NCBI GenBank assembly: GCA_002104905.1
Contig: MCFE01000371.1
Span: 21,186 to 85,185 of the forward strand
Reading direction: 5' to 3'
Length of the DNA stretch: 64,000 nucleotides
Source: Basidiobolus meristosporus CBS 931.73
Lineage: Eukaryota; Fungi; Basidiobolomycota
Each line of letters opens with the position of its first letter. Positions within the stretch are counted from its first letter, which is position 1. Both the position numbers and the translations under genes were made by a program. This document shows positions 1 to 64,000 of this stretch, one piece after another. The notes under the pieces were generated by a model. It had not been told where the DNA came from. It saw only the letters and a program-made list of their open reading frames with translations, and searched no databases.

Positions 1-42
1 CTCCGGTCCTCCTCCGCTTGCCCTCGATTCATAACACTCTCG

Positions 43-160
43 AGCATCGGCCATACATACCAGAAAATACCGGATCCCGTCCGATCTCCGAAGTCAAACT
101 GGTAATGGCCTAGTCAGTACTACGGTGGGGGACCACGTGGGAATACTAGGTGCTGATGTT
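43..160 (+). rRNA. 5S rRNA gene
   Basis: Typical 5S sequence (GGCCATAC...GATCCCGTCCGATCTCCGAAGTCAA...AGTACTACGGTGGGGGACCACGTGGGAATAC). The ends GCATCGGC/GCTGATGT pair as helix I and are followed by a T-run terminator; ~118 nt. Confidence 0.95.
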
Positions 161-354
161 TTCTTCCGAATTGCTCCACTACACAATACTCTTTTGCTTC
201 TGTTATGTGTGCGTGTGTCTGTTCTTCCTTTGCTACTGCTGTCTTTGGTATAAAAGAGTTTGCTTTCCAGATACAATGCTGCTCTCTATTCCCTAGTCAT
301 TATTGCTGAAGGGCAATTTTAGATAGTATATATAAGAAAGGGTTGTCGTATAAT

Positions 355-427
355 GCCTCCTTGGCTCAGTTGGCAGAGCGTCTGCCTAGTAAGCAGAAGG
401 TCGCTGGTTCGATTCCGGCAGAAGGCA
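355..427 (+). tRNA. tRNA-Thr(AGT)
   Basis: 73 nt cloverleaf with A box TGGCTCAGTTGG, anticodon loop CT-AGT-AA, B box GGTTCGATTCC, and downstream TTTT. Confidence 0.93.
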
Positions 428-620
428 TGTTTTACATGTTGAACCTTTTATACTTTTATACTTGTACAAGAAAATGTCTTTATTGTCTACTTCAAAGGGC
501 TGTGCTAAGCATCCAAATGTTCAAAACATTAAGTGGCCGTTGCCCATGTCATTTACTAAATCTGGCTTTGGCTCTTATGTGACTCTTGAGTAAAAGCAAG
601 CAAAATTACTCCAAAAGCAA

Positions 621-703
621 TGAAGAGAGTGGGATTCGAACCCACGCCTCCGAAGAGATCACGGCCTTAACGTGACGCCTTAGACCAACTCGGCCATCTC
701 TCC
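621..703 (-). tRNA. tRNA-Leu(AAG)
   Basis: Reverse complement GGAGAGATGGCCGAGTTGGTCTAAGGCG TCACG-TTAAGGC-CGTGA, long variable arm, GGTTCGAATCC; 83 nt. Confidence 0.95.
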
Positions 704-942
704 ATTCTTGTGGTTTGTTTACCATCGTTCTAAATGTCAATTTAACTTACCCGCCATTTAGATCAAAATCTATTGCTCGCCGTTGGTGGCTTAGTCAGGT
801 AAGTGCAATTATAGGAGCTCTCCACGTACCTGCTGTCTCATTATAGACTTTTTTTGTAACGCAGTTGATTAACAAGCTAGTAACGGTGCTATTGTACAAT
901 TTATCTCCATATTATATTTTAAATCAGGATCAAATAACAAAA

Positions 943-1027
943 CCGAACATAGCTCAGTTGGTAGAGCGGAAGACTGTAGTGTTATATAGCAATCTTTAGG
1001 TCCCTGGTTCAAATCCGGGTGTTCGGA
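943..1027 (+). tRNA. tRNA-Tyr(GTA) with 12-nt intron (~980-991)
   Basis: C1:G72 acceptor stem CCGAACA/TGTTCGG, GAAGA-CTGTAG, intron after position 37, GGTTCAAATCC. Confidence 0.93.
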
Positions 1028-1317
1028 ATTTTTGGTTTGTGCAAACCCTATTCCTACGGGTATCACTTGTGGGTAGAGCCTTGCAGCAAAGGCTCGCCTT
1101 TTTCTTGTTGGATGTGGCTCTTTACATACGATATTTGCAATACTTTATGTTATTGCTTTACCACCGTATCTGCAATGGTTTTAAGAAATATTGGCCCTTC
1201 CCATAGTGCATTGCCCTAAGTATACAATTTTTGCTTTGTTGCCCCTGAACGATTGCTTCCTTTTTGATACTTGTTGGTGGGAATACCGGTTGCCAGGGAA
1301 AACAAAATATAAAAATG

Positions 1318-1391
1318 CGCTCCTGGGTGGGCTTGAACCACCAACCTCCTGATTAACAGTCAGACGCGCTAGCCAATTGCGCCACAAGAGC
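1318..1391 (-). tRNA. tRNA-Asn(GTT)
   Basis: Reverse complement GCTCTTGTGGCGCAATTGGCTAGCGCG TCTGA-CTGTTAA-TCAGG ...GGTTCAAGCC...AGGAGCG; 74 nt. Confidence 0.94.
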
Positions 1392-1702
1392 TTCAACTGA
1401 CAAACGTTGGTTTCTCAAAATACTTGTATCAGTGTTCATCTTGGTTGATAGAAGCATTTGCATAAAACTAGCTTAGCAAGGATTCTCTGGATGGTGCACC
1501 TGCCTCCCAAAGTCAGCCATATCAGTATGTTCTATGCCGGGTGGATTCCCTAACCCGACGGTTTCCATAATTCTTTGAAGCATCACGGAAATCATCTTTT
1601 AAGCGTTTGATAACCACTGTAGAATGGCAAACTCCGACCATATAGGAAACCAACACTTGACAAAAACGACATATTCCATTAAAACTTTGTACACTCAATA
1701 AG

Positions 1703-1775
1703 GCCCGGCTAGCTCAATCGGTAGAGCGTGAGACTCTTAATCTCAAGGTTGTGGGTTCGACCCCCACGTTGGGTG
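1703..1775 (+). tRNA. tRNA-Lys(CTT)
   Basis: GCCCGGCTAGCTCAATCGGTAGAGCG TGAGA-CTCTTAA-TCTCA; 73 nt; G1:U72 pair. Confidence 0.92.
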
Positions 1776-1917
1776 ATGTATATTTTTTATTCTTTGTTTT
1801 TCACTTTCCTGGAATTGAGCAATAATTTTTGTGTTTTGAACGGTTGTCTGTATATGATATTTAAGCCGGATAGTGATATGGAAGAATGAAACAATGAATC
1901 CCAATAGAGTAATTATT

Positions 1918-1989
1918 GGACGTATAGCTCAGTGGTAGAGCAATTGACTGCAGATCAATAGGTCGGTGGTTCAAATCCGCCTGCGTCCT
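1918..1989 (+). tRNA. tRNA-Cys(GCA)
   Basis: GGACGTA/TGCGTCC acceptor stem, ATTGA-CTGCAGA-TCAAT anticodon arm, U73 discriminator; 72 nt. Confidence 0.94.
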
Positions 1990-2109
1990 CATCTTTTTTG
2001 CTAATTGAAGCGTTCATTAAAATACAATTTCGCCTAGCCACCAATTACATCTACTCACATAAATATAGCATTCAAAAGATTGATGAAATTCATTTAGAAT
2101 AATCCAAAA

Positions 2110-2182
2110 TGGAGGACCTGGGTATCGATCCCAGTGCCTCTCGCATGCTAAGCGAGCGCTCTACCATCTGAGCTAGACCCCC
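2110..2182 (-). tRNA. tRNA-Ala(AGC)
   Basis: Reverse complement GGGGGTCTAGCTCAGATGGTAGAGCG CTCGC-TTAGCAT-GCGAG ...GATCGATAC...TCCTCCA, with the G3:U70 alanine identity pair. Confidence 0.95.
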
Positions 2183-2572
2183 ATATATATACACCTCGGT
2201 GGAAAACCACTTATCTTTTTTAATTCTTCAATAGATGTACTCGCATGGCAAAGAAAATACTGGCTAGCATTGAATTGAGGACCCTGTTAACAATGGTAAT
2301 GTGTATGTCTCTTATTATCAACTTTGTGCGATCAAGGGGGCATTCATTGATGTATGACTGATGGCTATTTTGGAGCATTTTTGTTATCCACACTACAGAT
2401 GCTTTTGTTTCTTTCGGTTTGTTAATAGAAATCTCTCTGTGGCTACGCTATTAAGAGCTTCTGCCGTTTTCCCATATATAGCGCAATCTAGAAGTACACT
2501 AAATGTGAAAAGTAATCAAGCCTAACAGATCAGATTTCCGTATTTTCTAAGACGGTTGTTTGCACTGGTACT

Positions 2573-2644
2573 GGCTCAATGGTTTAGTGGTATAATTCTC
2601 CCTTAGGGTGGGAGAGGTCCTGGGTTCAATTCCCAGTTGAGCCC
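2573..2644 (+). tRNA. tRNA-Pro(AGG)
   Basis: GGCTCAA/TTGAGCC acceptor stem, CTCCC-TTAGGGT-GGGAG anticodon arm; 72 nt. Confidence 0.94.
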
Positions 2645-2679
2645 TTCTTTTGTTTGTTTTCCTGTCAAAATGGATTGTT

Positions 2680-4475
2680 AGTAAGAATGGGGTACTCTGA
2701 GCTGCAGCAGCAATTAATGTTGTGGATTCCCCTTGGTAATTCTTGATTGACAAGTAATGTAAAAATGCAATTTTTCCATCACAACAGAGCCCATCCTCCA
2801 AAGTTAAGCATCTGTTGTGGGCACATATCTTGAGTTTTCAGCTGTAACTTTTGTTCCAAGTCTGCCAAAATAATACTACAGTTTGTCCAAGTGTCTATAA
2901 CAACCAGATATTGCTTCTTGTTGATACTTATAAGTATTTGTGCTACCTGAATATCCTCTTGTGGTTGTTCCTCAGCCTTTTCTTGTATATTATTCATATG
3001 TTGCTCCATGTGGTTTAACTCTTGCTTCAACATAGGCTACTTTAAAAGACTTCAAATTGGAACAGGGATTTCCTGATTCCTTATTTGGTTTGCAACTTGG
3101 GTGACATCCATTAGTGTTGTTATGCCAGATGGTTTTATTGTTCCCCCTCCAGTTTCTATTATCATGCATTCCATTTTTGGGGATTCATCCTTTGTATCCA
3201 TTGACTTTTTTCTAACATATATATAGAATCTGTCATGTCTTCTACTATGTTGACTTTGGAATGGCTCCTATATTTGCCTTCCTCTTGCAAGGTATTTCCT
3301 TCTCTTTGTGTATTTGCTACTACAGTTGGTACTAACTTGAAATAAGGACAATTCCTCAAGATATGTCTGGGTTCTCCACAACCAAAGCATCTTTGTTCCC
3401 TTCTTGGAGGGTTGTGGTTTGAACTGGGGATAGAACTAGAATTTGTCTTCTGACTGGCTAACAAATTAAGTTCCATTCAATCAAATTTAGCTGCCAGTTT
3501 ATCCAGTTGACTATCCCATGATGTTGTTGGTGGAGTTAATAATAGTGCATGTGTTTTCTCATTGATATTCTCCCTTGTAGGGCCTCCTAGACATTGTTCC
3601 TCCTCCTCAGCAAAAGCAATTGCTTCACCCAGAGTTGTGGGTCTACATTTTCTGACCTCCATCTGGATCTCAGAGTGAAGAACATTGAGAAACTTTGATC
3701 TTATCTTCCTCCAGTGAGTATCCCAACCTTGCAAATAATCTTAATACTTATGTGGCAATTTCTGCTACTGATTCATCTTTCTGTCATAAATTCATCAGGT
3801 TTGACACCATGCATCCATTTGTGCCATTGTGACATATTTTTCCTTGAATCTTTGCTTAATGGTTTCCCAATCTGTCAAAAGCCCTTCACTTTCTTCTTAC
3901 CTAGTAGCTGCTAGTTCCTTCATGTAAGCACCTGCAATTGTTGGAAGATCTGCTAGATCCCATCAATTTGCCTTTTGACTTACTTCACATTCCTGTAGCC
4001 AAGCAATAGGATATTTGGTCTGATATCCCAAGAAATTGCTAATTGTGACCAGTCTTTGTTCCCATTGTAGCATGGACATCTTCTGTTCTTTTTGTAAGAG
4101 ATAGATTCCTTTTGTTTAATACTACCCCCTGCTGTGAGCACTAATTCTGTTATGTACTTAAAGAGTAATGTCCTTTAGAGAGTACAAAAAGGGATAATAT
4201 GTATGTTATCTTGTAGATTTGACAGGGTAGTGTAAGAATATCTCTTTAAAAGGTTAGGGTGTTGACCTTGTAGAAATATATTTAAGCTAGTTTTTGCTCC
4301 CACTATGCTTTTCTGCCTATAACCAAAAACTCCCTTTTTACTTAGTTGCTTGTTTGATATTTATACCTTACTGTGAGTCTGGTGATTTGTCTTTGATTTG
4401 CTTTTCCCTGACTACTAAGTTGTCTTTGTATGTGTTGATGTCACTTAACATCAAGTGACTCTTTACTCTGTAACA
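2680..4475 (-). mobile_element. 3'-truncated degenerate Ty3/Gypsy element (putative 5' LTR 4148-4475, gag, protease)
   Basis: Broken ORFs contain a CCHC knuckle (CFGCGEPRHILRNC), gag-like EVRKCRPTTLGEAIAFAEEEE and protease-like YLVVIDTW. Inverted termini TGTTA (4148) and TAACA (4475). Related copy at ~8330-9200. Confidence 0.8.
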
Positions 4476-4485
4476 ACTCAATAAG

Positions 4486-4558
4486 GCCTGGCTAGCTCAA
4501 TTGGTAGAGCATGAGACTCTTAATCTTAAGGTTGTGGGTTTGACCCCCACATTGGGTG
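4486..4558 (+). pseudogene. tRNA-Lys(CTT) pseudogene
   Basis: Copy of 1703-1775 with B box TTCGA changed to TTTGA and other CpG transitions. Confidence 0.9.
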
Positions 4559-4700
4559 ATGTATATTTTTTATTCTTTGTTTTTAACTTTCCTGGAATTG
4601 AGCAATAATATTTGTGTTTTGAATGGTTGTCTGTATATGATATTTAAGCCAGATAGTGATATGGAAGAATGAAACAACAAATCCCAATAGAGTAATTATT

Positions 4701-4738
4701 GGACATATAGCTCAGTGGGTCAAATCCACCTGCATCCT
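4701..4738 (+). pseudogene. tRNA-Cys pseudogene with 34-nt internal deletion
   Basis: GGACATATAGCTCAGTGG joined to GTCAAATCCACCTGCATCCT; anticodon arm lost between GTGG microhomologies. Confidence 0.9.
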
Positions 4739-4858
4739 CATTTTTTTTGCTAATTGAAGCATTCATTAAAATACAATTTTGCCTAGCCACTAATTGCATC
4801 TACTCACATAAATATAGCATTCAAAAGATTGATGAAACTCATTTAGAATAATCCAAAA

Positions 4859-4931
4859 TGGAGGGCCGGAGTATTGATCCCAGTGCCTCTTGCATGCTAA
4901 GCAAGCACTCTACCATCTGAGCTGGACACCC
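4859..4931 (-). pseudogene. tRNA-Ala(AGC) pseudogene
   Basis: Copy of 2110-2182 with CpG transitions and stem-breaking changes. Confidence 0.9.
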
Positions 4932-4941
4932 ATATATATAC

Positions 4942-5176
4942 TGTTGAAGTATGTACTACCAAGGGTGTTAACCAGAGATTGGTGTTCAAAGGTTGAGGCT
5001 GGAAGGAAAGACTGCTTTATTTTCTAACATGTTTTGCTAATTTATACTTTGGTGAACTACATTTGCTATATGCATGTCTTAGCCATTTTGCCTAATTTTG
5101 GTAATACTCAATGGATGGTTCAGGGGTAGGTCTCCAGTTGTGATGGTTTGAAGATGCTGATGACCTTACCACAACA
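4942..5176. mobile_element. 235-bp solo-LTR-like insertion
   Basis: TGTTG...CAACA termini; absent from the intact copy at 2192; flanked by ATAC/ATGC (4-bp TSD with one mismatch). Confidence 0.75.
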
Positions 5177-5254
5177 ATGCACCTTGGTTGAAAACCACTT
5201 ATCTTTTTTAATTCTTCAAATTTTGTTGCCCATGTCATTTACTAAATTTGGCAA

Positions 5255-5480
5255 CTTTGTAAGTATTACACTGAAATCTGTAAAGTTGAGGTGATAGAAG
5301 TTTGTCAATTGCAGTTGGTGTGCACATATACAGAGGCTAATAGACTTGTTTGATTGTACCATGCCATGGTGTGTAGCATAGAGTTTGGTTGTTTAGAACA
5401 ATTGGGTGTAATATTGTAGCTACCAGTAGGCAGGATTGCTCTTGGACCATTTTCATTTTATGGGACAATATTGCACACTA
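5255..5480 (+). mobile_element. Fragment of a repeated gag-knuckle/protease-like retroelement family
   Basis: Shares the AAAGTTGAGGTGATAGA...TGCAG motif with 34340-34760 (-), 45850-46260 (+) and 47100-47520 (+). Confidence 0.55.
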
Positions 5481-6238
5481 TGGTACAATCTGACATTATT
5501 GATTTTTTGTACCTTTGATTTGTATTTCAAGGATCATGGCTTAAATGCTTTTTGAAATAACTATAAGATGTTTGTAACTTTCTTGTAATAAAATGCTTTT
5601 TTAAATTTTTTCAAAATTAGAAACTATTGATTTAAAAGCATTTGGCACTTACTTCAAAATCTTTAGAATCTTGTGTGCAGCAATAATAATCTGATAGTAC
5701 AGAATTTTCTTAGATGACCACTTTTATTTTTTAGAGCAAATATATATCTAGATGATAATATCTTAATTTTGAAAGAAATTTCCAACACCTACTTTGATGT
5801 TGGTTAAGACTTTTTTATGTAGCCATTTTTGGGTTAAGCCAGACTTTTCCAGCTGCTAAATATTTAACCTAGTTTGAATGAAGCTTTTTCCCAATAATAA
5901 ACTTTTGATTTCAACAAAAGCTATTTCCAAGATGTAAAATTCTCTTAAGCTCTTTTAGTTTTCACCAAAAATACTTTTAAGATGTGAGAAGTCTCTAGAC
6001 AACAAGCTGTGTCACATGTATAGTGAATATTTTCAGTATGATAAGAGTTTTTTAAATCTAACCAAAAATATTTCCAAGATGCTAAAAGTTTTGAGATGAC
6101 AAGCTTGGGCTAAGATCAAGCAAGTATTTAAAGTATTGACCAATGCAGATATATCATACAAAAAAGTATTTGGATAAAAAAATGATTGACATAAAGTTTG
6201 TAAAAAAGAATTTTTGGTCCAACAACTAACCTTTGATT

Positions 6239-6587
6239 TGTTGTAAAAATTCGTATTTCCACCTAAATAGTCACCTAACTTAGTCACTTAGATCATCACC
6301 TTCAAATCCTAGAGAATACTGACCAAATTCCTTGTCGGGATTTACTTAGAATATTTTCACCAAAATACCAGGTACCCAGAGCATCAAAATTCTCAAAGTT
6401 GGCCAAACAGCCCCAAACTTTGCACACATGTTCTTGGGACCTTCCTTAACCTATTCTACGTGTTTGTAATGCCAAGATCAGGTAAAAGTATAAATACTAC
6501 TTTTACATTCAATAAATCATTAAGTGAAAACCACATAATCTACTTGTTCTCCAAATCACTTCCAATATCTCCAAGACTCTTACAACA
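6239..6587 (+). mobile_element. Copia solo LTR (349 bp), TSD TGATT
   Basis: TGTTGTAA...TTACAACA termini; near-identical to the LTR at 35327-35675; TGATT on both flanks. Confidence 0.95.
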
Positions 6588-7399
6588 TGATTCACCACCC
6601 TTACATATATAAGCCATTACATTCTTGTTTGTACTATAGGTCTTGCTTTTTTCATGCTACAATTATCTTCTCACAACTTCACCCAATTAGTTAACTTATC
6701 CTTTTTAGAAACCCCACACTGAAAACACCAATGATACAAGAAGCATATGACTGGGCAGAACTACTACCTGGACACTTGGAATCAAGAATTTTTTCTCCAC
6801 AGACTATACTAGAAATCCAAAGAAAAGTGACAGAAAACAGCAGATAACCCACTGAAGACCATGAGGTAGTCTACAAGGTAGTAGAGTAATATATATATCC
6901 CACAGACAAGTTTATTTATATAGTTGTTATAGTTCATTTGTCAGTATTTATCTTATCAGTATTATCTCATTCTGCTTTGCCCATATTATCAGTATTATCC
7001 CTATATGATATTCACCATGATGTGTTGTTGGCATTAGTTATCCCAACTGTTATTCAGCTTTGTGATCTGCAGATGTATTTACATTAGGCAGGTATCCATA
7101 TCAGTACCCACAACATATGATCTATATCTGTATAACCATCTCTAGCATTGAGAACTATATATGGTTTATCTATGCCATAGGTGATTCAAACTACTGATCC
7201 CTGATTATTTGGATGTATTGTGCCTTTTAGTACCTTCTAGAACCTTCTCAAAGTATTTTGAGCTCAAAGTGATGTCATCATAAGTATAAATGATGCCTGA
7301 AATCTTCTATAACCTTGTCATTAGTAATTACTTGGCCATCTGGAAATGTATTTAAGGGAAGTCAATATCCCATCAATAAATCATCTCTCTATCAGTGAC

Positions 7400-8320
7400 A
7401 GTGGCCCCTCATTGATTAGTAGCTAATCACTGCACCAATCTTCAGCAATTACACCTTGCACTATGCATAAAGGAGCTTCTCACAGTAGTGCACAAGACAC
7501 ACAGAGGTCTTTGGAGACACTTGGAGCACCTAGGATGCCAGAGAAGCTGGTGCTTTTACCAGAGTGACATATTGACAGAGACACTGCAGTTTAGACCCAG
7601 ATATTATTGCCCCCATCAGACACCTCACACCCTGTGAGTTGTGTACCTTCTCCCACATGTACCTCTACACCACCACAACAAGAAAGCTAGTGCAGGAAAT
7701 GTATCATATGTACCATTTGTCATGAGAGCAGACTTGATAGCCAAGTACCAACATGGATTTGGACATCTGGGGTCAAGGGACCACACAAATAGTATCTAGA
7801 AATGTTTAGTGACCCAGAATGTCAGAAGACATAAAGCACCTTGCCCATAGTGGCCAAGAGTGCCAGCTCACCCAAAATGCTCAGCTGAACAACTTGCAAA
7901 TGTACCCTATACCACCTGACAAACCATTTCACAGATGGCCACTTGACTTCATTAGGATTTTGCCCAAAACAAGTTCTAGAAAGTAGTATGTCCTGGTGAG
8001 GATTGTTTGTTGTACTAAATGGCAGTTTCAAGAGCACTCAAAGAAGCAAGCCAAAACAAAATAGCCTGGCTCATATATGAGGAAATAGTGATGCAGTATG
8101 GAGGCCCAGCCAAGATTTTGACAGACAGAGGTGCCAATTTCATTGCAAAATATTCTGGGACACCACTAGGAGTTACTGAACATCACTACCTCCAGACTTT
8201 GGCCTACCATCTACAGACTAATGGAGTCATAGAGATACTCAATGGACTCTTTGGAAGAATGCCAACTAAACACTGTAAAGGAGCTATACATAAATGGGAT
8301 CTACTACTGCAGAATTAGTT
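7400..8320 (+). mobile_element. Degenerate Ty3/Gypsy pol remnant (integrase core)
   Basis: ORF 8019-8318 YEEIVMQYGGPAKILTDRGANF...YHLQTNGVIEILN resembles the rve core; upstream frames are broken. Confidence 0.8.
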
Positions 8321-8329
8321 GACATAAAG

Positions 8330-9200
8330 AAAAAACTGTAAATATATTTACATGATGCATTTTCTTACTCACATGTCCCTTGCCTGACCTCCTATATATG
8401 GCTCCATCTCCTTGGTAAAAGCTTTTGCTTCACACAGAGCTGTGGGTTTACATTTTCTGGCCTCCAATTAGGCCCTATGTAGAATAGTATCAAGAACTCT
8501 TAGATCCTATCTTTATCCAAAGAGCTTGAAATCTTGAGAGCAGTATCAATACTTCTGTGATAGTTTCTGCTATTGATTCATCATTGTCTAATAAATCCCT
8601 CACATTTGCCACCATGCATCAGTTCTTGCCATTGTAGCATATATTTCTTTCAATCATTGCTAAAAGGCTCCCATTGTGTTAAAGGTTTTTTGTTTTCTTT
8701 GTACCAAGAAGCTGTCAGATCCTTTATATAAGCACTTGATATCACTGAATGATCCCATCAATTTGCCTTTTGACTGACTTCACATTCCCATAGCCAAGCA
8801 ATAAGATCTGTGGTCTGGTAATCCAAGAAATCACTGATTGTGACCAATCTTTGTTCCTGTTATAGTATGATAATCACCTGTTTGTCTTTTAAGAGATGGA
8901 ATCTTTTTGCTTAGTATTACCCCTGCTTTGAGTACCAGTTCTGTTTCATGCTTACAGAGCATTATCCTTTAGGGAATATGGAAGTAAATAGTGGGAATGT
9001 GTCATGTAGATTTGACAGGGTTATGTAAGAATATCTCTTAAAAGACCAGGATGGTGAATTGTAGATTTCTTTCAAGGTAGTAGTCTCTTGTACTGTTCTT
9101 CCTACTTTGAACCAAACATGTTGTTCATTTGATTGTTTGATTGGTATTTATACCTTATTTTATGTCTAATGATTTGTCTCTATTAATTGAGCCAGCTGGA
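8330..9200 (-). mobile_element. Degenerate Gypsy gag/LTR remnant, same family as 2680-4475
   Basis: Shared blocks such as GATCCCATCAATTTGCCTTTTGACT and GTAGATTTGACAGGGT...TAAGAATATCTCT. Confidence 0.75.
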
Positions 9201-9663
9201 ATTCTCTAAGCTGTGTAGACAATGATAGTGAGTGAGTCAAATCAATATTTATGTGTGACCACAAAAAATGCATCAATTAGCAATGTTGGTCTCTGCTTTG
9301 ATATATTCAAAACAAATGCAAGAAGGATATTGGGCAGTAGCTGATAAGCTTTGTGAGGATCTAGGTGATCAGGGTAATGCAAGTTTTTAGATGCAAATAC
9401 CATGTTAACAGCATTATCCAAGAGTAACTGAGATGTCTTGAAGCTAGATTCACTTTGTGTAATACTCACTACTTTGCTGTGTTTCAGTTGAGCATGATAA
9501 TGGGAGCTTGCAGGTGACTTGCTGTACAAAAAAAAGCTTGTGGTTTGGCTCATAGCTTTATTGAGTTGAGATGATAGTTTTTAATGTTGGTATGTACTTT
9601 GTAAAAACAGATGGGAATGCCAAAAAGTTTATTCATTTTAGCAACTCCAAGAAGTTTGGTAAC

Positions 9664-9995
9664 TGTTGTAAAAGTTTGTAATTCCACCTAAATATTCACC
9701 TGACTTAGTCACTTAGATCATTACCTTCAAATCTCAGAGAATACTGACCAAAATCCTTGTTGGGATTTACTTAGAATAGTTACCCAGAACATGAAAATTA
9801 GATAAGTTGTTCAAACAGCCCCAAACTTTGCACACATGTTCTTGGGACCTTCCTAAACCTATTCTACATGTTTGTTATGCCAGGACCATGTAAAAGTATA
9901 AATACTACTTTTACATTCAATAAGTCATTAAGTGAAAACCACATAATCTACTTGTTCTCCCAATCACTTCCAATATCTCCAAGACTCTTACAACA
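9664..9995 (+). mobile_element. Copia solo LTR (332 bp, small internal deletion), TSD GTAAC
   Basis: Same LTR family as 6239; GTAAC on both flanks. Confidence 0.95.
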
Positions 9996-10192
9996 GTAAC
10001 TACCAATATTTTCACTATTCATAGTAATTATGTTGCAAGGAATTTACCAATTCTAAGTAAACATTGATGGCACAGCTAAGAGAATGCCATATCTCCTCAA
10101 TTAAAAGTAAATTTATTTGTATAGAATAGCAAATCATACATACTTCGAGCCTATGTTCAAAAGGAAGGATGTAAGCATTGGAGGAAGGGGGT

Positions 10193-13100
10193 TTATGTAC
10201 GAGGGAGGCTGCTGGAGGCTTCAGGATCATCCTCGGCTGAACGAGGGCTGTTATTACCTGAAGACATCGCCATGAGTTTTTCCGCCTCTGTAATAGCTGA
10301 GCGGTTAGGTTATGTCGCGTTCTGTTAGTGTGGAGATGCATTCAAAACTTACTTGAGATTAGGTGCTTGCCATATGTATACTTCTTGAGAGACTGTAGAT
10401 GAGGCTTGATCTTGTTGATAAGGATCTCTCTCTGGTCGCCATCCACCACATCAAGCATTTTTTGTACAACGTAGTTGGCATACTGATCCTTCATCATGAT
10501 GATCAGCGCAGAGTTGCCGTCGGGCTTTGTCTGGATGACTTCGTCAATGAGGGTCTGTCGGTCCCGCTTGCTCCCATGCGCGATACACTTCTCCACCACG
10601 TTACTTGCGAACTTGTGCTTGCTCATTTGCAGCACTTGGCCACGCACCTTGCTAACGACCAGCGACCGGTCGGCTGGCTTTCCTCTTTCAAGCACGTGCT
10701 GGATGACGTAATTGCCGTATTGGTCTTGCACCAGGTTCTGCGTGTACCGGTGGAGCTCGTCCAGAAGGGGCTTGGTTTGCTCGTCGGTGCAGTGCTCGAA
10801 CATCCGCTGGATCACTCGGCATCCGTACGGGTGAGTGGCGAGGCTGTAGACTTGCCCGTGGAACGCGTTGATGATGAACTGAATGTGCTCGGCCGGCACT
10901 CGCTCGATGGCCTTCTGGATCACATGGTTCCCATTTTGATCTTTCACGCATTTCAACACATTGCCGTCCAGCTCTTTTACTAGGATCGCTTGTTGCTCGG
11001 TCAGGACGTGTTCAAGGGCCTTCTGGACGACGCGGCAGCCATACATCTGGAGAGAGAGCGACAGCACATGGGTTTCCATCTGCTTGGCAAGAATACTCTT
11101 CTGGACTTGGTTGCCATGCTCAAAGAATTTCTGGATCACATAGTTGCCAAACACATCGGTCATCAGCTGCAGAGCGTTCGGGAGGATCTCCTCAAACACA
11201 AGTTGTTTCTCCTCACTGTTGGCAGTCTCAAGCTTCTGCTGGATGAAACGGGAGCCGTGTTGGTCGCCGCTGAACTCCACCATGCTTCCGACAATATCCC
11301 GCAGTTCGTATTTCTTGTTTTTGTTATTGCGGAATTCCTCCAGAAGGGGGCTTCTCATGCCGTGGTTCGAGTCCACAACCCCGAGGGATGGTAGGCTCAA
11401 GTCAGGAGTCATGGCCCGTCTCCCTTGGCCTGCGGTAACGTTGAATGGTGCGGCGTTGCCCATGACGTCCGGGCCATGCTGCTGTCGAAGGAATTGCTCG
11501 CGCAGCAACATCTGCTGTTGATTGATCTGCTGCTGCTGCAAAAGAAGTTGATTGCGCAGCTTTCGTTCGTTCAGCGAGTACGTGGAGTGCGATCTGTGCA
11601 AGGTTTGTGCGCCATACCCAGCCGAGTTGATGTAGCTGTTGCTATTGATCCCGTTTCCACCCGTTCCGTAAAGCTGGTTTCGCTTCATAGCGCCAAGCTC
11701 AGAGGCCAGAATTTGTTCGGCACGGCTAGCTGAGAATCCTTGCTGTTGGAGTTGTTGGAGAGCTTGTCTGTACTCCAAAGGAGAGAAGCCTAAGAGCTCC
11801 GCACGGCTGTAGAGATCGCTCCCCGACCCATGCTCCTCTCTATCCCAAGAATACATGTCCGGATATTCGTTGAGATAGGAGTTGTACGTCTGCGATTGCA
11901 ACTTTGCTTGCTGCAAGAGTCGCGTCTGCTGGACCGCCTCGTAGTCACTGTCATTAAGATTCATCCCGCGCATGTCCATAAGCAGGTTGGCGTTGATGTC
12001 TCCGAGCTCCCCGTTAGGACCCATCTGCTGACCGCGTTGGAAATGTTGAGCGGGAGGGGTGGAGTTGGCTCGTTGAGGCATAGGAACTCGAGCACCACGC
12101 ATGGGAGACACCCCGTTATGAGGTGAGTAACGCTCCTCCTCCAGACCGTCGATGGCTGCATTGACCACGGACCTGAGGCGGACACGATCATAATCATTGT
12201 CAGAGTGCAGCCCAGAATTGAGATCGCTGTCATCGGCACCGCCACGACCACCATCGAATTGTCGCTGCTGGGCAGCAATGCCTGGGGATGGCGTACGCGG
12301 AAAGTCCTACGCCCGTCTTGATAAGTATTGACATGGAAAAGCAATCCGAAAGGGCCACTTACGTCTTGAATCAAATCAACTAGGTTGCGGTGTCTAGAGC
12401 CAGCATCTGCATTGTTTCCGCCGCCATAGATTTGCTTGACCTCACTGTTGCCCCATGGGTCGTTCTTCGATTCGCTCAGCAACATACCTCTACCGTGCTC
12501 GGGCTCCAAGCTCTGCAAAGCATACATCAGTAAATGCCCAAGTTGCAACTAACCGTGGCGTAACAAACCTGGTCAAGAGGATGGGTGTTGGGAAACTCGT
12601 CGCTGCCTGTGGAGAGCAAATTAGGGGGAAATCTGACTGGAGAATGCCGGTCGTTCATACCGAAACCCTTGAATCGATCCATCGACTTGTCTTGATGCGA
12701 AGATAAGCCGTTCGGGTTCTTCCCAAGCGTATCGATCCCTGCACCTGCCCACATTTGCCAGGGCTGGTTATTGGCCCCGTAGCCGGACGATACCTTTACG
12801 TCAGCTCGAGGCTGACCATAATACTGGCCAGGCTGTTCCGCGTCTAAACGGACCGCGTACTCGCCCTCGGCATTCTGCTGCTCCAGAGATTAGGGATGTT
12901 TTGTCAACGGTCGTCAAGTAAAAGAGATACTCACACTAAACCCGCCTAGACGCTCTATAAGATGAGTGGGGGGAGCACTGTTAGAGCGGTTGATGTCGCT
13001 AGGTTGGCCGGTGAATGGGCCATATTCAAGGTCGAACTTGCCACGGAGGAGCGCGGCGAGCTGTTGAGCAATAGATTAATACGCAAGGCGATCGACTGGT

Positions 13101-13215
13101 TGGGCACTCAGATGTGGATTGGCCTTACTTGTCCCTGAGGCTGGGTTTTGGCTGTAGGCTGAAAGAGGCCGCTTTTGCTAGATGCAGGCACCTCGTCTGG
13201 ATTTAAACGAGACAT
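10193..13215 (-). CDS. PUF3: Pumilio/Puf3-family RNA-binding protein (multi-exon)
   Basis: Eight Puf repeats with the canonical code (SR-Q, NY-Q, CR-Q, NH-Q, CR-Q, NY-Q, SN-E, NY-Q). N-terminal motifs RSNSAPP and [13 protein letters not shown] are rebuilt across GT-AG introns (e.g. 12307-12362, 10288-10352). Spliced end reads KHLISKAEKLM...stop at 10193. Confidence 0.93.
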
Positions 13216-14110
13216 TTTCGCAAGGTTGTCTGTCGAATACTTTTCCAGATTGGGGATGTTGAGTTAGCTTGGTTGGAAGAAGGTTTTACTTGCCCAGTAG
13301 TTGTTTACCAGGTATTATTTGGTTTGGTTCTAAGCTGAGTCTACAGTACTGCGGGATCTATAGACAAAGTTGTTTGTACAAAGCTACACCAAAATACGTA
13401 CAAAGGTACAAGAATACACAAGGAAATGGAAGGGATAATAACAGAGATGGAAGAAAAGTGAATACACGAGGCGAGCAAAGTGTGCAAAAACGTTGGCTAG
13501 CCAAGATGCGCTATCGATTGCAGCAAGTTCCAGAAAAATCTGACCCCCCGCACTAAGGGAATTTTCACCATCTGCCCATTAACCTGACGTTCCAGCCGCA
13601 CCCTTAATCAAGATGTTGAGGTGGCACCCTCAATCTGCTTGATTGTGGTTGTATCCTATGGACCACGAGGCTGGATGGGCTAATAACCGCTTGATCCGTT
13701 GGAATCCTATGGAAGAAAAAAATTCACGAGCAGTAAATCATTTCCTTTGTGTTGCCAATGATGCTTTTCGTGTGCTTGCCGTGTACTTTCCGTGTGCTTG
13801 CCGTGTCACCTACAACGTCGATGTTTGTTTCCGCTTCGGCAATGAATGCGTCACTTCCCGTAACATAGTTAACCCAAAAATGCACGTGGCATGGCTAACC
13901 TATGCAGGAACTTAACCACCTTTTCCATCGAGTGTTTCATGGCTCGATCACTAGGTTGCTTTCAAACATTCAGGCCGTTTGAAACTTAATACAAGGATTC
14001 GTTTCAGAGGACTGTGCAGGCCTTATAAGTGTTGTTTCGGGGAAGGCATGGACTGGTCATCATATCCCTTTGGACTCCTTCCTTCCTTGGTTTCTTAGGA
14101 CGAGGTGATC

Positions 14111-15280
14111 ATGATGTATTCAAATCCGGGTCTCTCGGCTTTGGCCGTGTTGGCTTTGTTCAGTGTTCAGATCCAGACCACTTCTGGCCAAGACCCAGGC
14201 CAAGGCCCACCTTTCTTTGGATATGATCAGCCTCCGCCGCCGGAGTATTTTGATCCGTACTATCGGCAAGCCCAACAACCTTGGAACGGTTGGAATCCCT
14301 ATCAGTACGATAGCCGCGGCCCCCCTCCTCCACCACCACCTCCTACAGAAGGTCGTGTGGACTATCAGTGGAGGCCTGAAGTATATGATACGTCTGCCTC
14401 GAGAGTCTCTTTGCCTGTAACGGCCCCTGCACCGACTCCAGCGAATGAGTTGCCAGATAGAGCTCAGCCCCCTCCGCCACCCACCACGAAAAGCTATAGC
14501 GTGCCACCTGCCATAGATCCAGGGCCAACACCCGGCCAGCTCTTCGGTGACCTAGTCCCTGGCCCCATAACAGGCATCAAGGTGGATCTGAACACGAACG
14601 AGCTCAAGAACAGCTTTTCTTCTGGGACGTTCGACTCTATCAAGCAAAGAATAACTCAGCAAAAGAAATTGGGAACCATCCGACCCCCGCCGGAAGTCAA
14701 CACGGAGAACATCGTCAAGGGAATCGATGTGCTCAGCAAAGTCAGCATGCGACTGGCAAAGCAGGTGGAAGATATCGGCACCAAGGCGACAAATATCTCT
14801 GCCACTCTGAGTAGAACCTCTGCATCTCAAAAGAAGCACAGTCTAAAGATGAGCGATATGCTGAAGAGGATGAAGTACCTCGAAAGCCAGCTTAGGGACA
14901 TGCCGTATGGTAGGTACGGTGTTACGACCCCGGCGAAGCCCATTTCTGTTCAACCGCCGATTAGCCCACAGCCGGGTGGTATATGGCCAACTTCAGGTAC
15001 GTCACAGCCATCAGGTCGTGCGCCATGGACGCCTACATATCCACCGCCGAACCAGTTGGGCGGATATGGCGTTGACACGAACATCCTGACACTCGCGCCT
15101 CACTTCGTAACCCCTTGGAGAAAACGGTCGTCTAATTATGCTCCTGAGGATGGATACGCTCCGTGGCCTTACCATCCGGGCGCAAGACAGGGCTATGCTG
15201 ATGAAGGCTGGGCCGGGTATCCCGCGCCAATGACTCAGCCATGGGGCCATGGAGGCAACTACAGAGGTAACCAAGGCTGA
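14111..15280 (+). CDS. Putative secreted Pro/Gly/Tyr-rich protein with central coiled coil (unrecognised)
   Basis: Intronless ~389-aa ORF with N-terminal hydrophobic stretch (LSALAVLALFSV), poly-Pro tracts, a helical middle and an RKR dibasic site. Confidence 0.75.
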   Translation: MMYSNPGLSALAVLALFSVQIQTTSGQDPGQGPPFFGYDQPPPPEYFDPYYRQAQQPWNGWNPYQYDSRGPPPPPPPPTEGRVDYQWRPEVYDTSASRVSLPVTAPAPTPANELPDRAQPPPPPTTKSYSVPPAIDPGPTPGQLFGDLVPGPITGIKVDLNTNELKNSFSSGTFDSIKQRITQQKKLGTIRPPPEVNTENIVKGIDVLSKVSMRLAKQVEDIGTKATNISATLSRTSASQKKHSLKMSDMLKRMKYLESQLRDMPYGRYGVTTPAKPISVQPPISPQPGGIWPTSGTSQPSGRAPWTPTYPPPNQLGGYGVDTNILTLAPHFVTPWRKRSSNYAPEDGYAPWPYHPGARQGYADEGWAGYPAPMTQPWGHGGNYRGNQG

Positions 15281-16126
15281 TGATGCTCTACAATCTCTCC
15301 AAAACCCTAATCCTCACCATCACCAGGAACCCGCTATTCACGAAGAGGCGCGAGACGCTCGTCCCGGTGGAGAGGTGGAAGGGCGTGGAGATCAAAGCGA
15401 ACCGGGCGGCGCAGAAGGTACTGAGGGCTTCGTAGATATTCATTCATCATTGATTGATAAAAGCATATATACATCAAATAAATCAGACTATGCGCACTAC
15501 TAGCCAGTCATCCGGGCTAAGCACTTTGCTATCCACCCATACAATCTACTTCCCTAGGCAGCCGCGATGCAGGCAACCCGTGACAAGGGGCAGGCAATGA
15601 GCGCTGATTTGAGGCCAGCTAATGTCTTTTGTCAAACATAAGACTACTTGCCTAGGGGCATGGATCCAATCAGATCCTCGCTATGGTAATTGCTGGGCTG
15701 TTTAGGGTTATTTTGTATCTCGTCAGACCAAGTTGTACTTGGATATTAGGTTACTGTGCTAGTGGCAGTGGGGCTTGGAAATTAACGAATTATTACTTTT
15801 CCTTTTTGATGGATTAAGTTTCCTATTGTGTTTGATGCATTAATTTTCCTTCCTTAACGCTTTGGAGGTGAACACTGCCTCTTCCCTGCCTTGCCCTGAC
15901 CTTTAGAAAGCTTGCGTATTGTGACTGCATCGTTCTCTGAGCCTCCTTCATCTTCCTGCGACCAGGTCACACCTAGAGGTGACCGAGAAATTTGTTCCGA
16001 ACTTGGCCATCTGGTCTAACTAGCCTTTGACAATCCTCTTTGCTACTGTATCATTTTTCTTGCTTTGGTTTGCGTCACCCCTTCCTTCCACCGTAGCTTG
16101 CTTCACAACAGCCCATATTTATAAAC

Positions 16127-18770
16127 ATGTCCGCTGCAGCCTTATCTAAATCTGCTGATGGGTCCACCTTCTATAGTGATTGTCGCAAGGTCTTGCGTCG
16201 TCTACAGCAAATACCTTCACTTTCAAGCTTCATAGATTCACAAAAGGTTGTGTGCTCAGCCACTGATTCATATTGCCCTTTTCCTTCTGGGACGAACCCA
16301 ATCACAACCTTGTGGAACACCTTCCGTCTGGGTTCCAGTTTGTGCGCTCTGTTCAATGCCACTGAACCAGAAACTTTACTAGAGGTGGATGAGAGCATCA
16401 CCATAGACAATCTCAAGGCCTGTAAGCATAGCGTGTATCACTTTCTGTTGGGTTGTAAAAACCAACTAGGGTTGAAAGACGATGCGCTCTTTACCATCAC
16501 CGAATTATACCAAGACGACACCAACAAGTTTCTAAAGGTAAGACACTAGACGTTTCGCTAGTCAAAGAAAGGACGCTAAAAACGAGGTCTAGGTGCTGCA
16601 TACGGTCGAAATACTACTTCAACTGATGGTCCACAAAAGATTGATTGCGGAGGTCGATCCGTCTTCCGAGGATGACCTTGCACCGGCAGGGGTTGGGGGG
16701 AGCCTGGCACCAGACCCACTTTCAAGCACCGCACAAGAACGACTACGTAAGCAGACGGTGAAAGAATTGCTAATAACGGAAAGGAAATACGTCCAAGACT
16801 TGGAGACGCTTCAGGTGAGTCTGCACGGTAATTCTTGCAGCAATATGACTGCCCAGCTCACACTGGCACCCATAGGAATATATGCAGGAGCTTCAGTTGC
16901 ACAAGGTGGTCTCCAACGATGTGCTTCGAAATCTATTTGCCAACCTGGATGGACTGGTGGATTTTCAACGACGCTTCCTTATCGGCGTAGAGGCGAACGC
17001 GGAATTACCGCCCACAGAGCAGCGATTTGGCGCACTCTTCATTCAAATGGTAATCCACAGGGATGCTCGTTCGCAGTAAGCGCCCGCCTAATTGTGCCAC
17101 TCATCTAGGAAACTAGCTTCACTGTGTACGAGCCGTTCTGCGCCAATTACCTGCATGCATCGGAGATAGTGCTTGCCGAAGCGCCCAATCTCATGGTTAG
17201 TCCTTGTCCACCATCCGTCACGAGAGCCTTGATTAACACAATCCTCGCAGAAACTAGCGCATGTGGTCGAGCCCACCTACGGGCTCCCGTCGTTGCTCAT
17301 CAAGCCCATTCAGAGAGTGTGCAAGTATCCGCTGTTGCTCATGGTATGTGGATAGACAGCAGTCAGCAGAAGCCGTAGTAACCCCTCTCCGTCTTCACAA
17401 CAGCAATTGGGGAAATTGATGTCGCCGGACGAGCCATTCCACCAGGAACTTCTGGATGGTTTGGAGGCGATCAAACGAGTCACTGATCGAGTGAACGAAA
17501 CCCAGCGAAAAGAAGAGAACCTGATCGAGTTGAAGAAGCTGGAGAAGATGATCGAAAACTGGAACGGCCCCTCGTTGTCATACTTTGGTGAGCTGCACCT
17601 GTTCGACAAGTTGCTGGTCAGCGTGAACGATGTCGAGCGTGAGTGCTGGCTCTATTTGTTCGACAAGGCGCTTCTAGTGTGCAAAGAAACCGCTGCTAGC
17701 CGGAAGGCTAACAAAAGCACCAACGGCAAGAAGCCGCTTGCCCTCCACAACAAGGCCACTCTACTCATCCGAGAGATCCGGACTGTCGTGCCTACCGCGC
17801 GAAATGGTTAGTTGCTTCCAGGCGGTCGCCGGTCCAGAAACTTACCTACTTTTCCCTAGGCACCTACTCCATCAAGGTTGACTGGCTGAATTCGGAGACG
17901 ATCATTAGCCCAGCAAATGAAGAGCATTTCAAGCTGTGGACCTCCACCATCGAGAAGGTCCGTGACATCTACAAGATATCCCGGCTGAACAAACAGTCTG
18001 CCATGAAGCTATCCCGCACACAAACCAACACCTCGGATATTCTGACTCAAGAGGCCAATTGGAATTCGGATGACGACGCGGTCTCCTTCATCGACCAGCA
18101 AGTGGACAACGATGACGACGATGTTTCGTCCGGCATCAGAAGCTTCTCTGCTAGAAGCTCCTTCGGGTCACTGGGTAGAAGCAGAAGTCGAAGTCAATCC
18201 ACTCCATCACACGCCCCCTTAGAGGGCGGTGAGTACCCTCCATTGTCATTCCCACCACTGCCCAAGCCGGAAGCGTCGTTTGCAACGCAGCATCCCGGCC
18301 ATGTGAGCGCGCCAGCACCCAAGCCCTTCCCCCAGCAGGCCTTCGAGCAATCCCACGGACCGGTGGGGGAGCAATTTCGCCAGCTCCATTTGGACGGAGA
18401 ATACCACGGCATGGACAGGACCTATCGTCTCATTGACCAAGCGTACAGGCAAAAGAGAAGCGCCTCCAGCCCGAACATCCATGGCCACTCGACGAACATC
18501 CGCGTTCGAATCAACTACCACGAGGACTCGTTCATGCTTGTGGTGCCGTCGGGGGTCACGTTCCACGATCTCGTGAAGAAGGTCGAGAAGAAGATCCACC
18601 TGTGCTCGGGGGCGAAGCTGGAGAGCAAGTTCAGGATCAAGTACAAGGACGAAGAGGACGACCTGATTCTGATCAACAACGACGAGGATGTACAGATGGC
18701 ATTCGAAAGCCGCCACAGCCAGGAGGCCAGACCCGAGTTGGCCATGGTCGTCAACATTTACGTGAGTTGA
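16127..18770 (+). CDS. CDC24: Cdc24/Scd1-like Rho GEF (CH, DH, PH, PB1), multi-exon
   Basis: PITTLWNTFRLGSSLCALFN (CDC24 CH domain), ELLITERKYVQDLE and LLIKPIQRVCKYPLLL (DH), C-terminal PB1 IKYKDEEDDLILINNDEDV; GT-AG introns join in frame. Confidence 0.93.
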
Positions 18771-18842
18771 CTGGAATCAACTTACCAGCGCTCGATCACC
18801 CTCATCCATCGCGTGGATATCATACACTAATTTAATAAAGAA

Positions 18843-18935
18843 GCCCATTAATTCAGCATCCGATTCTATGCTTTCTCAACAAGGCCCATTATTCAGCATC
18901 CGATTCTATGCTTTCTCAACAAGGCCCATTAATTC
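18843..18935 (+). repeat. ~41-bp tandem duplication (about 2.3 copies) in the CDC24 3' region
   Basis: GCCCATTA(A)TTCAGCATCCGATTCTATGCTTTCTCAACAAG repeated. Confidence 0.9.
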
Positions 18936-19548
18936 TCGGGAATCATCGTCCAATTAATGCAGCAGTGACGGAAATGGACACTTCAGGGCAACCAGAAGAT
19001 TGGATGGATGGCGGGTGGCAAAAAGCAGTAAATCCGGCCATCTGTGCTGAGAACATACGTCGGAAATATAGGCTGGTCGGACATTTGTGCAAACAATAGA
19101 GCGACTGGCATTGGCAACTAACACAGCGTAAACTGCACTGCATCCATAATCGCAGGAAAAATCAACACCACAGTCCCACCCGCTTAGTCAGGGAGCTGGT
19201 GGCCAACAATCCTCCGTACTTTACGTGGTGGCAAACATTGGATGCACGCCCTAGCAAAGAGTGGCAGTGTGGAGGGCAGGGATCACAGGATCACGGATCC
19301 TCATTGACGTACCCCGAATATATATAATTCCAGTCCTCACCAGCCAAACATTGATTTCTCAACCCATTTATTTCCGTCTTGACCTCAAGCAACGTATCCC
19401 CGCTCGAGTATGCCAATCTAATTATTGATACGCCACCCAACCCAAACCCAAACCCGCACCTCGACCTCGATCAACTCTTCCCACAGTTGCTGGTTTTTGG
19501 AAGCCCGCTTGACTCGCACTCAACCAATCTTGCCACTGCTCCTGGTTG

Positions 19549-22500
19549 ATGTCGCCATCGAACAAAAAATATAGTAAACCCTCCTTCTATCGGCATATTC
19601 GGGGTAACGGGGAAGCCACCGAGAGTGGCCCTAAATATGCCAGCTCCACCACCACCTATTCTGATCCCTTCTCTGATTCACAACAAGGTACCGACTACTC
19701 CTCCCAAACTGACACCAGTTACAACCCATGGGATACGTCCAAGAAGGACTTATTCTTCGAGCCCAGCGCCAATGAAAAGTGCTATTTCTCACAACCAGAG
19801 GCTGGTTCTCTTCGGAAAAACTCGAAAAATTCCATCGAGCTATCGCGCGAGCTATCGCACGGCAAGAAGTTCCCCAAGGCCTCCAAGGCCCGTAGATACT
19901 GGCTCCTCGTCTCGAAGATCTTCACCATCTTTATCCCGGACTTTCTGCTAAAGTCGTGCGGAAAGAAGGACCCAGGTACAGTTTGACATGGCTCCGCTCG
20001 CATCCCATTGGCATCCCTTACTAACCCCCGCCCAACCCTGACTCTAGACTCGCGGCAGTCATTGCGAGAGAAAATCACCCTGTTTCTCATCCTCTCGCTC
20101 CTCTCGTTACTGTTCATCGTGTGGGTGGAGCTCATCCCGCTGACGTTCTGCACCCCCTACTACCTCTTCACCCCGGGCGACCTTGCTGGCACCAGCTACG
20201 TGGCAATCAACGGCAAGGTTGTGGACTTCTCCCATTCGACCACCGTCGTGGCGGAGGAGGTGGGGCGGTACTCGGGGAAGGATGTTTCTCTCATGTTTCC
20301 CTCGTTCACCCTGCTGGCCCGGACCAAAGGAGCTACCGAGTACCCAGATCAAGATATCCAACGGTGCATCCAGAATCTCACCCGGGCAGACAATTGGCTG
20401 GAGAAGCGGATCTTCAACGATCCCGGATACCTGGTGACGAACCAGAAGCTGATCGAGTGTCCGAGCCCCAACGATCGAAACAAATCATCTGCCCACTGCT
20501 TCTACAACGCATCGGTTCGCCACGAGGTGGCCAAGGCGACTGTCGGAGGTAAGTTCAGATGTGTGCCAATCCCCAGTCCATTGCTGACCCCAGGCAGACC
20601 TTGTTTTCGATTACTCCATCCTAGGAAGAAATGAGCCTAATCTGCCGCAATTGGCGTACATGATTGCGAATGGCCATCTGTATGATATGTCTGACTTCAT
20701 CAAATATTCCTCGGCCCCCGCCTCGCCAATCAGGCCGTGGAGCCCCAAGGGCCTCGATCCAGAATCCCTGCTTTTCCCCCGCGAGGTCACCGAGCTTATC
20801 TTCGAGTATGTTGGGGAGGATGCCACGGGGCCCTTCAGTCGACTGGAGCACGGAGACACGTACCTGCGATGCATGGACAAGCTGTTCTACAAGGGCGCGG
20901 TCAAGGAGACGGTTCTGCCGCAGTGCCGGTCATTCAACCCCATCCTCTGGATAACGTTCGGGCTTCCGTTCATGTTCCTGACCATCTGTACGGTGGCCTC
21001 CCTGCTTGTGTTCCCCGACAGAAGCAAGATCCAGCCGTCGTCGAACTGCATCGTGATGGTGCCCTGCTACTGCGAAGATCAGCAGACGCTCAAATCCAAT
21101 TTCGACAGCGTGGCCCGATCCGACTGCCACGACAGCCACAAGCTGCTGATGGTCATCTGCGATGGGATATTTACTGCGCCCGGCAACGTCATGAGCACGC
21201 ACCAGATTGTACTGGACATCCTGGGGTTCAGCGGACCCGAGCCCGAGCTGAAGGCGTACATTTCCTTGGGCGAGGGGAACAAGAACATCAATCTGGCCAA
21301 AGTTTATTCCGGATTTTATGAATGTGGAACGCACCGGATCGGCTACGTGGTGGTTGTCAAGTACGGGAACCCGATGGAGATTCGCAATTCAGGGAACCGA
21401 GGGAAACGGGACTCCATCCTTGTGATGTGGAACTTCCTGGAGGGCCTGCTGGATCCCGAGAACAAGCTGACCCCCTTGGAGTACGAGCTATTCCATCACA
21501 TCAACAACGTCATTGGGATCGACCCCCGCTCCTTCCAATACGCCCTGGTGCTGGATGCCGACACGAGCATCGCCGGAGACGCGCTTTCCCGCCTGATCGC
21601 GAGGATGGAGAGGGACCAGAGACTGATGGCCGTCTCGGGCTACGCAAAGCCGCTAAACCCCACCGACTCCTTCGTCACCATGCTGCAGGCGTATCCCTTC
21701 TTCATGAGCCACTACATCAAGCCGGTGTTCGAGTCCATGATCGGTGGGGTGACCTTCCTGCACGGCCCCTGCACGATGTACAGAATCAAGTACTCTGACA
21801 GCAAGCCGTGTGTGGTGGACACCACCACCATCATTGGGTTCAGCACACCGCGGCCGAACACGATGCACATGCGCAACACCCTTCTTTTGGGAGAGGACTC
21901 CTTCTTCTCGGTCATTCTGTTGAAAACGTTCCCCCACCTGCGATTCGGATTCGAGAGCTCGGCGATCTGCTACACCCGGCTCACCCCGAGGTTCGCCGTC
22001 TTTCTCGGCCAGCAAGGAAGAATCACGAGCGCCGCCTTCCATAGCTACTTCGAGCTTGCCAGGGTTTACGGGAAAACCTCGCTGGGCTTGATCTACCAGC
22101 TTGTCACCATGATCAAGCTTCTCAGCTCCACGTTCATGCCGGTGTTCGTGCTTTATTTGTATTACGTGATCATTCGCAGCATCGCGACCGACGAGACCGC
22201 GTATCTCATCGTGGGCACCTCGTTGATATGCATGTTTGGCTTCAACGCCATGATCCTCGCGGTCCGCGGGCAGTTTGCTGGCGTCTTCTGGCTGGTCTTC
22301 TCCGTCCTGTTCTCCCTTCCCTTCTACTGCCTGCTGATCCCGCTGTATTCGCTGTGGCACAGCGACAACTGCTTGTGGGTGGACACGGTTCAGACAAACT
22401 CAAAGTCCATCCGCCGTAAGCATGGTATCCTGGACGACACCAATAGCCAGTACAAGGTCAGCATGCAGATATCCCTGCTGACCATCGCTGAATATGATGA

Positions 22501-23242
22501 GCTGGAGAACGACGACGAATCCTTGTACGAGGACATCCGCTACGAGAAGCCGCAGCGGTTGATCTCGCTGGGCGACACGAGCCCCGCCCCTTCCGTGGAG
22601 CTGCAGTCCGATCGGCCTGAGGACATGGTTCATCTAGCGAAGCATGTGGATCAAAGGGCCGAAGAGATTCTCATCAGCATACCCCAGGTGGTGCAACCCA
22701 TACAAATCAAAACGAAGAAAGACCATCATCTAAGCAGCGGCTCCAACAAGAACCTGGATAGCGATGTGCCCCTCTCCCTGAGCTGCTCCCCAAAGTCCCC
22801 AGGTCGCCTCTCCCAGGCCACAGCCAACTCGACGCTGCAGTCCGAATACAGCACTGACTACACAAGATCCTCCCGAACCTTCTCCTACTACTCGCATCAA
22901 CTGGATGCCGCTACGAACGACATGGAGTCCCAACCGAGGTCACGCCCCGAAAGCGATCGTAGCTCCAGCAGAGACCACTCCCATCTTCTCAACGGGACCA
23001 CCGCTGGCTCGAAGGGTGCACTGGTGCAACGGCTGATGCGGGAGGAGATCTATTATTTCCTGAAGGAAGCCAACCTCAACACGGTGACGAGGAGAGACGT
23101 GAAAGAGCGGCTTTTTGAGCATTTCGGGGACGCAGTGACCATTTACAACGACTTCATACACGATTGCATCGAGGAGTTCACCTTGGAGAGACTGGCGTTG
23201 CTGCCGTCAGCCACCTCGCCGCAATCGCCCTCCACTCCTTGA
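19549..23242 (+). CDS. Division-2 (class V/VII-like) chitin-synthase-like protein with cytochrome-b5-like and DEK_C domains; catalytic motifs degenerate
   Basis: Three exons join in frame (KDPDSRQSLREKI; GDLVFDYS). Motifs GNRGKRDS, LDADT and LGEDS are present, QQGRI stands where QRRRW is expected, and the C-terminus is DEK_C-like EEIYYFLKEANLNTVTRRDVKERL. No myosin motor domain. Confidence 0.88.
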
Positions 23243-23755
23243 TATACCTTTACTTATTCCCGCCCGATAGACCGAACCCCCGCGGAGACCAACGCCAAGT
23301 CGGAAGCATAGAACCCATTGAATGTTTTTGTAATGTATACCGCAAGCTACTTTATTACGAAGAACCTCCCCCCGGCTCTGTACTTCTAGGACATGTAAAT
23401 ACCCTCTTTATCCCACTAGAAGCGTAACTTCACTCAGTAAAAACGGCCCCTTTTCTTATTCATTATCATGCATAACTTCTACGAGACTTTTCACACCCCT
23501 TCCACCATTTACGTTATCTGACTCAGTTTTTAAACCAAAATAAACGCCCATTCTGCTCGAATTGCTCGACCCGCTGGCATCCAACGAATTTGTGGGTGGC
23601 CGGATCCGTGGGAATGTGGGAAATGAGGGGATTTATCGGATGGAGTTTTACGTCAACAGGCCAGGATGTTCGCCTGTATCCCTTGTTTCACTGACATATA
23701 CGATCCCTTCTTTTCATTCCCCTGGCTTGGAAACCCGAGAAAGATTCCTATTTCG

Positions 23756-25228
23756 ATGGCCTCTCTTCTGAAGAGCTTCTTTCACACCAGCGCCACTTCT
23801 TCCTACATAGCCCCCCTCACCCAGACCATGTCCAAAACCGCCGTTGCCCACGCCAATGACTTCCTCGAGTTCGTCAACAGCAGTCCCAGCCCCTTCCACG
23901 CGGTTGAGGAGAGCAGGAAGCGACTCGAGAAGGTCGGCTTCGTGGAGATCAAAGAGCGGGACAGTTGGTCCGAGCTAGTCAAGCCCAACGGCAAGTACTA
24001 CTTCACCAGAAACAAGTCCTCCATCATAGCGTTCGCCGTGGGCGGCAAGTTTGTCCAAGGCAACGGGGTTTCCATCGTGGCCGCCCACACCGACAGCCCC
24101 TGCTTGAAGATCAAGCCCATCTCGAAGAAGGAGAAATCCGGCTACCTCCAGGTCGGGGTCCAGACCTACGGCGGCGGCCTGTGGCACACTTGGTTCGACA
24201 GAGACCTGAGCATCGCCGGCAGAGTCATGGTTGAAAGCGAGGACGGAAACCACTACTCCAAGCTGGTGCGTGTTGACAAGCCTATCCTCCGGGTCCCCAA
24301 CCTGGCCATTCACTTGGACCGCACCTCCGGAGACAACTTCACCTTCAACAAAGAGACCCATCTGACCCCCGTGTTGGCCACCTCCGCGAAGGCCTTGAAC
24401 GAAAAGGCCCAGGAGAGCCAGAGCCAATCGTCGGAGGGGGTGGAGAAGCACCACTCCGTGCTGGTCGACCTGCTCGCCAGCGAGCTCTCCATCGCCGGGG
24501 AGAAAATCAAGGATCTCGAGTTGTGCCTATACGACACCCAGCCCTCGGCCATCGGCGGAGCCCTCGATGAGTTCATCTTCTCTCCACGACTCGACAACCT
24601 GATGATGTCCCACTGCTCGGTCAGTGCGCTCATCAATTCCCTGGAGCACGGGAGCACCCTGGTTGACGACAGCTGCATCCGTATGGTGGCGCTCTTTGAC
24701 AACGAGGAGATTGGCTCGCAGTCGGCGTACGGAGCCGACTCCCACCTGCTGGAGGCCACGTTGCGCAGACTCCAAGCGGGAACCAACCCCACCGCCTTCG
24801 AGGAGTCCATCCACAAGAGCTTCTTGGTCAGCGCCGACATGGCCCACGCGGTCCACCCCAATTACCCCGAGAAGCACGAGGAGAACCACCGACCAGCCAT
24901 GCACAAGGGACTCGTGATCAAGGTCAACGCCAACCAAAGGTATGCCACCACCGCCGCCACCTCCCTCGAAATCAAGGCCCTGGCCAAGAAGCATGGCATC
25001 CCCCTGCAGGAGTTCGTGGTGCGTAACGACATGGGCTGTGGATCCACCATCGGGCCCATCCTCAGCGCCAAACTGGGGATGCGCACCATCGACGTGGGGG
25101 CGCCCCAGCTGAGCATGCACAGCATCCGCGAGATGTGCGGCACCGAGGATGTGAAGAACTCGATCCAGCTGTTCGAGGCGTTCTTCCAAGAATACGCCCA
25201 CTTGGATCAGAAGATCTTCGTCGATTAA
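23756..25228 (+). CDS. APE4: Aspartyl aminopeptidase (peptidase M18), intronless
   Basis: SPSPFHAV, AAHTDSPCLK, YGGGLWHTWFDRDL, RLDNL, DNEEIGS, SADMAHAVHPNY, LSMHSIRE. First plausible ATG at 23756, second at 23828. Confidence 0.95.
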   Translation: MASLLKSFFHTSATSSYIAPLTQTMSKTAVAHANDFLEFVNSSPSPFHAVEESRKRLEKVGFVEIKERDSWSELVKPNGKYYFTRNKSSIIAFAVGGKFVQGNGVSIVAAHTDSPCLKIKPISKKEKSGYLQVGVQTYGGGLWHTWFDRDLSIAGRVMVESEDGNHYSKLVRVDKPILRVPNLAIHLDRTSGDNFTFNKETHLTPVLATSAKALNEKAQESQSQSSEGVEKHHSVLVDLLASELSIAGEKIKDLELCLYDTQPSAIGGALDEFIFSPRLDNLMMSHCSVSALINSLEHGSTLVDDSCIRMVALFDNEEIGSQSAYGADSHLLEATLRRLQAGTNPTAFEESIHKSFLVSADMAHAVHPNYPEKHEENHRPAMHKGLVIKVNANQRYATTAATSLEIKALAKKHGIPLQEFVVRNDMGCGSTIGPILSAKLGMRTIDVGAPQLSMHSIREMCGTEDVKNSIQLFEAFFQEYAHLDQKIFVD

Positions 25229-25317
25229 TTCCCCCCATCAACCAGTATACCAGCCAAATAAATCATCAGTTAATCTTTAGTGAGGGGGCTAGTCAGAAAT
25301 CCCGTCCACCGTGTGGT

Positions 25318-26607
25318 TTATTGTTTAACTTTGGTGACTTGCACTGTCAGCTCGTTCACGAGCCCTGCGGTGATGCGATGGACTTGCTCCAGCACATACT
25401 GCTCGCTGACTTGGGGCTCCACGCATACCTCCAACGACCCCACCAGCGTGGTCTTCGTCGGGGACCAGAAATGAATGTTTTTGCACCCCAACACGTTGGG
25501 CAAGGAGTTGATCTACAAGATGGGGTTAGCCAAGAGCCGGTGGTCGGCAGGCTTGGGAATCATTTACCTCCAGGATCCTCTGTTCAATCGAGGGCAACTT
25601 CTCCTTGGGTGTGGTTTGCAGCAGCAGCTTACTGGACTCTACCGCGGCTGGGAAGCTGATGTAGAACATCCCCAGTGACTCCAGAATGGTGATGGCCTGA
25701 TCTAAGAACGTGGCTTGGCTCCTGGGGGAGTCGTGAGTTAGTAACGGCTGGGTAAACGTGGCTCGCAATACTCACCTGTCGGCTGCTAGCAAATCGATCA
25801 AGAGGATGGCCAGCGCAGAAACCAGTCCGATGCCATTGAAGGGGTTGCTAAGCAGCTGTTGGGCAGACGACGAACGTCCTCTCTCTAGATGCGGTGGCTC
25901 AGATGATGTCAAGGGGATGGAGTTGAAATGGATGGGTGGTACCTGGATGAGCCAGCTTGGAGGCGGCCATAATCAAGATTGCTGCGGGAATCAGTAGGTA
26001 TTTGGAGTACGAGATGCCGTGGCCATGGTGGCCCTCGCTTACTAGCATGTGCTCGAATCCCTCTTTGATCGAGTACATCCCAGCGAAGATCAGGAAGATG
26101 CTGTTGGACAGGCCAAGCAGGGTGACAACTCTATTCAAACTGCATGGTTCGGTCAGTAAGATGGCAATCTCCTCTCAAGGACGCATCCACTCACCCATAA
26201 GGATATCCAGGGTTCTGAAGGTAGGCAAGGGTGCGGTGGTTGGTGAATAACAGAGAGGTGAACCTTGTCAGCACGTTGAAACTGTCGAATAGAACAAAGT
26301 AGGAGAACCCAATGACCGACAGATTTTCAGTGGCATGTCCGTAGACCCAAATGGCCAAACCGAAGGTGCCGATTGCTGCGCTTTGCGACAAAACACTTTT
26401 CTGGTCTGGATCAAGGTTCTTCATGATTTTACTGACACATATCTTATGATTGTTACCGTGTCCGTGCCCATGCTCGTGGTGGTGGTGATGATGATCGTGG
26501 TTATGGTTATGATGGTGTTGGTCTTGGGGATGATGCTGAGGATGGTCATGGTGTTGAGAGGAGCAATGGCCGTGGTCGTGGTGATGACTGTGGCCCTGGG
26601 AGTCCAT
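25318..26607 (-). CDS. Cation-diffusion-facilitator Zn transporter, Zrg17-like, with His-rich N-terminus (multi-exon)
   Basis: MDSQGHSHHHDH...; YPYG|LNRVVTLLGLSNSIFLIFAGMYSIKEGFEH; LLSNPF; CDF C-terminal domain IHFWSP...GSLEVCV...LTVQV. Confidence 0.8.
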
Positions 26608-27505
26608 GTCAAAAGAGGCTCTTTCCCTTGCATGTGACCGTAGGTGCGGGAGTCTGGTATCCTGCGTAGGTATATGGTACTGGTCTTGAGTTAGTGGCTG
26701 TGAAAAGGTGTGAGAGACCGGTCTCAAATGGTCGGTTGACTGAGGGTGAGAGTGGGGTGGGGATGAGGATGAGGATGAGCGTGTGGATCTGCTTGATAGG
26801 GTTGAGCTGGAAAGCCCTCCTGAGCATACACCTCTTGTTCGGAGTAGCCATATCTTGGCCTTTGAAGAAGCAAAGTCAATTTCGAACTTTACGGTGATCT
26901 AGAAGATGTGACCTTACCACTGGTTTCCTGTATGACTCGACATTACTTTCCTAACTACCAAAGAAAGGAACCCCGCCTGGATTTAACTAGACTTCAAATT
27001 TGTGAGGCCCGATTCTCATTGGAGCAATGTATCCACTCGTACATGTGTGCCACTCAGCCCATTCCATTGGTGGTAATTCCCAGCAATTTCTCCCAAACAA
27101 TCTACTGATGGTGCCTTGTGTCTGAAAGGAGCGAGTGGCAAGCGTCCCCAAGACAGCACACCGAGCTTGAGCTCGAGGTAGAGAGAGCACAGTGGGCAAA
27201 GGAGAGGGCACAGTGAGCCCAAGGCAGAGTGCTGCAGCTCGCCCAAACCTTTATCTCCGGTTAGGCTTAATGAAATAGTCTTAATGTGGCGGCGCAATCC
27301 CCATATTTGGTGGACTTCGCGTTCTTTTCAGATTCGCACCTGGACAGCCAATATAGCAATATACATTGGTTAGGTTAGATTAAGTAATAAATCGAGCACT
27401 CAATTAGCCATTTTTTATGCCACTCTTTATTTCGCACAATACCGAGTTTTCTCATTTATACCCGCGCTGTCAGTTCCCGGCCAACCTTCGTTTCTTTCCT
27501 CCACT

Positions 27506-27863
27506 ATGAAATTGGCTTTCTGTCCCCCAGCTTGCGCCATCTGCTGCAGCATACTCAGCGTGATCGGCATCATCTTCTTGGTAGGTTGACGTGCATCTGC
27601 TTTGAGGCTTGACTAACAGCGTACACAGGGCATCCTTGGACTCCTTTTCAAAATCGAAGTCCACGAGCTTGTTGAGGGCGAAAAAGCTCCCGATGACCCA
27701 CAAGCAGTTGCCAAGGGCTGCTTCGTCGCCGCCGGAATATATGTCGCGTTCCTGGCCTTGTCCCTCTGTCAGGTAAGCAGCAGGGCACGCTCCACGTTTG
27801 GGTCACACTCTCTAACACTTGCTTTCCAAGACCTGGCTTCATAGGAAACAACATAGAGACTAA
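27506..27863 (+). CDS. V-ATPase subunit f / RNASEK-family small membrane protein (3 exons, ~84 aa)
   Basis: Exons 27506-27580, 27629-27772 and 27831-27863 give MKLAFCPPACAICCSILSVIGIIFLGILGLLFKIEVHELVEG...AVAKGCFVAAGIYVAFLALSLCQTWLHRK. Not in the ORF track because it is spliced. Confidence 0.85.
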
Positions 27864-28383
27864 TTTTGTCACTCCTCATTTTAATATAAGCAACCTACGA
27901 TCAATACCATCTTTACTCATTAATAAAACCTCGAATTGGGACATTATTGCCACATAGGTTGCTGGTGGAACTGCTTCGCATACCATGAAACTACGTAAAT
28001 TGCCCACCAGAGCGCTATTTATTGAAGATTGGATCTCTTGGCAAGGGGCACCAGGAGCTGGAATTGATGATGAATCCAAACACTGTGTGATGCAGCATGT
28101 GAAAGTCCACCACAAACTGGGCCAAAAAGAATCATCGCATTTGGGTTGGTGCGCGCTTGTGCACCTCCAGCATTTGCGGAGAATGGGCTGCGCTCACTCC
28201 GTAGAGTTTTGGGAAATGAGCTTATTTTCAATGAGATTTGTGTTTCCCAATATCACGAATGTGGCACAAATGAGCAGCTTCCCAATTGAACGCAGGATGG
28301 GTGAATCATTGGTGGATGCTGATAATCTCCTAGAATAAAACTCCCAGGTGCTGGCCGGCCAGCTTCTCATCTCCCCTCCTGCC

Positions 28384-29776
28384 ATGTCTCCATCACCGCC
28401 TTCCACGATGGCCGCCTCCTCGTTTACCATGGACGAGGTGCGAAGCCGCGTGAAGAATGGCGAAATCCTCATCGTCTGCGACCAGCGCATCTACAAGCTG
28501 AATAAGTGGATCAAGCACCACCCAGGCGGGGAGCTTGCTGTGCGACACATGCTGGGCAGAGATGCAACTGACGTGGTCCGAGCCATGCACCCAGAGTGGG
28601 TGCTGACCAAAACGATGAAGCATTTCTATGTTGGCGACCTGGCGCAGGATTCTCTGGCCACCGTCCATCCCAACCCCGAGCTGAAGGAGCAGCAGCATAT
28701 TTCCGATGCCTACAAGCGACTGGAAGCCAAGATCCGCGCCCTAGGGCTGTACGAGACGAACTACACGTGCTACGCCTGGGAAGCTGGCCGCTGTTCGATA
28801 GCTTTTGCGCTTATGCTGGGCCTGATCCTCTGGGGACCCCAAACCACCTGGAGCTATGTCATCGCCGCACTCGCCAACGCTTTCGTCTGGCACCAAAGCG
28901 CCTTCTGTGCCCATGATGCAGGCCACAACGAGATCACGCAGAACATGACCTACGACAGCATCATCGGGATCCTCCTGGGTAACTATCTGGCCGGCCTGTC
29001 CATCGGATGGTGGAAGAAGAGCCACAACGTCCACCACATCATCACCAACCACCCCGAGCACGACCCCGACATCCAGCACTTGCCGTTCTTTGCAGTCACC
29101 ACAAAGTTCTTCAACAACCTCTTCTCCAGCTACCACAACAAAGTCCTGGTCTTCGACCGCCCCTCGAGATTCTTCGTCTCCCTTCAGCATTACCTGTACT
29201 ACCCCATCCTCTGCTTCGGCCGGTTCAACCTGTACGTCCAAGGGTTGATTTTCCTGGCGACCGATGACCACGCTCCCCTTAGGAAGTGGGAGTTCCTGGG
29301 GATGGCGTTCTTCTTCACCTGGTACTCCTACCTCATGTCCTTCATCCCTACCTGGGGGCTGGTCTTTCATGTACATCATGATTTCCCACGTATTCACCAT
29401 GATGCTTCACGTCCAAATCACCCTGTCGCACTTCGGTATGTCCACCGACGACCACGGCCTCGACGAATGCTTCGCCTCCCGGCAGCTGCGCACCACCATG
29501 GACGTGGACTGCCCAGCCTGGTTCGACTGGTTCCACGGCGGCCTACAGTTCCAGGCCATCCACCACCTCTTCCCACGCGTCCCCCGACACAACCTACGCA
29601 CCGCGCGGCCCCTCGTCGAGGAGTTCTGCCAAGAGGTCGGGCTGGAGTACCACAACTACGGCTTCGTCAAGGGGAACGGGATCGTGATCGGGGCGATGCG
29701 GGATGTTGCCAACCAAGTGGGCTTCATCATGAAGGTCGCTGCCCACGAAGCGCATCAGCATCTCCACGTAGAGTAG
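28384..29776 (+). CDS. SLD1: Delta8 sphingolipid desaturase (cytochrome b5 fusion) with a +1 frameshift at ~29354-29367
   Basis: HPGG, HDAGH, HNVHH in one frame and HVQITLSH...QAIHHLFP in the +1 frame; removing one base gives PTWGLVFMYIMISH. Confidence 0.88.
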
Positions 29777-29845
29777 AGGGCGGTTTTTGATGTAAAATTC
29801 TGTAGATTAGCTATATCCTGAGCGCACATCCGTGTGGCTAATTCC

Positions 29846-29958
29846 AACTCCATTTAATCACCGCAAACTCCATTTAATCACAAATAAACTCCATTTAATC
29901 ACCGGCCAACTCCATTTAATCACAAATAAACTCTATTCAATCACCAACAGACTCCATC
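29846..29958 (+). repeat. Array of 5-6 copies of AACTCCATTTAATCAC with 4-5-nt spacers
   Basis: Units start at ~29846, 29866, 29887, 29908 and 29929, between the desaturase stop and the CLA4 start. Confidence 0.9.
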
Positions 29959-30206
29959 GCAGACAAGCTAACCTATCCTATGATCACGACTGATCCCACT
30001 TCTGCGCCGACATCACCATCCCCATCGTTTCACACAATCACCCATCATGGGATCGGGTAATATCACCTGAAAATCCGTGGCCCTTTCCTTTGTACCAGTC
30101 TTTTCCAGTCCGGGTGCAACCACTTTTTGTTTCTCCTTCAACCTCTTTTGCGTGCACGAGTCTCCTTCTTCCCAGTTACTTGCTCGAGATTACCTAACCG
30201 GGCGTC

Positions 30207-32503
<2,297 letters not shown>

Positions 32504-32523
32504 CTTTAACCACCCCATGTAAC

Positions 32524-32745
32524 CTTCCCTAAACACCACCACCACCACCACCACCACCTTCACCCCCCCACCCTTTATCCCTGCTCATATTCATCTTCTT
32601 ATCTATCACTTCATTATCCTTACCTTGCCTTCTCTTCCCACCCCCACTTCTCCCCTATCACCATACCCACTTCACCCCACTCCCATAATTGGCGTCTTAA
32701 CCAGATGTCCCTTGCCATCACCACCACCACCACCACCACCGCCGC
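32524..32745 (+). repeat. (CAC)n microsatellites downstream of CLA4
   Basis: Two CACCACCAC tracts at ~32535-32560 and ~32716-32745. Confidence 0.8.
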
Positions 32746-34339
32746 CATCGCTGTTATCATCGCTACCGTTATCCACCCAGTCCACTTTTTCTCGCCCCTG
32801 TGCCCGGCGTGGTCATAGAATCTCCCAGCCCACCCATGGATTAGATGGGAGGGGAGGGGAGGGGAGTGGTATGGATCCGGAGAGCATCCATTCCGGTGGA
32901 TGGTGGGGATGGCTCGTCCCCCGAACCGTTGCGTGAGGGCGCGGAGGAGGAGACCCCGGTCGTGTCGGGACTGTTTCCGGTGAGCGCCCTTGAACATCAC
33001 CGGGATCCATCCCCTTCTCTCCCTTCCCCCCCTCCTCCTCCTACTCCTCCGCTTCCCTCTCTTCCCCTCTTCTCCAGCTTATCTGTACCAAACCATTTCA
33101 ATAAACCCATGTTTCGTCCTGCTTCGTCCCCCGCCTCGCTTCCCTCCTGCATCTGCTTCCTGGAGCATGATCCTGTCCACCAGATGTCCCCACCCTGGGA
33201 TCCGCGTGACATTCCGCATCGCTGGCTTGAACGCCCTCCTGCACTACCATGGATTGGGCCACTTTGTGCTCGCGTCCACTCATTCCCCACCCTCCAATAC
33301 CCCGCGTCACGCCATCCAAGACAGTTACACCCCGCCAAGGGAGTTTGGGGGGGAGGTTCGGCGAGGGGATCGATTGTGGTGGCCGCGTTGGGGAACCATT
33401 GAGGACTGAGCGATGCCATCGCAGTGGAGGTAGGTCTAGCAGAGTTAGGTACAGGGTACGCAGTTCACTCCGTCTCATCCCACTCAATAAATCCACCCGC
33501 GATCTCTGCCAGCCCCCCTATTACTGATGGTCAGGCCTTGTGAGTGGCTTGGCTTGGGGTAGATCCGTACCTAAGCACCGGTCCCCCGGGAATTGTTGGG
33601 GATTCTGCTAGATTTCCCAGGCCAAAATCGGTCCACGTTATGATGGCCCACAACACGCTGGCCCCTGTTCACCTTCACCAATTGGTGTTTGTCTCCACTG
33701 CTTCGCATAGCAATGCACTTCTCAGCAATCTGACTGCATCCCAACCACCCTGTGATGGATTGCTGGATACTCTCGACCATGGTTGGTGCACAGTCTGGTC
33801 ACATGGGGCTACAGATTGGATGGATCGGTCAACTTTTCAGGTGTAAATTTCTCTGTGGTTGGAAACCTGACTGCTGCCATATCTGGCATGAGCACCACCC
33901 AGGTGCAGTACTGTTGGGATGTATGATGACCACCTGTCCTTGCAAAGGCTGGAATCTCTGATATCAAAACAGCCAACATCAAGATATATTGGTGGTGCTG
34001 GATGGCTTGCAGGCATGGATATCCACAATCCATCCCCTATGAAAAATGACCTGGTCCTTCAGGTGGAACCAATCCAGATCAGCTGTCAGGATCCCACAAA
34101 GAGGTCATCATAATGTCAGCAGCTTGGAATTATTGACCCTCTTCACCATCTTATGGAGGGATTGTAATGGTGTTTTGCCATTTTGAGTGCCAAATCAAGT
34201 AATATACTTCATGGTGCTTTAACAGTCCCTTTGGTGGGACTTGCATGGCATTCTGATGGTCTTAGGATGGTCAACATTTACTCAAGTGGACCTAACCAGT
34301 CAATGTATGTAAATGCCTTACATGGAAAAAAACTTGACA

Positions 34340-35155
34340 TTGTTTTGACAGTCTTGAGGTGGATCTCTGTTGGCATTACCACAGCAGTATGGTGGCCTAC
34401 AGCTAGTCCTGTATAATGCCACCATACCAATTTACCAAATGGTATCTCAATTTTCTACCTCCCCTTGCACCATTCACATATTCCACTGTAGAATCACCCC
34501 ACCTTGTTTGCTTACCCACTACCACCTTGGGTATTCCACTTACAGTTTCAATCAAAAGAAAAACATGGCCTCCTGCCTACTAACCCCTACATTTGTGCAC
34601 ACCTGCTGCAGTTGACATGCTTTTATCACCTCAACTTCACAGCTTTTCAGTGAGATACTTGCAAAGTGACCATATTGCTTGTATTGCTGGTAGCATATAC
34701 ACCTTGCAAACATATTCTGGATTGCCACCACATTTGCCATGAATACCTCATAAATCTCCTTGATGTACTTGTTGGTACTTTGCCAATATATTCCTTCTCC
34801 TGCTAGATTCTGGTCCCCATCATAGATGCACTCTGGTTCTTGTTTGTGTGAATTCCATATTGAAAGGTGTCAAAAATGGCTTGTACCCAGTATAAACCTG
34901 GCATACTTTGGTAAACTCATCCTTATAAAAATCAGCTGCTTGTTGTATGCAACCCAACATTGCATTACTTGATTGATCACCCATGCATTGGGGCTGCTTA
35001 GCTTCTTATTGCCAAAGGCATAAAGTATCCATGGGCACATGTGTGCTCAGGTTCTCCCAACTCTTCTTAGCTGTCCTCAATGTGCCAACTCATCACATCC
35101 ATGATGGACCTCAGGGTAATATTCTTCATGAGATTGGGATATGGTAGTACTTGCA
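34340..35155 (-). mobile_element. Degenerate gag/protease-like retroelement fragment
   Basis: Reverse-complement homology to 45472-46260 (GCAAGTACT.CCATATCCCAA..TCAT...GTCCATCATGGATGT.ATGAGTTGGCACAT). Confidence 0.65.
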
Positions 35156-35326
35156 ACTTGACTTGTCTTACTATCCCCTTAGACATCTGCTCTTCAGGAA
35201 ACTCCAAAGGGTGAAGAGAGCTTGGATATTCTCTACTCCCCATGCAAGATGGGGTGGAGGATGAACTCAGTAGCAGCAGAGATCTATATTTTACAGTGTT
35301 ATGCTTGTGGTATAGCCACTCAAATC

Positions 35327-38300
35327 TGTTGTAAGAGTCTTGGAGATATTGGAAGTGATTGGGAGAACAAGTAGATTATGTGGTTTTCACTTAATGATTT
35401 ATTGAATGTAAAAGTGGTATTTATACTTTTACCCGATCTTGGCATTACAAACACGTAGAATAGGCTAAGGAAGGTCCCAAGAACATGTGTGCAAAGTTTG
35501 GGGCTGTTTGGACAACTTTGAGAATTTTCATGTTCAGGGTACCAGGTATTTTGGTGAAAATATTCCAAGTGAATCCCAACAAGGAATTTGGTCAGTATTC
35601 TCTAGGATTTAAAGGTAATGATCTAAGTGACTAAGTTAGGTGAATACTTAGGTGGAAATACAAATTTTTACAACACTCCCACTCAGCTAAATGTTCATAC
35701 TGACTAGTCCTAATTTTGACCTAAGATATTCAAACTTGTCTCTAGCTAATGGTTTGGTAAATATGTCTGCAATCATTTCATCTGTAGGACAGTAAACTAA
35801 GCTAACTAAGTTATTCTCTATAGCTTCACGTATGAAATGATGTCTAATATCTATGTGCTTGGTTCTAGCATGAAAAGTTGGATTTCTACCTAATTGTATA
35901 CATCCTTGATTATCTTGAAATAAGGTAATAGGAGTTTTTTGACATAGGCCTAAATCTGTAAACAGCTTTTCTAACCACATTGCTTCTTTTGTTGCTTCAC
36001 AGGCTGCCATATACTCTGCCTCTGTGGTGGAAAGTGCTACAGTTGGTTGCTTTCTTGAATTCCATGAAATTGCTCCTTTACAGTAAAGAAAGGTGTATCC
36101 TGTGGTGGATCTTCTGTCTTCTACACTTTGTCCCCAATCTGCATCAGAGTATCCCACAAGATCTTGTTCTGAGTCCTTATAAGTGTATCTTAAGCAAATA
36201 TCAGCAGTTCCTTTTAGGTATCTAAAAATCCGCTTAACCGCTGCAATATGATCAGATCCATAGTTCTGATTATGTTGGCTGACAACTCCCACTGAATATG
36301 AGATATCTGGACGTGTTCCAAGCATGATATACATCAGACTGCCAACCATAGATTGATAAGGAAAGTCAGGGCTTTCAGATGGCACCAAGCTCTCTTGATT
36401 TGCTTGGGTTTTGACCAAGTTAAAGTTTGTCTCCATTGGGGTAGCTGCCGGTTTACAGTCTTCCATTTTGTACTTCTTTAGTATATCTTGAATATACTTG
36501 GATTGGCTTAGGGTAATAGTCTGGGTACTTCTGTCTATGGAGAACTTAATCCCTAAGTAGTAACTAAGTTCTCCTAAATCAGACATCTTGAACTCCTTAG
36601 ATAGGCTGGATTTTGTCTCTTCCAATGTTTCTAGGTTATTAGCGGCTATAATAAGATCATCCACATATAGAGCTAATAGAACTGGATTTGCTCTATCTGG
36701 CTTATAGTATATACTATAGTCAGCATTACTTCTTTTGAAACTCAAAGATTCCAAACAAGAATCTATCTTGCAATTCTAGGCTCTTGGTGATTGTTTGAGA
36801 CCATATAGTGACTTTTTAAGCTTGCAGACCAAGTGGGGGTTATCTTGGTCAATAAACCCATCAGGCTGGTCCATATACATGTCCTTATCAAGTTCTCTAT
36901 TCAAAAATGCAGTTTTTACATCCATTTGATGAATAAAAAACTTATATTTTGCTGCAATAGCCAAAATTAATCTGATGGACTTAAACTTGGCTACCGGTGC
37001 AAAGGTCTCAGTATAGTCAAGTCCTTTTGTTTGAGAGTATCCTTTGGCTACAAGTCTTGCTTTGTATTTCTCAATTGTACCATCAGCCTTGTATTTTGTC
37101 TTGAAGACCCATCTGCATCCAATTGATTTTTGGTTGATTGGTAATTTGACTAAGTCCCAAGTCTGATATTCCATCAGGGCCTGATATTCCTCAGTCATTG
37201 CAGATCTCCAAAGCTTTGTCTGAGGGCTATTTAGGGCCTCTTTTACAGTCTGGGGTTCATCAATATGAACTGAATAGGCATAGGCTAAGTTTGTACCCTC
37301 ATTGATATAGTAATTTGGGCTATTTCTTGTCCAATTGGATCTCCGGGCATTTGATACTGGAATGATCACTTCTGGGATATTCCTGGGCACTAATTCTGGC
37401 TGAACCACGGCTGTAGAGTCCTCTGGAGTGAAAAAATTATCATTGTTTTGCTCTGATTCAATCCTGACAATTGGTGGACTTGAGATCAAATTTTTGTCAT
37501 CATCTGATGTCATTTTTTGTGAAAATTTTGAATTTTCATCAAACAACACATCCCTGGACTTGATAAGCTTCTTTGCTTTGGTATTGTAGAGTCTGTATGC
37601 CTTACTCTCATTGCAGTAGCGCAAAAATATGCATTTTACACTTTTTGGCTTAAATTTTGACTGATTTCTGGCCAGTTTTTTGGCATATGCTGTACACCCA
37701 AATATTATTAGATGTTCTGCACTTGGTCTGTATCCATACCATGCTTCAGATGGAGTAGAATCACAAAGTATTCTGTTATAACTCCTATTTTTAAGATATA
37801 CAGCAGTGGCAACTGATTCCGCCCACAAATCATAGGATAATTTTTGATCATGGATCATAGATCTTGCCATATCAATTATTGATCTGTTAGCTTGTTCTGC
37901 TACTCCATTTTGCTGTGGGGAGTATGGTACAGTAGTCTCTTGCTTTATCCCATGAATTTTGCAGAAGTGGATGAAGAGTTTTGAGGTATATTCTCCACCA
38001 TTGTCAGAGCGTATTTTCTTGATTTTTTCACCAGTGTCTCTCTCCACCATGGCTTTAAAATTCCTGAACTTAGACAGAGCTTCTTCCTTTCTCTCCATGA
38101 AGTAGACCCATGTGTATCTTGTATAATCATCAATAAAAGTGATTAAATACTTCATCCCGCCTAAGGATAAATTTTGCATAGGTCCACACAGATCTGAGTG
38201 AATTAGATCTAATTTTTTCTTAGTTTTGATTAACCCAGAGCTCTTGAACGGTTGTCTGGCTTTTTTCCCATATATGCAAGCTTCACAGTGCTCCAAATTA

Positions 38301-39721
38301 GCTTGGGGATCAATTTTCACTCCAGAAATTAGCTGATCTTTGATCATTTTACGCAAATAATCAAAATAGATGTGTCCAAATCTCCTGTGCCAAAGCATTG
38401 GTGTTCCTTCATTTAAGTTACTTATATTGGCCTCCAAATATGATGGAATGTAAGTGATCTTGTATAGATTCTGATCTCTGATGCCCAAAGCAATATGGGC
38501 ACCATTTTGATCAGTGATCCTGCATCCAGAATTGTCAAAACCAAACTGAGTCCTTCTGCTGTGGCCTTGCTTACAGAGAGTAGGTTCTTGGCTATTTCTG
38601 GTACATAGAGTACTTCTTTAAAGGTCAGTGTATGGCTTCCTTCACTGCTTCTTAGGTTTACTTGGATAGTTTCTTCTCCCACTGCATCAAGTGTTCTATT
38701 GTCACCCATGAAAACCTTCTTAATTGGAATTTCTTAATATTGGGTAAAAAGTTCTTTTTGGAGTGTAAAGTGTTGAGAAGCTCCAGAGTCAATATACCAC
38801 GTCTGAGAATCCTTGTTTGTGTCATATTTAGTGCAGATATGAATAGTCTATTTTCAGTTGTTGCAGCATTTCCATATTCAGGCTTCTTTTGCTGATTATC
38901 TTTCTTTTTGAGACACCGGTCTGATGTGTGTCCTTTCCTTTTGCAGTAGTTACAAAACAGGTTGCTGTTGCCTTTGTAGGGTCTTGGGCACCTCCTTTGT
39001 TGGTTATCATTGCTTATTAAAGCATTTTCTTCTTCCTTCTTATTGGCGCTTAATTTTCTCAATTCTTCATCTAGGGGCCTTCCATATATGTAATTTAAGG
39101 TCAAATCTTCAGTTCTGGACTCTAGGGCTGATACAAGGCCCTGAAGCTTGTCTGCCAGGCTATTCAGGATGATAACTATCACATCCTCATCAGTAGTTGG
39201 TACGCCCACAGATTCCATCTCATCTACCAGCAGGGTAACTCTGTTAATTAGATTTTTCATTTCTTCTTCTGGCAGCATCTTTGTAGTAAAGAATTTTCAA
39301 CTCAGATACATTTTCATGGCAGCTGAACATGACTGGTAAGTGTCTTCTAATGCCTTCCAGGCATTCTTTGCCGTTTTTGCTCTTTAGCATTGAATTAGCA
39401 ATTTGTCCTTGACATTAAGGCAAATGCAGTTAAAGGCAGTTTGTTCTTTCTTCTGGTACTTTAAGGCTTCCTCTCCCACATTTTTAGGAGGGCATTCTTC
39501 TCCCATGAAAATATCCCAAAGGCCTCTTTCTTGTAGCAGCATCTTCATCTTCACCTTCCACACTTGGTAGTTAGATCCATCCAACTTTTCAGCAGAGGGA
39601 AAAATTCCAGTAATAGCAGTAGTAGACATTGCAGAGAGTGACAGCTTGGGGCTCATAACCTGTTGTAAGAGTCTTGGAGATATTGGAAGTGATTGGGAGA
39701 ACAATACAAATTTTTACAACA
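35327..39721 (-). mobile_element. Near full-length Ty1/Copia retrotransposon, TSD AAATC
   Basis: Order is gag (KLDGSNYQVWK, CNYCKRKGHTSDRC), protease, integrase (DLIHSDLCGPM...SDNGGEY), RT (KARLVAKGYSQ, LALYVDDLII), RNase H (GYSDADW...TKHIDIRHH), split by frameshifts. 3' LTR 35327-35675, PPT GAGTGGGAG, 5' LTR remnant 39661-39721. Confidence 0.97.
39649..39660 (-). promoter_or_regulatory. Primer-binding site GGTTATGAGCCC (complement of the tRNA-iMet anticodon arm)
   Basis: Immediately follows the 5' LTR end CAACA on the minus strand. Confidence 0.85.
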
Positions 39722-39811
39722 AAATCCCACCTCAAACTCCCTGCATAAAAGCCATAGATATACTTTGTTGGCATTGGTGATCCATTTTGAAATAATTATT
39801 ACCACAATATC

Positions 39812-40160
39812 TGTTATAAAGATTTGTATTTCCACCTAAATATTCACATAGCTTAGTCACTTAGATCATTACCTTCAAATCCTAGAGAATACTGACCAAA
39901 TTCCTTGTTGGGATTTACTTAGAATATTTTCACCAAAATACCAGGTACCCAGAACATGAGAATTCTCAAAGTTGTCCAAACAGCCCCAAACTTTGCACAC
40001 ATGCTATTGGGACCTTCCTTAACCTATTCTACATGTTTGTAATGCCAAGACCAGGTAAAAGTATAAATACTACTTTTACATTGAATATATCATTAAGTGA
40101 AAACCATATAATATACTTGTTCTCCCAATCACTTCCAATATCTCCAAGACTCTTACAACA
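39812..40160 (+). mobile_element. Copia solo LTR, TSD ATATC
   Basis: TGTTATAA...TTACAACA termini; ATATC on both flanks. Confidence 0.95.
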
Positions 40161-40371
40161 ATATCAGCATTTGACTCCCAATGCTTTCAGTGTACTCTGG
40201 GTAAAAATTGCTCTAGAAGGCCACCTGAATAAGTACATATCCAGCTCATCCAGCTCAGGTAGTTGTATTTTTGCTTATGTGTATCAATACCCTGCAAAGA
40301 ATAATTGTGATGATCCTGTCAAAGGGCTGTCACAAAGCTTATATCTGGTAACTAAGAGGTGGTGATGTAAC

Positions 40372-40721
40372 TGTTGTAAGAGTCTTGGAGATATTGGAAG
40401 TGATTTGGGAGGACAAGTAGATTATGTGGTTTTCACTTAATGGTTTATTGAATGTAAAAGTGGTATTTATACTTTTACCTGGTCTTGGCATTACAAACAC
40501 ATAGAATAGGTTAAGGAAGGTCCCAAGAACATGTGTGCAAAGTTTGGGGCTGTTTGGACAACTTTGAGAATTTTCATGTTCTGGGTACCAGGTATTTTGG
40601 TGAAAATATTCCAAGTAAATCCCAACAAGAAATTTGTTCAGTATTCTCTAGGATTTGAGGGTACTGATCTAAGTGACTAAGTTAGGTGAATATTTAGGTG
40701 GAATTACAAATTTTTACAACA
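40372..40721 (-). mobile_element. Copia solo LTR, TSD GTAAC
   Basis: Same family in inverted orientation; GTAAC on both flanks. Confidence 0.95.
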
Positions 40722-40742
40722 GTAACAAAGGCATCATGCAAA

Positions 40743-41089
40743 TGTTGTAAGAGTCTTGAAGATATTGTAAGTGACTTGTAGAACAAGAAGATTGTAGTTG
40801 TCACTTGATGACTTATTGAATGTAAAGGTAGTGTTTATACTTTTACATGGTCTTGGTATAACAAACACATGGATTAGGTTTGGGAAGGTCCTAAGATCAT
40901 GTGTGCAAAGCTTGGGGCTGTTTGGACAACTTTGAGAATCTTCATGTTCTGGGTACAAGATATTTAGGTGAAAGTATTCTTGGTGAGTCTCAATGAGGAA
41001 TTTGGTCAGTATTCTCTAGGATTCAAAGGTAACAATTGAAGTGACTAATTGGGGTGAATATTTAGGTGGAGTTACAAACTTTTTCAACA
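40743..41089 (-). mobile_element. Older Copia solo LTR, TSD GCAAA
   Basis: More diverged copy 21 bp from the previous LTR; GCAAA on both flanks. Confidence 0.92.
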
Positions 41090-42450
41090 GCAAAGATCAT
41101 TACAAAAAATCAAGCCCCAGATTTCCCAATGAACTTGTTCAATATTTATCATCACAACAGTATATTGGTGGCTATTGGTTGGTTCCCTGCTTATTCTCTC
41201 ACTCACTTATCCCAGTCACTTGATCACATCCTACATTTGGGTACATTGATTGGCTATTGCCTATTTTTCATACTCATTACTTCCTGACTTAACTGACATG
41301 CTTACTTTTCATGCATACAAATTGGCTCATTTCCTTTAAAACTCTAGTAGTATCTCAATTGCCAATTGTACTGGCCTATACAAGTCCCTATACCTAACAC
41401 TTACTTTAATCCCAACCTTACACTCAACAAGTAACCCCATTGAAATCCACCATTCAATAGGTATTTCTGTCAGAATGCCCTTTTCCATGACTTTGGCAGG
41501 AACCCTGTGGCTTTATGGCATTGTTCATTCTCTAGTTCTCATACATCCTGGTCATCAGCCAGCACTGCAAAGTCTAGTGCCTGGTCTGTTAGTCTTTGCA
41601 GTAAATCCTTGCAATATTCACGTGCCTTTTCTTAAGAATTGGTCTTGAAGAATTGCAGCAACTGCTTGGTGTGCCTATTAATGTTCCAAAACTCCACTGT
41701 AGGCATTGTTATAGTCCTTGGAGTTCTTGATGTTGTTGCTTTGTCTGTCAGTGGGATCTCCACACCATCTGCAATAGAGGATGTTGAGGTAGTGGTAGAC
41801 CAAGTATCTTTCTCTTCAAGCTCATCTACCTCACAGGAGTGTAGCTCATCTACATGCACTTCCAACTCTTGCGGACACTCAACTACATACACTTCCAACT
41901 CTTGTGAAAACAGCTGTTGTCTTGTTGGTAAATCTTCTTGGCTAGTATGAGATAGAGCATGTTCCAGGCAGAAAGCAATAGTTGGTAAAACCACAGCTTT
42001 TTTCTTATACCTCCCTGCCTCTGGCTTGAGTAGACTTTTGCCTGATTACATTGATCACTGCTAAACCTTTCACTGCTACTTTGACTGAGTGCATCTTGCA
42101 TTGTACTGTGTTTTCTCCTAGATAAGTGCCAAAACAATGCATTTGCTTTTGCCTGCTTGTCCCTTATCAGCTACTCTTCTAGCTTCTTGATGTCTCTTTC
42201 CTGCTTGCTTTGCCTTTTCACCCTGCTTGTGACAGGCTGCTGAGAAAGCCACAGGTTCTTCTTCTGGCTATTGGTCCCATCTTTGCCACTTGTTTGGAGC
42301 TTTCAGCCCTGCCTGTGAGAAGCTCTTGAGGAAGCTGCTGGCTTTTAGCCATGGTGCCCTTGTTCTTCTGCCATTAATAGTGTCTGCTATTATTGAGATA
42401 CTTTCTAAGCATACCAATGTTGACCAAAAGTCTACTTGCTTACTGGCAGC

Positions 42451-42794
42451 TGATGTGAAAATTTGTAATTGCACCAAAATATACACCCAACTTAGTCAGA
42501 TCATTACCTACAAATCTTATGAAATACCAACCAAATTCCTTGTTGAGATTTACTTGGAATACCTTCACCAAAACACCAGGTACCCAGAAAATGAAAATTC
42601 ACAAAGCTGTCCATCAGCTCCCAACTTTACACACATCTTCTTGGGCCCTACCTAAGCCTATTATACATATTTGTTGTATCAACAAAATGTAAAATTATAA
42701 AATCTACTTTTACATTGTAGAAATCATTAAGTCAGGGCCACATAATCTACTTGTTCTCCTAATCATTTCCAGTATCTCCTAAACTCCAACAACA
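42451..42794 (+). mobile_element. Old Copia solo LTR, TSD GCAGC
   Basis: TGATGTGAAAATTTGTA...CAACA; GCAGC on both flanks. Confidence 0.88.
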
Positions 42795-43369
42795 GCAGCA
42801 AGGATGATGTTCATGGAGCAGATCAAGCATATTCTGCTTGGCCTTGAGTTCCTGATAGTCCTACAGTATGCTGGCCTTAAGGTGATGCTATGCTAGACTT
42901 CTTATGACCACTTGATTATTAGCCAATTTTTCACCATTGCACTCAACAGCTTCACCAATCTTCAATATCTTTTGATCTTTAGGCCTGGGTTAATATCACA
43001 GTCTCCCCTTCCCATGCTATGATTGACTTTTCTGTGAGCTCTATCTTGAGTCAATGTTGTTGTGCTTCAAAGACTTTATGGTGCACCTCTGCTGTTACAG
43101 CAGGAATTGCCTCATTTCTTGGCTGTAATATTAAGCTATTGGAGTTCCTTCTTTGCAGCAAAGATACTGCATTCTCTGCTTGGGATATGGATTGCTCTTC
43201 ACATGTTATCCACTAATTCTGCCTCTGGACTATTTTCTGATTTCTCTGGGCAATTGCATCAGTTCTATTTGCCACTGCACCTAATACCTCATTCATGCTT
43301 GAGTATGAGCTGACAACAAACTTTCCAATACTGGCAATGGTGATATTGTGATGGCCACTTGCTGGTCCA

Positions 43370-45471
43370 CCAATAGAAGTATTGTGTTTGCAACTGCACT
43401 TCAGCCAGAATTAGTGCCCAGGAATATTCTGGAAATAATCATTCCAGTATTGAAAACCAGGGGATCCAACTGGACCACAAGTACCCCAAGTTACTTTATC
43501 AATGAGGGTACAAACTTGGCCTTTGCCTATTGAGTCCATATTGATGAGCCTCAGACTGTAAAGGTGGCCCTAAATAGCCCTCAGACAAAGTTTTGAAGAT
43601 CAGCAATGACTGATGAGTATCAGGCCCATATGGCCAATTGAACTTGGCACTTGGCCAAAATACCAATCAATCAGATATCATATGGATGGAGATGGATCTT
43701 CAAGACAAATTACAAGACTGACAGTACAATTGAAAAGTCCAAAGCAAGACTGGTGGCCAAAGGATACTCCCAAACAAAAGAACATGACTATACTGAGACC
43801 TTTGCTCTGGAAGCCAAGTTTAAATCCATCAGATTAATGTTGGCTATGGCAGCCAAATATAAGTTTTTTATTCAGCAGATGGATGTAAAAGCTCCATTTC
43901 TGAATTGTGAAATCAATGAGAACATGTTCATGGACCGGCCTAATGAGTTTGTTGACTAAGGTAGCCCCCACTTAGTCTGCAAGCTTAAAAAATTACTATT
44001 TGGTGTCAAATATTCACCAAGAGCCTGGAACTCCAATATAGTTTTGTATTAGGAATCTTTGAGCTCCCAAAGGAGTACTGCTGACTATAGTATATACTAT
44101 AGGCTAGATAGAGCAAGTCCAGTTCTATTAGCTCTGTATGTGGATGATCTTACTATGGCCACCAACAACCTACAAATACTGGAAGAGACTAAATCTGGCC
44201 TATCTAAGGGGTTCAAGATGTGCAAAATAGGAGAGCTCAGGTACTACTTAGGAATAAGGTTCCCCATATACAGGAGTACCCAGATTATCATGCTTTGCCA
44301 ATCCAAATATATTCAAGATATACTTAAGAAGTACTAAACAGAAAACTGTGAATCAGCAGCTGCCCCAGTGCAGACAAACCTTAACTTGGTCTAATACAGC
44401 CAAATTAAGAGAGTTTGGTGCCATCCAAAAGCCCTAACTCTCTTTATCAATCTATGGCAGGTAGTCTGATGTATATTGTGCTTGGATTATATCTAGATAT
44501 CTCATACTCAGTGGAAGTTGTCAGCCAGCATAATCAGTGCTACAGATCTCATACAATTACAGCAGTTAAGCAGATTTTTAGATACCTAAAAGGAACTGCT
44601 GATATCAGCTAAAGGCGCATCTGCAAGGATTTGGAACAAGATCTTGTGGAATAATCTGAAGCTGACTGGGGACAAAATATAGAAGACAGATGATTTACTA
44701 CTGGATACACCTTTCTTTGCTGTAAAGGAGTAATTTGATGGAATTCAAGAAGGCAACCAACCAGAGCACTTTCTACCACAGAGGCAGAGTATATGGCAGT
44801 CTGTGAAGCTACAAGAGAAGTTATGTGCCTAAGAAAGCATATTGAAGAATTAGCTTTATGTTAAAAGTGCCTATAACTTTATTTCAGGATAATCAAGGAT
44901 GTATATATTAGGTAGAAATCCAACTTTTCATGCTAGAGATAAGCAAAGAGACATCAGACATTATTTCATATGTGAAGTTATAGACAATAGCCAGGTTAAC
45001 TTGGCTTACTATCCTACAGAAGAAATGATTGCAGATATATTTATCAAACCAATAGCTAGAGACAAGTTTGGTTATCCTGGGTCAAAACTAGGACTATACA
45101 GTATGAGTATTGAGTCAAGGGGGAGTGTTGTTGTAGTTAGTAGCTCCACTTAAATATTCACCTAACTTGGTTGCTTAGATCATTGCCTACAAAATCTAGA
45201 AATACTTGCCAAATTCCTTGCTGGGATTTACTTGGAATATTCTTACCAAAATATCAGGTATTCAGAACATGCAATTCTCATAGTTGTCCAAACAGTCCCA
45301 AACTTTGCAAACAGCTTCTTGGGACCTTCCTAGATAAAATATATGTGCTAGTTGTGCCAAGAACATGCAAAATTATAAATACTACTTTTACATTCAATAA
45401 AGCATTACGTGAAGCCACCTAATCTACTAGCTCTCCAAATTGCTTGCTGTATCTCCAAGACTCTTACAACA
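43370..45471 (+). mobile_element. 5'-truncated degenerate Copia of the same family (RT, RNase H, PPT, 3' LTR 45126-45471)
   Basis: SKARLVAKGYSQ, LALYVDDL and NPTFHAR ORF pieces; PPT AAGGGGGAG precedes TGTTG. Confidence 0.92.
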
Positions 45472-47520
45472 GCAAGTACTCCCATATCCCAACCTCATCA
45501 TGAATGTGACCTTCAAGTCCATCATGGATGTAATGAGTTGGCACATAGAGGGCTGCAAGGTATAGTTGGAAAATACAGAGGACAGATGTGCGCATGGAGA
45601 CACCTGTACCTTTGGTATTGAGAAGCTAATCAGCCACAAAGAATGTATAATCAGTTAAGTAAGGCAAGGTTGGGATGGACACAACAAGCCACAAAACTTA
45701 TTAGAGCAACTTTACCAAAGTATACCAAGTTTCTTCTGATTACAAGCCAGTTTTTATACCTATCAATACAGAACCCACACAAACAAGAACCGGAGCACAC
45801 CTATAAGGGGGACTAGAGTCCAGCAGTGAGAAGGAATACATTATCATTGCACCAAGAGGTATTTCAAGTATATTCAAGATGTATATATGGCAAAAGTGGT
45901 GGCAACCAGGTACATATATGAAAGATGTTTAAATTACCAGAAATACAAGGTTTATGGCAGCTTTGCAGGTGCCTCATTGAGAAGCCATAGGGTTGAGGTG
46001 ATAGAGGTGTGTCAATTCCAGCCAGTGTATGCATATGAAGAGGCCAGTAAGCAGTAGGCCACAATTATCTGGATTCAAAATATACATGTAATGCCAATGG
46101 TAATGATGTGCAAACAAATAGATTGGGGGGACTCTACAGTGGAATATATGAATGGTGCAAGGGGTGGTAGAAAAAGGAAATACCATCCGGTACCTTGGTA
46201 CAGCAGCTTAATTCACTACTAGCTGTAGGTAGTAATACTACCATAACAATACCAGTAGATGTCCACATAAAGGCTATCAAAGCACTATCAAGTTGTTTTC
46301 CAAATTTAACATTGGCATATATTGGCTAGTTGGGTTTTCATATGTATATGTAAAATGCAATTTGATTGTTGGAATGCAATTCAAATTTCTCCAAATGTCC
46401 ACTATACCACTGTAAAGCTTGGGAACCATTTTAGCAGTAAAGTCAGCAAAAGACCATTATGATTTGGTCATAACATTGAGATGATGGTCAACAATATCAG
46501 GCTGCTGGCTAAGCCAGATATCAGCTAAATATCAGGAATTAGTGAATTACAGAGTCTTGAGAAAATCTGAGACTTTGCCAAATGAGCTGAATCTTGGCTC
46601 ATGTACTACTAAGACCTCCCTAGTAGTGAGCAGTATATATACTTACATAGTTCTGCAATAAGCATTGATACTGTGCTGCAACCCAGTAAGCCAACAAGTG
46701 AATACCATGTAGATCTTCTAATTCTCCAATTTACTTCCAATATATCTCTCTGATATTTCCACAAGCATGACTCACTAGTGCCACTCACTATCTATACACT
46801 TATGCAACTACACAAATGCAAGGACTGAGTGAACTGGATGTTTCCTTATTCAACTGGCCTCTCAGAGTTACTTTTACCTAGTGCACATTGGAAACAATGG
46901 GAGTCAGATGTTGCTATTTTGAGAGTACTTGTTTCACAGGAGGTTTACCAATGTCTTTTTAGCATATCTACCAATTCATTTAAGGAGTTTATATTGCAAT
47001 TTAAGAGGCTATACAACAATCATAAAGCTAAGCACAAAGATCTTACAAGCAGGACTAGAATTTAGCAGGGAGAAGAAGCATATTGGCTAGGTACTGAAAA
47101 GTATTCTGTCAGCATTCAGGAGGCATTCACAAAAAAAGTGGCTGCAACCAAGCATATGCTTGCAAGATATATATATTACCAGCATTACAAGGCATATGGC
47201 AACTTTGCAAATATAACACTGAATAGCTCTAAAGTTGAGGTGATAGATATATGTCATTTGCAGCAGATATGTGCATATGTAGAGGTTGGTAAGCAGGAGA
47301 CCATAGTTTCTTTGGCTCAAACAACACGTCAAATTCCTATAATAGTAATGATTAAGCAAATAAAATTGGGGCAAGTATACAATGCAATATATGGATGGTG
47401 CAAGGAGAGGTAGCAAAAGAAATTACCCATTGGTAAACCTGTATAGTAGTGTTGTACAGCACCAGCTGTAGGCAGCCAAACTGCAATCATAATACTAACA
47501 GATGCCTGCATCAAGGCAAT
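45472..47520 (+). mobile_element. Two degenerate copies of the gag/protease-like family (45472-46260 and ~47050-47520)
   Basis: Mutual homology and homology to 34340-35155 and 5255-5480. Confidence 0.6.
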
Positions 47521-47860
47521 TCAATCACCTTCAAGTTCTTTTCCATATACAGTATTTGCCTGAGCTGGCCAGTTTAGTCTCGGAATCTTGCACTTTGATA
47601 CTTATGGCATTGAAGGCTTTTATCTCCTTCTCTTGAGACTTTTCAACTTCTTCTTTTGTTCCTTTGGGCTCAACCTCCTTTCCCATCAGTGTATTCCAAT
47701 GCTCTCTTTCCACATGGTGGATTGGCATCTTGACTCTCCAGAGCTTGTAGTTCCTTCCATCAAACCTGTCCTATAAGGGAAGATGTTTGTATTGCTCTGT
47801 TTGCTTGTAAATATCATCTTTAGACTAGAGTAAGGTAATAAGGGCTCAAAACCTGTTGCA
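47520..47860 (-). mobile_element. Copia gag N-terminal fragment with LTR end and PBS (second family)
   Basis: Minus strand TGCAACA-GGTTTTGAGCCC; ORF WNTLMGKEVEPK...KAFNAISIKV resembles Copia gag. Confidence 0.6.
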
Positions 47861-48129
47861 AATTAAATGTTTTTTGAAGTTAGGGTACTTATCAACAAAG
47901 AATAATTCCACTGGAACTGTAGCTTAATAATACAGAAAGCTCAGTAGTTATACCTCTATAGAAATAATACAACTGTCACACCAAGTATGCAGGGTTTCTC
48001 AACACTCAGGAACATTCTATAACAGTTTCAGGGTTAATACGTAAATTTGATAAAAGTGCTAATTTGATCCTAATTATAGGATAGTAATCATAGGATTATA
48101 GAGCTGAAAGAAAGTATAAAGTTGGGGCT

Positions 48130-50856
48130 GTTATTTAGTCCTTCAGTGACAAAGACTAGCCCAGAATTGTTGAGTAAAATTCTTGCTATGAATGATACCC
48201 AATGGTCCAATGTCTCAACAGTGGCTACTTCAGATTTGTGATAACTTCCATGTTCTTTGGGACCTGGATAACTCCTGTGCTAGTCACTATTTGTCCTACA
48301 TACTCAATGTATATGTTGAACAACTCACACTTTGCTAGCTTGTTCTCTGCTTGCTTCTTAAAGACCTTTTCAATGTGTGCTAAGTGGTCTTCATTTGTTT
48401 GGCTGTACATCAATATGTCATCTAGATAGATGAGCACAAGCTTGTTTAAGTTCTCCTGGAAAATGGTTGCATTAAGGTCATGAATGTTGCAAGAGCATTG
48501 GTGAGGCCAAAACTCATGAATAGGTACTTGTTATGTCTATATCTGATCCTGATTGCTGTTGTGGGGATAACTTCTGGTTTCACCCTAATTTGGTTGCATC
48601 CTGACATGAGATCAATCTTGGTCAATATGATGGTTCCATTAAGTTAGTCCAAAAGCTCATCAGTCCAAGGTATAGTGTACTTACTTTTACAGTAACTGAA
48701 TTAAGACCCCTGTAGTTAATGCATGTCCCAAGTGTTCCATCATTCTATTTCACAAATAGCACTGGTGCTCCCCAAGGTGACTTGCTGGGCCTGATGTTTC
48801 CTTGTTCCAATAGTAGAACAGTTTGTCTCCTCGTCTCTTGCAGTTCCATTTGACTCATAGTATAAGGTGTCTTGATGAGTGGGGAGCTATCTCCTGGGTA
48901 AATGACATTTATCCGCATCTTGGACTGGTGGTAGGCTTACAAGCTCTGCTGGAAACATCTTTGAATATTTGTTCAGAGGAATCTGAAGTATCTACAGAGC
49001 TGGAGTAGAGAACTTATCCTGCAATACTGCAGTGAGAAATATCTTTATCACTTTCCTAAGTGCTCAGCAGAACCCTGCCTTGTGTAGTTCTCTGATTTTC
49101 AACCAGTTGGAATTGGCCAACTTGAAATTCAGTCTGGCAGGTAGTAGTTCATAGGCCTAGTGGCCTTCTTGTTACTGAGTTGAATGGTTCTCCAATTCAT
49201 TGATGTATTACAGTTGTATAGCCATGTTTTTCCAAGAACCAGGTCAAGTTTGCAGTTTCCAAATATATAGGTCTGCAGGTCTTGTTTACAGTCATTGATC
49301 TTTATTCTTACTTGTTGAGTGATAGAGTTGATTATGTGAGTGATCCCACCAGCTGTTCAAGCTGAAGTGGATTTGTTAAACTCCAAGTTGATCCTGGTTT
49401 CAAGGCTGGTTGTTCTGACATGTACCTGTGTGATGCTCCTGAGTCAATCATAATCTTAGCTGGTACTCCATGGATTACTCCAACTAAGTACAATATATTC
49501 CTTGAGTTTGAGGTCATTTGGGATAAGTATTTGTCTGTCACATGGTAGGCAAGTTTGGAGTCCTCTACAAGTTCAGCTTCCACTGCACTTTGTCCTTGGG
49601 CTTCACTATAGTGGAAAGTTCTTGTAGACTGATGTTGATTTCTTTACTGAGGCCAGTACTTTGAGATTTGCCTATGCTGGTGGCAATTGAAACAAAGTCC
49701 TTTCTTCTTATATTCTTCTAAGCCAGGATTCTTCTGCATGGCATTTATTTCATTGGCACTGCATCTTACTCTCCTCCTTCATGGTCATTGTGGCTTCTCT
49801 GATTAGGTACTGAAGGCTTTCCAACTCCAAGCATAGCCTGGTCATAGTCAATGGTAATCTTGATAGCTTTGTCAGTAGTTTTGGGCTGTTGATAATTGAC
49901 TTCCTGGCAGTATTTTCTATCAACCCATTAAAAAGTATTCAACTTCTTCAGGGAGGTCCATTCTTTCAATCTGTCCAAGTAGACACCTACACTCATAGAT
50001 GTATTCCTGAATCATTCCTTTTTGTCTGAGTGTCTTCAGCTTCCTTCTTAGTACTGTCTGCTGATGAGGAGGCTCAATATCATCATGAGTTCCCAACACA
50101 AGCCAATCCTGGGTAGAGATAGTAGAGCAGCCCATCATAGTGGCTGACCTAATCTTACAGTGATGTCACTGCAAAGCTGCATTTGGCAAGATAGTAGCTA
50201 CATAATGCTACTTGCTTTGTGGGACAATTCCCCTAGAATTAAAAGTTTCTTGAATTTGAAAGAGCTAAGTTCCCAGGTTTTCATTGACTCTACCATGGTA
50301 CCAGTTGACCTTGACATCAAAGTTGCTTTTGACAGGGCTTTGCTGGCTCTAGGCCGTGGAAGTCATTCCTGGTTAATACTAGCTGAGGATCTGGCATAAC
50401 AGCTGCTATTGGGCCAGAATATACTGCATAGCATTCTTCCATTCTTGATCTTCCAACATTGATGGTGAAGCTTCTTCTCACTTCAGGAGAGAGGTTTCAG
50501 GTTATTGCTGCTACCAATGTTAGAAGCCTTGAAATAAGAGTTGTAGAGGAATATTTCCTAAATTGAGCTGTTGTCTAATGGGGTTGTAGCGGCTCATTAT
50601 ATGCATTTTGTCAGGCTGATTGATGACTAATTTTTTTGTATGTTGTGGCAGATGACTTAGTTGATTGCATCATTGTCTCCTAATTAGATCTTACTTAATA
50701 CATCATTTTCTGTCCAATAAGCATCTGCTGATTCTTCTGCTGACTTATACTACTGACTTGATAGAAAACACTGATATACTAATAGATCAAGCATGAAACT
50801 AATTGACTTGACCAAATACAAATCTAATCTGGGAGTTTAAACATCAGATAAAAACA
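48130..50856 (-). mobile_element. Degenerate Ty3/Gypsy element (5' LTR ~50518-50856, gag, protease, RT), 3'-truncated
   Basis: PBS TGGTAGCAGC follows the LTR; KIMIDSGASH protease; IYLDDILMYS RT; LRRKLKTLRQKG gag. Confidence 0.88.
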
Positions 50857-53800
50857 GACCACCAATATACCTTCAAGTTTAATTAACCTAATGAGTAGTG
50901 AAACAAGCATAAAACTGTCATAATCCTGTCCTCAGTTTGAAAGAAAGTTGAAGGTACCTGGCTGCTTGCATATGACACCTACATAGTGGATTCTAAAGGC
51001 TGATAAGGTTTGGACTTGCCTGCTAGAAATCAAGTCAAAATAGCAGTTGTCTTGGTGGCATTTTTCCTGGTTCTTATGGGACTCAGACTGCTTTACACTT
51101 GCAGTATTAATTAGTGGGAGCTGCAGCATATATTTATGATTATCTGTCTCTTGCCTGAAAAGACTTTTTTCCTATTGCTTTCCACTTTTCTTATCTTTGC
51201 TACTGACACGTCTTTTACTTCTGCTTTGACAGGGTACTTGATATTTTTTTGCACTTAACGCTTTACAGATCTTCAATGTATTTAACTTTTGGGCTTTAGT
51301 GTACTTCTTGCAGTCTCTCCCTCCTAGGCTGCAATGGGTATGCTGAGGGCCTTGTCCTTGCGCACTTTGGCCATGCTTTAAGAACATTGTCATGCTCTAC
51401 TGCAGTCACACTGGGAAATGGTGGAAATTGAGCCTGTTACATAGAGCTACCTGAGTGCCTTCCTTGCAGCAAAGAAACTAAATCCTCAACCTGGTGTATT
51501 GATTACTCTATATGTAGTATCCGCTCATCCTGTGTCTGGATTGTTTCCTGCTTTCTCTGGGCAATGGCACTTTGATAGTGGTCATTTTACGGCAGTTATT
51601 TGCTGTTCTTCTGGCACAGGCACTGCATATGATTTATTCCTATCTGCTTGAGCATTGAAGCTAGCTTGTAGATCTGCCAAGATTCTCAGCTGCCTTTCCA
51701 GCCAAGAGCCTCAGGAGTACCCATTACTACCTTCAGTGGCCACACTGTCACCACAACTTTGCTTGAATGCCATCCTCTTTGTTACATTGAATGGTAAAGC
51801 AAGCTGTTGCCTATCCACTCTTTTATTGTTGCTGCATTGGGGCTTGGTTGTGATCCAGAAAGCTTGGTTGTGTCTCTATGGCATATACATGGTATATACA
51901 GGTGAATACTGCTTTACAAGCTTTCTTGTACTGCTTCCCATGGTGAGCCATTATAGTTGTACAATTTCCAAGTGAACTATCTATACAAGAATATTTTAAG
52001 CTCACATGAATATAAACAAAGAATTAGTACATTGGTACTGCATCACCAAATGTCCTGGTGTTGGCCTGGGTCATCTTGAAGGTATGTGCAACCATGTCTT
52101 TGCCTTAGCACTTGATGAACTCATAATAGGCAAGTACCCTACCAGCAAATCCTGTTGGCCACTGATTCTGGTAAACCTGGATCTGTGCATTATCATTATT
52201 GGAGCAGAAATCTGATTGTAGTCTCACCAGTATTTGTGCCTAATTCACAGTCAACCTTAATAGCTACCTGCAACATTACTAGATGAGCCCTGCATGCCAT
52301 CCATTACACAATTTGTATATGCCTATTTTGTCAAAGCACCTATCATAGTCTGTCTTAGAGATACCTCTTCCAATGGTAAGATAGCTGGCTTTTCTGATCA
52401 CAATGATTAGTATTGTTGTATTTACCTTGCATACTGGACAGCTTTACTGTAAGATTGTGAGATCAGTAGGAATCAATTTATAACTCTAACACATTATTGT
52501 AATCTAAGCACTACCATTAAGAAATTCTTCTTTCCATATAGAGTACATACAGAAGTTTGCATGCAATTGCAGCATACCTGGCAAGATAGATGCCAAATAA
52601 CCAGCAATAAAAACTAATAAACAGCTGCAGATGGTTAAGATAACATGGACAAATCAGTGCAAAAGGTTCCCACTGGGAGCAATGCAGTTGCTTTTTAACA
52701 ATGTTGCAATACTTGTAGGTTGATTTTACATTTGGCATTTAAAGCTAAATGAGCCCTTTGAGGTACCAGCAAATTTTGAAAGAGTTGGCAAGCTACTCCA
52801 GTGTATCTGCATATCAAAGTACTGCTTACAAGCTCCAAATTAAATTAAAACACATGTATTAATACAAAGCCAAGTACTGGACAATGTGGATATGTATATA
52901 CTCATGTGGACTTCCTAAACAACTTAAATCCAAAGCTCATTGGACCTTTGGGAGTCAAATGCTGGCATTGTAGGAATGGTTATTCAGATGTAGATAACTA
53001 GTGAATCTTTAGTAGGTCTACAGCTTTAATGTAAGAAGTCTATGATAGAATGTGAGTGACTATACTACAAGCATAGGTTTACAAGCATAGATCTCAGTTA
53101 TTACCATATGCGTACTCCACTCCTGCTTGCTTAGTGTAGGTAATATCAAATCTTGCTTCATCTTTAGGGAGTTTCCAATGCATGGAATGTAAAGGGAGAA
53201 AAGAGGGAATGATAGGTGGTAAGTACCACCATACTCCTACCACATCATAAACACCATCTTTGGGACTATCATGGAAGCAATGAGCTAGCTTTTTGGAGGC
53301 AGAAAGGAAATGTGAAAGCTAACCCTCACTTGACACCATTCATATTTCATGAATGCCCCATCAAAAGACAGTCAAAAGGTTGATTAGTTTAGTACTCTAT
53401 TTGGCAAGAGCATTAACGCATTGCCATAATCCCACATAAGAATATAAACAAGGTCAAGAATTTTAAGCATTTACGTAATCATAATAGCTGGATAAGGTCA
53501 ACATCTAACTCAGGAAGTAGATTGGCAAAAGTTAAAACCTTGATAACATTGGCTTGAGTACTTTAAGTACATATGTATATGCTTATATTTGGCATGTTAT
53601 ACCCTACAAAAAATAATTTAGTCCTGCAGGTGGATTCATTAAATATCAGCCACTAAGGTTCCAAAATCAGGCTTTCAGAATGCCAGCAGCTTGGAATTAT
53701 CAACCCTCTTTGCAATCTGATGGCACAATAGTACTTCGCTATTATACTGCTATAAAGGTAAGTCAGCTTGATGGAGCTCAGACAGTTCTTAAACAGGATA

Positions 53801-54856
53801 TTGATGGCATTCTGTTAGTCTTGTTGAGGCCTGCACTTATTTGAGTGAATGCAACTGGCCATTGTATGCAAAAGCAATCAGGACTATGCAATTGATTGTT
53901 TTGTCAAAAATTATTTTGGATCCATTTGCAAATAACAACACGAAGGTTTTTGCTAAAATTTTGGTAGGTCTATGCTCAATAGGATATGTCTATTCTGATC
54001 CAACAGTTTCCTGTACCATGGACTTGGTGTCTTCTGAAGTTAGTCATTTCACAACAGTCACGGCTAACAGGATATTCTTTGGGACCAACACAAGAAACAC
54101 CAACTATTTTAGCAAAAATTTCAATGTGGCACCCAACCCTTATTAGATTGCCAACGGTCTGACTGAAAACTGCATCTTTTGTGCCACAAGATTGGCTACC
54201 CTTGGGAGTACAGACAATTTACACAGATAAAAAGAATGGAATCCGGTCAAGTACAGAGATTGGTGGGGATATGCAAAGAGTACATGCCAACATGGAATGT
54301 GGGACAAACTTTGTCAGGTTTGCAGAAAGATTCCCCTTAACATATCACTCAACAACTGTTATATGAAGTAGGGAAGAAGACAAGGATGTAATGTACAGAA
54401 TAACAATTGTAGCCATTATTATTAAACTTATTCATTATGAAAAAAACAAACCATAATCAGAACCTTTTTTGAAAGTCAGTTAACATGTCTTTTCATAACC
54501 AGAATTACTGCCTTGATAAATTTAATAATGTACTGGTGAAACCAGACTGCATCCTGTCTCTGATATTTGGGAGCATCTTTCCCATGTACCCAGACACAAT
54601 GTCAACTATTGCATATGATGATAAGGATGGGTGCAGATTTATGATAGAGTTACAAGTATGTCCATATTTCTCATAATACCCAACTAATCAGGATTAGGTC
54701 TGAAATTTAGTGATGTGCTAAGAATGTATCTTAATAATGTAAGAAACCAGCAATAACAGAAGAGCAAGGGTGTTATGGCTAAGAGCCAAAAGCTTCCTCA
54801 TGAGCCTATTACAACCAGGGCCAAAAGCTTTAAACAGGAGTCAAAGAAATTTTAAG

Positions 54857-57800
54857 TGTTACAAGTCTTGATACAAGAGTTGTAGAGGAATAGGGAGTTT
54901 AACTTGTATAGTACTTATAAACACTTAAACTGATCTTTGTCAAGGTTCCAGCAGCTCCTTGTATATATTTTGCAATATCAATTGCTGAGTAACTGTATTT
55001 CTTGGTGTAGATTGTGACTGATGACTCATTGGATTGCATCATGACCAAATTAGAACTTACTTGATATATCCAATTCAATCTGGTAAAGATCTGATGATTC
55101 ATCTGCTTACCAATATAACTGACTTGATGGTGAATACTGATATACTGATAGGCAAGCATGAGATCAGTTGATTTGGCTAAAAACTGATTTAACTTAGACA
55201 TTCAAGCATCAGATCATAACATCCTTCCCTACCATGGCTGAGAGGGCTCTCCTGAATATCTTTGCTGGTGATAGCAATATCTTGATGGTTCAGCATTGTC
55301 AGTGAGTGTTGGAAGATTGAGTCTGTTTCCATGAACTAGATCTGCTTGGAGATTCCCTTGTTTATCTACTAGTTGGTAAGTTGCAAATGGACATTTTCTG
55401 ATGATCTTGAATTGTCCTGTCTATTATGGTTCAAACTTTGTCTGAGTGCTGTTTCTTAGCAATAGAATGATCCAACTGTCAAAGCCTCTGGTGATATAGT
55501 CTTATGAAATCTCTGCTTCATCTTTTCTTCACTCTAAGAGTTTGGACCTGTGCTTCCTGTCACTTTTATTCCAATTGTTGGTGTCAACTAGGCTGACTGA
55601 GCTCATTCTCTAATCTGACGGTGAGCTTTAGCTATGTGAGATCTCCTGAGATTCTTGGTCTACCTCCATACACATAGTAAAATGGCAATCATTGGGTACT
55701 GTTGTGCACCTTAACTCTGCAGGCAAACAATACTTGGTCAATATACTTGTCCCATTTACTTATAGCTCAGATTGAATACTAGGTTGGCATCTTTTCCAAA
55801 TAGTCCACCAGCCTGCTCAGTAACTCTATTAGTTCTAGGGTGAAATACAAAAGCTTTCAAATTCTTGATCTGTTGCATTACCTGGTAGGCTTCTAATGTT
55901 TTTGCCAGAAAGCATGCACCTCTGTAAGATAAGATTTCCACAGGGCATCCAAGCTTTAACAGGATTGCATATCAATGAAACTTGGAACTTATTGTGTTAC
56001 AAGTCTTGGGATAAGAATTGTAGAGGAATAAGGAGTTTGGCTAGTATTGTATTCACTAAAACTAGATCTGATTTTTATCAAGGTTCCTGCAGCTCCTGAT
56101 ATACAATTTGCCAGATATATTGCTGACTATTTATATTTTCTAATGTAGTTGTGGTTGATGACTCATTTGATTGCATTATCATCACCCAATAAGATCTTAC
56201 TTAGTATATCTATTTCTGTATGATAAGGATCTGCTGATTCATTTGCTGACTAATGCTACTGACATGATAGATAACACTGATATACTGATAGGCTAAGCAA
56301 ACAACTAATGATTTGACTGAAAACTGATCTAACTTAATTATTCCAGCAGTAGATTGTAACATACTCCCCTACCATAGTTGAGAGGGTTCTCCGCAATCTC
56401 TTTTCTTGTGATGCCAATATCTTGATGGTTCAGTATTGTTGACAAGTCTTCCAAGCTTGAGTCTGTTCCTATGAACTAAATCTTCCCAGTTATTCCCTTG
56501 TTTGCACATTGGTTGGTTAGCTGCAAATGGACATTCTCTGATGATCTTAAAAGGTTCCATCCATTGTAGCTCAAACTTTCTCTGAGTGCTGTTTCTCAGC
56601 AATACAAAGTTCTCAACTGTCAATGCTTCTGATGATATAGTCTTATCAAGTCTCTGCTTCATCTTTTCAGCATTTTGAGATACTTTTGCCTGTGTCTCTT
56701 GACCTCTTTGTTCCTGCTGCTGGTTTTTACTTGCCTGACTGAGCTCATCTTCTAAGGTGTCTGTAAGCTTTGGTTGTGTGAGAACTCCTGGAATCCTTGG
56801 TTCACATCCATACACTAAGTAAAATGGTAATTTTGGGTGGTATTGTGTACTCTAACTCTGCATGCAAAAAGTGCTGTTCTATATACTCATCCCATATACT
56901 GACAGCTCTATTTGTATACTTGATCAGCATTTTTCCAAATAATGAATCAAACCGCTCAGCAACTCCATCAGTTCTAGGGCAATATGCCAAGGTTTTCAAG
57001 TGTCTGATGTGCTGCATTTCCGGGTAAGCTTTCAATGACTTTGCCATAAAGCTTGCTCCTGTATTGCATAAAATCTCTACAGGCATCCAAGCTTCTCAAC
57101 GATCTCATGGTAAATGAAACTTTCAACTTCTTGTTTACTGGCTAAAGGTACTGCTGTGACTACTGGCCATTAAGTGGCATGTCCAATTGCTACTAACATT
57201 CAAGGGTTGCATTTGCTGGTAGTTGGCAGTCTTGTGATAGAGTCTACACCCCATCTTTCAAATAGTCTTACAGTCTCCAAGAGAAAGAGTGCAGCAATTA
57301 TCTGTGGTTGGCCTTGGTTGATCTGGCAATTTGGCATATCTGTATCCATTGTGTAGCTTATGTATCAAGTCCAGGCAAAAAACAGAAGGGCAATAGGCAA
57401 TAGGGCTTTCATCCACAAGTTGGTAAAATGTTTCACCCTCTGCCACAAGCTTGCTGGTTTCATCCTGGATTATATTGCTGCTCTTCATCCACCTCATTAG
57501 GAATGGCTTGGTCCTCCAAGTACTTTTGTAATTGGTGAGGCCAATCTGATTCACATACCAAGTTTAGTTGAGCAACTTGTTCTAATCTTGATGAGGGACT
57601 GGGAACTGTGTTGTTTTTTCCAGGGCAGTACACAATCTCCAGGTCAAATTGCTGAATGTATTTACTCCATCTTGTCATTCTTCTAGAGAGTACCTTTGGA
57701 GTAAATATGTACTTGAGGGAGGCTTGGCCAGTCTTCACAGTGCATTTGACTCCTTCAATTTAGCATTTCCATGTCTTCAAGCTGTGTATTATAGTAAGTC

Positions 57801-60800
57801 ACTCCTTCTCATGCACTGGATAGCTTTGTTCTGCTGAGTTCAGGCTCTTGGGTTCAAAGATAACTGGGTAGTCCTTTTCCTTGTGCTTTGGCTCTATACT
57901 CCACCAATTACTTAATCTGAAGCATCTGTGCACAGAGTAAACTCTTTTCTGAAGTCAGGTATTCCTAAGCTTGGCAGCTTAGTAAGTTCATTCTTGAGTA
58001 TCAGAAAGGCAGTCTTGCAGGCTATGTCCCACTTGTTGGTATTGTCTTTCTTGAGTATATCAGTTAAAGGGGCTGCAATACTTGCAAAGGACTTGACAAA
58101 TATCCAATAATAGGAACCCATTCCAAGGAATGATCTGAGTTCTGATATGCTATGGGGCTGCTTCAGACTCCTGGTAACTTCAACCTTCTTAGGGTCTAAG
58201 GTCACTCCTGTGCTAGTCACTATGTGTCCCAGATATTCAATGTGCTCCTCAAAGAATTCACACTTGAGTAGCTTGCCAAAAAGCATGTTCTCTCTTAGCT
58301 ACTTCAAGACCATTTCAATGTACACCAAGTGATCCTCTTCTGTCTTGCTGTAAATTGATATGACAACTGGATAGATTATCACAAACTTGTCTAAACACTC
58401 CTGGAAGACAGTCTGCATCAGGGTCATGAATGTTGCAGGGGCATTGGTAAGGCCAAAACTCATGACTAAGTACTTCTAATGTCCATATCTGGTCCTGAAT
58501 GCCATCTTAGGGATGTCCTCTGGCTTCACCCTAATCTGGTTGTATCCCAACCTGAGGTCAATCATGCTGAATATAGTGGCTCCATTGAGTTGGTCCAAAG
58601 CTCATCAATCTGAGGTATGGGGTATCTTTTCTCCACAGTCACTGAGTTGAGAGCTCTATAGTCAATGCATATCCTAAGTGTTCCAACCTTTCTTTTCACA
58701 CACTGTACTTGTGCTCCCCAAAGTGACTTTCTGGGTCTGATATATACTTGCTCCAGTAACTGATATACTTGTCTCTTCATCTCTTCCTACTCCAATGGAA
58801 TCATTCTGTAAGGTGCCTTACTCACTGGAGGGCTATTTCCTGTTTCAATGGCCCAATCCATGTCTCTGACTGGTGGTAGGCTTACAAGTTCATCAGGACA
58901 TACATCTGAATATTCCCTCAAAAGGATCTGGACCTTCTAGTGTACTTGAGTAGAGGAATCCCTGTGTAATACTGCCATGAGGAACATCTGGGTGCCTTTT
59001 CTAAGTGCTCTACAGAACTGTATCTTGCAAAGTTCACTTGTTTCACACACACTGGAATTGACCAAGTTGAAGTCCAGTCTGGCAGGTAACAGCCTATAGG
59101 TCTTGTTGCCCTTCTTGATCTGATTAGCATGGGTTCTCCAGTTGTTTAATGGATTATGACAAAATAGCCAGGTTTTTCCAAGTACATGGTTAAACATGCA
59201 GTTCCCAAATATATAGGTCTGTAGGTCTTATTCAATATAATTGATCTTGATCCTTACCAGCTGAGTCATATGGTTGATCATGTGAAGGTTCTCAACAGCT
59301 GTTGAGACTGGAGTTGCTTTGGTGAATTCCAAGTTGATTCCAGCCTTCAAAGCAAATTGCTCAGACATGTAATCATGCAAAGCTTCTAAGTCAAATATGA
59401 TCTTGGCACGTACTCCATTAATTACTCCATTCCAATATAATAGCTTTCCTGAGTTTGAGGTCATCTGGGATCAATATTCTTCAGTCATATGGAAGGTGAG
59501 TTCTGAATCTTCTTCAAGCTCATCCTCCATGTTACTATGCTCAAGGGCATCAATATGGTTGAAGGTTTTTGATGGCCAGTGCCCATTTCTTCTCTGAGGG
59601 CAGTACTTTGCAATATGTCCCTGCTGGTGGCAATAAAGCAAAGTCCTTTCTTCTTACATGCTTCTGAGGTAAGATTCTTTTGCATAGCATCTATTTTCAT
59701 TGGCACTGCTTCTGATTGTCTTCTTTCATAGTGATTGTAGCTTCTCTGATCAGTCATTGTGGGCTTTCCAACTCCAAACATAGCTGAGTCCTATTAAATG
59801 GCAATCTTGATGGCTCATTCAGTGGTCTGAGGTCTTCAGTAGTTCACTTCATTGCTAGTTCTTTCATCCATTAATAAAGGATTCCACTTAATCCAGAGGG
59901 TCCATTCTTTGAACTTGTCCAAATAGACATCTATATTCATAAATGTACTCTTGAGCCATTCCTTTTGGTCTTAGTATCTTTAGCTTTCTTCTTGGTAGTG
60001 TCTGCTGGTGCAGGGGTTCAAAAGCATCCTGAATTGCCAACACAAACTCATCCCAGGTAGAGATTGTAGAGCATCCCATCATGGTGTATGACCTGATCCT
60101 GTTGTGGTACCATTGTAAAGCTGCATCTACCAGGTAAGAGACTGCTTAATGTAACTTGCTTTCTTGAGCAGTTTCCTTAGCCTTGAAAGTCTTCAATCTG
60201 AAAAGCCAAGTTCCCAGATTTTTATCAACTCTACCTTGGTACTAGTTGACCTTCACACTGAAGTTGCTCTTGACAGGGTTTTGCTAGCTTTGGGCCATGA
60301 TATTCATTCATTGTTGCTGCTGGCTATGGATATGGAGTAACTGTTGCTGTTAGGCCAGGATTCATTGCATAGCATTCTTCCATTCTTGATTTTCTGACAT
60401 CTTAGGGGAGACTTCTTCTTCCTTCAGGAGGGAGATTTTTGGATACTACTGCTACAAATATTACAAGTCTTAGTGCAAGAGTTGTAGAGGAATAGGGAGC
60501 TTAGCCAGTATTGTATTCACTAAAACTTGAACTTATTCTCATTGAGGTTCCAGCAGCTCCCTATATATGTTTTGCCAGATAAATTGCTGACTGTTTATAT
60601 TTTTTAATGTAGGTTGGAGCTGATGACCCATTTGATTGCATTATCATCACCTAATAACATCATACCTAATATATCTATTCTTGTCTGATAAGGATCTGCT
60701 GATTCATTTGCTGAGTAATGCAACTGATTTGATAGTTAATACTGATATAATGACAGGCTAAACATATGACTAATTGATTTGACTAAAACTATCTAACGGA

Positions 60801-62795
60801 ATCATTCAAGGCAAAGATCATAACACTTGTTCACAGGCTACAAGTACAGCTTAAGCAACTGGCCATTTAGTGCATAGTTGTTTTCTACTCAAATTGACCA
60901 ATTGGGTTTTAGGTAATGGGCAGTCTTGCTGAAAGTCAATTCCCCATTTTTCAAATGATCTTATTGGAACTAAGGGAAGGAGCTCAGCAATTCACTGTGG
61001 TCAACCTTGGTTGATTTGGCAACTTGGGGATGTTTTCACTGGCCTCTCAATATCTTATTCCATTCTGGGCCACCATGCTCCAGCTTTTATGAGGCTATGA
61101 GTTCCCTCAATTCCCAGATATTTGAGTCCATTGTGTAGCTGGTGTATTAAGTCCAGGCAAGCAGCATAGGTGCAATAGGAAATAGGGCTTCCATCAACAA
61201 TTTGGCAGAGTGTAGCATCCTATACTGCAGGTTTGCTTGCATCATCCCATATAATTCTCTTGACATCTTCATCCACCCATTAGCAATGGCTTGGCCCCCC
61301 GAGTACTTTGGTAACAGGCTGGGCCAATATGATTCATACACCAGGTTGAGTTGTGCAACTTGTTCTAGTCATGAAAAGGCATCAGCAACCATGTTGCTTT
61401 TCCCAGGGTGGTAGACAATCTCCTGGTCAAGTTGCTGAGTTTATTCACTCCATCTTATCATTCTTCAAGATAGTACCTTCTGAATATAAATGTCCTTAAG
61501 GGTGAGATGATCTATCTTTGCAGTGCACTTGACACCTGCAATGCAGGATATCCATGTCTTTAAGCAGTGTATTATGTCAAGCTTCCACTTAACATGCACC
61601 AGATTGTTTTGTTCTACAGAGTTCAGGCTCTTGTATTTTATAGCAGCTGGGTATTGCTCTTCTTCTGGCTCCTAGTACAGTACTCCACCAATTGCAAAAT
61701 CTGAAGCAATTGTGCAGAGAGTAAACTCTTTTCTGAAGTCCGGTACTTGTTAGCTTTACAGCTTTGCAAGCTCATTTTGAGTGTCTGAAAGGCAATCTCA
61801 CAGGATATGTCCTACTTTAAGGCATAGTCCTTCTTGAGCTTATCACCAAAGCATTGGTGGTCCCCAGGATGACTAACTGGGACTGGAGTTTCCTTGCTCC
61901 AATAGTTGACCAATTTGTCTCTTCACATCTTCCAATTACAATGGACTCAACCTGTAAGATGTCTTGTTCACTGGGGGGCTATCTTCTGTGTCAGTGGCAT
62001 GACTCACATCTTTGACTGATGGTTGGCTAGCTAGTTCATCTGGAAATATATCTGAATAATTGTCCAAAGAGTCTGGACTTGCTGGGGTGCTGTAGTATAG
62101 GATTGCCCTGTGGTACTGCTATGAGAACCATCTTTATAACTTTTCTAAGTGATCTGCAAAACTCTGCCGTGCTCAATTCACTCTTTTCCAACAAACTAGA
62201 ATTGACCAAGTTGAAATCCAGTCTGTCAGGTAGGAGCTCTTAAGTCTAGTTGCCTTTTTGGATCTGAGTGGCATGGTTCTCCAATTGATTGATGTATTGC
62301 AGATGTATAGCCGTGTTTTTCCAACAACAAGGTCAAATTTGCAGTATTCAAATATATAGGTCTGCAGGTCTTGTTCATAGTCTTTGATCATCTTTCTTAT
62401 TTGTGCAGAAATACAGCTGATTATGTTAGAGTCCCTACCAGCTACTCAAGCTGAAGTGAATTTGTTAAATTACAAGTTGATCCTGCTTTTAAGGCTGGTT
62501 ATTCTGACATGTACCTGTGTGATGCTCCTGAGTCAATCATAATCTTGGCAGGTACTCCATTGATTACTCCATTTAAGTATATTATATTCCCTGGGTTTGA
62601 TGTCATTTGGGTTAAGTATTTGTCTGTCATATAGAAGTTGAGTTCTGACTCCTCTACAAGCTCAGCTTCCACTGTACTATGTCCTTGGGCTTTACTATTG
62701 TGGAAGGCACTTATAGACTGGTGTTGATATCTTCACTGAGGGCAGTACTATGAGATTTGCCTATACTGGTGGCATTTGAGACCAAGCCCTTGTAG
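54857..62795 (-). mobile_element. Older Ty3/Gypsy element (3' LTR 54857-55221) split by a nested same-family element
   Basis: Integrase remnant 55222-55994 continues at 60826; protease, RT and RNase H remnants run to ~62790. Confidence 0.8.
55995..60825 (-). mobile_element. Full-span degenerate Ty3/Gypsy element (LTRs 55995-56361 and 60459-60825)
   Basis: Two ~367-bp LTRs, PPT GGTAGGGGAG, PBS remnant; gag, PR, RT (LRICIDYRALN, ELRSFLG, FTLCTDASD), RNase H and integrase remnants; flanks ATTG/CTTG. Confidence 0.9.
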
Positions 62796-62799
62796 TGTG

Positions 62800-62830
62800 G
62801 CTCCCACTCTACCAACTGAGCTATGTTGGG
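62800..62830 (-). pseudogene. tRNA-Tyr pseudogene, 5' half only
   Basis: Reverse complement CCCAACATAGCTCAGTTGGTAGAGTGGGAG, truncated against Gypsy sequence. Confidence 0.8.
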
Positions 62831-63003
62831 TTTTGTTATTTGATCCTGACTTAAAATATAATATGGAGATAAATAGTACAATAGCATTGATACTAACTTG
62901 CTAATCAACTGCATTACAAAAAATAGTTTATAATAGACAGCAGGTATCTAGAGAGCTCCTATAGTTATACTTGCCTGACTAAGCCACCAATGGCAAGAAA
63001 TAG

Positions 63004-63322
63004 CCCTATGGAAAATTTCAAACTTGGAATTCTTCTGATTTTCAGCTGGTTTTCTGCTGGTATTCTAATGGAATTTTGCTGGTATTCAGCTGGTGCTTTT
63101 AGTCCAAAATTTCAGATGAAATTCTTGATCAAAGAAATGGGCACCTAATCACTAAATTTGATATGGATGGTAGTTGACCTAGTCTCCTCCTGGAGTGTTT
63201 GTTTGCTGACCTGCTCATAAGCTAACAATAGCAATATTGAGAGTTTTCAATTTTGAAAACTTAGAACTCAGCTGATATTATGATGGTATTTTACTGGCCT
63301 TTTCTTAATTTTTTTCTTAGTG
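63004..63322. mobile_element. 319-bp non-autonomous CACTA/CMC-like element, 3-bp TSD TAG
   Basis: Absent from the intact copy at ~770. Termini CCCTATGGAAAA / TTTTCTTAGTG, TAG on both flanks, internal TGCTGGTATTC repeats. Confidence 0.75.
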
Positions 63323-63391
63323 TAGATTTTGATCTAAATGGCAGCTAAGTTAAATTGTCATTTAGAACAATGGTAATTGAGCCACAAGAAT

Positions 63392-63474
63392 GGAGAAATG
63401 GCCAAGTTGGTCTAAGGCGTCACTTTAAGGACATGTTCTCTTTAGAGGCGTGGGTTTAAATCCTACTCTCTTCA
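63392..63474 (+). pseudogene. tRNA-Leu(AAG) pseudogene
   Basis: 83-nt copy of 621-703 with broken stems and B box GGTTTAAATCC. Confidence 0.9.
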
Positions 63475-63667
63475 TTTCTTTTGGAGTAATTATGCTTGCC
63501 TTTACTCAAGAGTCACCTAAGAGCCAAAGCCAAATTTGGTAAATGGCAAAGGCAACAGCCACTTAATGTTTTGAACATTTGGATGCTTAGCACAGCCCTT
63601 TGAAGTAGACAATAAGGAAATTTTCTTGCACAAGTATAAAAGTATAAAAGGATCATCATGTAAGACA

Positions 63668-63740
63668 TGCATTCTGCTGGAATCAAACCAGCAACCTTCT
63701 GCTTACTAAGCCAATGCTCTGAAAACTCAGTCAAGGAAGC
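63668..63740 (-). pseudogene. tRNA-Thr(AGT) pseudogene
   Basis: 73-nt copy of 355-427 with many substitutions. Confidence 0.9.
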
Positions 63741-63951
63741 ATAATACAACAACCCTTTCATATATCTATTATCTAAAATTGCCCTTCAGCAAGAATGATT
63801 AGGTAATGGAGAGCATCATTGTATCTGGAGAGCATCATTGTATCTGGAAAGCAAGCCCTTTAGGCGAAAGACAGCAGTGCAAAGGAAGAACAGACACATG
63901 CACACATAACAGAAGCAAACAAGTATCATGTAATGGAGCAGTTTGGAAGAA

Positions 63952-64000
63952 AACATCAGCACCTAGTATTCTCACATGGTCCACAACCATTGTACTGACT
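63952..64000 (-). pseudogene. 5S rRNA pseudogene (3' part; cut by the window edge)
   Basis: Reverse complement of 113-160 with substitutions, including CpG losses. Confidence 0.88.

Follow-up and report, generated by a model that had tools for sequence, protein, structure and literature searches.

What does a chitin-synthase-like protein do once the QRRRW signature has been replaced in an otherwise open reading frame? This question is raised by K493DRAFT_339889, a gene of the fungus Basidiobolus meristosporus CBS 931.73, which lies in a window of 64,000 nucleotides (contig MCFE01000371.1, positions 21,186 to 85,185 of the forward strand), the whole stretch of DNA analysed here and the one in which all positions below are counted. 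Chitin synthases are prime antifungal targets, and human pathogens whose chitin synthase families are very large occur both in the Mucorales and in Basidiobolus.

The spliced coding sequence comprises 3573 nt, ends with a TGA stop codon, contains no internal stop and translates into a protein identical to K493DRAFT_339889 (P0001), to which the residue numbering refers (Table 1). By alignment with P0001 and its relatives, the acceptor of intron 2 is situated at 20597/20598, such that ...KATVG is joined to DLVFDYS. The gene had been described in the first-pass annotation as open, correctly spliced and GC3-rich, which agrees with the canonical splice sites, the 1190 open codons and a GC3 of 0.76. 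The motif coordinates were likewise confirmed by translation: QQGRI, GEDS, QAYPF and TFLHG, as well as the retained GNRGKRDS and DADT, are exact as annotated.

Table 1. Position of the chitin-synthase-like gene, its domains, its motifs and its neighbours in the window
Feature	Position	Strand	Remarks
PB1-domain gene	18003..18770	+	upstream; synteny anchor to the B. ranarum orthologous contig L001
Whole gene	19549..23242	+	start to stop codon, 1190 aa; spliced translation is K493DRAFT_339889 (P0001), Basidiobolus meristosporus CBS 931.73
Exon 1	19549..19975	+	low-complexity N-terminus and first hydrophobic segment; ends in phase 1 within codon D143
Intron 1	19976..20047	+	GT..AG, phase 1; codon and phase as in Phycomyces and Jimgerdemannia relatives
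Exon 2	20048..20548	+	membrane segment and extracytoplasmic N-terminal domain
Intron 2	20549..20597	+	GT..AG, phase 1, in codon D310 ahead of LVFDYS; position and phase common to Mucoromycotina relatives
Exon 3	20598..23242	+	b5-like stretch, GT2 core, C-terminal membrane helices, linker, DEK_C
Cytochrome-b5-like stretch	20645..20734	+	below Pfam threshold (PF00173, 22.0 bits vs cut-off 23.7)
Chitin_synth_2 (PF03142)	21032..22495	+	GT-A core, interfacial and transmembrane helices; Pfam 376.9 bits, cut-off 27
PCYCED	21062..21079	+	counterpart of donor-binding PCYTE; E469 invariant
CDG	21158..21166	+	donor-binding Asp motif, retained
GNRGKRDS	21392..21415	+	retained
DADT	21554..21565	+	DxD, metal/diphosphate motif, retained
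QAYPF	21686..21700	+	replaces QVYEY, interfacial helix 1
TFLHG	21752..21766	+	replaces TCLPG, gate-lock motif
GEDS	21890..21901	+	replaces GEDR; E742 and catalytic-base Asp D743 retained, Arg gone
QQGRI	22010..22024	+	replaces QRRRW; only Q781 and diphosphate-binding R784 retained; acceptor-stacking Trp replaced by Ile
LWV	22373..22381	+	replaces SWG, gating loop; only Trp retained
DEK_C (PF08766)	23039..23179	+	Pfam 33.4 bits, cut-off 24.8
M18 aminopeptidase gene	23666..25228	+	downstream; synteny anchor to the paralogous loci L002 and L003; calibrator for the rate comparison

Concerning the three regions named in the annotation, the chitin synthase and DEK_C domains exceed their Pfam cut-offs, whereas the cytochrome b5 match falls short of its own, and "b5-like" therefore denotes a sub-threshold resemblance only. 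The Pfam scan matched no family in the N-terminal 310 residues and found no myosin motor (PF00063) in the protein. An AF2 model (pLDDT 83.9, pTM 0.85) predicts a membrane-integrated GT-A synthase with interfacial and transmembrane helices.

The roles of the motifs are taken from PMC12653383 and PMC4734345. In the Basidiobolus protein, EDR, QxxEY, (V/C)LPG(A/C) and SWG read GEDS, QAYPF, FLHGP and LWV, so that all that remains of them is the ED pair, the first Q, the G and the W. The donor-binding residues D498, D629, D631, E742 and D743 are present together with GNRGKRDS. Acceptor-side, channel-mouth and gating motifs are thus substituted and donor-side motifs intact, in line with the earlier suggestion that the loss is concentrated at active-site motifs. 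All 42 canonical division-2 sequences of our tree carry E676, D743, R744, R782, R783, R784 and W785, and among the 120 matches listed nearly all that lie outside the clade described below read QRRRW and LGEDR[YF], most of them also Q[VI][YF]EY and [ST]WG. Measured against these sequences, the deviation of the motifs is not a matter of chance.

The syntenic orthologue in B. ranarum, known from an independent assembly, and a second pair of paralogues, present in both species, carry identical motifs, which excludes an assembly error. Among the four Basidiobolus copies, pN ranges from 0.075 to 0.149 and pS from 0.73 to 0.91, and dN is lowest in the GT core (0.046-0.12). Since GC3 has shifted between the species (0.78 vs 0.43-0.47), pS exceeds 0.75 and the Jukes-Cantor-corrected dS is not computable for most pairs; with dS saturated, we therefore give proportions (pN/pS) calibrated on neighbouring genes and no omega values. 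The flanking M18 peptidase and PB1 genes show a pN of 0.083-0.111, similar to that of the chitin-synthase-like gene. As judged from these comparisons, the gene is intact and purifying selection on it is strong, and for that reason it is not decaying. Both the earlier argument against simple decay and the proposed check in a related species are borne out: the frame is open, constraint is as in the neighbouring genes, and the orthologue shares the degenerate motifs at low nonsynonymous divergence against saturated synonymous sites.

The motif loss had been regarded as a peculiarity of one paralogue, a view that must be given up, as the profile search, the tree and shared residues place it in the ancestor of a whole clade shared with Mucoromycotina. 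An exhaustive profile search returned about 19 clade representatives scoring at least 552 bits, separated by a clear gap from canonical proteins, which reach at most 408 bits. QxxRW occurs in none of the 18 representatives that were scanned for motifs (18 of 19 covered), whereas the four best canonical matches (P0135-P0138) carry QRRRW. The named members belong to the Mucorales, Umbelopsis, Jimgerdemannia (Endogonales) and Basidiobolus; the named representatives include none from Dikarya, Glomeromycotina, Mortierellomycotina or Zoopagomycota other than Basidiobolus, 8 + 3 of the 19 standing outside this naming.

The phylogeny with division-2 chitin synthases, which the annotation had proposed, places the gene within one clade lacking QRRRW, situated on one side of a branch with a support of 100/100 (LG+C20). 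The order within the clade follows the species tree, with Basidiobolus first, then Endogonales, then Umbelopsis and Mucorales. The taxa of this tree are the closest relatives obtained in the searches, class IV and division-1 outgroups not being included, and the stems of both halves of the clade are long (0.91 and 0.67); consequently, it is the signature residues and introns alone that counter long-branch attraction. Placed alone, with the other half taken out of the data set, the Basidiobolus half and the Mucoromycotina half each join the tree at the same point. Of 166 canonically conserved columns, 44 are altered in both lineages, against about 24 expected under independence, and in 12 of these 44 the same residue is found (including E676P, E658H, V729P and V816K). 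Furthermore, 22 clade-specific conserved residues are common to Basidiobolus and the Mucoromycotina members, and both introns are situated at the same codon and in the same phase in Phycomyces and Jimgerdemannia. Taken together, these sequence comparisons show a QRRRW-less branch that arose once and is common to Basidiobolus and Mucoromycotina (Mucorales, Umbelopsidales, Endogonales). The branch probably goes back to those division-2 chitin synthases of the b5-like/CS2/DEK_C type that have no myosin motor. We are highly confident of the evolutionary and structural part of our explanation.

Independent convergent decay in two lineages was considered and excluded by the identical non-conservative replacements, the 22 shared residues and the tree. 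A recent horizontal transfer from Mucorales was also considered; it is excluded by the position of Basidiobolus in the tree, outside the whole of the Mucoromycotina members with Endogonales included. With regard to the origin only, the patchy distribution, with named members only from Mucoromycotina orders and Basidiobolus, would speak for a horizontal transfer in the distant past, from a fungus on the Mucoromycotina stem to Basidiobolus or in the reverse direction, instead of vertical inheritance. We consider such a transfer unlikely, though not negligibly so: the shared introns are compatible with either route, and the distribution is limited to what has been sequenced. In the tree, Basidiobolus stands as sister group of the Mucoromycotina members as a whole, the stems being long on either side, and any such transfer would hence predate the split between Endogonales and Mucorales.

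Within the clade, conservation differs between the two sides of the active site. E469, D498, D629, E742 and R784 are present in all 25 Mucoromycotina members and D631 in 24 of them, and no exception to G, N, R, G, K, R or D of GNRGKRDS occurs among the 64 aligned clade and canonical sequences, at least 90% of which also have its S. All 29 clade members have an acidic residue, D or E, at position 743, which is Asp in Basidiobolus. W785, by contrast, is replaced by ten different residues clade-wide (nine in Mucoromycotina, plus Ile in Basidiobolus), and the replacement of E by P in QAYPF is a derived state common to 21 of the 25 Mucoromycotina members. Column entropy amounts to 0.21 bits in kept columns, 1.21 bits in replaced ones and 1.41 bits in ordinary variable ones. 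In the alignment, the UDP-sugar donor side is thus shown to be strictly kept (PCYxE, CDG, GNRGKRDS, DADT, E742, R784 and the gating-loop Trp), whereas the residues with which canonical synthases hold the acceptor end of the chain and gate the channel are replaced and have wide freedom to vary (E and Y of QxxEY, CLPGC, R of EDR, RR and W of QRRRW, S and G of SWG).

An invariant donor pocket and an always acidic catalytic-base position make us lean slightly towards retained chemistry. The protein would still bind UDP-GlcNAc at the membrane and would still carry out transfer or hydrolysis chemistry, while the end of a chitin chain would no longer be positioned in the canonical way; it would then be a non-canonical glycosyltransferase, either non-processive, or differently primed, or with another acceptor or product. 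That the protein is such a UDP-GlcNAc-binding, chemically competent enzyme, as opposed to a standard chitin polymerase or a dead relic, is in our judgement an evenly balanced proposition. We are more tentative, and on the doubtful side, in extending it to the clade as a whole, whose members would all be active membrane glycosyltransferases in which the UDP-GlcNAc donor machinery was retained while acceptor or product changed in evolution. Candidate products of such a family might be, for instance, a non-chitin or non-processive wall glycan, a GlcNAc primer, or a GlcNAc-lipid or GlcNAc-protein conjugate.

Against the proposal of a competent enzyme counts the fact that those acceptor-side columns which were replaced come close in variability to ordinary variable columns. 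Such variability is what a functionless site would show; a pseudoenzyme that binds its ligand would account for it no less than an enzyme that recognises its acceptor elsewhere. Glu stands for the catalytic Asp in 16 of the 25 Mucoromycotina members, which likewise weighs against the proposal. Even conservative changes in EDR or QRRRW were reportedly found by Nagahashi in 1995 to inactivate yeast Chs2. A pseudoenzyme would bind UDP-GlcNAc or UDP without transfer and would act as a regulatory or scaffolding subunit, for example as a heterodimer or trafficking partner of, or a substrate sensor for, active chitin synthases. Such a role would be consistent with the loss of all canonical acceptor-binding and gating residues at positions now nearly unconstrained, with the substitution by Glu, with the description of the altered motifs as essential (PMC4734345, PMC12653383, PMC5122149), and with the dimeric state of solved chitin synthases (PsChs1 dimer, cited in PMC12653383). 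However, a pure binder would need neither the acidic residue at the catalytic-base position nor the invariant E742, and the 22 newly fixed clade-specific residues point to new constraints and not to loss alone. We regard the pseudoenzyme, as a rival of the non-canonical glycosyltransferase, as somewhat unlikely.

A genuine processive chitin synthase, tolerant of divergent motifs and making normal chitin, would agree with the strong Chitin_synth_2 score, with the predicted membrane-integrated synthase fold and its interfacial and transmembrane helices, and with the retention of the D, D, D residues, the ED pair and R784 in Basidiobolus. Yet the Trp of QxxRW, E and Y of QxxEY, CLPGC, R of EDR, and S and G of SWG, invariant in 42 of 42 canonical sequences, are lost here, and these positions vary freely inside the clade. 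In addition, Gonçalves et al. 2016 (PMC5122149), who used the QRRRW motif as inclusion criterion for chitin synthases, set aside the class to which the Mucoromycotina members most likely belong (see below) as not potentially functional chitin synthase, because it lacks QRRRW. Normal chitin synthesis thus appears quite improbable to us. Decay into a pseudogene, or an artefact of assembly or annotation, for which the degenerate active-site motifs might speak, has hardly any probability left and is effectively refuted by the open codons and canonical splice sites, by a pN/pS of about 0.1-0.2 despite saturated pS with the GT core as the most conserved part, by a constraint equal to that of neighbouring housekeeping genes, by the same motifs in the independent assembly of another species and in paralogues, and by the conservation of the clade across Mucoromycotina orders.

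In kind there is nothing new here: an observation that had been published, though neglected, is refined and given a wider range. A conserved branch has been omitted from classifications for want of QRRRW, although strong selection has maintained it since before the Mucoromycotina orders split, and its presence in Basidiobolus shows that it is older or more mobile than the label "Mucoromycotina-specific" implies. With donor pocket and acidic catalytic pair invariant and the acceptor side free, the question is now framed as one between a new glycosyltransferase activity and a nucleotide-sugar-binding regulator of chitin synthesis, either of which would change the reading of chitin synthase gene counts. 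If the family is active, a new enzymatic activity would exist among the "chitin synthase" annotations of early-diverging fungi, including agents of mucormycosis.

Among known classes, the clade is most similar to the "class VIII" chitin-synthase-like proteins of Mucoromycotina (Mélida, Sain, Stajich & Bulone 2015, Environ Microbiol 17:1649), which, in the account given in PMC5122149, lack QXXRW/QRRRW. The Mucoromycotina members of the clade are most likely this class, matched by its description in the text of Gonçalves et al. and in the footnote to their Table S2. Class VIII proteins are likewise chitin-synthase-like GT2 proteins without QRRRW and other catalytic motifs. As published, however, the class is confined to Mucoromycotina, whereas the present host belongs to Zoopagomycota/Entomophthoromycotina. 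Moreover, the Mucoromycotina members possess a Ser/Asp-rich insertion of about 100-200 aa between the gate-lock and ED motifs, which is lacking in the Basidiobolus proteins, and the latter keep Asp, not Glu, at the catalytic-base position. On the basis of the sequence comparison, the Basidiobolus gene would be the first member seen outside Mucoromycotina of a known, uncharacterised class and would extend its published range. In the literature we found no functional work on the class or on its Rhizopus member RO3G_08731, and no published assay or other biochemical, genetic or expression result for any member; a search for RNA sequencing runs likewise listed none. Fungal hyaluronan synthases, reported in a preprint, were considered as well; they possess QxxRW and have no bearing on the present clade.

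With superclass V (classes V/VII; CsmA/CsmB, Mcs1 and motor-less forms), the Basidiobolus protein shares the architecture of a b5-like stretch, Chitin_synth_2 and a C-terminal DEK_C, the last of which often accompanies division-2 superclass V chitin synthases (PMC5122149). The identity in the core amounts to about 32-37%, and GNRGKRDS, DADT and CDG are identical. There are three differences: the Basidiobolus protein lacks the myosin motor, which is frequent but not universal in superclass V, QVYEY, CLPGC, EDR, QRRRW and SWG are all altered, and the profile score lies clearly apart from those of canonical members.

Concerning solved structures, a sequence search of the PDB returned Xenopus HAS1 as the sole match (E 2e-4) and no division-2 chitin synthase, whereas the best Foldseek matches to the AF2 model are hyaluronan synthases, Chs1, Chs2 and PsChs1. 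The same GT-A core, interfacial helices and transmembrane bundle as in the solved processive GT2 synthases (Chlorella virus and Xenopus hyaluronan synthases, ScChs1, CaChs2, PsChs1) are predicted, with E-values of 3e-16 to 1e-12 and TM scores of 0.5-0.64 at a sequence identity of 12-16%. In Xenopus HAS1, QQTRW aligns with QQGRI and GDDR with GEDS of the Basidiobolus protein, which differs from these synthases in having neither the acceptor-stacking Trp nor the Arg after the catalytic Asp.

The chitin-synthase-like gene consists of three exons separated by two GT..AG introns, and its spliced CDS of 3573 nt translates without internal stops into exactly P0001 (K493DRAFT_339889, 1190 aa; residue numbers below follow this protein), which is also the top match of the large exon in a protein search (100% identity). 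The first-pass annotation had rightly described an open, correctly spliced and GC3-rich gene (GC3 0.76), and all six motifs it quoted were recovered by translation at the coordinates listed below, QQGRI and GEDS exactly where it had placed them. Concerning the domains it named, the chitin synthase and DEK_C parts are found by Pfam (Chitin_synth_2, 376.9 bits; DEK_C, 33.4 bits), whereas the b5-like part stays below threshold (Cyt-b5, 22.0 bits; cut-off 23.7). In a direct HMMER alignment with Xenopus hyaluronan synthase 1, QQTRW pairs with QQGRI and GDDR with GEDS, such that the motif assignment is independent of the multiple alignment. Within the window, AT-rich blocks (1-10000 and 34000-64000, 34-42% GC) surround a gene island at about 10-34 kb (50-58% GC).

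Features of the chitin-synthase-like gene and homologous introns in related loci
Feature	Location	Strand	Basis or remark
Exon 1	19549-19975	+	DNA read, scripted splicing
Exon 2	20048-20548	+	DNA read, scripted splicing
Exon 3	20598-23242	+	DNA read, scripted splicing
Intron 1, GT..AG	19976-20047	+	splicing check
Intron 2, GT..AG	20549-20597	+	splicing check
GNRGKRDS, kept	21392-21415	+	translation
DADT, kept	21554-21565	+	translation
QAYPF (QVYEY counterpart)	21686-21700	+	translation
TFLHG (TCLPG counterpart)	21752-21766	+	translation
GEDS (GEDR counterpart)	21890-21901	+	translation
QQGRI (QRRRW counterpart)	22010-22024	+	translation
Homologous introns, Phycomyces locus L004	L004:1637-1689 and 2215-2332		phase 1
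Homologous introns, Jimgerdemannia locus L005	L005:1104-1438 and 1952-2068		phase 1

The altered motifs are common to a whole clade. Among the best 120 matches, a motif scan found 19 proteins lacking QxxRW, Q[VIL][YF]EY and [ST]WG together (four from Basidiobolus, fourteen from Mucorales and one JGI protein); of the remaining 101, almost every one possesses QRRRW and LGEDR[YF], and most also Q[VI][YF]EY and [ST]WG. A further protein, P0104 of Pisolithus tinctorius (805 aa), is otherwise canonical (LGEDRY, SWG and QVYEY) but has no match to Q..RW, which probably reflects a gap in the gene model rather than another loss of this motif. When a profile of the clade core was searched against 1.84 billion representative proteins without a word index, 19 representatives scored at least 552 bits, whereas the next protein, at 408 bits, carries QRRRW; none of the 18 high scorers that were scanned contains QxxRW. 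The named members belong to Mucorales (Rhizopus, Mucor, Backusella, Lichtheimia, Phycomyces and others), to Umbelopsis and to Jimgerdemannia flammicorona (Endogonales), and none of the named high-scoring representatives comes from Mortierellomycotina, Glomeromycotina, other Zoopagomycota, chytrids or Dikarya.

Within Basidiobolus, the independently assembled genome of B. ranarum contains a syntenic orthologue (P0002) with 85% identity and the same upstream PB1 gene, and each of the two species possesses a second copy (P0003 at locus L002 in B. ranarum; locus L003 in B. meristosporus). An M18 aminopeptidase gene lies 3' of the chitin-synthase-like gene at three loci (window 23666-25228; L002:3012-5623; L003:6375-8342), followed at L002 and L003 by an LTV-domain gene. 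Since the M18 neighbour is common to the window copy and to the second copy of either species, the two copies stem from a segmental duplication that predates the divergence of the two species, each of which has retained both. The protein annotated at L003 as K493DRAFT_250389 'partial' (P0004, 755 aa; L003:2489-6089, contig MCFE01000001.1) is a truncated gene model: an N-terminal exon is present at the locus (MTSSNKKYSKPSLYRQLR...), and an unbroken frame of 871 codons (L003:3477-6089) runs through the glycosyltransferase core to a DEK_C-like C-terminus (…EEFTLEKLALLP…).

All four Basidiobolus copies share LGEDSF and GQQGR(I/A)TSAAFHS. In codon alignments of their large exon, pN amounts to 0.075-0.149 per site against a saturated pS of 0.73-0.91, and the glycosyltransferase core is the slowest-evolving part (dN 0.046-0.12). 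That pS exceeds the random expectation of 0.75 is due to a shift in GC3 between the species (0.78 vs 0.43-0.47; over the same genes, 0.76-0.84 in B. meristosporus vs 0.32-0.47 in B. ranarum), and neighboring genes were therefore used as rate calibrators. As their pN is similar (flanking M18 peptidase 0.083-0.111, PB1 gene 0.104), the chitin-synthase-like gene is constrained as much as ordinary adjacent genes. The B. ranarum orthologue shares the degenerate motifs under constraint, a check proposed by the first-pass annotation, and its argument against simple decay holds. Decay or an assembly artefact is effectively excluded by the stop-free CDS, the same motifs in the independent B. ranarum assembly, and a pN matching that of the neighbors.

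Phylogenetic analysis (IQ-TREE, LG+C20+F+G4 PMSF, 71 rows, 468 columns) separates 29 QRRRW-less proteins, P0001 and its Mucoromycotina relatives included, from the canonical relatives by a branch supported at 100/100. Inside this clade Basidiobolus branches first, then Endogonales, then Umbelopsis with Mucorales, which for Mucoromycotina is the order of the species tree. Because both stems are long (0.91 and 0.67), long-branch attraction between the Basidiobolus and Mucoromycotina halves was examined in three ways. If either half is removed, the other joins at the same point, beside the canonical relative P0135 and two proteins of Blastocladiomycota, a result that alone leaves attraction possible. 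Of 166 columns conserved to at least 90% in canonical sequences, 44 are changed in both lineages, against about 24 expected under independence, and 12 of these 44 show the same residue, including the non-conservative replacements E676P, E658H, V729P and V816K. Furthermore, 22 signature positions carry residues that all four Basidiobolus proteins share with 80% or more of the Mucoromycotina members, and that no more than 10% of canonical proteins have. Finally, both Basidiobolus introns agree in codon and phase with the only two introns of Phycomyces (A46, D221) and Jimgerdemannia (D272, D443), the three-exon layout with both introns in phase 1 at homologous codons being identical among these three members compared within the clade. 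Since shared replacements (excessive in number and partly identical), signature residues and intron positions agree with each other and with the tree, independent convergent decay is very unlikely, and the QRRRW-less clade has a single origin. A recent transfer is excluded, as Basidiobolus branches outside all Mucoromycotina members; its gene may go back to vertical descent or to a very old transfer. The DEK_C and b5-like stretches point to a superclass V-type architecture; the root of the clade within division 2 lies outside the scope of the tree, which contains no class IV or division-1 outgroup, and no claim is made about it.

Judged by motif roles taken from the structures of PsChs1, CaChs2 and ScChs1 (PMC12653383), the donor-binding motifs PCYxE (E469), CDG (D498), GNRGKRDS and DADT (D629) are present, D631 of DADT in 24 of 25 Mucoromycotina members. 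Invariant in the clade are E742 in the ED pair, the gating-loop Trp of SWG, and R784, the third Arg of QRRRW, which contacts the donor diphosphate (PMC12653383). The catalytic-base position 743 is acidic in all 29 proteins (Asp in Basidiobolus; nine Asp and sixteen Glu in Mucoromycotina). Among the positions that were lost, ten different residues stand in for the acceptor-stacking Trp over the clade as a whole, and the Arg position of EDR is variable (Q, K, R, L, H, S); other residues have also taken the place of Glu and Tyr in QxxEY, of the CLPGC gate lock, and of Ser and Gly in SWG. Mean entropy in Mucoromycotina is 1.21 bits in replaced columns vs 0.21 in kept ones and 1.41 in columns also variable in canonical proteins. 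A Ser/Asp/Asn-rich insertion of about 100-200 residues is situated between the gate-lock and ED motifs in Mucoromycotina members (A1 columns ~955-1095; P0005-P0015, P0086) and is absent from Basidiobolus and canonical synthases; many Mucoromycotina members also have long homopolymer-rich C-terminal linkers.

P0001 is a conserved protein of the membrane in which the nucleotide-sugar pocket and the metal site are intact and the catalytic centre has an acidic pair; its acceptor region and channel mouth have been rewritten and are under weak constraint. UDP-GlcNAc would presumably still be bound, and the transfer chemistry kept while acceptor handling is altered. We give roughly an even chance to such a non-canonical glycosyltransferase, favored because the base position has long been acidic, E742 is unchanging and 22 new residues became fixed. 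The main rival, possible though less probable, is that P0001 is a pseudoenzyme which binds UDP-sugar and serves active synthases as a regulator or escort; near-neutral variability at the former acceptor positions and the mutational literature on the altered motifs speak for it. That P0001 works as a canonical chitin synthase is unlikely, its QRRRW, QxxEY and gate-lock motifs being replaced.

The general direction of the first-pass annotation, a pseudoenzyme or altered transferase, is upheld, but not its framing as a peculiarity of one paralogue, since the loss of QRRRW is clade-wide (19 representatives, tree, shared residues). Gonçalves et al. 2016 (PMC5122149) describe a superclass V architecture with DEK_C and b5-like domains and mention a "recently proposed class VIII" of Mélida et al., which they set aside for its lack of QRRRW; from that description we strongly infer that the Mucoromycotina clade is this class, for which no functional study was found in the literature. 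Rather than a private oddity, the gene is one more member of a class that is already known, though neglected and functionally uncharacterised. Shown here are the reach of the class into Basidiobolus, its one origin, a defined residue signature, and selection as strong as on housekeeping genes; this extends published knowledge, and what these proteins do is a real, directly testable question. Concerning the structural comparison also suggested earlier, the predicted membrane-synthase fold is retained overall, since the confident AlphaFold2 model of the P0001 core (residues 440-905; pLDDT 83.9, pTM 0.85) best matches hyaluronan synthases and chitin synthases 1 and 2.
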